Positions 1-45,829 of a stretch of 45,829 bases of DNA are shown here, in pieces. This stretch comes from Candidatus Hadarchaeota archaeon (GTDB lineage Archaea > Hadarchaeota > Hadarchaeia > Hadarchaeales > WYZ-LMO6). A model generated the notes under the pieces. It did no database searches, was not told where the DNA came from, and worked only from the letters and a program-made list of their open reading frames with translations. Location: contig CAZDZG010000003.1 of assembly GCA_964509845.1 (NCBI GenBank), forward strand, positions 1 to 45,829, written 5' to 3'. The translations under genes and the position numbers were made by a program. The stretch's first letter is position 1. Each line of letters starts with the position of its first letter.

Positions 1-448
1 CTCCATTGCAGGGAGGGATGGGGACGGTTGATCTTCACGAACCTCTCCTCCGCCTCCGCATCCAGCTTGCCCTTCACCACGTCGGCCAGGGTAAGCTCCT
101 TCCTGACCTCCGTGCTCTCCATCAGAGAGGAGTTGGTCAGGACGGCCACGGGAAGGGAGACCCTCCTCACCGCCCCTATCAGTTCACCCAGGTTACCGGC
201 CAGCGTGGGCTCCCCCAGACCGCAGAAGGTGATCACCTCGGCCTCCACCTCCCTCAGGGCCTCCCTCAGCTCCCTCTCCACCCTCTCCGGAAAAACCGAA
301 ACCCTCCTCTCCACCGTCTTCTCCTCCCTGGGACCGAGGGAGCGGTAAAGGCAGTCGAAGGAACACCTCTTCACCCATCCCCCCTGCGGGTCCACCCCCA
401 GCGATCTCCCCAACCGCCAGGAGGGAACGGACCGTAAACCGCCTCCAT
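1..448 (-). CDS. radical SAM family protein, 5' portion (continues past window start); N-terminus apparently frameshifted and cluster motif reads CxxxCxxR
   Basis: Absent from the ORF track because it has no stop in the window. My minus-strand translation reads ...VPSWRLGRSLGVDPQGGWVKRCSFDCLYRSLGPREEKTV...VITFCGLGEPTLAGN...VAVLTNSSL. The ATG at 448 gives MEAVYGP in a frame one base off from the conserved body. In-frame TTG (413) or GTG (395) are alternative starts. Confidence 0.55.
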
Positions 449-576
449 CTTCCCCCTGCGAAATCCTCTAAAAGCCTCCGGGAAAAAAGGAATAGGGCGG
501 GGCTTCCTTCCCCGTAGCCATGGCCCCAGGAGCGAGGCGATGAAAAGGGCGCCCACACGCGGGGATACAGCTCCGC

Positions 577-1347
577 CTACCTACCCAGCTTTTGGAGGGC
601 CAGCTCCGCCGCCCTTTTCCCCGAGAGGAGCATCCCCCCGAAAACTGGCCCCATCCTGGGCAGGCCGAAAACCGCCCCCACCGCCATGCCCGCCACGATA
701 AGGCCAGGGTAGATCTCGGAGGTGTACCTCACCATTTCCCGCTCCGCCTTCTCGGCGAACATGGGTCCCTCCCCCATCACCCCGCCCGTTGGGGTGGGAA
801 ACCTCACCCCCGGAACCTTCCTCTCCAGGATCCTAGCGAGGAAGGCATCGTGACCGGTGGAGTCGATGACCACCTCGGCTAGGATCCCTACCGGATCCAC
901 GTGCAGCCTTGAAAGCCCCACCGCCCTCCAGTTCACCACCACCCCGCTGACCCTTCCCTCCCTCACCACCAGATCCTCCGCCTCCAGACCCACGAAGATC
1001 CTGGCCCCCGCGTCTATGGCCGAGGAGGTGCACTTGCTCACGGCCTCCACGGCGTCCGCGGTCAGCAGCTCCCCTTCCCCCTTGAGCCTGACCCCCACCT
1101 CCTCCAGCAGGGGGGCGGCCTCCCTCTCCACCACTATCCTGGGAAAGAGCATCCCTCCCCCCCACATCCCTCCCCCCACCCAGAGGTTGCGCTCGAAGAC
1201 CGCCGTCTTTACTCCTCTCCTGGCCAGGTACCGGGCGGCCGTGAGGCCGGCGGGTCCGGCCCCCACCACCGCCACCTCCAGCTCCAGGCTTTCCAAGAAT
1301 GAACGGGAAAACTCCTCCACTATCCTGCCGGTTATCTCCCTTTCCAC
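577..1347 (-). CDS. thi4: thiamine thiazole synthase, Thi4 family
   Basis: 256-aa ORF with GTG start. It has the dinucleotide-binding VAVVGAGPAGLTAA, plus GGGMWGGGM, DSTGHDA and a C-terminal GPVFGGMLLSGKRAA, all typical of Thi4. Confidence 0.85.
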   Translation of the reverse strand: MEREITGRIVEEFSRSFLESLELEVAVVGAGPAGLTAARYLARRGVKTAVFERNLWVGGGMWGGGMLFPRIVVEREAAPLLEEVGVRLKGEGELLTADAVEAVSKCTSSAIDAGARIFVGLEAEDLVVREGRVSGVVVNWRAVGLSRLHVDPVGILAEVVIDSTGHDAFLARILERKVPGVRFPTPTGGVMGEGPMFAEKAEREMVRYTSEIYPGLIVAGMAVGAVFGLPRMGPVFGGMLLSGKRAAELALQKLGR

Positions 1348-1369
1348 TTCTGCTTTTTCCTGGGTGACG

Positions 1370-1378
1370 TAAAAATAA
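1370..1378 (-). promoter_or_regulatory. TATA-like box upstream of thi4
   Basis: Minus strand reads TTATTTTTA about 23-31 nt upstream of the thi4 GTG. That spacing fits a leaderless or very short-leader archaeal transcript. Confidence 0.4.
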
Positions 1379-1448
1379 CTGTCGGTGGCCCCGAGATTTC
1401 CAGGATCGACCTTCCACCGGCTTCAGAAATGAATCTCCCCGGATCGGC

Positions 1449-1537
1449 TGGCGCCGGGGGAGGGATTTGAACCCTCGAGACCCCAGAGGGTCAACAGCTC
1501 TCGAGGCTGTCGCCTTACCTGGCTAGGCTACCCCGGC
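1449..1537 (-). tRNA. tRNA-Ser (anticodon CGA), long variable arm, genomically encoded CCA
   Basis: Hand-folded cloverleaf. Acceptor GCCGGGG/CCCCGGC, D stem GCCT/AGGC, anticodon stem ACAGC/GCTGT with loop CT-CGA-GA, variable arm GACCC-TCT-GGGTC, T arm GAGGG-TTCAAAT-CCCTC, discriminator G, then CCA. Confidence 0.9.
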
Positions 1538-2101
1538 CCTTTTTACTTTGGAGGAGGGAGATATAGCCTCAGCGGGCAGGAAGGCCCTGAAGTCGCAGTG
1601 GGGATCTCCCCTGGAGTAGCATCTGAGCTCTTCCACCCGGTAGTCCTTTCCGGTGAAGTGCTGGGTGGCCCCCGCTATGAAGCCGGCCAGATAGTAGCAG
1701 GTTTTCCTCCCCATCCTCCCCATTTCCCTGGCGAAATAGCTTCCACCCTTGAACCTCAGGATCTTCCCTCCCTCCTCCTTGAGGAGCTCTATTTCCCCCA
1801 TCCCGCTCTGGGAGAAGAAGACGTCCGTGTACAGGGTCCTCTCCTTCAGGCTCTTCCTCCCCAGGCCGAAGGTGCGGTAGAGCCACTGGGCCGTCCTCTT
1901 GCCGGACTTCAGGCCCGTCTCGTAAAGGAAGGTGTTGCAGGTTTCCAACCAGATGTCCTCCCTGACCATCGGGGGGACGAGCTCGAGGATCCTTCCCGCA
2001 TCCACCAGGCATCCCATCCAGAGCTCGAAGGCCTGCTTCCAGTTGTTGCTCAGATAATCCCGTACCTTCCTTTCCACTTCCTCATAGGATTCCATCATCA
2101 C
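1523..2101 (-). CDS. V4R domain protein (hydrocarbon/ligand-binding-like)
   Basis: 192-aa ORF. The C-terminal CYYLAGFIAGATQHF...VEELRCYSRGDPHCDF matches the V4R cysteine/glycine pattern. The last 15 nt overlap the tRNA-Ser 5' end. Confidence 0.6.
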   Translation of the reverse strand: MMMESYEEVERKVRDYLSNNWKQAFELWMGCLVDAGRILELVPPMVREDIWLETCNTFLYETGLKSGKRTAQWLYRTFGLGRKSLKERTLYTDVFFSQSGMGEIELLKEEGGKILRFKGGSYFAREMGRMGRKTCYYLAGFIAGATQHFTGKDYRVEELRCYSRGDPHCDFRAFLPAEAISPSSKVKRAGVA

Positions 2102-2118
2102 TCTTCCTCGACCCTCAT

Positions 2119-2125
2119 AAAAAAA
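2119..2125 (-). terminator. oligo-T tract after the PolD large-subunit stop
   Basis: Minus strand reads TGA-TTTCAA-TTTTTTT-ATGAGGG. Archaeal terminators are oligo-T runs. The same AT tract lies about 20 nt upstream of the V4R ATG and could double as its TATA box. Confidence 0.35.
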
Positions 2126-2131
2126 TTGAAA

Positions 2132-5100
2132 TCACAGAAAGTCCGCCAAGCTGGTCTGTCTCTCGGCATCGCTCTCGAAGACCGACTTTATGTCGCTCTC
2201 CATCAGCCTCAAGCGCTGCTTGGTGTACTCCCTCACCCCGAACTCCTCCGCCACCCTCAGGGCGGTGCGCAGGTACTTCTCCACCCCTCCCCTCGGAACC
2301 GTCAGGACGAGGTTCCCCCCGCACTCCGGGCACCTGCCGAGGAGGGGGAGGCGCCTGTACTTGGTGTTGCAGCCGGTGCACCTGAACTGCTGGGTGCAGA
2401 ACTTGCGCAGGTTCCCCTTCAGGTCGGGGATGAGGTGGTGCTCGATCACCCGCTCCGCCACGTCCTTCTCGTCCACCGCCCTTATCCGCCTGGCCAGGGT
2501 CAGCTGGGCCATCACCTTCTCCTCCATGCTCTCCAGCGTGGAGTAGGTGGAGGTCAGGGGGCCTAGGGCCACGTCGGAGGTGTGGACGTTGAAGGCCAGT
2601 CCCTCGTACTGTCCCTCCTTCCCCAGTCTTTTCTCCACGATCTCCATGAAGGGAAGGACCTCGGTGGGATGGGCTCCCCTGAGGGTGGCCTCGTAGAACT
2701 CCAGGGGATACCTGAACATCACGTCCATGTTGTGAACCTCCTTGTCCACCTCCCTGGGGTCTATCCTCACGTTAAGGACCAGCGGGGCATCCATGAAGCC
2801 CCCCCTGGTGGCCGGCAGGAACCTCCTGCTGAAGTTGAGGAGGGCATCCAGCAGGAGCATCACGGCATCTTCATCCCCGTCGCAGTCCCTGCGCTTGGCC
2901 GCGTGGAAGTAGGGATGGGCGTAGCCCACGTTGGCCCTCGTGAACCCCACGATCCTCCCCACCATGCCCACGGAGGTGTGGGGGGAGAGGCCCACCACCA
3001 GGTGCCCCAGCAGGTCCTCCTTCCTCCTGGCCCTGTAGTAAGGGGGCAAACCGTAGAACTTCTCCAGGAGTTCGTCCAAGAAGCAGGCAACCCTCAGCAG
3101 GTACTTGGCCGCCTCCTCGCAGAGGATCACGTCCTGAACCTTCAGCTCGACCAGCTGGTCCTCCCTCTCCAGCGGCTCCCCCAGGTAGTCCCTGGTGTAA
3201 CCCAGCTCCCTGAGGCGCTCCACGGAAACCCCCACCTCCCTGGGGGTGAAGTGGGTTAGGGGAAGGTTGGTGGCATCGAAGCGGACCGTTCCGTCCTTGA
3301 AGACCCTCAGGTCGTACTTGGCCCTGAGGATCCCCTTCTCCAGCGGCTCGGGTATCTTGTAGGCGCTGCTCATCCCCTTCACCCCCTTCAGCTCGGGGGG
3401 AGCCTTCTCCCCCAGTCTCCTCTCGGCCTCCTCCAGCATCCCCCTGAGATCAAGCATCCTCTCCTGGAAGAATTCCTCCCTGACCCCGCAGGTCTGGCAC
3501 CTTCCCTTCAGACCAGGCCTGCCGCACTTGGGACAGGCCTTCACGAACTCCATCTTCTCCCCGCAGGTGGGACACCGCCTGGTGAGCCCCACCGTTCCGC
3601 AGGACGGACACCTCAGGTTGGCGAGCTCCACCTTTATCCCCTCCCTGCAGGAGGCCGCCTTCAGGATGCTGCGGGTGGGTCCGCCGGCCTGACCCACCGG
3701 GAAGAGCAGGTGAGGGGGAGGGTCCATTTCCCTGGGCTTGGCCTTCTCCGGCCTCCCCATCTTGCTCCCTATCCAGGTGGGGGCCTTCTTCCTGACCGGG
3801 AAGCCCGCCACCTTCTCCAGCAGAACCATCACGTCCTGCTCCTCCTCCCTCTCCAGCCTCTCCGGTGTCCTCTCCCTGCCCTTCAGGATCCCCAGCGTGC
3901 GGCAGAGGGGAAGGGCATGCTCCTCTATCCTGACCCTTCCGTCCCTCACCCAATGGGGAACGCCCAGGAGCTCCAGGATCCTCTTGGGTGCTTCCTGCAG
4001 GGGAAGGACTAGGGCCCTTAGCTCCTCCCCCTCGAACTCCGCCTCCCCCGAACACAGCCATCTGGCCAGCTCCACCAGCTCCTCCCTCCCCACCTCGTGG
4101 TAGAAGTAGGTGTAGTGGGGATGGAGGGGAACGCCCAGCCTTTCCGAGATCTCCACCGCCAGCCTGGGAGGGGGGGGAGGATAGGGGGGGAGGAGGTAAG
4201 GGGAGAGGTCGACCGGGAACTCCCTGCCCGACCTCTCCACCTCCTGCGCCCACCACTCCTCGCAGTAACCCGCGGGCAGGAGGGGATGGTTGTTCTCCAG
4301 GAACTCCCCGAAGTCCACCAGCAGATCGCCCAGGAACAGGATCTCCTCCACCTCCCCCCTCAGCCTCTCCGCCTCCTCCACGGAGGAGATCCTGACCACG
4401 GAACCATCCCGCAGCTTGACCGTGGGCCCCTCTATGGTGTCCACGGGAGCCACGGCCCCACCCTTCCCCGGCCGCTCAAGCTTGAGCTGCGTTCCCACCG
4501 CCAGGAAGCCCTCCAGGATCACCATGGTGGCGGGGTGCACCCCCACCGCCGCTATTCCGGTGTTCCTCGACCTCCCGTACCTGAGCCTGAAGCCCCCCGG
4601 CTTTCCCGGGTAGGAAATCACCGGGCGTCCCCCTATCACCTCCTCCAGGTACTTGGCCTCCTCCTCCCCCTCCCCCCGCGGGGAGGAATTCTTCACCAGC
4701 TCCTCCAGCCACTCCCAGCCGTCTATTCCCAGCTTGTTCACGTACTTCAGGATCTTGGGGGCCTTCTGCAGCACCCCCTCCGCGAGGGCCAGCACGGCCC
4801 CCCCTCTGACGAAGTTGTGCCCCACGCGGGGCAGGTCCCGGTAAGCCATGACCATCACCTCCCTGCTGGTGGGTTCCCCCGTCAGCTCCACGGGCAGGTT
4901 GCGGATCGCCATCCTCACCTCGTCCGGAGTGGGGGTGTACTGCAGGTGGGCTATCTCCGTGGAGTAAAGGCTCACCTCCTCCACGAACCTCTCCACCTCC
5001 TTCTCGGTGGGCTTGTACCTGTCCAGCAGGAGCTTTCTCCGGATGAAATCCCCCACCAGAACCGCCAGGGCCGCGGCCGTCCCCCCCGCCGACCTTATGG

Positions 5101-5536
5101 GACCTGAGAAGTAAAGGGCCAGGTACCTGCTCCGATCGGGGTTCTCCCTTATCTTCACCTCCGTCAGCCCCTCCAGCGGGGCCGCCACCGCTATCCCCTC
5201 GGTGATGATGGCCAGGGCGGTCCGCAGGGCCTGCTCCGCCCTCTTCTCCTCATCTCCCTCCCCCAGCTTTCCGTCCACGATCATCTCCGCCACCTTAAGG
5301 GCCAGCTCCTCCCTGGGCATTTCCTTCTCCAGCTCCCTTATCACCCGGCTCACCCCCCGGGGACCGACTATCTCCTCCACCCTGGAGGCCATGTCCTCCG
5401 CGATGGGTATCTCGGGCTCCAGCTCCGGATCCTTCCCCAGCAGCCTGGCCTTCCTGGCCACCTCGTAGGCCTCCTCCACCTTGCGCTCTATCTCCGCGAA
5501 ATAGGCCCTCATGCCCTGGCTCGCCACCACGCTCAT
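2132..5536 (-). CDS. polC: DNA polymerase II (PolD) large subunit DP2
   Basis: 1134-aa ORF with a clustered Cys4 zinc-finger region (CPSCG...CPTCG...CPKCG...CQTCG), the catalytic-region CDGDEDA motif, and a C-terminal FRCTGCNTKYRRLPLLGRCPECGG. Length suggests no intein. Confidence 0.95.
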   Translation of the reverse strand: MSVVASQGMRAYFAEIERKVEEAYEVARKARLLGKDPELEPEIPIAEDMASRVEEIVGPRGVSRVIRELEKEMPREELALKVAEMIVDGKLGEGDEEKRAEQALRTALAIITEGIAVAAPLEGLTEVKIRENPDRSRYLALYFSGPIRSAGGTAAALAVLVGDFIRRKLLLDRYKPTEKEVERFVEEVSLYSTEIAHLQYTPTPDEVRMAIRNLPVELTGEPTSREVMVMAYRDLPRVGHNFVRGGAVLALAEGVLQKAPKILKYVNKLGIDGWEWLEELVKNSSPRGEGEEEAKYLEEVIGGRPVISYPGKPGGFRLRYGRSRNTGIAAVGVHPATMVILEGFLAVGTQLKLERPGKGGAVAPVDTIEGPTVKLRDGSVVRISSVEEAERLRGEVEEILFLGDLLVDFGEFLENNHPLLPAGYCEEWWAQEVERSGREFPVDLSPYLLPPYPPPPPRLAVEISERLGVPLHPHYTYFYHEVGREELVELARWLCSGEAEFEGEELRALVLPLQEAPKRILELLGVPHWVRDGRVRIEEHALPLCRTLGILKGRERTPERLEREEEQDVMVLLEKVAGFPVRKKAPTWIGSKMGRPEKAKPREMDPPPHLLFPVGQAGGPTRSILKAASCREGIKVELANLRCPSCGTVGLTRRCPTCGEKMEFVKACPKCGRPGLKGRCQTCGVREEFFQERMLDLRGMLEEAERRLGEKAPPELKGVKGMSSAYKIPEPLEKGILRAKYDLRVFKDGTVRFDATNLPLTHFTPREVGVSVERLRELGYTRDYLGEPLEREDQLVELKVQDVILCEEAAKYLLRVACFLDELLEKFYGLPPYYRARRKEDLLGHLVVGLSPHTSVGMVGRIVGFTRANVGYAHPYFHAAKRRDCDGDEDAVMLLLDALLNFSRRFLPATRGGFMDAPLVLNVRIDPREVDKEVHNMDVMFRYPLEFYEATLRGAHPTEVLPFMEIVEKRLGKEGQYEGLAFNVHTSDVALGPLTSTYSTLESMEEKVMAQLTLARRIRAVDEKDVAERVIEHHLIPDLKGNLRKFCTQQFRCTGCNTKYRRLPLLGRCPECGGNLVLTVPRGGVEKYLRTALRVAEEFGVREYTKQRLRLMESDIKSVFESDAERQTSLADFL

Positions 5537-6306
5537 CCCACCACCAGCTCGGGAAGCCTGTTCAGAACCAGGTCAGGCTTCCTCTCCTCCCCCAGTCCCC
5601 TCAGGGCCTCCCTGGGTGTGGCCCCGCTCAGCACCAGGACGGAGACCAGCCCCAGCCTCTTGGCCGGCACCACATCCAGGTCAAGCCTGTCCCCCACCGC
5701 CGCCGTCTCCCGCGGCTCCGTTCCCAGGAGGCGAAGGGCCATCCGGTACATCCTGGTGGAGGGCTTTCCGATGAGGAGGGGCTTCCTCCCGGAGGAGAAG
5801 GAAATGGCCGAAACCATGGCCCCCGCCCCTGGCTGAAGCCCCTTCTCGGTGGGGTAGGTGGGATCCGCATTGGTCGCCAGGAAGCCCGCCCCTCCCCTCA
5901 GAACCTCGAGGGCCCTCGCCAGCTTTCTGTAGTTGAACCTCCTGTCTATTCCCACTACCAGCCAGTCCGCCCCTTCCTCCACCAGCCTCATCCCCACCCT
6001 CCTCAGCTCCTCCCTGAGCCCCTTTTCCCCCACCACGTATACCCTTCCTCCCGGGCTCCTCCTCCTGAGGTATTCGGCCGCCACGTACCCGGAGGTTATC
6101 ACCTCCTCCACCCTTGCCCGGATGCCCATTCCCTCCAGCTTCCTCACGTAATCCCGCCTGGAGAGGGAGGAATTGTTGGTCACGAAAACCGCCTTTCCTC
6201 CCCTTTCCCTCCACCTCTCCATGAACTCGGGGACCCCCTCCACCGGTGTGTTGCCCACGTAAAGAACACCGTCCAGGTCCAGGATGAGGGCGGAGAGCTT
6301 AAACAA
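5533..6306 (-). CDS. HAD-superfamily hydrolase, subfamily IIA (NagD/PNPase-like phosphatase)
   Basis: 257-aa ORF with TTG start. It has DLDGVLY (motif I), VTNNS (motif II) and a GDRLDLD-type motif IV. It overlaps the flanking PolD subunit genes by 8 nt and 4 nt. Confidence 0.8.
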   Translation of the reverse strand: MFKLSALILDLDGVLYVGNTPVEGVPEFMERWRERGGKAVFVTNNSSLSRRDYVRKLEGMGIRARVEEVITSGYVAAEYLRRRSPGGRVYVVGEKGLREELRRVGMRLVEEGADWLVVGIDRRFNYRKLARALEVLRGGAGFLATNADPTYPTEKGLQPGAGAMVSAISFSSGRKPLLIGKPSTRMYRMALRLLGTEPRETAAVGDRLDLDVVPAKRLGLVSVLVLSGATPREALRGLGEERKPDLVLNRLPELVVG

Positions 6307-7783
6307 AGCTCATCACCCTGGGTTCGTTCCTCTGGAGGTCCAGCACCGTAACCATGCCGGGGGTGGGCACGATGCCCCTTTCCCTCATGTAGCTAGTCAT
6401 GCTCTGGAAGGTTCCGGAGTTGATGGCCCAGACCCCCCGGTACCTCTTGTATCCCGAAACGTGAAGGTGCCCGCAGTGCAGCACGTCGGGAACCTCGTCT
6501 ATCACCAAGAAATCCCTCCTTTCCGGCACCACCGCCACCTTGCCTCCGTAGACGGGGGCCAGGTGCCTGGACCTGAGCAGCCTTATCATCATGGAGGCCA
6601 CATCCCTTCCCGCGCTCCCCGGCAGGGCGGTGGCCAGGTCATCAAAGCTCCTCCCGTGGTAAATGAGGAACTTGATCCCGTGGAGGGAAACCCAGGCGGG
6701 ATTTCCCACCATGACCGCCTTCAGATCGTAAAGCCTTCCCGCCAGCTCCTTGGGGATCGCCGGCTGGGGTTCGGAGGGCCTCACCGCGTCGTGGTTTCCC
6801 GGGGAGAGGATCAGCCTTATGTGGTCGGGTATCCTGCCCAGAAGGTCCGCCACCTCCTCATACTGCTCAAAAACATCGTCTAGGTAGAGCTCCTCCTCCT
6901 GCCCGGGATAGATGCCTATGCCGTCCACCAGGTCCCCCGCCACCACCACGTACTTCACCCTCCCCGCCAGCTCCCTCTGGGAGGAATTGCCCAGCCTTCC
7001 CTCCAGCCAGAGGAGGAACCTGTTGAAAACCTCCCTAAGAAACATCCGGCTCCCCACGTGCAGGTCGGAGAGGAGGACGGCGCAGACGGGCTCCTCCACG
7101 CTGGGGGAGGCGGAGGAGGTGGGAAGGTCGGGCCAGGCTATGTCCCTGGCCACTATCCTGGGCTCCCTGTCCCCGGAGCGGAGCGTGCCCTCCACCCCTA
7201 TTACCTCGTCCAGAAGCACCTCCTCCGCCTTCCGCATCAGCTCCTCGCTCTTGCCCCGATACACCCAGACCGCCGCCGAGCCGGTGGGATCCTCCAGCCT
7301 TATGAGGAGATGGCCCCCCGGCGTTTCCCTCTTCTCCACGACCATCCCCACCACCCTTACCTCCCTCCCCTCCTCCATCCCGGTCAGCTCCGCCAGCGGG
7401 GGAGGGTCGGCGTAATCCGCCCTCTTCATCAGGAGGGCCTTCAGCCTCTCATACCTGTCCAGGAAGAGCTGCAGGAAGTCCCTCACCCCTCCCTTGCCGT
7501 AGCTCTTCCCCGTCACGTCCTTCAGGACCTCCACCCTCTCCTCCACCTCGGCCGCCAGGGGCCTGAAGCGGGACTGGGGAGACTCCACCCATTCCTGTCT
7601 GGGGGGAGATGGCTCCAGTACCTTCCTCACCAGCTCCGCCGTCACGATGAATTCTTTCCCACGCAGGGCCTCCAGGACCCTCTCCGCCTCCTTCTCCCCC
7701 TTCTCCTCCAGAAGGCGGAGGGCCTCGGGGGTTAGGCACATCCTTGCCTCCTGGAACCTCCTGACCAGCGCCGCCCCGTCCAA
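6299..7783 (-). CDS. polB: DNA polymerase II (PolD) small subunit DP1 (3'-5' exonuclease)
   Basis: 494-aa ORF with TTG start. It carries calcineurin-like phosphoesterase motifs LSDLHVGS, AGDLVDGIG, PGNHDA and HCGHLH, preceded by an OB-fold-like region. Confidence 0.93.
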   Translation of the reverse strand: MDGAALVRRFQEARMCLTPEALRLLEEKGEKEAERVLEALRGKEFIVTAELVRKVLEPSPPRQEWVESPQSRFRPLAAEVEERVEVLKDVTGKSYGKGGVRDFLQLFLDRYERLKALLMKRADYADPPPLAELTGMEEGREVRVVGMVVEKRETPGGHLLIRLEDPTGSAAVWVYRGKSEELMRKAEEVLLDEVIGVEGTLRSGDREPRIVARDIAWPDLPTSSASPSVEEPVCAVLLSDLHVGSRMFLREVFNRFLLWLEGRLGNSSQRELAGRVKYVVVAGDLVDGIGIYPGQEEELYLDDVFEQYEEVADLLGRIPDHIRLILSPGNHDAVRPSEPQPAIPKELAGRLYDLKAVMVGNPAWVSLHGIKFLIYHGRSFDDLATALPGSAGRDVASMMIRLLRSRHLAPVYGGKVAVVPERRDFLVIDEVPDVLHCGHLHVSGYKRYRGVWAINSGTFQSMTSYMRERGIVPTPGMVTVLDLQRNEPRVMSFV

Positions 7784-7787
7784 CCTA

Positions 7788-9011
7788 TCACCACGGGAGC
7801 TTGGACTGGCGGGGGAAGGATAGGTTGGGGGAGAAGCCCTCCCCCTCCAGTATTTTCCTCAGCTGGTGAGCGGGAAGGTTGAGGAAGATCTGCTTGGTCC
7901 TGCCATACCTCCCGCTGTTCAGGATCCTGGTGCCCACTATCCCCAGCATCTCCAGCTCCGCCAGCAGGTCGCTCACCCTCCTCGGGGTGAGGACATCCGC
8001 CCCCTGCTGGAGGGCCACCCTCCGGTAAGCCTCATAGGCCTGACCGGTGGTTATCCTCTCCTCCCCCCCCTCCGCCAGCAGGAGGAGGCCCAGGAGGAGG
8101 AACTTGGACTGACTGGGCAGGGTGCCGATGAGCTCGAGGGTCTTGTCCTCCTCCAGCTTTCGGTAGGCCCTGTCCACGTGCTCCGGCGTGACCCCCGTCG
8201 CCCCCTCCTGCTCCGCCAGCTCCCCCGCCACCCTGAGGAGGTCCAGCGCCCTCCTGGCGTCCCCGTGCTCCCTGGCCGCATGGGCGGCGCAGAGGGAGAT
8301 CACCCCCTCCCCCAGCACCCCAGGCTGGAAGGCCTCGGAGGCCCTTTCGGAAAGGATGTCCGCCAGCTGGAGGGCGTCGTAGGGCGGAAACACCAGCTCC
8401 TCCTCCCCCAGGCTGCTCCTGACGCGGGGATCCAGGTACTGGGTGAACCTCAGGTCGTTGGAGATCCCTATCACGCTGACCTTGGCCCTCTCCAGCTCCG
8501 AGTTCACCCTGGTCAGGTCGTAGAGGACCTCGTCCCCCCTCTTCACCACCATCCTGTCCACCTCGTCCAGCACGATGATCACCACCCTGTCCCGCGAGTC
8601 CAGTGCCCTGACGAAGCGATCGTAAAGGACATCCACGGGCCAGCCGGTGGTTGGGATGGGTGACCCGTCCAGCAGGGCGTTGGTCAGGGTGGCCAGGACC
8701 CGGTAGCGGGTATTGACCCTCTCGCAGTTCAGGTAAATCCCCCTTATCTCCCTGTTGAGCTCCCTGCCCGTCCTCTCCAGCTCCCCCAGCACGTATCTTA
8801 CCGTGGCCGTTTTTCCCGTCCCCGTCTTTCCGTAGATGAAAACGTTGGAGGGGGCCTCCCCCCTCAGGGGGAAGGAAAGGATCCTGGCCAGCTGCTCTAT
8901 CTGCTCTTCCCGGTGCGGAAGCCTCTCCGGCAGGTAGCTGGGCCGGAGGAGCTCACGGTTTCTGAAGATCTGCGGGGCTTCCAGCCAACTCCTGAAGAGC
9001 TCTCCCTTCAT
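7788..9011 (-). CDS. cdc6: Orc1/Cdc6 replication initiator
   Basis: 407-aa ORF. N-terminus reads IFRNRELLRPSYLPERLPHREEQI, Walker A is GKTGTGKT, Walker B is VLDEVD, and there is a C-terminal winged-helix-like region. Confidence 0.95.
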   Translation of the reverse strand: MKGELFRSWLEAPQIFRNRELLRPSYLPERLPHREEQIEQLARILSFPLRGEAPSNVFIYGKTGTGKTATVRYVLGELERTGRELNREIRGIYLNCERVNTRYRVLATLTNALLDGSPIPTTGWPVDVLYDRFVRALDSRDRVVIIVLDEVDRMVVKRGDEVLYDLTRVNSELERAKVSVIGISNDLRFTQYLDPRVRSSLGEEELVFPPYDALQLADILSERASEAFQPGVLGEGVISLCAAHAAREHGDARRALDLLRVAGELAEQEGATGVTPEHVDRAYRKLEEDKTLELIGTLPSQSKFLLLGLLLLAEGGEERITTGQAYEAYRRVALQQGADVLTPRRVSDLLAELEMLGIVGTRILNSGRYGRTKQIFLNLPAHQLRKILEGEGFSPNLSFPRQSKLPW

Positions 9012-9471
9012 CTCCCCCCACCTTCAGCCTTTTCATCATCCAGCCCCTCCACTCCTCGACCTTCTCCCCCAGCTCCCTCAGCAGCACCTTTTCCTCAGGG
9101 GTGATCCCCTTGGCCTGCGAGGGGAAGAGGGAGAAGCGCACCAGCTTGCCCAGCCTGAGCTCCAGGAAGTCCTCCACAACCCTCCTCAGCTCCCCCTCCC
9201 TTCCCTCCCTCCTCAGGTGCTCCATCTCCTCCGCCACCAGCAGGTAGAAGTCCGGCGGGAGGGGCTGGAGGCCCGCCTGCCTGGCCTCGGAGAGCTGGAA
9301 CCTCTTCACCGCGGCCGGCCCCATGGGCTGCAGGGGCTCTGCCAGCCCGTGCCTCCTCAGCACCCTTAGCTGCCAGTGCTCCAGCTCCACCTCCTCCCCG
9401 GCCCTGAGGTGGGAGAGGGGCTCACCCAGCCCCAACTCCAGGTCCTGCCTGATGACCGAGCGGATCTTCAT
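8953..9471 (-). CDS. GINS subunit (Gins23-like B-A domain order)
   Basis: 172-aa ORF. A beta-rich N-terminal part (EVELEHWQLRVLRRHGLAE) is followed by a helical part with LPPDFY...R..KL, typical of GINS A domains. It has an ATGA overlap with mcm and a 59-nt overlap with cdc6. Confidence 0.6.
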   Translation of the reverse strand: MKIRSVIRQDLELGLGEPLSHLRAGEEVELEHWQLRVLRRHGLAEPLQPMGPAAVKRFQLSEARQAGLQPLPPDFYLLVAEEMEHLRREGREGELRRVVEDFLELRLGKLVRFSLFPSQAKGITPEEKVLLRELGEKVEEWRGWMMKRLKVGGDEGRALQELAGSPADLQKP

Positions 9472-11462
9472 CCCTTGACCACCCTCGTGACGTAGCCCTG
9501 CTTGGGCTCGTAGAGGAAACCGTCCCTCTTTTCCTCCTCTATCACCCTCAGGGTGAAGTTCTCCTCTATTCCCTCTTCCCTGGCCCTCTTCACTATTTCC
9601 TCCACCGGCGCCATGCCCCCGTGCTTGTTCTCCACCTCCGCAATCAGATCCATTATCCTGAGGATCTTGTCCCGCTGCGACTTGCTCCTGCCCGTCATCA
9701 CCAGGTCTATGTCCAGCTTTCCCGTGGAGGTGTCGAAGCCCGCCTCGCGCAGGTACTTGGAGATGAGCTCGATCGCCCTGCTCACATCCTCCTCCGTCAC
9801 CTCCTGCCTGAAGTGCATCCTGGCGCTCGCCTTGGCCAGCCTTATCATGGCCTCCAGCTGCCTGGGGGTGATGGGAACGGGTGCCTCCCCCCTCTCCGCC
9901 ACGCTCCTGTTCCTGACGTAGAACTCCTCCATCTTCTTAAGGACCTTCTCATCCTTGAGCTTGGGGTGGATGTACTTCTTGGCGTAGATTATCAGCTTCC
10001 TCAGCGTTTCGGAGTCGATGGGGGGTTTGGCCACCTCCGGCTTCCTGTGGAGCTCCAGCATGTGCCTGGCTATCTTCTTGTCCCTCTCGCTCTGCGGCTC
10101 ATCCCGCAGGATGAAGATGAGGTCGAATCTGGAGAGGATCACGGGCTCCAGGCCTATCTGCTGAACCAGGTTGCGGGTCCGATCCAACCTCCCCATCTTG
10201 GGGTTGGAAGCGGCGAGGACGGAGGTGCGGCAGTTCAGGGTGGCCACGATCCCGGCCTTGGCCACCGAGATGGTCTGCTGCTCCAGCGCCTCCAGGATGG
10301 CGCTTCTGTCCTCCTCCGACATCTTGTCGAACTCGTCTATGCAGGCCACCCCCCCATCCGCTATCACCAGGGCTCCGGCCTCAAGCGTCCACCCTCCCCC
10401 CAGCTCGTCCCTGACCGCCGTCGCCGTGAGCCCGGCCCCCGTGGCCTTCTTGCCGGAGGTGTAAAGGCCCCTGGGGGCCACGCTTGCCGTCCAGGTTAGC
10501 AGCATGCTCTTGGCAACCCCGGGATCCCCCGTGAGGAGGATGTGGATGTCCCCCCTGATCCTGGTCCTGTCGGGAAGCTGAAGGGGATCGCAGCCGAAGA
10601 GCATGAGGGCTATCCCCTCCTTCACGGCCTCATATCCGTGAACACTCGGTGCTATGGACCGGATGATCTTGTCGTAGAGCCAGGGATCCTTGATCATCTC
10701 CCTGATCTTCCGCTCATCCTCCTCCGTGAGCTCGGTCTCCTCCACCCCCTTCTGCTGGACCTCCAGGTACGAGATGTCCAGGATCTTCCGGAAGGTCTTC
10801 CTCTTCTGCCTGGGACCTCCCTCCTGGAAGACCTCCAGGATTCCGCTCGCGACCACGTGGTTTCCCGGAACGGCCACGTCCACCAGGTCGTCCCTCACGA
10901 TGCAGTCCAGCATCATGGGCATGCGTCCCCCCCTCAGCTCCTCATGCCTCTCCTGAATCCTCAGGCTCTGCCAGTCCCTGAACTCGGACTTCTCCACCTC
11001 AAGCTTGAAGGGCCCCCTCCTCTTGCAGTTGGGGTTCTGGCAGCTGAGGGGCTCCCTGTAGCTCTCCTCGCTCTGCAGCACCGGGTTGAGCTCGCCGCAG
11101 TGAAGACACTTGAAGAGGGCCTCCCTGAGCTCAGGCTTTATCTCGCTGGCCCTGGTGAGAATGCCCTCCACCTGGATGAACTTCCCCACGTGCTCCGCCC
11201 TGAGGTCCCTGATCTTGACGGTCTCCCCCGCCCCCCTCACCCTGAGCTGCATCTTGGGGCGGCCGGTGATCTCCACCAGCAGCTCGTTGGCTATGCGGAA
11301 GAAGTGGCGGGGGGATTCCAGCAGGGCCTCCGCCAGGGTCTTCTTCCCTTCCCACTCGGAGGTCGCCAGCTCGTCGAAGGTCAGAACTAAAGAGTTCTCC
11401 CCCTTCGCCTCCGCGTTCTTCAGCCTCCTTACCATTTCCTTCTGCGAGAAGAACTCCCTCAA
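9468..11462 (-). CDS. mcm: MCM replicative helicase
   Basis: 664-aa ORF. It has a zinc finger (CLHCG...CQNPNC), Walker A GDPGVAKS, Walker B CIDEFDK and arginine finger SRFDL. The ORF-track start is TTG and the true start is uncertain. Confidence 0.95.
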   Translation of the reverse strand: MREFFSQKEMVRRLKNAEAKGENSLVLTFDELATSEWEGKKTLAEALLESPRHFFRIANELLVEITGRPKMQLRVRGAGETVKIRDLRAEHVGKFIQVEGILTRASEIKPELREALFKCLHCGELNPVLQSEESYREPLSCQNPNCKRRGPFKLEVEKSEFRDWQSLRIQERHEELRGGRMPMMLDCIVRDDLVDVAVPGNHVVASGILEVFQEGGPRQKRKTFRKILDISYLEVQQKGVEETELTEEDERKIREMIKDPWLYDKIIRSIAPSVHGYEAVKEGIALMLFGCDPLQLPDRTRIRGDIHILLTGDPGVAKSMLLTWTASVAPRGLYTSGKKATGAGLTATAVRDELGGGWTLEAGALVIADGGVACIDEFDKMSEEDRSAILEALEQQTISVAKAGIVATLNCRTSVLAASNPKMGRLDRTRNLVQQIGLEPVILSRFDLIFILRDEPQSERDKKIARHMLELHRKPEVAKPPIDSETLRKLIIYAKKYIHPKLKDEKVLKKMEEFYVRNRSVAERGEAPVPITPRQLEAMIRLAKASARMHFRQEVTEEDVSRAIELISKYLREAGFDTSTGKLDIDLVMTGRSKSQRDKILRIMDLIAEVENKHGGMAPVEEIVKRAREEGIEENFTLRVIEEEKRDGFLYEPKQGYVTRVVKG

Positions 11463-11625
11463 CTTTTCCTTCAGTCCCTCCTCAAGTATGGCAGGCTCCA
11501 GAAAATCACCCCCTTTGCCCCGTTTTCGCGATCCCGTTTAAGCGAAGTGGTGCTAAGAGAGCACCCTTTTCCTTTCAAATGGGGAAAATTTTTTCCGTCG
11601 AAAAAAATTGGATATACCATTTTTT

Positions 11626-11645
11626 CACCCCTCCGTTCCCTCCTT
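11626..11645 (-). promoter_or_regulatory. half-ORB-like element (GGGAACGGAGGGGTG) in the mcm operon leader
   Basis: Plus strand CACCCCTCCGTTCCC matches ORB-a plus strand CACCCCTTCGTTTCC at 13 of 15 positions, but the TCCA dyad arm is missing. It lies next to an AT-rich tract. Confidence 0.3.
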
Positions 11646-11709
11646 CTCGTGTTTTTACTTCTGTAACAAATTTCTTCCGGAGAGAGAGGTGACCCGAAGT
11701 TTTGAATCC

Positions 11710-13014
11710 CTAGCGGAGCCTGATGTACTCGTAGGCCTCGGCCGCCGAGTCAAAGGCGTAGTGGATCTTGGTAAACTCCTTTCTGAACTCCCTCACCTCC
11801 TGAGCCACCCTTTCCGGGGCCTCCCCCTTCACCACCACCCGCAGGATGAATTCCGCCACCCTCCCCATTTCCTCCTCCTTCATTCCCAGCCTGGTGACCT
11901 CCGAGACCCCCAGCCTTATCCCGCCCGGATTCCGGTAATTCCTCCCCTCCCTGATGTCCCAAGGCAGAAGGTTTCTGTTCACCAGGATGTTGGCCCTCTC
12001 CAGCTTCTCCTCCACCGCCCTTCCCCCTCCCTCCCTCACCACCTCCACCAGGATGGTGTGGGAGGAGGTGAAGCCCAGCTCGGCCGCCAGCACCCTCATC
12101 CCCCCATCGTAGAGCTCCTGGGCCAGGGCCCTGGCGTTCCTTACTATCTGGGAGGCATACTCCCTGCCGAACTCCAGCATCTCGGCCAGGGCCACGTTCA
12201 GGGCGGCCACGCAGTGAAGGTGGTGATTGCTCACCACTCCCGGGAAGACCGCCCTGTTCACCCTCTCGGCCAGCTCCTTCCTGCACAGGATCATGCCGTG
12301 CTGGGGGCCGGGGAGGGTTTTGTGGGTGCTGCAGGTCATCACGTCCGCTCCCTCGCGGAGGGGATCCTGGAACTGCTTGCCCGCTATCAGCCCGGCCACG
12401 TGGGCCGCGTCGTACCCTATGTAGGCTCCCACCTCATCGGCCACCTCCCGGAGCTCCCGCACGGGGTGGGGGAAAAGCATCACACTTCCGCCGAACAGGA
12501 GGAGCTTGGGCTTCAGCTCCCTGACCTTTTTGGTGGCCTCCCCCACCTCTATGTTCATCCTCTTCTCATCAAAGGGCCAGTACTCCACCTCCAGGCCGTG
12601 GACGGCTCCCGCCGTGCCCCCCAGCTTCTTCCTTCCCATGCTTATGTGCCCCCCGGACGGTATGGAGAGGCACATCATCGTGTCCCCGGGCTCGGTCAGG
12701 GAGGTGTACATGGCCAGGTTGGCCGTAACGCCCGAAACGGGCTGGAGGTTGGCGTGCTCGGCCCCGAAGAGCTCCTTCGCCAGCTCTATCCCCAGCAGCT
12801 CCACCTCGTCTATGTACCTGCAGCCGGCGTACACCCTTTCCCCGGGCCATCCCTCCGCGTATCTGTGCTGGAAATCGGTGATCAGGGCCTCCCTCACGGC
12901 CAGGCTGGTGATGTTCTCGCTGGCTATCAGGTTTATCGTTCCCTTCATCCACTCGTGGTGTTTGCGCAGGAGTTCGAAGGTCCTGTCAAAGGCTTCCCTG
13001 GCTCCCATCCTCAT
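11710..13014 (-). CDS. glyA: serine hydroxymethyltransferase
   Basis: 434-aa ORF with NLIASEN, YAEG, and PLP-lysine context TCSTHKTLPGPQ. ATGA overlap with thrC. Confidence 0.95.
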   Translation of the reverse strand: MRMGAREAFDRTFELLRKHHEWMKGTINLIASENITSLAVREALITDFQHRYAEGWPGERVYAGCRYIDEVELLGIELAKELFGAEHANLQPVSGVTANLAMYTSLTEPGDTMMCLSIPSGGHISMGRKKLGGTAGAVHGLEVEYWPFDEKRMNIEVGEATKKVRELKPKLLLFGGSVMLFPHPVRELREVADEVGAYIGYDAAHVAGLIAGKQFQDPLREGADVMTCSTHKTLPGPQHGMILCRKELAERVNRAVFPGVVSNHHLHCVAALNVALAEMLEFGREYASQIVRNARALAQELYDGGMRVLAAELGFTSSHTILVEVVREGGGRAVEEKLERANILVNRNLLPWDIREGRNYRNPGGIRLGVSEVTRLGMKEEEMGRVAEFILRVVVKGEAPERVAQEVREFRKEFTKIHYAFDSAAEAYEYIRLR

Positions 13015-14231
13015 GCCAGAATCCCCCTTACCTCCTCCACCTCCACCTCAAGGGGTGCCCCCGCCACCCTCACGATCTCCTCGGGATCCTTCATCAAATT
13101 TCCCGTGGCCACGCAGACCACCACCTCATCCCTGTCCACCTCTCCTGCCTCCACCAGCTTTTTAAGCCCTGCCAGGGAGGCGGCGCTGGCCGGCTCCACC
13201 CCTATTCCCTCCGTCCTCGCCAGCAGGAGCTGGGCCTCCACTATCTCCTCATCCGTAACGCTCTCCGCCGTTCCCCCCGAGTTTCGGATGGCCCTCAGGG
13301 CCTTGGGTCCGTTCACGGGATTACCTATCCTGATGGCCGTGGCTATGGTCTCCGGATTCTCCACCGGGATGAACCTGTCAAGCCCCCTCTTTATGGCATC
13401 CACGATCGGTTTGGCCCCCTCGGCCTGGATGCCCGTCATCCTGGGCATCTCCTTTATCAGGTCCATCCTCTGAAACTCCAGGAAACCCTTGTAGATGGCC
13501 CAGATGTTGGCGCAGTTCCCCATCGGCACCACCACCCTGTCGGGGGGCCTCCAGTCCAGCTGCTCGATCACCTCGAAGGCAAGGGTCTTCTGGCCCTGGG
13601 GTCGGAAGGGGTTCACGGAGTTCAGCAGGTAGGCTCCCCCGGCCTCACACATCTCCCTCACCAGGGAGAGGGCCCTGTCGAAGTTCCCCCGGATGGCCAC
13701 CACCCTGGCCCCGTAGGCCAGGGCCTGGGCGAGCTTCCCCATGGCCACCTTTCCGGCGGGCAGGATCACCAGGCACGGAAGGCCTGCCTTGGCCGCGTAA
13801 GCGGCCAGGGAGGCCGAGGTGTTGCCGGTGGAGGCGCAGGCCACCGCCCTCGCCCCCAGCTCCAAGGCCCTGGTGACCCCCACCGTCATCCCCCTGTCCT
13901 TGAAGGAGCCCGTGGGGTTGGCCCCCTCGTACTTCACGTATATCCCCCGGATCCCCCACCTCTCCTCCAGCCTCCTGCATCGGTAGAGGGGGGTCCCACC
14001 CTCCCCCAGCGTCACTATCTTGCCCTCGTCCTCTATGGGCAGGAGGGGCCTGTACTTCCAGACCCGGAGGGGCTCCCTTTCCCACCTCCCCCTGTCCACC
14101 TTCTCCCTTACCTCCTCCAGATCGAGCTCTATCTCCAGGAGCCCCCCGCAGCGGGGACACTGATACAGGACCAGGTGGGGATCCCACCTGGCCCTGCATT
14201 CAATGCACTCGTACTCGAACCAGGCCCCCAT
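13011..14231 (-). CDS. thrC: threonine synthase
   Basis: 406-aa ORF with an N-terminal zinc ribbon (CIEC...CPRCG), PLP-lysine motif GSFKDRG and ASTGNTSAS. Confidence 0.93.
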   Translation of the reverse strand: MGAWFEYECIECRARWDPHLVLYQCPRCGGLLEIELDLEEVREKVDRGRWEREPLRVWKYRPLLPIEDEGKIVTLGEGGTPLYRCRRLEERWGIRGIYVKYEGANPTGSFKDRGMTVGVTRALELGARAVACASTGNTSASLAAYAAKAGLPCLVILPAGKVAMGKLAQALAYGARVVAIRGNFDRALSLVREMCEAGGAYLLNSVNPFRPQGQKTLAFEVIEQLDWRPPDRVVVPMGNCANIWAIYKGFLEFQRMDLIKEMPRMTGIQAEGAKPIVDAIKRGLDRFIPVENPETIATAIRIGNPVNGPKALRAIRNSGGTAESVTDEEIVEAQLLLARTEGIGVEPASAASLAGLKKLVEAGEVDRDEVVVCVATGNLMKDPEEIVRVAGAPLEVEVEEVRGILA

Positions 14232-14255
14232 TTTCCCCTTTTTTCTCCCGGGAGG

Positions 14256-15260
14256 TTATAGCCTCCCACCCCTCAGAGCCTGGTGGACATCCACCAGGTC
14301 TCCCAGGAGGGAGCTGGAGGTCTCCTGCGGCCCCGCCCCAAAGCCCGTGAGGGTTATCTCCCTCGCCAGATCCAGCTCAAAGGTCACGGCGTTGAGCGTC
14401 CCGCTCACCGCCAGGGGGTGATGGAGGGGAACCAGCTTGGGGCCCACCTCCAGGACCCTCTCCGTCGCCGTGCCCACCAGCCTGACCGCATATCCGGCCT
14501 CCTGCGCCAGACGTATGACCTGCGGGGTGATCCTGGTTATTCCCTCCCTCCTGACATCCTTCAGCTTGACGTTCCTGCCCAGCACGGCGTTGGCCAGGAT
14601 GGTTATCTTGCAGGCCGTGTCCACCCCCTCCAGGTCCAGGCTGGGATCCCTTTCCGCGATCCCCAGCTCCTGGGCCTCCCTGAGCACTATCTCCAGCGGC
14701 ACCTCCTCCTGGCTCATGCGGGTGAGGATGTAGTTGGTGGTGCCGTTGAGCACGCCGCGGATGGCCAGGATCCTGTTCCCCGTCAGGAGCTTCCGGGCAA
14801 AGCCTATGACGGGTATGGCCCCCCCCACCGAAGCCGAGTACCTGAACTCCACCCCCCTCTTCCGGGACAGCTCCTCCAGCTCCCTGAAGGCCACCACCAG
14901 CGGGCCCTTATTGGAGGTGATCACGTGCTTTCCCGACAGCATGGCCTCCTTTATGTGCGTCAGCCCGGGTTCCCCCGTCTCTATGTTGGTGGGGGTGAGC
15001 TCGAAAACCAGCTCACCCTCCACCTCCCTCACCACCTCCCTCCCGCTGATCTTCTTCCCCTCCACCCTCCCCTTCTCCACCAGCCGCAGAAGCTCCTTGG
15101 GGGGAAGACCCTCCTCCCTTACCAGGGCTCCGTTCCTGTCCACCACCGCCGTTATGGTGGGGGAAAGGCCGTACCTCCTGCTGAGAACCTCCCTCTTCTG
15201 CAGCAGGGATCTCACGAGCGCCCTTCCCACGTTCCCGAAGCCCAGCACTATTACCCTCAA
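14256..15260 (-). CDS. hom: homoserine dehydrogenase
   Basis: 334-aa ORF with Rossmann VLGFGNVGRA, ITSNKGP and ASVGGAIPVI motifs. TTGA start/stop overlap with the upstream ACT gene. Confidence 0.9.
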   Translation of the reverse strand: MRVIVLGFGNVGRALVRSLLQKREVLSRRYGLSPTITAVVDRNGALVREEGLPPKELLRLVEKGRVEGKKISGREVVREVEGELVFELTPTNIETGEPGLTHIKEAMLSGKHVITSNKGPLVVAFRELEELSRKRGVEFRYSASVGGAIPVIGFARKLLTGNRILAIRGVLNGTTNYILTRMSQEEVPLEIVLREAQELGIAERDPSLDLEGVDTACKITILANAVLGRNVKLKDVRREGITRITPQVIRLAQEAGYAVRLVGTATERVLEVGPKLVPLHHPLAVSGTLNAVTFELDLAREITLTGFGAGPQETSSSLLGDLVDVHQALRGGRL

Positions 15261-15712
15261 GCCCCCTCCTCCAAAGCCCTCATGAAGAGGAGCCCCCTCT
15301 CCTCGGAAATCCTCTCCAGAAGGGCCAGCACCTCCTCCAGCTCGTCCTCGTTCCTCCCCTCCAGGCTGAGGCGAACGGCCATCTCTCCCTTCCCCATGAG
15401 CAGCCTCATGTCCGAGATCCTGGCCTTGCCCGTCCTGCTCACCCTTTCCGTTATCCCCCTCAGGTCCTCCACCCCCATCCTTCCTGCCATCAGAACCGTC
15501 CTCCCGAAGAACTCCTCCTTTTCCCCCACATACTTTATCCTGACACCCCGGCTCTCCAGCTCCGACAGGATCCTCCTGAACCTCTCCCTGCTACCTATCT
15601 CCAGCACCACCCTAACGGGAACGAAACCGGACTTGGTCTTCTTCTCCCTCCTGTGCACCACGCTCTTGATGTTCCCCCCGAAACGGGAAATGGGTTCTAG
15701 AGCCCTCACCAA
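15257..15712 (-). CDS. ACT-domain regulatory protein (amino-acid metabolism)
   Basis: 151-aa ORF from TTG. An ACT-like first strand and loop (ILVSLELELEDVPGQL) are encoded in frame upstream of that TTG, up to about 15757, so the real start is probably upstream and non-canonical. Confidence 0.7.
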   Translation of the reverse strand: MVRALEPISRFGGNIKSVVHRREKKTKSGFVPVRVVLEIGSRERFRRILSELESRGVRIKYVGEKEEFFGRTVLMAGRMGVEDLRGITERVSRTGKARISDMRLLMGKGEMAVRLSLEGRNEDELEEVLALLERISEERGLLFMRALEEGA

Positions 15713-15775
15713 CTGCCCTGGAACGTCCTCTAGCTCCAGCTCCAGGCTGACTAGAATCTCACTCCCTCCCGTTCC

Positions 15776-16174
15776 TCATCTCCTTCTCTTCGGAATTATC
15801 AGGAGCAGGAGGCCCTCCTTCAGCCTCAGGGTGCGCTCCTCGGGGACGGCCTTGGGGGGGAGCTCGAAGGTGGAGAAGTAGGCCTTTCCGTCCCTCCTCC
15901 TCGCCACCACCTCGATGGCCCTCCCCCTCCTCCTCACCTCCACCCTTTCCCTTTCCACTCCCGGAACGTGCATGCAGAAGATGATCTCCCAAGGTCTCTC
16001 CAGGTAAAGGTATTCCGTTTCAAGCGTTCCCTTTATCTCCCGATCCTCCGATTCCCTGATCCTCCGAACCCCCACCTGTGAGCCACCCGATCCCTTCACC
16101 CCTATCGTTTCACCCCCCTTCTCCATCTCCCCGACCAGCTTCCGTATCTTTTTAAAAAACTCCTCCTCAAACAT
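15776..16174 (-). CDS. hsp20: small heat-shock protein, Hsp20/alpha-crystallin family
   Basis: 132-aa ORF. The alpha-crystallin-like core reads HVPGVERERVEVRRRGRAIEVVARR...YFSTFELP...LRLKEGLLLLIIPK. Confidence 0.7.
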   Translation of the reverse strand: MFEEEFFKKIRKLVGEMEKGGETIGVKGSGGSQVGVRRIRESEDREIKGTLETEYLYLERPWEIIFCMHVPGVERERVEVRRRGRAIEVVARRRDGKAYFSTFELPPKAVPEERTLRLKEGLLLLIIPKRRR

Positions 16175-16210
16175 CTTGGTTATCTGTTCTCCCCACTAAT
16201 AAAGCTTCAG

Positions 16211-16235
16211 CCACCCCTTCGTTTCCACTGGAAAC
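16211..16235 (-). promoter_or_regulatory. ORB-like origin recognition box (ORB-a)
   Basis: The reverse complement reads GTTTCCAGTGGAAACGAAGGGGTGG. This gives a TCCA-N-TGGA dyad, GGAAAC and a G-string. It lies in the hsp20 / LAGLIDADG divergent intergenic region, directly beside the AT-rich tract 16236-16290. Confidence 0.6.
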
Positions 16236-16276
16236 CTCTATCCCTTTTTATGGCTCTTTTTGTGATATATATACAG

Positions 16277-16627
16277 ATGAAGCTTTCGGAGGAGGAAAGG
16301 GGCTGGGTGCTGGGATACTTGGAGGCCAAGGGTTGCTTTTCCCACAACAGGGTGGTCACCAAACGGGGGCTCTACCAGAATCCCGCCTTCTTCGTGACCC
16401 ACAGGGAAAAGGAGCCGCTCCTGCTGCTCAAGGAGAAGACGGGGCTCGGGGAGGTGAGGAGGGCGGGGGGATTGTTTCGGTGGGAGGTGAGGAGGAAGGC
16501 GGAGGTGATGGAGCTCCTGGACCTGCTGGAGGGCGGCCTCAGGCTACCCTCCAAGATCCGTCAGTACGAGAGGTGGAAGAGGGAGGTTCTCCAGTGGAAA
16601 CAGAGGGGGATCCCCAAAGCCTTATAG
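16277..16627 (+). CDS. free-standing single-motif LAGLIDADG-fold protein (catalytic acidic residue replaced by Lys)
   Basis: The ORF track gives 16250-16627. The ATG at 16277 (MKLSEEERGW...) fits a TTTTTA box at about 16244-16249. The motif WVLGYLEAKGCF aligns to LAGLIDADG-[SC]F, and the downstream pattern FFVTH...LLLLKEKTGLGEV...FRWEV...ELLDLL is typical of the fold. Confidence 0.65.
   Translation: MKLSEEERGWVLGYLEAKGCFSHNRVVTKRGLYQNPAFFVTHREKEPLLLLKEKTGLGEVRRAGGLFRWEVRRKAEVMELLDLLEGGLRLPSKIRQYERWKREVLQWKQRGIPKAL
16589..16609 (+). promoter_or_regulatory. ORB-like origin recognition box (ORB-b)
   Basis: CTCCAGTGGAAACAGAGGGGG shares TCCAGTGGAAAC + NN + AGGGG with ORB-a in inverted orientation. 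It lies inside the 3' end of the LAGLIDADG ORF, about 40 nt upstream of the topoisomerase IB start. Confidence 0.6.
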
Positions 16628-16650
16628 CGGGGTAACTTTGGTTGGGGGTG

Positions 16651-18219
16651 ATGCCGATTAAGTCGCTCGTTCACAGAGGGGTGCTCGTTCCCTCCTACGA
16701 GTGGAAGGGCCTTCACCTCTTCTATCGTGGCAGGAGGCTGGAGCTGAATCCCGTTCAGGAGGAGATGGCCGTGGCCTTCGGAAGACACCTCCTGGCGGGA
16801 AGGGGGGAGGACAGGGTCTTCGTTAGGAATTTCCTCACGGATTTCTGCAAGGCCCTGGGGATACCCAAGGACACGGAGCTGAAGCATTTCGACTTCTCCC
16901 CCATCCTCAGGTGGATAGAGGAGGAGAAGAGGAAGAAGGAGGGGATGAGCAAGGAGGAGCGCAAGAGGCTGGCTGAAGAAAGGAAGCGCCAGAGGGAGTT
17001 GAACAGGGAGAGGTGGGGGGTGGCCTGGATCGACGGGGAGAGGGTTGAGGTAAAGAACTACACCGTCGAGCCCCCCTGCGTCTTCGTGGGCAGGGGCAGG
17101 CATCCCCTCAGGGGAAGGTGGAAGCCCAGGGTGGAGTACGAGGACATCATCCTCAACCTCTCGCCCGACGCCCCCACCCCCGAGCTGCCCGAGGGCAGGA
17201 GGTGGGGAGGGAGGGAGTGGGATCCGGAGGCCCTCTGGATAGCCAAGTGGAGGGATAAGCTCACGGGGAAGATGAAGTACGTCTGGCTCTCCGATACCTC
17301 CCCCCTCAAGCAGGAGAGGGAGAGGGAGAAGTTCGATCGTGCCAAGGCCCTAGGGGAGGAAATAGAGAGGGTCAGGGAGCACATAAGGAAGCACCTGTCC
17401 GATCCCGATCTCAAGCGGAGGATGGTGGCCACGGTGTGCTATCTGATAGACGAGCTGAAGCTGAGGGTGGGGGATGAGAGGGACAGGGAGGAGAGGAACA
17501 CGGTGGGGGCCACGACCCTGGGGCCGGAACACCTCAGGTTCAACGGAGGGGAGGTGAGGTTCAGCTTCTTGGGCAAGGATCACGTCCGCTGGTCCAAGAC
17601 CCTCAGGCCCATCCCGGAGGTCCTCAGGAACCTGAGGGAGTTCGCGAGGAGGGGTGGGGAAAGGCTCTTTCCCGGGGTCAGCTCCGAGGACGTGAACGCC
17701 TTCCTGGGGGAGGTGGTCCCTGGGCTGACGGCCAAGGTCTTCCGCACCTACCATGCCTCGAGGATAGTGGAGGAGGAACTGAGGAAGGCAGGAATAGGGA
17801 AGGAGAACACCGAGATGGAGAAGAGGTGCGCGGCGAAGAGGGCCAACCTGAGGGCAGCGGAGGAGCTGAATCACAAGCGAAAGGTACCCGCGGGCTGGAA
17901 AAGGAAGGTGGAGAGGCTCAGGGAGAGGATAAGGAAGCTTGAGGAGAGGCTGAGGGAGCTGAGGGCCAAGCGGGGCAGGAGGAAGGAGGAGAGGCTGAGG
18001 AAGCTGAGGGAGAGAATAAGGGAGCTGAAGCTCAGGCTGGAGCTGGAGAGGGAGATAAGGGACTTCAACCTGGGCACCTCCCTCAACTCCTACATAGATC
18101 CCAGGATCTACGTCAGGTGGGCCAGGGAGGTGGGGCTGGGGGTGGAAAAGATATATCCCAAGTCCCTCCAGAGGAAGTTCTCCTGGGCCCTGTCCGAGGA
18201 GCCGGAGCCGACTTTTTAG
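16651..18219 (+). CDS. eukaryote-type DNA topoisomerase IB
   Basis: The ORF track starts at TTG 16642; there is an ATG at 16651. The N-terminal region GVLVPSYEWKGLHLFYRGRRLELNPVQEEMAVAF resembles human Top1 core subdomain I. TAKVFRTYHAS covers the Arg590 region and LNHKR the His632 region. A long R/E/L coiled-coil linker follows, then LGTSLNSYIDPRIYV with the active-site Tyr context. Confidence 0.9.
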   Translation: MPIKSLVHRGVLVPSYEWKGLHLFYRGRRLELNPVQEEMAVAFGRHLLAGRGEDRVFVRNFLTDFCKALGIPKDTELKHFDFSPILRWIEEEKRKKEGMSKEERKRLAEERKRQRELNRERWGVAWIDGERVEVKNYTVEPPCVFVGRGRHPLRGRWKPRVEYEDIILNLSPDAPTPELPEGRRWGGREWDPEALWIAKWRDKLTGKMKYVWLSDTSPLKQEREREKFDRAKALGEEIERVREHIRKHLSDPDLKRRMVATVCYLIDELKLRVGDERDREERNTVGATTLGPEHLRFNGGEVRFSFLGKDHVRWSKTLRPIPEVLRNLREFARRGGERLFPGVSSEDVNAFLGEVVPGLTAKVFRTYHASRIVEEELRKAGIGKENTEMEKRCAAKRANLRAAEELNHKRKVPAGWKRKVERLRERIRKLEERLRELRAKRGRRKEERLRKLRERIRELKLRLELEREIRDFNLGTSLNSYIDPRIYVRWAREVGLGVEKIYPKSLQRKFSWALSEEPEPTF

Positions 18220-18239
18220 CCGGGAGGAGGAAGGAATGG

Positions 18240-19199
18240 ATGATGGGGTCCTACGAGAGGGTGAGGAGAGGGGCGACGGAGGTGGTGACGGAGGAGGAAC
18301 TGAGGGAGGTGATGAAGGGGAGGCCCAGGGTCTACTGCGGCTACGAGCCCTCGGGCAGGATCCACTGCGGTCACGCCCTAACGGCCTTCAAGCTCCTGGA
18401 CTTCCAGAGGGAGGGGGCGGAGGTGATCGTGCTGCTGGCGGACCTGCACGCCTACCTGAACCACAAGGGGACGCTGGAGGAGGTGAGGAGGATGGCGGAG
18501 TACAACAGGGAATGTTTTGTGGGGATGGGCCTGGACCCGGCGGTTACGGAGTACAGGCTGGGCTCGGAGTTCCAGCTTACCAGGGAGTACATGATGGACG
18601 TCCTCAGGCTTTCCACGGAAACCACCCTGCTGAGGGCCAGGAGGGCCATGGCGGAGATAGCCAGGAAGGAGGAGGATCCCGACGTGGCCCAGGTACTCTA
18701 TCCGCTGATGCAGGCGGTGGACATGGTTCACCTGCGGGTGGAGGTGGCGGTGGGAGGGGAGGACCAGAGGAAGGTTCACATGATAGCGAGGGAGAAGCTG
18801 GGGGGGCTAGGGTACAGGAAGCCCGTATGCGTGCACCTGCCCCTCCTCCACGGGCTGGACGGGGACGCCAAGATGTCCTCCTCCAAGGGGAACTTCATAG
18901 CGGTGGACGATTCCCCGGAGGAGATAAGGAGGAAGATCCGCAAGGCCTTCTGTCCCCCCAGGCAGGTGGAGGGGAATCCGGTGGTGGAGTACGCCGAGCA
19001 CCTGCTCCTCCCCAGGCTGGAGGGGCTGGAGGTGAGGAGGTCGGAGAGGCATGGGGGGACGATCCTCCTGAGGGAGGCGGAGGAGCTGAGGAGAAGGTAC
19101 AAGGAAGGTGAGCTCCACCCCGCCGATCTGAAGCCGGCGGTGGCGGAGGGCCTGATCGAGCTCTTCCGGCCGGTGAGGGAGCACCTGGGGAGGGAATAG
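18240..19199 (+). CDS. tyrS: tyrosyl-tRNA synthetase (archaeal type)
   Basis: Class I motifs are present: an HIGH-like EPSGRIHCGH and KMSSS. The ORF-track start 18117 overlaps topoIB. The ATG-ATG at 18240 follows a GGGAGGAGGAAGG Shine-Dalgarno sequence. Confidence 0.9.
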   Translation: MMGSYERVRRGATEVVTEEELREVMKGRPRVYCGYEPSGRIHCGHALTAFKLLDFQREGAEVIVLLADLHAYLNHKGTLEEVRRMAEYNRECFVGMGLDPAVTEYRLGSEFQLTREYMMDVLRLSTETTLLRARRAMAEIARKEEDPDVAQVLYPLMQAVDMVHLRVEVAVGGEDQRKVHMIAREKLGGLGYRKPVCVHLPLLHGLDGDAKMSSSKGNFIAVDDSPEEIRRKIRKAFCPPRQVEGNPVVEYAEHLLLPRLEGLEVRRSERHGGTILLREAEELRRRYKEGELHPADLKPAVAEGLIELFRPVREHLGRE

Positions 19200-19239
19200 C
19201 GTTTTCCCTTTATATAATCCCCGCTTCAAAACCTGCGGG

Positions 19240-20067
19240 ATGGGAAGGAGGATCCTCCGCCGATCCATCGTCATAGCCTCCGGAAAGGGGGGAACGGGCA
19301 AGACCACCCTGACGGCCAACCTGGGCGTGGCCCTGGGAGCGCTGGGGAAGAGGGTTACCATCCTGGACGGGGATCTGGCCATGGCCAACCTCTCCATCGT
19401 GATGGGCCTCACGAGGTTCAGAACGAACCTGCTGGACGTCCTGCTGGGGAGGGCCAGGGTGGAGGAGGCCATTTACCACAACTACGGGGTGAGCGTGGTG
19501 CCTACCGGCTTTCGCTTTGAGGAGGCGCACGAGGCCCTTTTCAAGATCAAGCCGGAGCGGGTGGAGGAGGTGGTCAGGGAGCTCCTCCAGGAATCGGAGT
19601 TCCTCCTCATAGATGCCCCGGCAGGCATCCAGGATGCCACCATTCTTTCCCTTGCCGCCTCCAAGGAAATGGTGGCGGTCTGCAACCCCACCTACACCAG
19701 CCTGGTGGATTGCTACAAGACGGTGAGATTGGCCAACCTGCTCGGGTGCTGGACCAGGGGAGTGGTGGTGAACAGGGTGGGAAGGGATAGTGATCTCTCT
19801 ACCGCCGAGGTGGAGGAGTTCATGGGGCAGACCCTGGGGGCCATCCCCATCCTGGCGGAGATTCCCGAGGATCCCAGGGTGCAGGAGGCGGAGAGGGAGG
19901 GGGTGCCCGTGGTGGTTTACGACCCCGAGTGCAAGGCCTCGAGGGCCATCCAGTCCCTGGCCGAGGTGCTGGTGGGAAGGGCGGGGACGCCCTACGGCTT
20001 CGGGAGGGGAGGTGGGGACGAGACGGTCAGGAGGCTGGTGAGGGCCCTGACGGGCAGGGAGCCCTGA
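19240..20067 (+). CDS. minD: MinD/ParA-family P-loop ATPase
   Basis: 275-aa ORF with deviant Walker A SGKGGTGKTT and Walker B-like LLIDAPAG. Confidence 0.85.
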   Translation: MGRRILRRSIVIASGKGGTGKTTLTANLGVALGALGKRVTILDGDLAMANLSIVMGLTRFRTNLLDVLLGRARVEEAIYHNYGVSVVPTGFRFEEAHEALFKIKPERVEEVVRELLQESEFLLIDAPAGIQDATILSLAASKEMVAVCNPTYTSLVDCYKTVRLANLLGCWTRGVVVNRVGRDSDLSTAEVEEFMGQTLGAIPILAEIPEDPRVQEAEREGVPVVVYDPECKASRAIQSLAEVLVGRAGTPYGFGRGGGDETVRRLVRALTGREP

Positions 20068-20070
20068 GCC

Positions 20071-21441
20071 TCATACCAGCTCCAGGCTCCTTCCCCTCTC
20101 CGGACAGATCACCCTTCCGTCCCCCACGAACTTCCTGAACAGCTTGGGCCTCTCGGAGTGCACCACTATCACCTTCCTCGGCCCCAGCCTCTCCACCACC
20201 TCCCTGAGCTCCAGGGAGCTGGCGTGGCCCGAGGCATGGATGTGAAACATGGGGAGGCCGAGGAGCTCCAGCCAGTTGGCCAGCTTACCGAACTCTATCT
20301 CCCCCTCCTCATCCCAGGGCTCGCTCTCGGAGTAGATGAAGAGGGAGCCGGGCCTGGGCCTGATCTCCAGGAGCTCCAGCATGTCGTAGTAGGTGGAGAA
20401 GAGCAGGACCCTCTCCTGGTTCTCCGAAACCCAGGAGCTGTTCACGTTCTCGTAATCCAGCAGTTTCCTCTCCCAGCCGTACAGGGTCTTCTTCTCCTTT
20501 CCGTAGATCTTCACTCCCGGATCCCCCAGCTTGAAGGGGAAGCGAAGCAGGCCCTTCTCTATCTCGGGACGCAGGAACTCCAGCAGGGCGGCCTGCCTTC
20601 TGGAGAGGACGAACTCCCTCCCCGCCTCCTGGGCCACCTCGAAGAAGGTACGCAGGCGATCCAAATCCACGCTGGAGAAGCTGGCCGCCACCAGCCCCCT
20701 GGCCCGGGAGAGGAGGGCCCTCACCTTCTGCTTGACCTCCTCCTCGCTGGAGGGCCTCGATTCCAGCACGTTGGTTCCCTCCATGACGAGGAAGTCCGGC
20801 TCTTCAGCCTCCGTGAGGAAGTCCTCGGTCAGGCGGGGGAGATGGCCGTGGAGGCGGAAATCCCCGGTGTAGACCAGCCTGCCCTCCGGGCCATCCACCA
20901 CGAAGCCGTAGGAGGCGGGGATGGAGTGGTCCACGTGCACCGGCTTCACCTCAAACTCACCTATTTCCAGTTTACTCCCGGTCCTGAAGGTCACCAGGTT
21001 TCCAAGCCCCCTGGGCGACCAGAAGCAGTGGTGGAGGGGGCCTGGCCCCTCCTGGAACTTGGCGAGCCTCTGCTCCTCCGGCCTAAGGGAGGAGATCTCC
21101 CTGGCCAGGATGATCCTCCAGGTCCCCTCCCCCACGTACAGGGGAAGATCCGGCTTAAGGTACCTCACGTAGTCCATGTGGTCTAGGTGGGCGTGGGAGA
21201 GCAGGACGCCGGAAACCTCCGGCCTCCTTTCGTCCCAGGGGTAGAGACCGGGGAGGTCGGGGAGGAGGCCCATGGAGTATAGCTGCTCACCGTTTTTCGG
21301 GATCAGGTAGGGATCGGAGAAGTAGCTGGCCTCCCTGGAAAAGCTCTTTCCGAAGTCCAGCAGGATCTTGGTTTCCCTCCCCTCCAGCAGGAGCTGGTTC
21401 CCCCCCACCTCCCCCGCCCCCCCGAAGACGGTTAGCCTCAT
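20071..21441 (-). CDS. metallo-beta-lactamase / beta-CASP hydrolase, RNase J / aCPSF2-like
   Basis: Motifs HAHLDH, VDHS, TGDFR, MEGTN, HASGHAS and VVHSE are present. The ORF-track start 21558 runs through tRNA-Val, so I use ATG 21441 (MRLTVFGGAGEVGGN). Confidence 0.7.
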   Translation of the reverse strand: MRLTVFGGAGEVGGNQLLLEGRETKILLDFGKSFSREASYFSDPYLIPKNGEQLYSMGLLPDLPGLYPWDERRPEVSGVLLSHAHLDHMDYVRYLKPDLPLYVGEGTWRIILAREISSLRPEEQRLAKFQEGPGPLHHCFWSPRGLGNLVTFRTGSKLEIGEFEVKPVHVDHSIPASYGFVVDGPEGRLVYTGDFRLHGHLPRLTEDFLTEAEEPDFLVMEGTNVLESRPSSEEEVKQKVRALLSRARGLVAASFSSVDLDRLRTFFEVAQEAGREFVLSRRQAALLEFLRPEIEKGLLRFPFKLGDPGVKIYGKEKKTLYGWERKLLDYENVNSSWVSENQERVLLFSTYYDMLELLEIRPRPGSLFIYSESEPWDEEGEIEFGKLANWLELLGLPMFHIHASGHASSLELREVVERLGPRKVIVVHSERPKLFRKFVGDGRVICPERGRSLELV

Positions 21442-21481
21442 CGACAACTCTCCGACGTTCCCTGATTTGTAGGTTGATCCC

Positions 21482-21556
<75 letters not shown>

Positions 21557-21572
21557 AACTAACTTGGGAAAG

Positions 21573-22712
21573 CTACTTCAAAATCATTATGACCTCCAGG
21601 AGGACGATGGCGGCGATCAGGAGGAGGGTGAGGAACTCCATGGAGCTGGCGTGCTGGACGTCCAGCCTCTCCATGGCCATGGCGTAGAGCTCCTGCAGCT
21701 GGTCCAGCTTCTTGTCCACCAGCGAGAGCCACTCCGGGATCCTGAATCGCTCGCTGGCCAGCCGGTAGATCTTCCCCAGGTACCACTCCCCCGTGTACTT
21801 CAGGATGTTCCTCAGGTCCCCCACGTATTCCATGATCTCCACCCTCAGCTCGGCCAGCTCGCTGGTGGTTCGCAGGAGCTCCTGATAGGACCGGCTTCCC
21901 CATCTCACCCCCATCCGCTTGGGGAAGGCCGCCCTCAGGACGCCGTACGCCTTCTCCGTCTCGAAGTCAAGGATGGAGTCGTAGGTCTTGAGCTCCAGCA
22001 GCTGAATCTTGGCCAGCTCGATCATCCTCACGTAGTCGTCCGCGTACCCCTCCTGCTCGTAGATGAGGGTGGAGTACCAGTCCACCAGGATCAGGTCCCT
22101 GTTGGAGTAGCTGAGGAAGGAACGGAGGGAATCGTCCACCTCCTTGCGACTGAGCGACCTCCACTCCACCTCGCCCCTGAGGAGGCCGGCCGCATGCTTC
22201 CTGAACTTGGTCAGGAAGTCCGAGGCGGACAGGGTGGGATCGGAACCCGTGAGGAGGATGAGGGTGTAGGTCTCGGGCACCTCGGTAGCCTGGTACGGAA
22301 GCACGATGGCCCTCCTGATCTTCCTTTTGAGATCCTCGAAGTACCTCCTGGCTATCTCCTCCAGCCTCGTCTCCTGCCCCCCGCTTTTCACCTTCCTCTC
22401 ATCCATTCCCACCAGCCTGATCACCGAGTCCACATCCCTCCCCTCGAACCTCAGGATGAGGGAGATCTCTATGGCGCCCACGGGGAAGATCTTCCCCTCC
22501 ACCTCCAGTTTATGTCCCTCCACCTCCACCTCCCCCAGCCTCCCCATGAGGGGGATGAGGCCAAGGTGCTCGTACTTGGGGGCCAGGATCCTCATTCGCC
22601 GGCGGGGCCTCTGCTCCACCAGCCCCAGCCTCGCCGGGATAAGGGAGAGGTTCACCTCCCCCCCGCAGTCATAGAAATACTGGAAGACGATGGAGCCGGT
22701 GAGGCGGATCAT
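21573..22712 (-). CDS. DUF155 / RMND1-YagE-like protein with C-terminal transmembrane helix
   Basis: The real gene starts at ATG 22712 (MIRLTGSIVFQYFYD), in an ATGA overlap with the antiporter stop. The C-terminal pattern ...GEWYLGKIYRL...RFRIPEWLSLVDKKLDQLQELY...HASSMEFLTLLLIAAIVLLEVI resembles DUF155. The upstream part of the 699-aa track ORF is an artefact. Confidence 0.55.
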   Translation of the reverse strand: MIRLTGSIVFQYFYDCGGEVNLSLIPARLGLVEQRPRRRMRILAPKYEHLGLIPLMGRLGEVEVEGHKLEVEGKIFPVGAIEISLILRFEGRDVDSVIRLVGMDERKVKSGGQETRLEEIARRYFEDLKRKIRRAIVLPYQATEVPETYTLILLTGSDPTLSASDFLTKFRKHAAGLLRGEVEWRSLSRKEVDDSLRSFLSYSNRDLILVDWYSTLIYEQEGYADDYVRMIELAKIQLLELKTYDSILDFETEKAYGVLRAAFPKRMGVRWGSRSYQELLRTTSELAELRVEIMEYVGDLRNILKYTGEWYLGKIYRLASERFRIPEWLSLVDKKLDQLQELYAMAMERLDVQHASSMEFLTLLLIAAIVLLEVIMILK

Positions 22713-23956
22713 CTCCTTCCCTGTCCCTGCCGGGGTAAATACCCCCTGCCGGGTCCCCTCCCGAAGACCAGCTTTAGCAGGGGGGGAGTGAGGAGGGAAG
22801 TGAAGAAGACGGTCACCACGGTCATGGAAAAGAGCTGGCTTCCTATCGCCCCCACCCTCAGTCCCGCCGAAGCTATGATGAGGGCCACCTCCCCCCTGGG
22901 CATCATCCCCACCCCCACCCTCAGGGCCTCCCACCTCCCCATCCCGCCCAGCAGGGCCCCCGATCCACATCCCCCTATCTTGCTCAGGAAGGAAGCGCCC
23001 AGGAAGAGGAGGATTCCCGGACCCACCTCCCTCAGGGCCCCCAGATCGGTGCGCAGCCCCACCTCCGCGAAGAAGAGGGGGATGAGGAGGCCGTATCCTA
23101 TCACGGAGACCTTTTCCCGGAGGGTTCGGGAGAGGGGGGATCGGCTGGCCAGGAGCCCCACGAGGAAGGCCCCGGTGATGGCGGCTATCCTGGTCTTCTC
23201 GGCCAGGGAGGAGATAAGGAACACCAGGGCCAGGGCAAGGGAGAGGGAGAATTCGGGGGCCCTTACGCCGGTGCTCCGGGCCAGGATCCAGGGCACCAGC
23301 CTGGGGCCCACCGTGAAAATGAGGAGGAAGAAAGCCAGCATCAGCAGGAGGGTCCAGATCAGGCCCAGGACGGAGAGGCTCCCGTAGGCCAGCCCGACCA
23401 GGAGGCTGAGGACGATGATCCCGAAGACGTCGTCTATCACCGCCGCCCCCAGGATGGTGATCCCTTCCCTGCTGTGGAGGCGGTGCAGGTCCAGGAGGGT
23501 GCCCACGCTTATCCCCACGCTGGTGGCCACCAGCACCCCTCCGGCAAAGGCCGCCTCGAGGCTGGTCCAGCCCAGCACGTGGGCCGCCGCGAAGCCCAGC
23601 GGGAAGGCCCAGAGCGTCCCTCCCAGGGCGGCGAGCGCGGCCTCCCTGCCTGAGGCCCTCAGCTCCTCCCACTCCAGGGAGAGCCCCGCCAGGAAGAGGA
23701 GGAGCAGGATGCCTAGGTCGGCCAGGAAGCCCACCCAGCCCCCCTCGGGGGTGGAGGGGTCCAGGCAGAGGCGATGTCCCAGGTGGGAGGAGAGGGAACC
23801 CGCCACGGAGGGCCCGACCAGCAGGCCGGCCAGGATCTCCCCCAGGACGGGGGGCATCCTCAGCCTGTTGGCGAACAGGGCCCCCAGCCTGGCGGCCAGC
23901 AGGAGGATTCCCAGGTACAGGAGGAGGGAGGAGGTCTCGGGCGGCAGTTCCCTCAC
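22709..23956 (-). CDS. cation:proton antiporter (Na+/H+ exchanger, CPA2/Kef-NapA-like)
   Basis: 415-aa polytopic membrane protein. The N-terminus LLAARLGALFANRLRMPPVLGEILAGLLVGPS is typical of the family. Confidence 0.8.
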   Translation of the reverse strand: MRELPPETSSLLLYLGILLLAARLGALFANRLRMPPVLGEILAGLLVGPSVAGSLSSHLGHRLCLDPSTPEGGWVGFLADLGILLLLFLAGLSLEWEELRASGREAALAALGGTLWAFPLGFAAAHVLGWTSLEAAFAGGVLVATSVGISVGTLLDLHRLHSREGITILGAAVIDDVFGIIVLSLLVGLAYGSLSVLGLIWTLLLMLAFFLLIFTVGPRLVPWILARSTGVRAPEFSLSLALALVFLISSLAEKTRIAAITGAFLVGLLASRSPLSRTLREKVSVIGYGLLIPLFFAEVGLRTDLGALREVGPGILLFLGASFLSKIGGCGSGALLGGMGRWEALRVGVGMMPRGEVALIIASAGLRVGAIGSQLFSMTVVTVFFTSLLTPPLLKLVFGRGPGRGYLPRQGQGRR

Positions 23957-24402
23957 CTCCCCAGCTTTTTCAGGAGATCCCTGAGGGAAAGTACTCCCAC
24001 CAGTTCTCCGTTCTTGGTCACGGGCAGGTGGCGGAACTTGTGGAGGAGCATCAGGTGAAGGGCCTCCCGCAGGCTCATGTCGGGCCTGGCCGTCACCGGT
24101 CTCCTCGACATGATCTCCCCGGCAGACCTCACCACCGGGATCTCAAAGAGCTCCGGCCTCCCCACCACGGGACGGTGGATCCTGGGCATGAAGAGCTGGA
24201 AGAGGTCGCTCTCCGTTATCACCCCCACCAGCCTCCTCCCCCTCACGACGGGGAGCAGCTCCCTTCCCCTCATGAGGTGCTTGAGGAGGAGGGGGAGGGG
24301 GGTCTCGGGGGTCACGGCGAGGGGGCGCTTCATCACCTCCTTCACCTTGATCCTCTCCAGCCTCCGCAGGTACAGCTCGTTTCTCCTGGCGGGCATCAGC
24401 AA
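23953..24402 (-). CDS. CBS domain pair protein
   Basis: 149-aa ORF with two CBS repeats (VKEVMKRPLAVTP...LPVV...LVGVITESDL and AGEIMSRRPVTARP...HLPVT...LVGVLSLRDLL). 4-nt overlap with the antiporter gene. Confidence 0.8.
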   Translation of the reverse strand: MLMPARRNELYLRRLERIKVKEVMKRPLAVTPETPLPLLLKHLMRGRELLPVVRGRRLVGVITESDLFQLFMPRIHRPVVGRPELFEIPVVRSAGEIMSRRPVTARPDMSLREALHLMLLHKFRHLPVTKNGELVGVLSLRDLLKKLGR

Positions 24403-24454
24403 TTAGTGGGCCGGGGATTATAAGTAGGCCCGAAGGCCTCAAGTTTGGTTAAGG

Positions 24455-24559
24455 CGCCGGGGCTGGGATTTGAACCCAGGAGGCGCGTAAGCGCCAACGG
24501 GTTAGCAACCCTTGGCGGGTCCTGCGACCTGTCGCCGTACCTGGCTGGGCCACCCCGGC
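24455..24559 (-). tRNA. tRNA-Ser (anticodon GCT) with a 19-nt non-canonical intron (24512-24530) in the 5' strand of the anticodon stem
   Basis: Acceptor GCCGGGG/CCCCGGC, T arm CTGGG-TTCAAAT-CCCAG, variable arm GGCGC-TTAC-GCGCC. Removing AGGTCGCAGGACCCGCCAA restores anticodon stem ACGGG/CCCGT with loop TT-GCT-AA. The splice sites sit in a BHB-like fold. The 3' end is encoded as CC-T, not CCA. Confidence 0.8.
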
Positions 24560-24597
24560 TTTTTATCTTGGTTCTTAAGGGCTTTAATCCTGTCGGA

Positions 24598-24984
24598 TCA
24601 CTTCCCCTCGGGGGGCTTGAGGAGCTCCTCGATGGGCTTCTCCCCGTACTTCACGATCTTGGTGTTGAGCTGCCTTATGTCCTCGGCCACCACGTTCCCG
24701 TGCACCCTCTTCCTCCTCCTCTCCCCCTTCTTGCGCGGGCGATATCCCGGACCGCCGGCCAGGAGGAGCCTCTTGCGGCCGGGGCCGGGGAGGTCGGGCC
24801 TCATGGGGAAGCCGTCCCTGTCCGTTCCCCCCGTGATCTGGAGCTCGTATCCGGGCAGCCCCACCAGGCTCCCGTCGAAGGATTCCCCTATCTTCTTGCC
24901 TATGAGGGCGCGGGCGGCGGGCTCCTTCAGCTCCACCTGATAGCTCTTTCCCGTCCTGGGATCCCCTATCACCACCTTGAACAT
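24598..24984 (-). CDS. rps6e: 30S ribosomal protein S6e (eS6)
   Basis: 128-aa ORF: MFKVVIGDPRTGKSYQVEL...ITGGTDRDGFPMRPDLPGPGRKRLLL. Confidence 0.93.
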   Translation of the reverse strand: MFKVVIGDPRTGKSYQVELKEPAARALIGKKIGESFDGSLVGLPGYELQITGGTDRDGFPMRPDLPGPGRKRLLLAGGPGYRPRKKGERRRKRVHGNVVAEDIRQLNTKIVKYGEKPIEELLKPPEGK

Positions 24985-25017
24985 CTCCTAGCTTCCTGAG
25001 GTCCTCCTTATTAAAGT

Positions 25018-26805
25018 TCACATCAGGCCGTAGGTCGGATCCTCCTTCCGTTTGATGGTGAGGATCTCCTCCAGCACCCCCTGCTCGTCCCCGCTCAGGA
25101 GGTCCCTGAGCTCCCTTTGCAGCCTCAGGGCGTGGTCCCTGGGGATGTCGGTGTACAGGATATCCCCCTCTCGCAGGTTCCTCCCCACCACCCCACCCTC
25201 GATGGAGATGGCCAGCTCCTCCCCCGCCCTCGCCTCCGCCACGCTCTTCTTTTCCTTCTGCATCTCCCTGACCCTTCCCACGGGCTTCCCGTCCTTCCTC
25301 ATGAGGGGGTACTTGGGCTTGAGAACCCCTCCCAGGATCGAGACCCCCACGATGGCCGGCTCGCTCCGTCTGAAGACGTATCCGGGCTTGAGGGTGAGCT
25401 TGGCGGGCCTGATCACGGCCTCCAGCTTCTTCTCCCTCACCTCCTGCTGTTTGGCCTCCCTCCATCTCTCGAAGTCCTCCAGCAGCTCGTAGATGACCTT
25501 CCCCGTCAGGATCTCCACCCCGGTCCTGGCCGCCTCCTCCCTGGCCTCGGGCAGGACCGAGACGTTGAAGGCCAGGATCACCCCCAGCAGGGGATCGCTC
25601 TGGGCCACGGTGGAGGCCTCCACCACCTCCCTCCTGGAGACATCCCCCACGTCCGCCCACCTTATGGGTATCCCCTTGCTCCTCAGCTGTCCCTCCAGCG
25701 CCTCCAGCGAGCCCAGGGTGTCGGCCTTCAGGATCACCCCGTTGAGGTCGGAGGTGAACCTGACCCTCCTCAGTTCCTCCTCCACCTCCTGCCAGAAGCT
25801 CTGGGCCTCGGAAAGGGACTCGATGACCCTGAAGGGGGTCCCCGCCACCACTCCCTCCAGCTGGGGGGCGGACACCCTGACCCCCGCGGCGGCGGTCACG
25901 CTCCTCACCTGCTCAAAGCGGTCCTCCGGATCCCTTATCTCGTCCAGGGGCCTGGGCTTCAGGATGGCCCTCACCCTGGACACCTTGACCCCTCCCTTCC
26001 CCACCGCCGCAAAGAGGTCCCCCACCGACAGCCTTCCGTCGTACAGGATCACATCCATCACCGTCCCCAGCCCCGTTTCCTCCTTCACCTCCAGCACGGT
26101 GCCCTTCCCCGGCCCGGTGACCTCCACCGTCAGGGCCTCCCTCAGGAAGCGCTGGGCCAGGCCCGCCAGCACCACCAGCAGTTCCGCCAGCCCCTCCCCC
26201 GTCTTGGCGCTCACGGGGACGATGCAGACCTGCCTCTTGAAGTCCGTCACCCTGTCGAACCTCTCCGAGTCGAACCCCTGCCGGTGCAGCTCCCCCACCA
26301 GCTCGTAGATCTTCCTGTCCAGCGCCATCTCCACCTCCCTCCCCTGCTTCCTCACCGACTCCAGGAAGCTCTTCCCGCCCGAGGGCCTCCAGCCCGGGAT
26401 GAGGTCGATCTTGTTGGCGGCCACCAGGAAGGGGGTCTTGTAGGTCCGGAGAATTTGCAGGGACTCGAAGGTCTGGGGCATGAATCCTTCCTTCACGTCC
26501 ACCACCAGCACGGCCAGGTCGGCCAGGCTCCCCCCCCTCTTCCTGAGGTTGGTGAAGGCCTCGTGGCCAGGGGTGTCCACGAAGAGGAGGCCGGGCACCT
26601 GCAGCTCTATTCCCATCTTCTTCATCAGCTCCCCGCTGATCTCCCTGATGGAAGCCAGGGGAACCTCGGAGGCCCCTATCCACTGGGTGATCCTGCCCGG
26701 CTCCCTGGCGGCCACCGCCGTTCCCCTTATGGTGTCGAGCAGGGTGGTCTTGCCGTGGTCCACGTGTCCCAGGATGGCCACGATGGGGCAGCGTATGGCC
26801 TTCAT
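25018..26805 (-). CDS. infB: translation initiation factor aIF5B (IF2 homologue)
   Basis: 595-aa ORF with GTPase motifs GHVDHGKTT, DTPGH and NKID. Length suggests no intein. Confidence 0.95.
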   Translation of the reverse strand: MKAIRCPIVAILGHVDHGKTTLLDTIRGTAVAAREPGRITQWIGASEVPLASIREISGELMKKMGIELQVPGLLFVDTPGHEAFTNLRKRGGSLADLAVLVVDVKEGFMPQTFESLQILRTYKTPFLVAANKIDLIPGWRPSGGKSFLESVRKQGREVEMALDRKIYELVGELHRQGFDSERFDRVTDFKRQVCIVPVSAKTGEGLAELLVVLAGLAQRFLREALTVEVTGPGKGTVLEVKEETGLGTVMDVILYDGRLSVGDLFAAVGKGGVKVSRVRAILKPRPLDEIRDPEDRFEQVRSVTAAAGVRVSAPQLEGVVAGTPFRVIESLSEAQSFWQEVEEELRRVRFTSDLNGVILKADTLGSLEALEGQLRSKGIPIRWADVGDVSRREVVEASTVAQSDPLLGVILAFNVSVLPEAREEAARTGVEILTGKVIYELLEDFERWREAKQQEVREKKLEAVIRPAKLTLKPGYVFRRSEPAIVGVSILGGVLKPKYPLMRKDGKPVGRVREMQKEKKSVAEARAGEELAISIEGGVVGRNLREGDILYTDIPRDHALRLQRELRDLLSGDEQGVLEEILTIKRKEDPTYGLM

Positions 26806-26847
26806 GCCTGAGTAACTGGACCTCCACCTCCAAAATACTTCCCGCCC

Positions 26848-27057
26848 TCAGGAGCCGGACGTCCCCAGCCTCTGCAGCTTTTCCTTCCTGTACCTCTCCG
26901 TCCAGCGGACGCGGTGGGGCTTCCTTCCCAGGTTGAAGTTGCGCTCGCACTTGGAGGAGCAGAAGTACAGGAGGGTGCCGTCTCTCCTGACCAGCATGGT
27001 TCCCGTTCCGGGGATCATCCTCTTCCCGCAGAAGCTGCACTTGAGGCTGGCCGGCAA
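26848..27057 (-). CDS. rpl24e: 50S ribosomal protein L24e (eL24)
   Basis: 69-aa ORF: CSFCGKRMIPGTGTMLVRRDGTLLYFCSSKCERNF. Confidence 0.92.
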   Translation of the reverse strand: MPASLKCSFCGKRMIPGTGTMLVRRDGTLLYFCSSKCERNFNLGRKPHRVRWTERYRKEKLQRLGTSGS

Positions 27058-27276
27058 CTACGGCACCTTTATCTCCTTGGCCTCCCTTTCCGTCTCCCTG
27101 AGCATGAGGATGTCCCCCACCTGAACGGGTCCCCTGACGTTCCTGGTCAGGATCCTGCCCTTGTCCGGCCCCTCCAGCACCCTGCACCTCACCTGCTTGA
27201 CCTCCCCCGCCACCCCCGTTCTCCCCTTTATCTGCAGGACTTCGGCCGGATAACCTAGCACGGTTTCCTCGGGCAT
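27058..27276 (-). CDS. rps28e: 30S ribosomal protein S28e (eS28)
   Basis: 72-aa ORF: [56 protein letters not shown]. Confidence 0.92.
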
Positions 27277-27280
27277 CCCA

Positions 27281-27652
27281 TCATCGCTTGAGTTCCTTGA
27301 GCCTGGCCAGGATCTCCTTGATCAGGCCCTCCGCCCCCCCCTCCTCCAGGATGGCCACGCTGGCCGACGCCACCTCTATCCCCGCGGCGGTCCCCAGCTC
27401 GGCCTTCTTCGGCACGTAGATGTAGGGAACCCCCCTCTCCTCGCAGAGGGGGGGGAGGTGGGCGACCACCTCGGGCGGGTCCACGTCCTCGGCTATCACC
27501 ACCAGCTTGGCCTGCTTGCGCTCCACCGCCTTAACGGTTTCGTTCACCCCCTTCTTGATCTTCCCCGTCTTCCTGGCCTCCTCCACCGCCTCGTAGACCT
27601 TCTCGGCCAGGTCCGGGGGCACCTCGAAGCGCACGTAGATGGGCTTCGGCAT
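27281..27652 (-). CDS. rpl7ae: 50S ribosomal protein L7Ae (eL8, K-turn binding)
   Basis: [12 protein letters not shown]...[47 protein letters not shown]. The ORF track extends to 27682, but ATG 27652 matches the usual N-terminus and follows GGTGGAGGG. Confidence 0.9.
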
Positions 27653-27703
27653 CCGCATCCCTCCACCTATCAGGTCATACATTCGAGGGGATTGGTTTTA
27701 AAG

Positions 27704-28270
27704 CTATGGGGAAGGTCCGAAGAACCTGCGGAACAGGGGCTCCAGGTCCTCCGGTCCCCTCAGGATCTCCACCCCCTCCATCCTCCTGAGCCTTTCCACG
27801 TTCTCCACATCCTCCTTCCTTATCCTCAGGGTGAGCTCCTCCCCCCCCGGCAGCCTGGTGGTGACGAAGCCCTCCCTCAGGTCGGAGGGCATCACGCAGA
27901 CGGGGACGGGGGGATACACCTTCAGGGCCTGGAGGGCGGAGTTGGAGAGGAGGGAATCTCCTATCCCCACCGCTATCTTGGCCACCGTGTTGGAGGTGGC
28001 GGGGGCGATCAGGAGGAAGCGGTAAGCCCCCCTCTGCAGGGCCCCGGCCAGGAAGGGCTGGTTGGGACCCTTCTCCACCGAGAGCTTGCCGAAGGTCCCC
28101 TCCAACTCCTCCCAGAGCCCGTACATCCTCACCACCTCCTCCCCCGCCCTGGAGAGGAAGACCCTTATCTCCACCTCCCGGTACCTTCCGGCCAGCCTCT
28201 TCATCTCCCCCACGATCTCCCTGAGCCTGTCCCCGCTCCCCGTGATTCCCCAGGCCACCCTACCTGGCAT
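27704..28270 (-). CDS. afpA: archaeoflavoprotein AfpA-like (HFCD-type flavoprotein)
   Basis: 188-aa ORF with AWGITGSGD and IAPATSNTVAKIAVGIGDSLLSN motifs. Confidence 0.7.
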   Translation of the reverse strand: MPGRVAWGITGSGDRLREIVGEMKRLAGRYREVEIRVFLSRAGEEVVRMYGLWEELEGTFGKLSVEKGPNQPFLAGALQRGAYRFLLIAPATSNTVAKIAVGIGDSLLSNSALQALKVYPPVPVCVMPSDLREGFVTTRLPGGEELTLRIRKEDVENVERLRRMEGVEILRGPEDLEPLFRRFFGPSP

Positions 28271-28847
28271 ACCTCTCCAGCGCCTCCGCGAACCTCTCCA
28301 CGGTCCTATCCAGGGTCCTGAGGCCTTCCTCGTCCGTTCCCTCCCCGTCCACCCTGTCCCTGCTCCAGAAGGTGGCCCCCAGGTTGGCCCCGAAGGCTCC
28401 CCCGCTCACGGGGATCACCCCGTTGAGGAGGTAGAAGGTGTGGATCTGGAGGAGGGCCAGCTCCTGTCCCCCCATCCTGTCTCCCCCCACCGCTATCCCC
28501 ATCCCCACCTTCCCCCTCAGGGCGTCCGGGCGGGAGGCCAGCAGGGCCCTGGTGCGGTCCATCACCGCCTTTAGCTGGGCGCTGCATCCCCCGTTGTAGA
28601 CGGGGGTGGCCAGGATCAGTCCCCTCGCTTCCTGCAGGTGTCCGTAGAGCTCCTGCATGTCGTCCTGGAGGGCGCACCTCCCGTGCCTGAGGCAGAAGTC
28701 GCAGTGGCGGCAGTATCCCACGGTTTTCTCCCTAACGGTGAAGAAGCGGGTGGGGAAGCCCTTTTCCTCCAGCTTGCGCAGGGCCCTGAGCAGGGCCCCT
28801 TCCGTTGCCCCCTTCCTGGGGCTCCCGCAGATGCCCAGGACCAGCAT
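28260..28847 (-). CDS. iron-sulfur flavoprotein (Isf / NADPH-dependent FMN reductase family)
   Basis: 195-aa ORF with GICGSPRKG, a compact Cys motif CRHCDFCLRHGRC (CX2CX2CX5C) and ATPVYNG. Confidence 0.75.
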   Translation of the reverse strand: MLVLGICGSPRKGATEGALLRALRKLEEKGFPTRFFTVREKTVGYCRHCDFCLRHGRCALQDDMQELYGHLQEARGLILATPVYNGGCSAQLKAVMDRTRALLASRPDALRGKVGMGIAVGGDRMGGQELALLQIHTFYLLNGVIPVSGGAFGANLGATFWSRDRVDGEGTDEEGLRTLDRTVERFAEALERYAR

Positions 28848-28851
28848 TCCC

Positions 28852-30537
28852 CTACCGGTGTGCGAAGACCGTCCATATCTCCCTTCCGGTTCTCTCCACC
28901 CTCACGAAGCCGTAGCGCTCGAACTGCAGGATCTCCCCCTCCCCCACCTCCTTAAGCCCCGGTTCCCCCCATCCCTCCTCGAGCGAGCCGTCCGGCCTCA
29001 GGACCCTCACCCTCACCGGATCCGCCGAAACCCACTGGATCTTGGGAACGTCCGGCAGGAGCTCCAGGCCCTCGAACTCGGCCTCGGGCGGGGACTTGGA
29101 GAGCAGGCGCACGTTCATCAGGTCCTTGAGCCTGAAGACCTGTCCCTCCTTCAGAGCCTCCAGGTCGCGGGAGGGGATGAGGACCAGCAGGTGCCCGTCC
29201 TCATACCTGAGGGGAAGGAGCCTCCTTCCCCTCTCCGGATGGGAGGGGTGGAGGGGAAGCTCCGCCGCGGGAAGGCTGGGGGCCTTCCTGATCCTCATCC
29301 AGACCCCGTCCGGGATGAAGAAGTACCTCAGGGCCAGGTCGTCCACCAGCTTCCGGTTCTGGGCCTCCAGGACCTCCCAGCTGAGGGAGGCGTCCACGGG
29401 GGTGAGCCCCACCTCCAGGATCACCCTCCTTATGCTCTCGGGCAGGAACCCCCTCCTGCGGAGGGAGGCGAGGGTGCCCAGCCTGACGTCGTCGTAGCCC
29501 TGCAGCTCCCCCCTTTCCACCGCCCTGACTATCTCCGTCTTGCTGAGCTTGGTCCCCGCCAGCGTGAGGCGCCCATACTGGATCACCGTGGGATACTCCC
29601 ATCCCAGCAGCTGGAAGAGCAGGCGCTGCCTGGCCTCGTTCACCTCGTGTTCCTTCCCCCTTATCACGTGCGTGATTCCCATCTCGTGGTCGTCCACGGA
29701 GACCGAGAAGTTGTAGAGGGGCCAGACCCGGTACCTCCTCCCCACCCTGGGGTGGGGATCCTCCACCACCCTGAAGGCGGGCCAGTCCCGCAGGGCCGGG
29801 TTGGGGAGACCCAGGTCGGTCCTTATCCTGAGCACCGCCTCCCCCTCCCGGTACCTTCCCCCCTTCATCCCCTCCCACCTTTCCAGGTGCTGGGAGGGGG
29901 GAAGCTCCCTGCACGGGCAGGGAAGGCCCCTGTCCCTTCTCTCCCTGAACTCCTCCGCCCTGCAGAGGCAGACGTAGGCCTTCCCCTCCTCCAGCAGGAG
30001 CTCGGCCACCCGGTAGTAGAGCTCCAGGCGGTCGGACTGGTAGAACTCCTCGTCCCACCCTATCCCCAGCCACCTCAGGTCCTCCCTTATCCTGTCGTAC
30101 ATCTCGGCCCTGGCGTTGGAGGGGTTGGTGTCCTCGAACCTCAGGATGAACTTCCCCCCGTACAGGCGGGCGTACTCGTGGCTCAGAAGGGCGGCCCGCA
30201 CGTGCCCCAGGTGCAGGGGGCCGTTGGGGTTGGGGGCGAACCTGGTCACCACCCTTTCGTACCTCTCCACGTTCGGGAGTTCGGGCAGGCCCCTCCTCCT
30301 TTCCCTCCTCTCCCTCCTCCTCCCCTCCCCCACCCTCCTCCGCTGCTCCTCCGGGGAGAGGGCGTTGACCTCCGCCAGGATCTCCTCGACCAGGGGCAGG
30401 AGCTCCCTGAGCCTGGGGCGGAGCTCGGGGAACTCCGCCGCCATCCTCCTCACCACCGGATCGAGGAGGGCCCTTCCCCCGTGCTCCACCGCGTTTTCCA
30501 GGGCCAGCCTGAGCAGCCTGTTCCTCAGGTCCTCCAA
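28852..30537 (-). CDS. gltX: glutamyl-tRNA synthetase (archaeal/eukaryal type)
   Basis: 561-aa ORF with RFAPNPNGPLHLGH (HIGH) and KLSKT (KMSKS). Confidence 0.92.
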   Translation of the reverse strand: MEDLRNRLLRLALENAVEHGGRALLDPVVRRMAAEFPELRPRLRELLPLVEEILAEVNALSPEEQRRRVGEGRRRERRERRRGLPELPNVERYERVVTRFAPNPNGPLHLGHVRAALLSHEYARLYGGKFILRFEDTNPSNARAEMYDRIREDLRWLGIGWDEEFYQSDRLELYYRVAELLLEEGKAYVCLCRAEEFRERRDRGLPCPCRELPPSQHLERWEGMKGGRYREGEAVLRIRTDLGLPNPALRDWPAFRVVEDPHPRVGRRYRVWPLYNFSVSVDDHEMGITHVIRGKEHEVNEARQRLLFQLLGWEYPTVIQYGRLTLAGTKLSKTEIVRAVERGELQGYDDVRLGTLASLRRRGFLPESIRRVILEVGLTPVDASLSWEVLEAQNRKLVDDLALRYFFIPDGVWMRIRKAPSLPAAELPLHPSHPERGRRLLPLRYEDGHLLVLIPSRDLEALKEGQVFRLKDLMNVRLLSKSPPEAEFEGLELLPDVPKIQWVSADPVRVRVLRPDGSLEEGWGEPGLKEVGEGEILQFERYGFVRVERTGREIWTVFAHR

Positions 30538-30541
30538 GCCC

Positions 30542-31534
30542 CTACACCCGGCGCTCGATTACGAAGTCCGCCAGCTCCTCTAAAAAGCTGAGAGCCTCCG
30601 ACCGCGGGAAGCCCCCCAGTTCCCTCCTGGCCCTTTCCGAAAACTCCCTCGCCCTCTTCCTGGCCTCCTCCACGATCCCCCTCCGCACGAGCAGGGAGAC
30701 CACCTCCTCCACCTCCCCCTTCCCTGCCGGCCTCCCCAGCACCCCCAGCAGCTTCCTCCTTTCCTCCCCCCTCAGCCTGCGCAGGGCCAGGCAGACCACC
30801 AGCGTGCGTTTTCCCTCCCTCAGGTCCGATCCCACGGGCTTCCCCATCTCCTCCTTCTCCCCCACCAGCCCGAGGATGTCGTCCTGGATCTGGAAGGCGA
30901 TTCCCAGGTTCTCCCCGTACCTCCCCAGCCTCCTCACCTGGGAGGGGGTCCCTCCCCCCAGCAGGGCCCCGGCGGAGGCGCAGGCCCTCATCAGGGCCCC
31001 CGTCTTCAGGGAGACCATTCGCACGTACTCCTCCTCCGTGAGGTTCAGGCGGCGGGAGAGGAGGAGGTCAAGGGCCTGCCCCTGGCTCAGCTCGAAGCTC
31101 GCCCTGCTCACCAGCCTGAAGAGCTCGGCGGTCCTCCTCCCGTCCATCCCTATCCTGGAGGCGTTGAGGGAGAGGGCCTCGAAGACCTTGGCGAAGAGGG
31201 CGTCCCCGGCCAGGATGGCCATGGGTTCCCCCCAGATCCTGTGGACGGTCCTCACCCCCCTTCTGAGGGGGGAGTGATCCATGATGTCGTCGTGGATGAG
31301 GGAGAAGGTGTGCAGGAGCTCCAGGGCCGCCGCCGTTTCCAGGGCCCCCTCGGCCCTTCCCCCCACCACCTCGCAGCAGGCCAGGGTCAGGCACGGGCGC
31401 AGCCTCTTTCCCCCGGCCTTCACCAGGTGAAGGGAGGCCTCCCTCAGCTCCCCCGGTTCCGTCCCCGAGAGGAGACGGCGGAGGACCCCCTCCACCGCCG
31501 GGCTCCTTTTGGCCACGTACTCCAGGACGCTCAT
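30542..31534 (-). CDS. idsA: geranylgeranyl diphosphate synthase (trans-polyprenyl synthase)
   Basis: It has the two Asp-rich motifs, IHDDIMD and QIQDDILG. The true start ATG 31534 (MSVLEYV) forms an ATGA overlap with the RNase J stop. The track ORF extends spuriously to 31648. Confidence 0.88.
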   Translation of the reverse strand: MSVLEYVAKRSPAVEGVLRRLLSGTEPGELREASLHLVKAGGKRLRPCLTLACCEVVGGRAEGALETAAALELLHTFSLIHDDIMDHSPLRRGVRTVHRIWGEPMAILAGDALFAKVFEALSLNASRIGMDGRRTAELFRLVSRASFELSQGQALDLLLSRRLNLTEEEYVRMVSLKTGALMRACASAGALLGGGTPSQVRRLGRYGENLGIAFQIQDDILGLVGEKEEMGKPVGSDLREGKRTLVVCLALRRLRGEERRKLLGVLGRPAGKGEVEEVVSLLVRRGIVEEARKRAREFSERARRELGGFPRSEALSFLEELADFVIERRV

Positions 31535-32841
31535 CCTCCCAGCCTCAGGGGACGGCCGTTCTCGAGCCGGTGCAGGAGCCCCTCCCCATACCCCAGCTCC
31601 CTTCCCAGCTCCACCAGGGCCTCCAGCTTCTCGGGGGTGCCGTGACAAGGAAGGAGGTGCTTGGGGGAGAGGGCCCTCAGGAACTCGGCCGTGTCCCTCC
31701 TGGCGGCGTGGCCCGAGACGTGCACGTCACGGTGTATGACGGCCCCCTGCACCGTTAGCTTGGCCTCCAGAAGGCTTCGGTTGTTCTGGTTGATGGGGTT
31801 GGGGATGACGCTGGCGGAGAAGATCACCTGATCCCCCTCCTCTATCCGGAAGGGAAGCTTGTGATCGGCTATCTTGCTCAGCACGGAGGTGGGCTCCCCC
31901 TGGTGTCCCGTGCAGATGAGCACGTAGTCACCCCTGGAGCCGTTGGCCTTCTTCAGGAACTTCTTGATGGAAGGTGGGGTTCCGTGGATGGGGAGGTCCG
32001 GGGGGAGGTGGACCAGGTTGAGGCTCAGGGCGGCGGAGAGGTAGTGGCGCAGGGACCTCCCCACCACCACCGGAATCCTGCCCAGCTCCTCCGAAAGCTC
32101 CACGATGGACCTTATCCTGGCTATGTGGGAGGAGAAGGTGGTGACCAGCATGGCCTTTCCCTTCCTCTCCGCCCTCCCCATGGTCTCCTCCAGCATCCTT
32201 CTGGCCTTCCCCTCGCTTCCCGTGGGACCGGGCTCGTCCACCCTCACCGCCCCCACCATGGCCGCCTCCAGCTCCCCCACCCTCCTCCTCAGCTCCTGCA
32301 GGTCGGTGGGCTGGCCGAGCAGGGGCTCCTCGTCCAGCTTGAAGTCGGTGGCGAAGAGGAGGGAGTGATCCCCCTCCCTGAGCAGCAGGAAGACGGTCTG
32401 GGGGATGCTGTGGTTGGCGGGGAGGAAGTGGACCTCCAGGTCCCCCAGCTCCACCCTCTCCCCCGGCCTCACGGGCACCATCTCCGTTTCCTTTCCCTCC
32501 TCCAGCACCAGGCGCTTCACCAGCTCCAGCGTGTAGGGGGTGCCGTAGAGGGGGGCCCGGTAGAAGCGCAGGAGCTTTCCCACCGCCCCTATGTGATCCA
32601 GGTGGCCGTGGGTGAGGAGGATGGCCCTGACCTTCTTTCCCCTCAGGGGACGGTCGTCCGGTATGGCGCTGATCCTCACCAGCTCCTCCAGGCTCATCCT
32701 CGAGAGGTCGGCCTCCTCGAAGGCCTGGATGGCATCCAGCCTCACCCCCATGTCCACCACCACATAGCCTCCCCCCAGGTTCACGGCCGTCATGTTCCTC
32801 CCCACCTCCCCCAGCCCTCCCAGCGGGAGAACCTCAAGCAA
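31531..32841 (-). CDS. rnj: beta-CASP ribonuclease, archaeal RNase J-like
   Basis: 436-aa ORF with TTG start and motifs [24 protein letters not shown] and PCHGTPE. Confidence 0.75.
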
Positions 32842-33850
32842 GCCCGGCCCTCCTCCCCGGCTTTATCCCCCTGGCCAGGAACCACTCCCTGGTCCTGCCC
32901 GTCACCACCAGGGGGACCCTCTTCAGCTCCTGCGGCCTCCTGCATCCGGTGAGGAACATGGCCACCCTTAACTCCCTGAGGAACTCCTCCAGCCACCTCT
33001 CCGCCTCCCTCCTTCCCTTCCAGGCCGCCCTCAGGAGGGGAAGGGCCACGCCCACCAGATCGGCGCCCAGGGCCAGGGCCTTGGCGGCGTCCAGGCCCGA
33101 ACGTATCCCCCCGCTGGCTATCACCGGAACCTTCACCGCTCCGGCCACCTCCGCCGTGCACACGGCCGTGGGGATGCCCCAGTCCCAGAAGGTCCTGCCC
33201 AGCCTGGCGGCGGCAGGGTTCCTGAGGGCCTCCACCCCCGCCCAGGAGGTGCCGCCTGCCCCGCTCACGTCGATGGCCGCCACCCCGGCCCTGACCAGCT
33301 GCCTGGCCACCCCGCCGCTTATTCCCGCCCCGGTCTCCTTGGCTATCACGGGCACCCCCACCCCTGCGCAGATCCTCCTCAGCCTGGAGAGTCCACCCCT
33401 GTAATCCGGCCTCCCCTCCCGCTGGACGACCTCCTGCAGGGGATTCAGGTGGATGGAGAGGGCATCCGCCCCTATCATCTCCACGGCCCTCCTGGCCTCC
33501 CTCACCTCCTCCCCTGAGAACTGGGAAAGGCCCAGGTTGGCCACCAGGAAGACGTGGGGGGCGACGTCCCTCACCTTGTAGGTTTCGGCCAGCGATTCCT
33601 CCTCGAGGGCCGCCCTCTGGCTTCCCACCGCGAAGGCCACCCCCCTTTCCTCCGCCAGCGAGGCCAGGAGGCGGTTGAGCCTTCCCCCCTCCTCGTGCCC
33701 GCCGGTCATGGGGAGGATCATGAGGGGGGCCTCCAGCCTCCTCCCCAGGAAGGTCACGGAGAGGTCCACCTCCTCCGGGGAGAGTTCCGGGAGGGCGCGG
33801 TGCACCAGGTGGACGTCCTCCAGGCCCGTGGTGTTCCAGATCATCTCCAC
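32834..33850 (-). CDS. fni: isopentenyl-diphosphate delta-isomerase type 2 (FMN-dependent)
   Basis: Matches include LPMTGG, AVGSQR, KETG and ASGGIRSG. The conserved N-terminal [12 protein letters not shown] is encoded upstream of the track GTG start; the frame is open to 33919 but has no canonical start there. Confidence 0.88.
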
Positions 33851-33911
33851 TTCCTTCCTCAGGCAGATCTCCAGGTGGGACCTCTTGCGCTCGCTCGTGG
33901 AGGTCGCGGTC

Positions 33912-34694
33912 TCACCCCCTCACCAGGGTCCCCAGGCTCCGATCCCCCTGCAGGGCCCTCCTCAGGACCCCCTTCTTGCAGGCGTTCACGATCTGGGACT
34001 CGATTCCCTTCCTGGCCAGCGCCAGCAGCTCGCGGACCTTCCCCAGCATCCCCTCCGTGACGTCCCAGCCTCCGGAGGGGGAGGGCCTCAGCCCCCTCCA
34101 GTCCGCCGGGGTTATCACCCTGAGGAGCCTGGCCTCCGGGTTAAGCTTGGGATCCTCGGTGAAGACCCCATCCACGTCCACCCCCAGCACCACGCGCGAG
34201 GCCCCGAGCCTGAGGGCCAGGTGGGCTACCAGCCTGTCTCCGGAAAGGATGTTCACCCCCTGTTTCAGGTCCATCACGGCATCCCCGTATAGCACGGGGA
34301 GGAGGCCCAGCTCCACCATCCTCCTGACGGGCCCGAGCTCCATCCTCCTTATCCTCCCCCCCTCCAGCACGCAGCAGGAGGAGGGGGGAACGGGAACGGC
34401 CGGCAGGCCCCTTCTCCTCAGCTCCCCCACCACGTGCAGGTTCAGTCGCTCCATGGCCTTCCTCACCTCCAGGAAGCCCCTGAGCTGCTCGGGCCCCCTC
34501 AGCCCCCCGGTGAGCCCGTACCTCTTGGCCAGGGGATGGCCGAAGGATCCTCCCCCGTGAACCAGCACCATCCCCTCCACCCCCTCCAGCTCCCCCGCCA
34601 GCCTCCTCAGGGTTCCCCTCCTCAGCGAGAACTCCCTGCGCTTGTCCGTGATCACGCTTCCGCCCAGCTTGACCACCACCGGGCCCGGCCTCAC
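33912..34694 (-). CDS. ipk: isopentenyl phosphate kinase (amino-acid kinase fold)
   Basis: [13 protein letters not shown] and HGGGSFGH are present. The likely GTG start at 34694 forms a GTGA overlap with the MEMO stop. The track ORF start 34841 is a spurious extension. Confidence 0.85.
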
Positions 34695-35530
34695 CCCGTT
34701 ACGGCCAGCGATCCGTATCCCACCACCTCCGGCATGGGACCGGCGATGTCCCCGCTGGTGGCGTACTTCAGCAGCCTTCCCCTCCTGGCCCCCAGCTCCA
34801 GACAGGCCCTGAGCATGGCAGCCACGGGCCCGTATCCGCACATGCTTATGTCCTCCTCCTCCACCGTTCTCAGGAGACCCCTCCAGTCCAGGGCCTCTAT
34901 CCTCTCCAGGGCCTTGGCATCCTTCTTCCTGGCCCTCTCGGCGGGCTCGTAGTGGGTGAAGTCGGTGGAGGCCACGATTACGGCTTCCTTCCCCCTCAGC
35001 ACCCTCGCCAGGGCCTCCCCCACCTCGCGGCTGGTCTCCTCATCCTGGAGCATCAGGCAGACCGCCACGAGCCCGAAGTCCGAGCCGAAGAGGTGCTGGA
35101 GGAAGGGGAGCTGCACCTCGATGGAGTGCTCGTACCGGTGGGCCACCTCGTCCAGATCCGCCACCTCGCACTCCTCGGCCAGGGAGCGGGAGAGCTCCGA
35201 GTCGATCCGCACCTCCCCCAGCGGGGTTCTCCAGACCCCCGATGGGAAGACGGAGACCCCGGATCCCATGCCGGTGTGGTTGGGACCCAGGATCACCACG
35301 GTGGTGGGACGGCAGGAGGCCAGGAGGAGGTAGCCGTGGGCGGCCACCGGGCCGGAGTACATGTAGCCGGCGTGGGGGGAGACCAGCCCCAGCACCTTCT
35401 CCCCAACCTTCCCCGGGGAGGGAAGCCTTCCGGGCCCGTGGGGGTGGGTATAGCACCACTCTATCCTGGAGAGGAGGGCCTTCCTCTCCCCCTCGTAGAA
35501 GGCCCCGGCCACCGCCGGAAGTCTTATCAC
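34691..35530 (-). CDS. MEMO1-family protein (AmmeMemoRadiSam system protein B-like)
   Basis: 279-aa ORF with PAVAGAFYEG, SPHAGYMYSGPVAA, GPNHTG, EHSIEVQLPFL and STDFTHY. Confidence 0.85.
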   Translation of the reverse strand: MIRLPAVAGAFYEGERKALLSRIEWCYTHPHGPGRLPSPGKVGEKVLGLVSPHAGYMYSGPVAAHGYLLLASCRPTTVVILGPNHTGMGSGVSVFPSGVWRTPLGEVRIDSELSRSLAEECEVADLDEVAHRYEHSIEVQLPFLQHLFGSDFGLVAVCLMLQDEETSREVGEALARVLRGKEAVIVASTDFTHYEPAERARKKDAKALERIEALDWRGLLRTVEEEDISMCGYGPVAAMLRACLELGARRGRLLKYATSGDIAGPMPEVVGYGSLAVTG

Positions 35531-36168
35531 TGGTTGACCTCCTTGGGCCTGCTTTCGAATTCCTCCACCGGTATGGGGAAGGGGGCATCCGGAGCCAGCT
35601 CTCCCCTTTCCCTCAGGACCTGGCGGGCCAGCAGCCAGTAAACCAGGGCCAGGGCCTTCTTCCCCTTGTTGTTGGTGGGGATGACCAGGTCCACGTCGGC
35701 CGTTTCGTTATCCGTGTCGCAGAGGGCTATCACCGGTATGCCCATCTTGGCTGCCTCGGCCAGCGGCTGGGCGTCGGCCATGGGATCCGTGACCAGGAGG
35801 AGGGAGAATTCGGAGTATCCGGGATAGGAAGGGTTGGTGAGGGTTCCGGGCACGAACCTTCCCACGATGGGTTTGGCCCCCACCACCTCGCAGAACTTCA
35901 GGACGGGCTGCTGCCCGTACTGCCTGGCCGACACCACCAGGATCCTCTCCGGTTTCTGCCTGGCCAGCATCTTGGCGGCCACCCTTATCTTGGCATCCGT
36001 CTTTTCCACGTCCAGGATGTAGATGCGGTCGGGGCGGACCTTGAAGATGTAGGGGGCCATCGATCCCGTCTTCTGCCTGGTCCCTATGTGCACCCCTGCC
36101 GCCAGGTAGGTGTTCCTGTCCACCAGCAGCTCCCCAACCTTTTCCTCCGCCTGCATCCTCTCGCCCAC
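35527..36168 (-). CDS. rps2: 30S ribosomal protein S2 (uS2)
   Basis: 213-aa ORF with LAAGVHIGT, GRFVPGTLTNP and IALCDTDN. Confidence 0.93.
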   Translation of the reverse strand: MGERMQAEEKVGELLVDRNTYLAAGVHIGTRQKTGSMAPYIFKVRPDRIYILDVEKTDAKIRVAAKMLARQKPERILVVSARQYGQQPVLKFCEVVGAKPIVGRFVPGTLTNPSYPGYSEFSLLLVTDPMADAQPLAEAAKMGIPVIALCDTDNETADVDLVIPTNNKGKKALALVYWLLARQVLRERGELAPDAPFPIPVEEFESRPKEVNQ

Positions 36169-36197
36169 TTCCTCTCCTCACCGACCGCGGTTAAAAG

Positions 36198-37409
36198 CTA
36201 TCCGAAGCCGAGCCTGGCCAGCCTTTTCACCCTCTCCTCCAGGCGGATGAGCTCGTTCAGCTTCACCGTCCTCTCCCCTCCCACCGCCCCCGTCTTTATG
36301 AGGGGGCAGCCCGCCCCCACCGCCAGGTGGGCGATGGTCTCGTCCTCGGTCTCCCCCGAGCGGTGGGAGGCCACCGGCACCATTCCCCCCCTGCGGGCCA
36401 GCTCCACCGCGGTCAGGGCGTCGGTCAGGGTTCCCACCTGGTTGGGCTTGATGATGACGGCGCTGGCCGCCCCCTCCCCCCTCTCTATCCTGGCCGGATT
36501 GGTGGCGAAGAGGTCGTCCCCGCAGACCAGGCATTTCCTCCCCACCTCCTCCCTCAGCCTGGAGAAGCCCGAAAAGTCCTCCTCGTGGAGGGGGTCCTCC
36601 AGGTAGAGGAGGTCGTAGGTCTCCACCAGGGTCAGGGCGAACTCCAGCTGCTCCTCCTCCGTCAGCTTCTTTCCCTCCCTCGGATAGACGTACCTTCGCT
36701 TCGAGGGATCGTAGAGGTTGCTGGCCGCCATGTCCAGCCCCATCCTCACCTCCCTTCCCTCCTCCCTTCCCACCTCCTCACAGGCCCTCCTCACCAGCTC
36801 CAGGGATCCCTTCCCGTCCAGAGGTGAAACCCAGGCCCCCTCGTCCCCTCTCCCTCCGGCAAACCTTCCCCCCTTCTCCCTGAGGAGCTCCCCCACCCTC
36901 CGGTGCACCCTGGCGTTGATCAGGGCAGCCTCCTGAAAGCTCCTCGCCCCGGGTGCCACCACCAGGATCTCCTGCAGGTCCGTTCCCCCTCCCCCGGCGT
37001 GGGCCCCCCCTCCTAGCACGTTGCCGAGCGGCAGCGGAAGGGTGGAGCCCCTTCCGAGGAGACGGTACAAGGGTATTCCCCTGGCGGAGGCCTCGGCCTT
37101 GGCCGTGGCGAAGGAGAGGGCCACGGCGAGGTTCCCCCCTATCCTGGAGAAGTTCGGGGTCCCGTCCAGCTCCCTCAGGAGGGTGTCGGTCCCCCTCAGG
37201 TTCAGCTCCCTTCCCCTGAGCCTCCGCGAGATCTCCCCCCGCAGGAGGGAGAGGGAGGCGTCCACCCCCCCGGAGGCGAACGGCACCGCCTCGTACCTTC
37301 CCCTGCTCCTCCCGCTGGGTGCGGAGCCCCTCCCGAACCCCCCTCCCCCCCAGACCTCCACCTCCAGGGTGGGCTCCCCCCGGCTGTCCAGGATCTTCCT
37401 CCCCCTCAC
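36198..37409 (-). CDS. eno: enolase
   Basis: 403-aa ORF with GTG start and ILDSRGEPTLEVEV, IIKPNQVGTLTDA and SHRSGETED. Confidence 0.9.
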   Translation of the reverse strand: MRGRKILDSRGEPTLEVEVWGGGGFGRGSAPSGRSRGRYEAVPFASGGVDASLSLLRGEISRRLRGRELNLRGTDTLLRELDGTPNFSRIGGNLAVALSFATAKAEASARGIPLYRLLGRGSTLPLPLGNVLGGGAHAGGGGTDLQEILVVAPGARSFQEAALINARVHRRVGELLREKGGRFAGGRGDEGAWVSPLDGKGSLELVRRACEEVGREEGREVRMGLDMAASNLYDPSKRRYVYPREGKKLTEEEQLEFALTLVETYDLLYLEDPLHEEDFSGFSRLREEVGRKCLVCGDDLFATNPARIERGEGAASAVIIKPNQVGTLTDALTAVELARRGGMVPVASHRSGETEDETIAHLAVGAGCPLIKTGAVGGERTVKLNELIRLEERVKRLARLGFG

Positions 37410-37420
37410 CCCCTCGATCC

Positions 37421-38806
37421 TCAGCGCGCGAGCAGGGGCAGGCAGCGCTCCACCTCCCTCACGAACTCCTCCACCTTGTCCTTGGGTATGTAGGCGGCGC
37501 CGGACACGTCATGCCCTCCCCCCTCCCCCCCCACCGCCTTTGCCGCCTCGTTCAGGATCCTCCCTATGTTGATCCCCTTGGCGGTGAGGTGGAAGGTGGC
37601 CCTTCCCGAGACCTTCACCTCCTCCCCGATGTCCGCCAGCCCTATGAGGGGGCGGTCCCCCTCCACCAGCCTCGACTCCAGGGCCAGGGAGAGCATCTCC
37701 CCCATCTCCGAGGCCGGGACCTCCTTCCCCACCCTGACGTACCTAGCCTTGGGGGAGACCTCGAAGTTGGGCAGGTTCCTGCAGAACCAGGCCATGTTGT
37801 CCAGCATCCTCCGCTGGTACCCCTGAAGGAGGAGGAGGCATTCCTTCTTCGCCTCCTCGTCCCCCAGGTTGGCGGCGAAGCCTATCTCCGGCCGGTGGTA
37901 GGTGTCGCTGGCGTCCAGGGCCACCGCCCACTTCCTCAGGTTGGGGAGGGATCGGTCCCTGAGGTAATACACCCCTCCCCAGAGCAGCTCCCTCCCCTCC
38001 TCCCCGTACCCCAGCCTCTCCAGCAGGGCCTCACACAGCCTCCTTTCCCCCTCCTCCCCCAGCTCCTCCAGCGTGGAGGAGGGGGGGAGGCCCAGCTGCT
38101 CGGGTATTTCGGCGGACACCCTGGAGTTCCCGGAGATGCCTGGCAGGTAGGGGCGGACGGAAAGGCGGAGGGACTCCGCCACCGGCACCTCCTCCCTGTC
38201 CAGCAGCTTCATTCCCTCCTTCCTTTCCACCGTTCCCTCCTCCAGCGCCCGCCGCAGGAGGAGGGCGTTGATCCCCGTGAAGCCCTCGGCCAGCTCCTGC
38301 CTGTCCCCCAGCGCCCCCACCAGGGCCAGCCAGACCTCCTTCCTCAGCCTCCTGTCCATCTTCTCCACCACGCTGTAGACCACGGTGGAGGCACAGGCCT
38401 CCTTGGCCCCGTTCAGCCCCATGAGGTGGGGGTTGAGGCAGAGCAGGCGGGGATCCTCGGGCGGTTTTCCCGGGTGATGATCGAGGATCAGCACCTCGTG
38501 CCCCCTGCTCGTGACCTTCTTTTCCAGGGTGGGGATCTCCCTGCTCCCCTGGTCCAGGAAGACCAGGAACCTCCCCTCCTCACTCTTCCCCAGCTCCACC
38601 ATCTCCCTGGCCCCGTAGGGGCGGGTGAACTTTATCCTGAAGGGGTGGCCGTGCAGGTGCAGGTACATGGCGAGGAGGCTGGAGGCGGAGATCCCGTCGG
38701 CATCGGCGTGGGTGAAGATCTCCACGGTCTTTTCCCCCAGCTTCTCCTTGAGGAGGGAGGCTACTTCGCCCGCCTTCCTCTCGAAAGCCAGGATCTCCTC
38801 CCTCAA
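37421..38806 (-). CDS. recJ: DHH-family phosphoesterase, archaeal RecJ/Cdc45 (GAN-like) homologue
   Basis: 461-aa ORF with TTG start. It has THADADGISAS, ILDHHPG and a C-terminal GGGHDVSGAA (DHHA1-like). Confidence 0.75.
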   Translation of the reverse strand: MREEILAFERKAGEVASLLKEKLGEKTVEIFTHADADGISASSLLAMYLHLHGHPFRIKFTRPYGAREMVELGKSEEGRFLVFLDQGSREIPTLEKKVTSRGHEVLILDHHPGKPPEDPRLLCLNPHLMGLNGAKEACASTVVYSVVEKMDRRLRKEVWLALVGALGDRQELAEGFTGINALLLRRALEEGTVERKEGMKLLDREEVPVAESLRLSVRPYLPGISGNSRVSAEIPEQLGLPPSSTLEELGEEGERRLCEALLERLGYGEEGRELLWGGVYYLRDRSLPNLRKWAVALDASDTYHRPEIGFAANLGDEEAKKECLLLLQGYQRRMLDNMAWFCRNLPNFEVSPKARYVRVGKEVPASEMGEMLSLALESRLVEGDRPLIGLADIGEEVKVSGRATFHLTAKGINIGRILNEAAKAVGGEGGGHDVSGAAYIPKDKVEEFVREVERCLPLLAR

Positions 38807-38810
38807 AGGT

Positions 38811-39196
38811 TCACCTCAGCAGCAGGGCGGCCTTCTCCCTCTCGTACTTCCAGCCCTTGGGCAGCTTTCCCTTCCTGACGTAGTACTGGGCGAGCTTCCT
38901 TATCCTCTGCTCCGTGATCTCCAGGGAGCGGCGGGTGACCTTATCCTTCCTGTTCTTCTCCAGGTGCCTCTGCATGCGCAGGGCCCTCCTTATCAGGTTG
39001 GCCAGATCCTCCGGAAGGGGCCTGGCCAGTCCCTTCTCCTCCAGGATCTGGGTGAGGCTCTTCCCCGTGGCCTTCTTCACCGATCCCACCCCGTAGAGGT
39101 CGCGGAGGAGGATCCCTATCATGCTGGGAGGATGCCCCTCCTCCGCCAGCTTCACCACCAGCCTCTCCACCGCCTCCCCGGTCATCTCCTCACCGC

Positions 39197-39200
<4 letters not shown>
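38811..39200 (-). CDS. rps15: 30S ribosomal protein S15 (uS15/S13e), N-terminally short
   Basis: 129-aa ORF: [21 protein letters not shown]...[26 protein letters not shown]...IRKLAQYY. An in-frame TAG sits two codons upstream of the ATG. Confidence 0.88.
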
Positions 39201-41456
<2,256 letters not shown>

Positions 41457-41486
41457 TTAATATCCCTCCCGCGGGAGTGGCTTGGG

Positions 41487-42344
41487 ATGGTGGTTTTTGA
41501 CAGGAAGGCGGAGGAGCACACTCCGGCCCTCCTGCGGGAGCTGAGGGAAAAGGCCAGGATCATAAGGAGGGATTCGCTGGTGATGACCACGGAGGCCGGC
41601 TCTGGCCATCCCGGCGGCTCCCTCTCCTGCGCCGACCTCCTGGCCGTCCTTTACTTCCACCACCTCAGGTACGATCCCGAGAACCCGCGCTGGGAGGGGA
41701 GGGACAGGTTCATCCTATCCAAGGGCCACGCCTGTCCCGCCCTTTACTCCGCCCTCTCCCTGGCCGGTTTCTTCCCCCGGGAGTGGCTGCGCACCCTGCG
41801 GAGGCTGGGAAGCCCGCTGCAGGGCCATCCCGACTCCACCTCCACCCCGGGGGTGGAGGCCTCCACGGGCTCGCTGGGGCAGGGCCTCTCCATAGGGTGC
41901 GGCATGGCCCTGGCGGCGAGGCTGGACCGCAGGGACTACAGGGTCTACGTCCTGCTGGGTGACGGGGAGATGGACGAGGGGCAGGTGTGGGAGGCGGCCA
42001 TGTTCGCCGCCCACCAGCGGCTGGACAACCTGCTGGCCATCGTGGACAGGAACGGGATCCAGCTGGACGGGCCCACGGAGGAGATAGTGGGGCTGGAGCC
42101 CCTGGCCGAGAAGTGGAGGGCCTTCGGCTGGAACGTGCTGGAGGTGGACGGGCACGAGGTGGGGCAGATCGCCTGGGCCCTGGACCGGGCGGAGGAGGTG
42201 AAGGGGAGGCCCACCGTCCTCATAGCCCGCACGGTGAAGGGGAAGGGGGTCTCCTTCATGGAGAACCAGGTGAGGTACCACGGCGTCCCCCTCACCAGGG
42301 AGGAGCTGGAAAGGGCCCTGGCGGAGCTGGAGGGAGGAGGATGA
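41487..42344 (+). CDS. tkt: transketolase, N-terminal (TPP-binding) subunit
   Basis: SGHPGGSLS, SKGHA and GDGEMDEGQVWEA are present. The real start ATG 41487 lies inside an 815-aa track ORF whose first about 530 codons are antisense to kae1. Confidence 0.88.
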   Translation: MVVFDRKAEEHTPALLRELREKARIIRRDSLVMTTEAGSGHPGGSLSCADLLAVLYFHHLRYDPENPRWEGRDRFILSKGHACPALYSALSLAGFFPREWLRTLRRLGSPLQGHPDSTSTPGVEASTGSLGQGLSIGCGMALAARLDRRDYRVYVLLGDGEMDEGQVWEAAMFAAHQRLDNLLAIVDRNGIQLDGPTEEIVGLEPLAEKWRAFGWNVLEVDGHEVGQIAWALDRAEEVKGRPTVLIARTVKGKGVSFMENQVRYHGVPLTREELERALAELEGGG

Positions 42345-43303
42345 GCCCCTCCGCCTCCATGAGGGAGGCCTACGGGAGGACCCTGGCGGAGCTGGGGGAG
42401 AGGTATCCGGAGATCGTGGTGCTGGACGCCGACCTCTCCACCTCCACCCACACCTCTCTCTTCGCCAAAAAGTTTCCCGAGAGGTTCTTCAACGTGGGGG
42501 TGGCGGAGGCCAACCTGATGGGGGTGGCGGCGGGGCTGGCCTCCTGCGGGAAGATCCCCTTCGTCAGCACCTTTTCCGTCTTCGCCACCGAAAAGGGGCT
42601 CAGCCAGTTCAAGCAGTCCATAGCCTACCCCAACCTGAACGTGAAGGTGGTGGCGACCCACGGCGGGCTCTCGGTGGGGGAGGACGGGGCCTCCCACTTC
42701 TGCCTCTGGGACGTGGCGGTGATGCGCTCCCTCCCCAACACCACGGTCCTGGTGCCGGCGGACGCCGTGGAGACGGCGGAGATGGTGAGGGCTCTGGTGG
42801 AGCACAGGGGGCCCGCCTTCGCCAGGCTCCCCAGGGCCAAGACGGAGCTGGTGTACGGGGAGGGATACACGTACGGCGGGAGGAAGCTGGAGTTCAGGAT
42901 AGGGGAGGGGGTGGTGCTGGAGGACGGGGAGGATGCCACCATCCTGGCCAACGGCCCGCTGGTGGCGGAGGCCCTGGAGGCCAGCAGGAGGCTGAGGGAG
43001 GAGGGGCTGAGGGTGAGGGTGGTGGACCTGCACACGGTGAAGCCCCTGGACGGGCGAACCGTGCTGAAGGCCGCCCGCGAGACGGGCTTCCTGGTCACCG
43101 CCGAGGATCACAGCGTGGTGGGGGGACTCGGGGGGGCGGTGGCCGAGTTCCTGGCGGAGCACTACCCCACCCCCCTCAGGAGGGTGGGGGTAAGGGATGA
43201 GTTCGGGAAGTCGGGATCCTGGAGGGAGCTCTACGAGTTCTACGGCCTCACCGCCAGGCACCTGGAGCAGGCGGTCAGAGAGGTGAGGAGGATGGAGAGA
43301 TGA
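42341..43303 (+). CDS. tkt: transketolase, C-terminal (pyrimidine-binding) subunit
   Basis: MSPSASMREAYG..., FFNVGVAEANLMG and HGGLSVGEDGASH. ATGA overlap with the N-terminal subunit stop. Confidence 0.88.
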   Translation: MSPSASMREAYGRTLAELGERYPEIVVLDADLSTSTHTSLFAKKFPERFFNVGVAEANLMGVAAGLASCGKIPFVSTFSVFATEKGLSQFKQSIAYPNLNVKVVATHGGLSVGEDGASHFCLWDVAVMRSLPNTTVLVPADAVETAEMVRALVEHRGPAFARLPRAKTELVYGEGYTYGGRKLEFRIGEGVVLEDGEDATILANGPLVAEALEASRRLREEGLRVRVVDLHTVKPLDGRTVLKAARETGFLVTAEDHSVVGGLGGAVAEFLAEHYPTPLRRVGVRDEFGKSGSWRELYEFYGLTARHLEQAVREVRRMER

Positions 43304-44019
43304 GGATCAAGATCGCCCCCTCCCTCCTCTCCGCCGACTTCGGGAGGCTGGAGGAGGAGATAAGGGAGGTGGAGGAGGGGGGGGCGGACCTCCTGCACTG
43401 GGACGTGATGGACGGGCACTTCGTCCCCAACCTGACCGTGGGCCCCTCCGTGATCAGCTGCCTGAGGAAGAGGACGGACCTCCCTTTCAACATTCACCTC
43501 ATGATCGAGAAGCCGGAGAGATACCTGCGGAGGTTCGTGGAGGCGGGGGGAGACATCATCACGGTGCACGTGGAGGCCTGCGAAAACCTGAGGCGGGCGC
43601 TCTCCTCCCTCAGGAGGATGGGGGCGAAGGTGGGGGTGGCCCTGAACCCCGAGACGCCGCTGGAGGCGGTGGAGGGGGTGGTGGGGGAGCTGGACCTCCT
43701 GCTGATCATGACCGTTCACCCTGGCTTCGGCAACCAGAGGCTGCTGAGGAGCACCCTTCCCAAGCTGAGGAGGGCGGGGAGGCTGGTGAGGGAGAGGGGG
43801 CTCTCCCTGGACCTGGGGGTGGACGGGGGGATCTCGGTGGAGACGGTTCCCGAGGTGGTCAGGGCGGGGGCCAACCTGCTGGTGGCCGGGACGGCCATCT
43901 ACGGCCAGAGGGACAGGGCGCTGGCCATCCGCAGGCTGAGGGAGGCCGCCTCGGCCGCCCTTGGGGAGGCCGGCTACCTCCCCCAGCAGCGCAGGAAGAA
44001 CTCCAGGGACCGGTTGTAG
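43300..44019 (+). CDS. rpe: ribulose-phosphate 3-epimerase
   Basis: 239-aa ORF with IAPSLLSADF, HWDVMDGHFVPN, MTVHPGFGNQ and VDGGI. ATGA overlap with tkt. The C-terminal tail overlaps a convergent small ORF. Confidence 0.9.
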   Translation: MRIKIAPSLLSADFGRLEEEIREVEEGGADLLHWDVMDGHFVPNLTVGPSVISCLRKRTDLPFNIHLMIEKPERYLRRFVEAGGDIITVHVEACENLRRALSSLRRMGAKVGVALNPETPLEAVEGVVGELDLLLIMTVHPGFGNQRLLRSTLPKLRRAGRLVRERGLSLDLGVDGGISVETVPEVVRAGANLLVAGTAIYGQRDRALAIRRLREAASAALGEAGYLPQQRRKNSRDRL

Positions 44020-44177
44020 GTCCTCTCGGCCTCCGGGGGGAAGAGACAGCCCGGGAGCTCCCTCCTCCTCCAGTGGTACCGCAGGCACTCGCAGCAGATT
44101 CCCTTTCTGGAGCAGGGCTCGTAGGTGCAGGTGCAGTATTTCAGATTTTCCCGCACCGAGCACTTCCTCTCGGCCAT
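43974..44177 (-). CDS. small cysteine-rich protein (9 Cys in 67 aa), unknown function
   Basis: MAERKCSVRENLKYCTCTYEPCSRKGICCECLRYHWRRRELPGCLFPPEAE... The Cys spacing suggests metal binding. I vaguely recall a similar DUF-type family but cannot verify it. Confidence 0.5.
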   Translation of the reverse strand: MAERKCSVRENLKYCTCTYEPCSRKGICCECLRYHWRRRELPGCLFPPEAERTYNRSLEFFLRCWGR

Positions 44178-44213
44178 CCCTCCCCCTCGGAGGGACGTGG
44201 AAAAAGGTTTCGG

Positions 44214-45440
44214 TCAGGGGAGCTGGACCTCGGTCCCCGCCAGCAGCTGCCCGTATCCCACCAACCTCCACCTCCCCCCCACCCTCCTGCTTAGGGCCGC
44301 CCTGGCCCCGGGCTGGGCGCAGACCAGTCTGGTGAGCTTCAGCTCCGCCCTCTCCCCCTTCACCCTCACGGCCGTGCCCACGGTGGTGGCCGTCCCCACG
44401 TTGAGGACCAGCTGCTCCCCCTGCGTGAGGGGCTTCACCTCCTGCTCCTGGGCCAGCCCCACCACCCTCTCCAGCAGGTGAACCTCCAGCTCCAGGGAGG
44501 AGAAGACGGGGGGCATGGATCCCTGCACCCCCACCAGGCATCCCACCAGGCGGTCGGCCTTGGTGAGGAAGGGATCCAGCTGGGTGGCCAGCCCTATCAG
44601 CCCGCCGGGCAGGGCCTCCTCCAGCTCTTCCTTCCCCGCCCTGAGGGAGGAGACCCTGCTCCTGAGGGGGGTGCAGGTACCCCCCTCCTGGAGGCCTGGC
44701 CTTATCTCGATTTCATCCCCCACCCTCAGCCTTCCCTGCGACAGCATCCCCCCCACCACCCCTCCCACCAGCTCCTCCGGACTCGTCCCCGGCAGGTTGG
44801 TGTCGAAGGAGCGGGCCACGTACATCAGGGGGGGCTTGGAGAGGTCGCGGACCGGGGTGGGGATGTTCTTCTCGATCTGCTCGATGAGGATGTCCAGGTT
44901 GACCCTGTGGATGGCCGAAACGGGAACCACGGGGGCCTGGGAGGCGAAGGTCCTGGAGAGGAACTGCCTGATCTGCTGGTAGTGCTCCAGGACCTTCTCC
45001 CTCGGAACCAGCTCGATCTTGTTCTGCACCACCACCACCCTGTGCACCCCGGCTATGTCGAGGGCGGCCAGGTGCTCCTTGGTCTGGGGCTGGGGACAGG
45101 GCTCGTTGGCGGCTATCACCAGCAGGGCCCCGTCCATGATGGCGGCCCCGCACAGGGTGGTGGCCATGAGGGCCTCGTGGCCTGGGGCATCCACGAAGGA
45201 GACCCTGCGGCAGAACTCCGTCTCCCCCCCGCAGTACGGGCACCTCTCCTTGGTGCTGTACCTCCCGCAGGAGCGGCACCTCATGAAGGAGGTGTCGGCG
45301 TATCCCAGGCGGATGGTGATGCCCCGCTTGATCTCCTCGCTGTGGGTGTCCGTCCAGATGCCGGAGAGGGCCTCCACCAGCGTGGTCTTGCCGTGGTCCA
45401 CGTGGCCCACCATCCCTATGTTCACCGTGGCCTGGGGCAT
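44214..45440 (-). CDS. eif2g: translation initiation factor aIF2 gamma subunit
   Basis: VNIGMVGHVDHGKTTL, zinc ribbon CRSCG...CPYCG, DAPGH and NKIE. ATG 45440 (MPQATVNIG) follows GGAAGGAGGGAG. The track ORF extends spuriously to 45539. Confidence 0.92.
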   Translation of the reverse strand: MPQATVNIGMVGHVDHGKTTLVEALSGIWTDTHSEEIKRGITIRLGYADTSFMRCRSCGRYSTKERCPYCGGETEFCRRVSFVDAPGHEALMATTLCGAAIMDGALLVIAANEPCPQPQTKEHLAALDIAGVHRVVVVQNKIELVPREKVLEHYQQIRQFLSRTFASQAPVVPVSAIHRVNLDILIEQIEKNIPTPVRDLSKPPLMYVARSFDTNLPGTSPEELVGGVVGGMLSQGRLRVGDEIEIRPGLQEGGTCTPLRSRVSSLRAGKEELEEALPGGLIGLATQLDPFLTKADRLVGCLVGVQGSMPPVFSSLELEVHLLERVVGLAQEQEVKPLTQGEQLVLNVGTATTVGTAVRVKGERAELKLTRLVCAQPGARAALSRRVGGRWRLVGYGQLLAGTEVQLP

Positions 45441-45618
45441 CTCCCTCCTTCCCCCTTTCCCTCTCTTAACCCTACCGGGAGCTAAGGTGGCCCCTCCGCT
45501 CACTCGGGTCTGGTCCCGTTTAGAAAGCCCCGAAAACACCTTTTATCCGGGGACCGGAGAGGATAACGGGCTTGGCTTGGCTCCAGTCCTTCGAGCAGGA
45601 AGCGGCTGCGGGTGAGGG

Positions 45619-45829
45619 ATGAGGCGCGCGCTTTTGGTTCTGGCTGCCGTGACCCTCCTGCTGGGTCTTATCGCGGCCCTGGTGGTCCTGGTGCCGCGCG
45701 GGGGGCCAGCCGGTGCTCCCGGGGTCGCGATCCTCGCGAGGGAGGAGAACCTCACGGTGATGGAGAACGGTGGCGCCGTCATAGAGTGCTCCACGACGGT
45801 TCCGGCCTTCGTGGGAGAGCTCTACCAGA
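45619..45829 (+). CDS. membrane-anchored or secreted protein, N-terminal fragment (runs off window end)
   Basis: Not in the ORF track because it has no stop. My translation is MRRALLVLAAVTLLLGLIAALVVLVPRGG..., a signal-anchor-like hydrophobic segment, preceded by GGGTGAGGG. Confidence 0.45.
   Translation, partial: MRRALLVLAAVTLLLGLIAALVVLVPRGGPAGAPGVAILAREENLTVMENGGAVIECSTTVPAFVGELYQ

Follow-up and report, generated by a model that had tools for sequence, protein, structure and literature searches.

The window analyzed here is a stretch of 45,829 nucleotides of the chromosome of an uncultured archaeon of the order Hadarchaeales (contig CAZDZG010000003.1 of assembly GCA_964509845.1). It carries a string of replication genes on the minus strand, in the order MCM-GINS-Orc1-PolD, and, 7.2 kb from orc1/cdc6, a short region in which two inverted sequences resembling archaeal origin recognition boxes (ORBs) enclose a small gene. 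The genes and sequence elements of this locus are as follows.

7788-9011, minus strand: orc1/cdc6, the presumed cognate initiator, Orc1-1 clade (Pfam Cdc6_lid, Cdc6_C and AAA)
8953-9471, minus strand: GINS gene (Pfam Sld5), in the same gene string as orc1
9468-11462, minus strand: MCM gene (Pfam MCM, MCM_OB and MCM_lid), in the same gene string as orc1
15776-16174, minus strand: gene for a 132-aa protein on the left flank, transcribed away from ORB-a
16197-16204, minus strand: TATA-like element CTTTATTA of the sHSP-like gene, separated by 6 bp from ORB-a at its G-string end
16211-16235, minus strand: ORB-a, a full origin recognition box, GTTTCCAGTGGAAACGAAGGGGTGG on the reverse complement
16236-16290, no strand: AT-rich tract abutting ORB-a on its inner side, 34.5% GC against about 64% in the window
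16245-16253, plus strand: TATA-like element TTTTTATGG, read from the sequence, about 28 nt upstream of the ATG at 16277
16257-16274, plus strand: conserved motif TTTTTG-nn-AT-nn-AT(A/G)TA(C), between the TATA-like element and the start codon
16277-16627, plus strand: gene for a 116-aa single-domain LAGLIDADG-fold protein, filling the inter-ORB space
16589-16609, plus strand: ORB-b, a full origin recognition box, CTCCAGTGGAAACAGAGGGGG, with the G-string rightward
16622-16627, plus strand: TATA-like element TTATAG, 12 bp past the ORB-b G-string and overlapping the stop codon of the LAGLIDADG-like gene
16651-18219, plus strand: gene for a eukaryotic-type DNA topoisomerase IB on the right flank (Pfam Topoisom_I_N, Topoisom_I and Topo_C_assoc)

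The first-pass annotation had placed cdc6 about 7 kb from the boxes and in the middle of an operon, and both its distance and its position inside the replication gene string were borne out. GINS, MCM and the glyA, thrC, hom, ACT and sHSP-like genes lie between orc1 and the boxes, and this arrangement is conserved in relatives. The predicted origin is set apart from its initiator gene. Reviews describe archaeal origins as typically located beside that gene; such adjacency is typical rather than universal, so the 7.2 kb distance makes the locus less typical and still allows it to be an origin.

The best PDB matches of the window Cdc6 were S. solfataricus Orc1-1 (2QBY_A, 5e-109) and A. pernix ORC1 (2V1U, 6e-101), compared with 8e-51 for Orc1-3 and 3e-19 for the ORC2 type. 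Both the xRRVSD recognition helix and the GRYG(K/R)TK wing are conserved, as in Sulfolobus Orc1-1. Judged by these features, the only Orc1/Cdc6 encoded in the window is an Orc1-1 orthologue of the ORB-binding clade. MCM would be the helicase to be loaded at the predicted origin.

The box pair and its conservation in Hadarchaeales

Archaeal ORB elements contain a TCCA-N-TGGA dyad, GGAAAC and a G-string. The winged helix of the initiator reportedly binds the dyad half of the box and the ISM its G-rich half, as is said in the paper on the 2V1U structure. In the window, TCCAGTGGAAAC-NN-AGGGG occurs twice, at 16214-16232 on the minus strand and at 16590-16608 on the plus strand. The pattern TCCAGTGGAAACNNAGGGG, with 17 specified bases, matched the same two sites on opposite strands with no mismatches, and a search tolerating three mismatches still returned only ORB-a and ORB-b; given the base composition, chance alone would produce 7e-6 exact matches. 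These results confirm the inverted pair of ORB-like boxes, about 350 bp apart, that had been noted earlier. The two 19-nt cores are separated by 357 bp. The G-string of ORB-a points leftward and its dyad rightward, to the gene side; the pair as a whole has its dyads inward and its G-strings outward.

We also scored the DNA with an ORB weight matrix trained solely on boxes of other lineages. The two boxes of the window reached 38.6 and 36.0 bits, and the next-best site in the window 12.4 bits. Neither the pattern nor the weight-matrix scan found another ORB near orc1, near MCM or elsewhere in the window, and in the related loci (roughly 150 kb) the matrix gave no further site above 17.4 bits. 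Two weaker candidates were discarded. The weak third box of the first-pass annotation, which we placed at 16398-16413, had a background matrix score and is not kept in two relatives (L005 and L007), and a partial minus-strand box, GTGAAACGATAGGGGTG at 16093-16111, is unrecognizable in L005, L007 and L010.

The pan-archaeal ORB consensus is CTTCCAGTGGAAACGAAAGGGGT (Pelve et al. 2013, as quoted in PMC4153887). Measured against the consensus in this quoted form, ORB-a matches at 21 of 22 positions and ORB-b at 18 of 20, each with a spacer that is 1 nt shorter. Aeropyrum pernix ori1 and this consensus are among the closest known counterparts; where the consensus, again as quoted, has CTTCCAGTGGAAACGAAAGGGGT, the box described here reads TTCCAGTGGAAAC-GA-AGGGGT. 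The same one-base-shorter spacer is found in ORBs predicted for Methanomassiliicoccales (e.g., TTTCCACTGGAAACAG-AGGGGT), which also form inverted pairs, 39-256 bp apart; unlike the pair in Hadarchaeales, these pairs are intergenic and adjoin orc1/cdc6.1 (PMC4153887). In P. furiosus, the reverse complement of the Cdc6-bound ORB1 reads TTCCAGTGGAAATGAAACTCTGGGGGG (PMC1904270).

All 25 loci in which the box pair was detected have it at equal positions and with the polarity seen in the window, dyads inward and G-strings outward; the gap ranges from 341 to 387 bp. Related lineages with both sides on the contig keep both boxes in place, except for the two most divergent loci, one with a degraded ORB-b and the other with no ORB-b detected. 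The LAGLIDADG-like proteins of the box-keeping Hadarchaeales lineages fall below the 50% identity clustering level. Within the intergenic alignment, conservation is highest at ORB-a (9 of 10 lineages), which is nearly invariant and was also found in the distant loci L027, L030 and L031. In these three loci the left gene is replaced and ORB-a kept. On the right, topoisomerase IB is absent in L014, L030 and L027, where ORB-b, or what remains of it, is followed by a gene for TyrRS or a STAND ATPase. Thus, in the divergent Hadarchaeales L027 and L030 both flanking genes are changed and the boxes are retained. A metagenome scan with the sHSP-like protein for lineages having the boxes and lacking the LAGLIDADG gene returned only loci of the same arrangement.

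ORB-b corresponds to the in-frame final codons L-Q-W-K-Q-R-G of the LAGLIDADG-like gene. Synonymous-codon identity is 0.85 at ORB-b versus 0.44 in the remaining gene, and none of 100000 permutations reached 0.85; therefore, the DNA itself is under selection. A scan of the gene found no stretch besides ORB-b with comparable synonymous constraint. At ORB-b, the codons of the six-fold degenerate residues Leu and Arg are invariably CTC and AGG, and elsewhere in the gene they vary freely; in distant homologues, the single variable residue (Q/S/A) coincides with the variable spacer of the box. Both boxes are thus conserved beyond neutral expectation, ORB-a as an intergenic block and ORB-b at synonymous sites.

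AT-rich DNA, promoter-like elements and strand switches

The AT-rich tract at 16236-16290 is a candidate DNA unwinding element (DUE) and promoter region of the LAGLIDADG-like gene, and a tract of 45-55 bp lies in the equivalent place in all related loci. It had been taken for the most AT-rich stretch of the window, a rank that could not be upheld: it comes second after the intergenic region upstream of MCM (about 11546-11673), which has 27% GC over 55 bp. The tract is about 55 bp long and lies on one side; the other inter-ORB DNA (about 300 bp) is coding sequence with 61% GC. That the tract is short, one-sided and doubles as a promoter, and that the AT-richest stretch is found upstream of MCM, are points against an origin at the boxes.

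We considered the MCM-upstream intergenic region (11463-11709) as an alternative origin and rejected it because it has no ORB-like site despite its AT richness. It contains short AT palindromes and a conserved 20-mer and reads as a promoter/terminator region. A structured RNA was likewise rejected, with no credible Rfam match at 11380-11780 or 16100-16700; at the gathering threshold, Rfam found two tRNAs only in the window. Promoter and terminator models for bacteria, which do not apply to archaea, found nothing.

Each of the three genes around the boxes is preceded by a TATA-like element. A T/A-rich block is present in the alignment at the position equivalent to 16245-16253, and TTTTTATGG is the predicted promoter of the LAGLIDADG-like gene; its distance of about 28 nt from the ATG at 16277 implies a leaderless mRNA. 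For the element at 16197-16204, TAATAAA is nearly invariant in the alignment; this element lies 26 nt from the ATG at 16174 and is the predicted promoter of the sHSP-like gene. The product of that gene, the 132-aa protein, had no Pfam hit; we read its C-terminal half as sHSP-like. Topoisomerase IB is transcribed away from ORB-b, with TTATAG, 27 nt from the ATG at 16651, as its predicted promoter, and a TTTTAG/TTTTTTA block is kept in the downstream alignment. Between the TATA-like element of the LAGLIDADG-like gene and its start codon, the motif at 16257-16274 has an invariant TTTTG and nearly invariant flanking positions in an alignment of 10 lineages. Two roles are conceivable for this motif, an initially melted stretch of the promoter or a protein site internal to the origin.

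The switch in gene orientation at the boxes had been offered as a sign of an origin. The called genes from 193 to 16174 are indeed on the minus strand and the next four on the plus strand, but this is one of four switches in the window, two of them divergent, and is therefore not diagnostic. The proposed skew check had a similar outcome: cumulative GC skew does turn at 16.2 kb, but it turns again at 20, 41.5 and 44 kb. Gene strand explains the skew throughout the window, and we set it aside as origin evidence. At fourfold sites of minus-strand genes, sense-strand skew is 0.111 on the left versus 0.052 on the right, a marginal difference that the plus-strand genes do not fit. Past 20 kb, most genes are head-on to a hypothetical rightward fork. 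The head-on genes, a skew that follows gene strand and an orc1 gene that is not adjacent weigh against the origin reading.

The gene between the boxes

The first-pass annotation had described the inter-ORB space as largely coding, as it proved to be. The protein encoded at 16277-16627 matches Pfam LAGLIDADG_1 (E 3e-4) and, in a profile search against the PDB, I-Vdi141I (E 1.2e-9). Its AF2 model has a pLDDT of 88.8, and the best Foldseek matches of this model are I-Vdi141I, I-TnaI and I-CreI (probability 1.00, TM-score about 0.73-0.76). Profile, AF2 model and Foldseek all gave the LAGLIDADG fold (alpha-beta-beta-alpha-beta-beta-alpha).

In the motif GYLEAKG, Lys occupies the usual position of the catalytic Asp/Glu; it aligns with the second E of EAEG in I-Vdi141I. 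GY(L/I)EAKG is present in 10 of 10 close homologues, which are 60-77% identical, and distant members have R, A or K at the catalytic position, with one protein (P0013) alone keeping E. The gene has a GC3 of 0.86, like neighboring genes, is free-standing and occupies one chromosomal position in all lineages. The encoded residues are conserved and the synonymous sites widely diverged, so the protein is under purifying selection. Relatives of the family were not found in viral contigs, and we rejected a mobile-element origin of the family on this basis. Apparently, the inter-ORB gene is a disabled homing-endonuclease-like gene.

The homodimeric enzymes I-Vdi141I, I-TnaI and I-CreI have the fold core and the dimerization/active-site helix in common with this protein. 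They differ from it in length (150-170 aa versus about 110 aa) and in having the catalytic Asp/Glu where it has Lys, and the Hadarchaeales gene lies outside any intron or intein, at one chromosomal position across the order. Bacterial WhiA is a domesticated LAGLIDADG protein of different architecture. As the title of PDB 1T9I states, I-CreI D20N still forms a DNA complex, so loss of the acidic residue need not abolish DNA binding.

A predicted origin and its alternatives

A literature search returned no described replication origin for Hadarchaeota and no paper pairing LAGLIDADG proteins with ORBs. We consider it probable that the locus is an oriC1-type chromosomal replication origin of this Hadarchaeales archaeon, or at least its principal Orc1-1 binding locus. 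Four features of an ORB/Orc1-type origin are present, namely boxes that fit the ORB consensus, their opposite polarity with dyads inward, their conservation beyond neutral expectation and an initiator of the Orc1-1 clade. The initial proposal of an origin, or failing that a strong Orc1/Cdc6 binding locus, is supported by the consensus match, the uniqueness of the boxes in the window and the related loci, their conserved position and polarity, the constraint on ORB-b DNA and the Orc1-1 orthologue.

Under the origin reading, one Orc1-1 monomer, encoded 7.2 kb away, would bind each full ORB. Since the boxes are inverted with their dyads inward, we propose that the two bound initiators turn their winged-helix domains toward one another over about 350 bp. 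MCM hexamers would be recruited into the interval between the boxes, and melting would begin in the AT-rich tract of 55 bp next to ORB-a, on the model of Sulfolobus oriC1. The C-terminal peptide LQWKxRG would be a mere in-frame translation of ORB-b. Because ORB-a lies 6-9 bp from two divergent TATA-like elements, binding of Orc1 there would probably also block transcription that enters or leaves the origin.

The best comparison for this scheme is provided by Sulfolobus. Two inverted ORBs are necessary in oriC1 of Sulfolobus islandicus (PMC12141716), and ORBs that flank a DUE have opposite polarity, with winged-helix domains facing each other (PMC6742236). In Sulfolobus oriC1 (ORB3-DUE-ORB2), each ORB binds an Orc1-1 monomer directionally, MCM is recruited between them, and replication starts have been mapped to the point where the AT tract meets ORB3 (PMC12141716, PMC6742236). 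The locus described here likewise has two full ORBs of opposite polarity, and its initiator is most similar to Sso Orc1-1. In contrast, the core of Sulfolobus oriC1 measures about 130 bp, is AT-rich and non-coding and immediately adjoins orc1-1, whereas the interval in Hadarchaeales is 341-387 bp, with about 55 bp AT-rich and the rest a conserved gene, and orc1 is 7.2 kb and at least five genes away.

A precedent for an ORB within a coding gene is the dp1 ORB cluster of Thermococcales, which is order-wide and bound by Cdc6 in vivo and in vitro (PMC1904270). In Pyrococcus and other Thermococcales, cdc6, dp1 and dp2 are clustered near the origin (PMC1904270), and replication genes are found near the boxes here too. 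The main oriC of Thermococcales is intergenic, directly upstream of cdc6, and has many mini-ORBs, whereas the Hadarchaeales locus has two full ORBs only, one of them coding, no mini-ORB cluster and no ORB in dp1. The ORB origin of Thermococcales can be dispensable, which counts against the origin reading. Since the window covers 46 kb of the genome, there could be a larger ORB cluster outside it; in that case, by analogy, the pair could resemble the Pyrococcus dp1 cluster.

Three other explanations were weighed against a replication origin. The boxes could form an Orc1-dependent site of transcriptional control, where Orc1 or a non-initiator paralogue regulates the LAGLIDADG-like gene and/or its outward neighbors and replication starts elsewhere or by recombination. 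ORB-a is placed between divergent TATA-like elements 6 and 9 bp away, and the G-string of ORB-b is 12 bp from the next such element; therefore, both boxes have the same geometry, with the dyad followed by the G-string, the TATA-like element, about 27 nt and the ATG of the outward gene. The short AT tract fits this explanation, as do the binding of Pyrococcus Cdc6 to the ORB cluster inside dp1, outside the mapped oriC (PMC1904270), and the role of Sulfolobus Orc1-2 as a transcription regulator (PMC9738581). We nevertheless regard control without initiation as unlikely. The boxes stay while the outward genes vary by lineage (sHSP-like, 274-aa protein or MinD on the left; topoisomerase IB, TyrRS or STAND ATPase on the right), the left gene of L030 is more than 200 bp from ORB-a, no other promoter in the 46 kb and the related loci carries the motif, which a regulon would repeat at several unrelated promoters, and the resident Cdc6 belongs to the Orc1-1 initiator clade. 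The two roles are not mutually exclusive, and the same boxes could serve initiation and transcriptional control. In Sulfolobus, ORBs also overlap the orc1-1 promoter.

The LAGLIDADG fold itself, with archaeal intron-encoded enzymes as the closest solved relatives, raises the question of whether the locus is a relic of a mobile homing-endonuclease cassette. The boxes would then be part of the element or its former target, superficially ORB-like and with no present replication role. A distant homologue (P0013, in L031) keeps the catalytic Glu and adjoins another LAGLIDADG gene. This explanation is very improbable, given the fit of the boxes to the quoted ORB consensus, a gene that is syntenic and vertically inherited across the order with the GC3 of its host, Lys at the catalytic position of all close homologues, viral contigs without relatives, purifying selection on the protein and a constraint on ORB-b DNA beyond the needs of that protein. 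It could finally be argued that ORB-b is kept for the peptide VLQWKQRG, which is invariant among close homologues, and that ORB-a is a coincidence. Such a chance likeness or pure protein motif is already contradicted by the data, and we give it almost no credence: the expected number of exact matches is minute, the Leu and Arg codons are fixed at ORB-b and variable elsewhere, the peptide falls where the last helix ends, in the tail that the AF2 model predicts with low confidence, and ORB-a is non-coding yet equally conserved.

With an origin as the preferred reading, the boxes provide a precise and testable location for replication initiation in Hadarchaeota. Its architecture would be unusual and order-wide, in that the presumed helicase-loading zone is a conserved protein-coding gene, and one of the two origin-defining boxes doubles as codons under measurable double selection.

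A role of the LAGLIDADG-fold protein in this origin is possible, though we find it rather doubtful. It would be a domesticated, nuclease-dead homing endonuclease turned dedicated origin factor of Hadarchaeales, which would bind DNA inside the origin, for instance TTTTTG..ATA or the palindromic ORB dyad, and modulate the binding of Orc1 or the loading or release of MCM. Orc1 at ORB-a would in turn gate transcription of the gene for this protein through the loading zone, and the origin and its accessory gene would form one inseparable module. ORB-b would then serve both as an initiator site and as C-terminal codons. If the protein acts at the origin, it would add a new case in which chromosome replication has taken a selfish endonuclease into its service, and the locus would be the second archaeal origin, after that of Sulfolobus with UBP, to need a sequence-specific partner besides Orc1. 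UBP is a nucleoid protein that binds ucm, an essential motif inside the DUE (PMC12141716), which shows that a second protein site of defined sequence can be required between the ORBs of an archaeal origin. UBP itself has no relationship to LAGLIDADG proteins, and its gene lies outside the origin. We did not accept TTTTTG..ATA as an equivalent of ucm and keep it as a lead only: the conserved TTTTTGnnATnnATATA has a loose AT-rich likeness to the ucm reverse complement, GTTTGTATAAT.

An inverted pair of origin recognition boxes

The candidate origin lies at the divergent junction of a minus-strand block, which holds a string of replication genes, and a plus-strand block that begins with a short LAGLIDADG-like gene. 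The first-pass annotation had placed two inverted origin recognition boxes (ORBs) here, and reading the sequence confirmed both positions.

Features at and around the ORB pair
2132-5536, minus strand, PolD large subunit
5533-6306, minus strand, HAD hydrolase
6299-7783, minus strand, PolD small subunit
7788-9011, minus strand, Orc1/Cdc6
8953-9471, minus strand, GINS
9468-11462, minus strand, MCM
11710-15712, minus strand, glyA-thrC-hom-ACT
15776-16174, minus strand, small sHSP-like gene
16211-16235, minus strand, ORB-a, which reads GTTTCCAGTGGAAACGAAGGGGTGG on the reverse complement
16277-16627, plus strand, 116-aa LAGLIDADG-like gene
16589-16609, plus strand, ORB-b, which reads CTCCAGTGGAAACAGAGGGGG
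16651-18219, plus strand, complete eukaryotic-type topoisomerase IB (Topoisom_I_N, Topoisom_I, Topo_C_assoc)
downstream of topoisomerase IB, plus strand, TyrRS and MinD

When up to three mismatches were allowed, the shared pattern TCCAGTGGAAACNNAGGGG had only two matches in 45.8 kb, both without mismatches and on opposite strands; chance alone, given the base composition, would yield 7e-6 exact matches. A weight matrix trained only on boxes of other lineages scored the two at 38.6 and 36.0 bits. The next-best site in the window (39484-39507, minus strand, TCACCATAGGAAACCGGGGGGTGC, 12.4 bits) has GGAAAC and a G-string without a proper dyad and is probably a chance match. The weak third box proposed earlier, which maps to 16398-16413, was not sustained, as it scored low and is not conserved in relatives.

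The G-strings of the pair point outward and the dyads inward, with the cores 357 bp apart. According to the 2V1U structure paper, the winged helix of the initiator reportedly contacts the dyad half of the ORB; if so, this polarity is the published facing arrangement. Opposite polarity of ORBs flanking a duplex unwinding element makes the winged-helix domains face each other, with MCM loaded between them (PMC6742236), and S. islandicus oriC1 needs each of its two inverted ORBs (PMC12141716).

ORB-a agrees with the pan-archaeal consensus CTTCCAGTGGAAACGAAAGGGGT at 21/22 positions, with a spacer one base shorter, and ORB-b agrees at 18/20. The same shorter spacer occurs in predicted ORBs of Methanomassiliicoccales (PMC4153887), and the core of the Cdc6-bound ORB1 of Pyrococcus furiosus is identical to that of the window boxes (PMC1904270). 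The sole Orc1/Cdc6 of the window is closest to Sulfolobus Orc1-1 (5e-109) and Aeropyrum ORC1 (6e-101), is far less similar to Orc1-3 (8e-51) and to ORC2-type proteins, and retains the RRVSD recognition helix and the GRYG(K/R)TK wing. ORB-a and ORB-b are very probably a genuine Orc1-binding pair.

Conservation of the boxes among related loci

The equivalent locus was compared among about a dozen distinct lineages, and more distant short homologues of the 116-aa protein were collected by a library-wide profile search. In all 25 loci with a detected pair, both boxes have the same positions and polarity, with a core gap of 341-387 bp. ORB-a is the most conserved block of the intergenic alignment, flanked on one side by a TATA-like element, putatively of the divergent left gene, and on the other by the AT-rich tract. 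This tract holds a TTTTG motif that is invariant and a TATA-like element, putatively of the right gene. A nearly invariant TTTTTG-nn-AT-nn-AT(A/G)TA (16257-16274; equivalents in L005-L017) lies between this TATA-like element and the LAGLIDADG-like start codon. Some lineages have a partly palindromic form (GTTTGTAACAAAC in L005), and the motif bears a loose likeness to ucm of the Sulfolobus origin (ATTATACAAAC).

The surrounding genes are less stable. Two of the loci with distant homologues, L027 and L030 (the latter labelled Hadarchaeales), keep both boxes, with a different 274-aa protein on the left and a STAND ATPase or TyrRS replacing topoisomerase IB on the right. L031 retains ORB-a and the AT tract beside yet other neighbours; its protein P0013, the most distant short homologue, adjoins MinD, a 374-aa LAGLIDADG_3 protein and a Toprim-domain protein (L031:1648-5702), and ORB-b was not detected on this contig, which ends 26 nt past the gene. 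L014, which diverges most within the close set, has an intact ORB-a and an ORB-b without the left arm of its dyad. L015 shows a rearrangement to the left of the LAGLIDADG-like gene (1-212), and its ORB-a is reduced to the dyad (TTCCAGTGGGTTTGTCGAAT), with ORB-b and the downstream genes intact. Most Hadarchaeales loci have topoisomerase IB right beside the candidate origin, and the gene is absent from L014, L027 and L030; its division into two ORFs in L002 suggests a frameshift or assembly error. Since the boxes are kept while flanking genes vary, the gene between them is their only invariant partner. Besides the usual inner tract, the divergent L030 (7728-8001) has an AT-rich stretch of ~200 bp outside ORB-a, next to the G-string, and the side of the unwinding zone may differ among lineages.

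A box within codons and the encoded protein

ORB-b consists of the codons CTC CAG TGG AAA CAG AGG GGN, encoding L-Q-W-K-Q-R-G. When only sequence pairs that agree in amino acid are counted, codon identity is 0.85 in ORB-b columns versus 0.44 elsewhere in the gene. In 100000 draws of random column sets the value 0.85 was never reached, and the top sliding windows all fall at ORB-b. Leu and Arg have six codons each; in ORB-b they are fixed as CTC and AGG, whereas codon choice varies freely in other invariant Leu/Arg columns. Distant homologues have LQWK(S/A)RG, the sole variable residue coinciding with the variable spacer of the box. In an AF2 model (pLDDT 88.8), these residues lie outside the core fold, where the last helix ends and a coil runs on into a low-confidence tail. 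The best reading of the peptide is that it translates a DNA site under constraint. Sliding windows over the rest of the gene revealed no comparable synonymous constraint, and thus no hidden mini-ORBs.

The 116-aa protein has few homologues, and the named ones are from Hadesarchaea or Candidatus Hadarchaeales MAGs; viral contigs contain no relatives of the family. It has a LAGLIDADG fold (Pfam E 3e-4; I-Vdi141I 1.2e-9, profile vs PDB; best Foldseek matches I-Vdi141I, I-TnaI and I-CreI) with one core domain of about 110 aa. Every close homologue has GY(L/I)EAKG, in which Lys aligns with the catalytic Glu of I-Vdi141I. In distant members this position is R, A or K, and only P0013 has Glu. The gene is under purifying selection, with conserved amino acids despite wide divergence at synonymous sites, and GC3 is host-like. 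The protein looks like a long-established descendant of a homing endonuclease that has probably lost nuclease activity and would still bind DNA; the complex of I-CreI D20N with DNA (in PDB) shows that such a protein can do so.

Probable origin function and alternatives

Judged from the 46 kb of genome examined, the pair is likely to be the active chromosomal origin. One Orc1-1 monomer would bind each box, its winged-helix domain pointing inward, and MCM would be recruited to the interval. Melting may start in the AT tract next to ORB-a, on the model of Sulfolobus, where initiation maps to the AT tract/ORB3 junction (PMC12141716). Two divergent TATA-like elements lie 6 bp and 9 bp from ORB-a, and another lies 12 bp from ORB-b, so bound Orc1 would probably also shut down transcription into the loading zone. 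The sequence supports the layout of the boxes, their uniqueness, their conservation and the double constraint on ORB-b directly; this mechanism is inferred.

This promoter geometry also fits an Orc1 operator without origin function, for which the short AT tract and the Pyrococcus dp1 cluster (PMC1904270) also speak. We consider an operator unlikely, however, as the neighbouring genes change between lineages and the box occurs at no other promoter in the window or related loci. Conservation data contradict a relic of a homing cassette, which is quite improbable, and the match statistics and synonymous-site data leave next to no room for boxes produced by chance or by protein conservation only.

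Other origin signs offered by the first-pass annotation carried less weight. The window has three strand switches besides that at 16.2 kb, and GC skew, suggested as a check, tracks gene strand. Coding sequences have a strong purine bias (purines make up 0.53-0.65 of the sense strand), so GC and AT skews merely report gene orientation and skew-based origin finding is unreliable in this lineage. A fourfold-site comparison was marginal and internally inconsistent, and beyond 20 kb the majority of genes would be head-on to a rightward fork.

An ORB/Orc1 origin is of a known kind; its arrangement here is unusual. As had been noted, orc1 is distant (7.2 kb) and a gene fills most of the space between the boxes, the presumed loading zone; this gene is conserved, and one defining box is made of codons. 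The layout holds throughout an order. In our literature search, no paper dealt with origins of Hadarchaeota or connected LAGLIDADG proteins with ORBs. The replication genes (2132-11462) form a single-strand string of abutting or overlapping ORFs (59 nt for GINS/Orc1), and the order MCM-GINS-Orc1-PolD small-HAD hydrolase-PolD large is kept in every long related contig.

The tract at 16236-16290 (34.5% GC), earlier given as the AT-richest, ranks second to intergenic DNA upstream of MCM (~11546-11673). That intergenic region, downstream of glyA (11463-11709), carries short AT palindromes (AAATTTTTTCCGTCGAAAAAAATT) and, right after the glyA stop, a 20-nt block, GAGAGAG(G/A)TGACCCGAAGTT (11681-11700), conserved in four lineages; it contains no ORB or Rfam match. 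Finally, the beta-CASP/metallo-beta-lactamase RNase ORF (20071-21558), as called, runs 5' across tRNA-Val(TAC) (21482-21556); its homologues have 455 aa versus 495 for the ORF, so the true start must lie downstream.

Follow-up and report, generated by a model that had tools for sequence, protein, structure and literature searches.

A Candidate Domesticated LAGLIDADG Protein in the Predicted Replication Origin of Hadarchaeota

Introduction

Why should a gene with the fold of a homing endonuclease, carrying a lysine in place of the catalytic acid, lie between two Orc1/Cdc6-binding boxes (ORBs) of an archaeal chromosome? The fate expected of a homing endonuclease is to invade, decay and vanish, and few are known to have been retained by their hosts in a new job, namely the maturases, WhiA and HO. 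The gene is located in a 45,829-nucleotide stretch of Candidatus Hadarchaeota DNA (hereafter, the window). A sequence-only reading of this DNA had proposed either a domesticated fold, serving as a DNA-binding factor associated with the origin or with topoisomerase, or the relic of a homing element that had invaded the origin.

The LAGLIDADG superfamily itself is well known, as is the theme of proteins that are retained after catalysis has been lost. New here are the residence of such a protein in oriC across the sampled lineage, the overlap of an ORB with coding sequence, the repeated loss of the catalytic residue from a protein held under purifying selection, and the inversion of a module bounded by ORBs. 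Full-text literature searches found no paper joining LAGLIDADG proteins with ORB, oriC or Orc1, none on Hadesarchaeal origins of this kind, and none linking Hadesarchaea or Hadarchaeota with topoisomerase IB (TopoIB).

A free-standing gene with a LAGLIDADG fold

The features of the window discussed below are as follows.

7788-9011, minus strand: Orc1/Cdc6 (Pfam)
8953-9471, minus strand: GINS (Pfam)
9468-11462, minus strand: MCM (Pfam)
15776..16174, minus strand: Hsp20-like gene, divergent, on the ORB-a side (weak Pfam HSP20 match, E=0.016; position conserved in the Lys clade)
16211..16235, minus strand: ORB-a, GTTTCCAGTGGAAACGAAGGGGTGG, a dyad core and G-string pointing away from the gene (exact core match)
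16236..16276, no strand assigned: AT-rich spacer of 41 nt, 32% GC compared to 65% for the window (sequence composition; homologous loci)
16277..16627, plus strand: single-motif LAGLIDADG-fold gene, 116 aa (Pfam, phmmer against PDB, AF2, Foldseek, family profile)
16307..16339, plus strand: LAGLIDADG-like motif VLGYLEAKGCF, residues 11–21 (alignments to I-Vdi141I, I-AabMI and I-TnaI)
16587..16609, plus strand: ORB-b, TTCTCCAGTGGAAACAGAGGGGG, in frame with V104–G111 (VLQWKQRG) of the protein (exact core match)
16651..18219, plus strand: eukaryote-type topoisomerase IB, 23 nt downstream of the LAGLIDADG gene (Topoisom_I_N, 8.6e-54; Topoisom_I, 2.1e-60; Topo_C_assoc, 9.5e-20)

The open reading frame (ORF) extends on the plus strand from an ATG at 16277 to a TAG ending at 16627. 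An alternative ATG at 16250 would lengthen the product to 125 aa, but it falls within a conserved TATA-like element, TTTTTATGG. As the homologues also begin near 16277, the 116-residue product is favoured within the range of 116–125 aa given by the sequence-only reading, which also correctly described the codon usage as normal (GC3 0.86, as in the neighbouring genes). The gene is free-standing, with its own start, promoter-like element and stop, and is bordered by complete Hsp20-like and TopoIB genes. The TopoIB start codon follows after 23 nt, a trivial difference from the 24 nt reported earlier for the same adjacency. No intron or intein was found at the gene, in agreement with the sequence-only reading, and an Rfam search returned neither an intron nor a structured RNA, so that a reading of the locus as structured RNA or intron was dropped. 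An origin in defence systems or phage was likewise discarded, since PADLOC and PHROG searches of the window protein gave no match and no carrier of the family was found among viral contigs. An Asp-type relative matches only generic homing-endonuclease models.

For the window protein alone, the similarity to LAGLIDADG proteins is weak but real at the level of sequence profiles. Its sole Pfam match is LAGLIDADG_1 (PF00961; residues 12–102, E=2.7e-4), with a score of 22.2 bits that lies slightly below the cutoff of 23.1 bits, and a phmmer search of PDB retrieves I-Vdi141I, an enzyme of an archaeal rRNA intron (E=3.4e-5), and aligns GYILGFIEAEGSF with GWVLGYLEAKGCF. With a family profile of 40 members, sequence-based membership becomes unambiguous (I-AabMI, 3.8e-15; I-Vdi141I, 8.7e-13; I-TnaI, 3.9e-10), and the motif is aligned in the same register.

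The predicted structure confirms the LAGLIDADG fold that the motif had suggested. An AF2 model computed from 11 sequences (mean pLDDT 87.7) displays the order H-E-E-H-E-E-H(-H), with an additional helix at the C-terminus; its elements comprise helices at residues 5–18, 45–55 and 74–84 and strands at residues 20–28, 31–42, 59–63 and 66–71. The closest PDB structures identified by Foldseek are I-Vdi141I (TM 0.78), I-CeuI, I-TnaI and I-CreI, with TM values of 0.74–0.80, and the top 50 matches are LAGLIDADG enzymes without exception.

The ORB pair and the predicted origin

The archaeal ORB consensus, CTTCCAGTGGAAACGAAAGGGGT (PMC4153887, Table 2, after Pelve et al.), combines the dyad TTCCAGTGGAAA with a G-string, and is matched by both ORB-a (GTTTCCAGTGGAAACGAAGGGGT) and ORB-b. 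Exactly two copies of the core TCCAGTGGAAAC are present in the window, at 16221–16232 (minus strand) and 16590–16601 (plus strand), and none was obtained in 100 shuffles. When up to two mismatches are allowed, six sites are found against four expected, which is not above chance, so that only the exact matches are significant. Together with their G-strings, the two boxes form a 19-nt inverted repeat whose arms are 357 nt apart. ORB-a lies 45 nt upstream of the ATG, and ORB-b within the final 13 codons. The earlier placement of the gene between the ORBs, with ORB-b in its 3′ end, is thus borne out by the exact cores.

The AT-rich spacer separating ORB-a from the gene contains the TATA-like element at 16245–16253, about 27 nt upstream of the ATG, and is both a putative unwinding element and the putative promoter of the LAGLIDADG gene. 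Equivalent spacers at homologous loci span 24–73 nt with 8–38% GC, and a TTATG(A/G) block of similar character is conserved about 20–30 nt upstream of their ATG. In archaeal origins, ORBs flank an AT-rich unwinding element (PMC5333045). At this locus, the AT-rich stretch adjoins ORB-a only, and the bulk of the 357-nt interval is GC-rich coding sequence.

The ORB pair marks a switch in transcription direction beside an island of replication genes. To its left, all genes are on the minus strand: Hsp20-like, ACT-domain protein, homoserine dehydrogenase, threonine synthase and SHMT, followed by MCM, GINS, Orc1/Cdc6, PolD DP1, a HAD hydrolase and PolD DP2. To its right, the next four genes (LAGLIDADG, TopoIB, TyrRS and ParA/MinD) are on the plus strand. 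The Orc1/Cdc6-GINS-MCM cluster (7788..11462) is situated 4.7–8.4 kb from the ORB pair and is transcribed away from it. Orc1/Cdc6 itself is not adjacent, being 7.2 kb away in the same island, and no ORB was found beside cdc6 in the window. GC skew was considered as an origin marker and set aside; its flip at ~16 kb merely tracks the gene strand across the window and so provides no independent evidence of an origin. Based on sequence, conservation and gene context, we infer that the ORB pair is a chromosomal replication origin, presumably an active one.

Conserved layout of the module

An initial homologue search returned 10 proteins of 102–113 aa with 61–99% identity, one of them annotated as Candidatus Hadarchaeales; these all carry EAKG and the C-terminal VLQWKQRG unchanged. 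An exhaustive profile search added a few small relatives before reaching generic LAGLIDADG proteins, and a second search with the newly found relatives as queries brought the total to about 40 clusters. Those members that carry a taxonomic name all belong to Hadesarchaea, Hadarchaeales or Hadarchaeum, and the database labels are either “hypothetical” or “LAGLIDADG family homing endonuclease”.

We surveyed the layout at 39 loci from genomes and metagenomes (designated by L numbers) plus Ca. Hadarchaeum yellowstonense. All 40 share a common arrangement of ORB-a, AT-rich spacer, gene, and ORB-b in or at the 3′ end of the gene, and every ORB pair encountered was accompanied by the ORF. No homologue is placed in an intron or intein. 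An ORB with its G-string on the opposite strand precedes the ATG by 25–74 nt at each of the 39 loci, and a plus-strand ORB-b falls in the final 13–76 nt of the ORF at 36 of them. The other three differ in detail: ORB-b is somewhat deeper inside the ORF in L042 and L047, and in L043 a perfect ORB directly follows the stop codon. In L016, the reading frame terminates within the ORB (TTC CAG TGG AAA TGA AGGGG), which also contains the start of the TyrRS gene. The inter-ORB distance is 343–358 nt in the window's clade, 377–401 nt in the others, and 463 nt in L043 (L042 and L047 gave no value).

These variants bear on whether ORB-b is conserved as DNA or as protein. In the window's clade, CTC CAG TGG AAA CAG AGG GG hardly varies, even at synonymous sites, while each of the 27 invariant amino-acid columns elsewhere in the gene (27/27) uses at least two codons; the near-invariance suggests that ORB-b is a DNA element that the reading frame must accommodate. 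Identical codons amount to 78% in ORB-b versus 54% elsewhere in pairwise comparisons, in which the pairs are not independent, and an underpowered Fisher test of column-level synonymous conservation gives p=0.16 for the window's clade and p=1 for the clade of 129-aa proteins. The case for DNA-level constraint is consequently based mainly on L016, L043 and the identity of ORB-b with ORB-a. The invariant C-terminus of the protein is largely the translation of ORB-b.

The genes bordering the module are conserved as well. At the 40 loci, one side is occupied by a Hadarchaeota-specific hypothetical gene of 274 aa (u274) or the Hsp20-like gene, and the other by TyrRS, or by TopoIB and then TyrRS; MCM, GINS, Orc1/Cdc6 and PolD are also found in the neighbourhood. 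The ORB-a side generally carries u274, which is replaced by the Hsp20-like gene in the window's clade. Only the window's subclade has TopoIB inserted between ORB-b and TyrRS. In L007, the closest outgroup and also a Lys type, TyrRS lies 40 nt downstream with no TopoIB between, and TyrRS also follows directly in L015, L016 and L050. Hence, the position between the ORBs is constant, whereas that beside TopoIB is lineage-specific.

In one subclade (L019, L020, L028, L032–35 and L037–41), the module is inverted, so that TyrRS lies next to ORB-a, whereas ORB-b faces the 274-aa gene, which has kept its conserved leader element, TTACTTTCGGTGACCTCTCTCCCC. One recombination event between the inverted ORBs could account for this arrangement, as could a re-insertion. 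Whichever way the module is turned, its flanking genes are directed outwards. No empty origin lacking the gene turned up among the loci reached, of which L052 alone is divergent; with its broken synteny and its lack of an ORB, L052 is uninformative on this point. An apparent Orc1/Cdc6 beside distant homologues was dropped, as the 496-aa ATPase downstream in L011 is a STAND/TPR NTPase.

Repeated replacement of the catalytic residue

Lys18 of the window protein (codon AAG, 16328–16330) falls in the column of the catalytic Glu/Asp, and is aligned with the Glu of I-Vdi141I, I-AabMI and I-TnaI. The motif of I-Vdi141I, an active homodimer, is ILGFIEAEG (residues 12–21; PMC2602781). This motif and the alignment together place Lys18 in the position of the metal-binding acid, as the sequence-only reading had proposed, and the acidic residue normally found at the C-terminal end of the LAGLIDADG helix is absent. 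Throughout the window's clade, residues E16, A17, K18 and G19 do not vary. One of the structures matched by Foldseek, 1t9i, is I-CreI D20N, a variant used as an uncleaving complex. By analogy with this variant, and because the metal ligand has been lost, Lys-type proteins are predicted to be unable to cleave DNA.

The residue at this position differs among clades:

Window clade: Lys
L015/L046 clade: Lys
H. yellowstonense group: Lys
L011: Arg
L016 and L042: Ala
Remaining members: Glu, Asp, Gly or Ser

The score against Pfam LAGLIDADG_1 drops along with these substitutions:

Asp type (L019): 53 bits
H. yellowstonense (Lys; L050): 25.8 bits
Window protein (Lys): 22.2 bits
Arg type: 20.4 bits
Ala type: no match

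Since part of the family keeps Glu or Asp, the loss of the acid is derived and repeated, and is not a trait of the family. The lysine noted in the window protein thus proves to be invariant in its own clade, but the loss does not extend to all homologues. In a neighbour-joining tree, the acidic residue has been replaced independently at least seven times, and the acidic state is probably ancestral for one main branch, judging from these sequences. Among the 23 sequences of one subclade, whose median identity is 83%, the catalytic column is the seventh most variable of 128 (E7, D7, G5, S3), while 52 of the 128 columns are invariant; this pattern is the opposite of that of an enzyme selected for cleavage. 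One clade also has different residues at the dimer interface (AFLEFKG), which may affect the packing of the helices.

Purifying selection and vertical descent

The family shows the signature of a protein under selection, rather than that of a decaying relic: the median Nei-Gojobori dN/dS is 0.11 in the all-Lys clade (range 0.07–0.25) and 0.12 in the 129-aa clade. Synonymous differences are near saturation (pS about 0.7–0.77), compared to a pN of about 0.18. No frameshift or internal stop was found among the homologues in about 40 clusters. Ranked by identity to the window protein, the homologues fall in the order seen for the housekeeping genes nearby, indicating that the gene is vertically inherited, although the LAGLIDADG protein evolves faster (60–75% identity versus 80–88% for the housekeeping neighbours in the same genome pairs). 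The distribution among the loci covered, with one site in 40 loci and no disrupted copy, is not the patchy or horizontal pattern with degenerate copies. Of the two origins suggested earlier, a domesticated fold is therefore the better fit and a relic is disfavoured.

Proposed function

We regard the protein, with somewhat better than even confidence, as a domesticated, single-motif and presumably homodimeric LAGLIDADG protein resident in the predicted oriC of Hadarchaeota. A free-standing homing endonuclease gene probably colonised the gap between the inverted Orc1/Cdc6-binding boxes in an early Hadarchaeote. Its metal-binding Glu/Asp would later have given way on many occasions to other residues (Lys in the window's clade; Arg, Ala, Gly or Ser elsewhere), with the remainder of the protein presumably held under purifying selection throughout. 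Repeated replacement of the acid combined with continued selection suggests that the protein has been kept for a role other than cutting, and that the catalytically altered protein has probably become a host DNA-binding factor. Given that the LAGLIDADG fold contacts DNA with its β-sheet saddle and that the gene is always found at the origin, the likeliest role would be sequence-specific binding through this saddle, in cis, with a presumed target at or near the origin or in the gene's own promoter. Such binding could modulate Orc1/Cdc6 loading or unwinding, or control the transcription that begins inside the origin.

The distribution of the catalytic residue allows a different interpretation, in which the lineage has remained a selfish, free-standing homing endonuclease that uses the Hadarchaeote origin as its homing site. 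The Glu/Asp members would be active and would pass from one population to another, the Lys, Arg, Ala, Gly and Ser members would be newly inactivated copies yet to decay, and the host would gain nothing. Homing endonucleases typically target conserved, essential sites, of which an origin is an example (PMC2602781). The Glu/Asp members have the canonical LAGLIDADG_1 score (53 bits) and match the PADLOC homing-endonuclease models, active- and inactive-type residues are intermixed among near-identical sequences as a homing cycle predicts, and the module has been inverted once. Yet the all-Lys clade has diverged to 53–77% protein identity with synonymous sites near saturation, dN/dS of about 0.11 and an invariant Lys, which is too long for a dead copy to have stayed undecayed. 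The complete lack of pseudogenised copies in about 40 clusters, the divergence order that tracks housekeeping genes, and the absence of the gene from viral contigs also argue against this interpretation, which we consider unlikely for the family as a whole. As some clades keep Glu/Asp, part of the family may still be active and selfish.

Selection could instead act mainly on the DNA, with the ORF serving as a fixed-length spacer, a promoter, or a means of coupling the ORBs by transcription across the origin, and the protein having little function. The tight inter-ORB distance (343–358 nt in one clade and 377–401 nt in nearly all others), the constraint on ORB-b at synonymous as well as other sites, its persistence with a stop codon inside it (L016) or before it (L043), and the promoter-like element in the AT-rich spacer are all consistent with this idea. 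However, outside ORB-b, synonymous sites vary freely while amino acids are conserved, so the constraint acts on the protein, and the predicted fold is confident and complete; an explanation in terms of DNA only is accordingly improbable. The remaining partner to consider is TopoIB, which the LAGLIDADG protein might assist or regulate from a shared transcript, for example in relieving torsion at the origin. The two genes are 23–56 nt apart on the same strand in the window's subclade, and a Shine-Dalgarno-like GGGGGTGA precedes the TopoIB ATG. Nevertheless, TopoIB is absent from this site in most clades that bear the gene: TyrRS is directly downstream in L007, L015, L016, L029–31, L042–47 and L050, the 274-aa gene in L019 and L020, and a STAND NTPase in L011. 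The association is thus secondary, which leaves a topoisomerase-associated factor, as raised by the sequence-only reading, very improbable.

The domesticated DNA-binding protein that we favour admits a more specific and distinctly tentative version, namely a dedicated accessory origin-binding factor derived from a homing endonuclease that would formerly have been a parasite of the origin. It would join Orc1/Cdc6 and WhiP as a third type of origin protein in archaea, acting as a catalytically silent dimer that binds and bends the inter-ORB DNA and controls Orc1/Cdc6-dependent melting or MCM loading. Members of this phylum would then rely, for starting replication, on a domesticated selfish element encoded inside oriC.

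Several implications follow from the locus itself. A whole archaeal lineage retains a homing-endonuclease derivative within its predicted replication origin, and one of the initiator-binding boxes doubles as coding sequence. An ORB can thus be maintained within a reading frame, which matters for origin prediction methods that scan intergenic DNA only. The family offers a natural series for the transition from nuclease to binding protein. Finally, the analysis predicts the oriC of an uncultured phylum and indicates a candidate lineage-specific origin factor.

Comparison with known systems

The window protein resembles the homodimeric LAGLIDADG enzymes I-Vdi141I, I-CreI, I-CeuI and I-TnaI in fold, size class and the single LAGLIDADG helix, and some members of its family likewise keep the catalytic Glu/Asp. 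Unlike these homing endonucleases, it is encoded in neither an intron nor an intein, and has Lys at the metal-binding residue throughout its clade. The family is also vertically inherited at one chromosomal site between ORBs, one of which overlaps the coding sequence.

WhiA/DUF199 and the maturases (bI3 and I-AniI type) provide precedents for a LAGLIDADG fold that is retained under selection without its acidic residues and performs a host function instead. WhiA of T. maritima has Arg and Gly at the acidic catalytic positions, and the maturases, WhiA and the I-TevI autorepressor are homing endonucleases that have taken on host roles with loss of cleavage (PMC3384342). In contrast to WhiA/DUF199, the window protein is a single domain of 116 aa with no HTH, and the family as a whole is archaeal and consists of one domain of 108–146 aa with no extra domain. 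Maturases are intron-encoded and bind RNA, whereas this family has no intron and is found in the context of a replication origin.

The locus shares with the archaeal oriC of Pyrococcus, Sulfolobus and Methanomassiliicoccales a near-exact ORB consensus, an inverted pair, an AT-rich stretch beside one of the two ORBs and nearby replication genes. It differs in that the ORBs are 345–400 bp apart with a coding gene filling most of the gap, that one ORB is inside coding sequence, and that orc1/cdc6 is not adjacent. The nearest architectural parallel is in the bipartite bacterial origins, where a protein-coding gene likewise lies between two sets of initiator sites of one origin, as in the oriC of H. 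pylori and in B. subtilis, whose dnaA gene is enclosed by two clusters of initiator boxes. The gene enclosed by the bacterial origins is that of the initiator DnaA itself, whereas the gene enclosed here encodes a homing-endonuclease derivative unrelated to the initiator.

Rearrangement and gene insertion around the origin module

The module of ORB-a, LAGLIDADG gene and ORB-b is flipped in one subclade relative to its usual flanks, the TyrRS gene and a 274-aa gene, as indicated by comparison of the flanks in the inverted loci (L019, L020, L028, L032–35 and L037–41) with those in L015, L016 and L050. The flip looks like a single inversion event whose breakpoints coincide with the inverted ORBs or lie inside them.

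Genes occur between ORB-b and TyrRS in two lineages:
window 16651–18219, full eukaryote-type topoisomerase IB (TopoIB), with Topoisom_I_N, Topoisom_I and Topo_C_assoc domains
L011 (Arg-type lineage) 1544–3034, 496-aa STAND-type NTPase with TPR repeats, directly downstream of ORB-b and ahead of TyrRS

Among the loci compared, TopoIB occupies this position only in the subclade of the window, and its presence beside the predicted origin therefore looks like a secondary insertion. Since the STAND NTPase of L011 lies on the same side, the ORB-b side appears tolerant of inserted genes. No paper linking Hadesarchaea or Hadarchaeota with TopoIB was found in the literature.

In relatives, the interval that separates the stop codon of the LAGLIDADG gene from the start of TopoIB contains short GC-rich palindromes, such as CTTCCTCGGGAGGAAG and CTTTTCGGAAAAG (L001 6328–6360 and L002 425–460, with equivalents in L003 and L008); no such palindrome is present in this interval of the window. 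In the transcript, the palindromes may correspond to a hairpin close to the ribosome-binding site of TopoIB.

Conserved flanking protein and additional elements

A hypothetical protein of 270–300 aa adjoins the module in most clades, for example:
L015 4904–5728, minus strand
L019 10504–11328, plus strand
L050 5001–5912, plus strand

This protein is represented by 98 clusters, in which all named matches are from Hadarchaeota, and a conserved element, TTACTTTCGGTGACCTCTCTCCCC, lies upstream of its gene. Searches against Pfam gave no significant match, only a weak hint of LigD Prim-Pol (E=0.009), and a fragment of the protein is labelled ‘DNA primase’ in one JGI record.

A third core, which resembles a mini-ORB and lacks a G-string, lies midway through the coding sequence in some clades:
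L015 6162–6173, ATCCAGTGGAAACC, read as Y-P-V-E-T
L046 and L029–31, approximately gene positions +141 to +170

On the L014 contig, the source of the Glu-type relative P0013, there is also a gene for a separate LAGLIDADG_3 protein of 374 aa with hints of an HTH; this gene adjoins a Toprim (DnaG-like) gene (L014 1648–4052).

Replication-gene island

The window also contains a tightly packed island of replication genes:
2132–11462, minus strand, PolD DP2, HAD hydrolase, PolD DP1, Orc1/Cdc6, GINS and MCM
8953–9471, minus strand, the GINS gene of this island, with a Sld5 domain

Neither an ORB nor an intergenic region adjoins cdc6 in the window, an organization that differs from the arrangement in Thermococcales.
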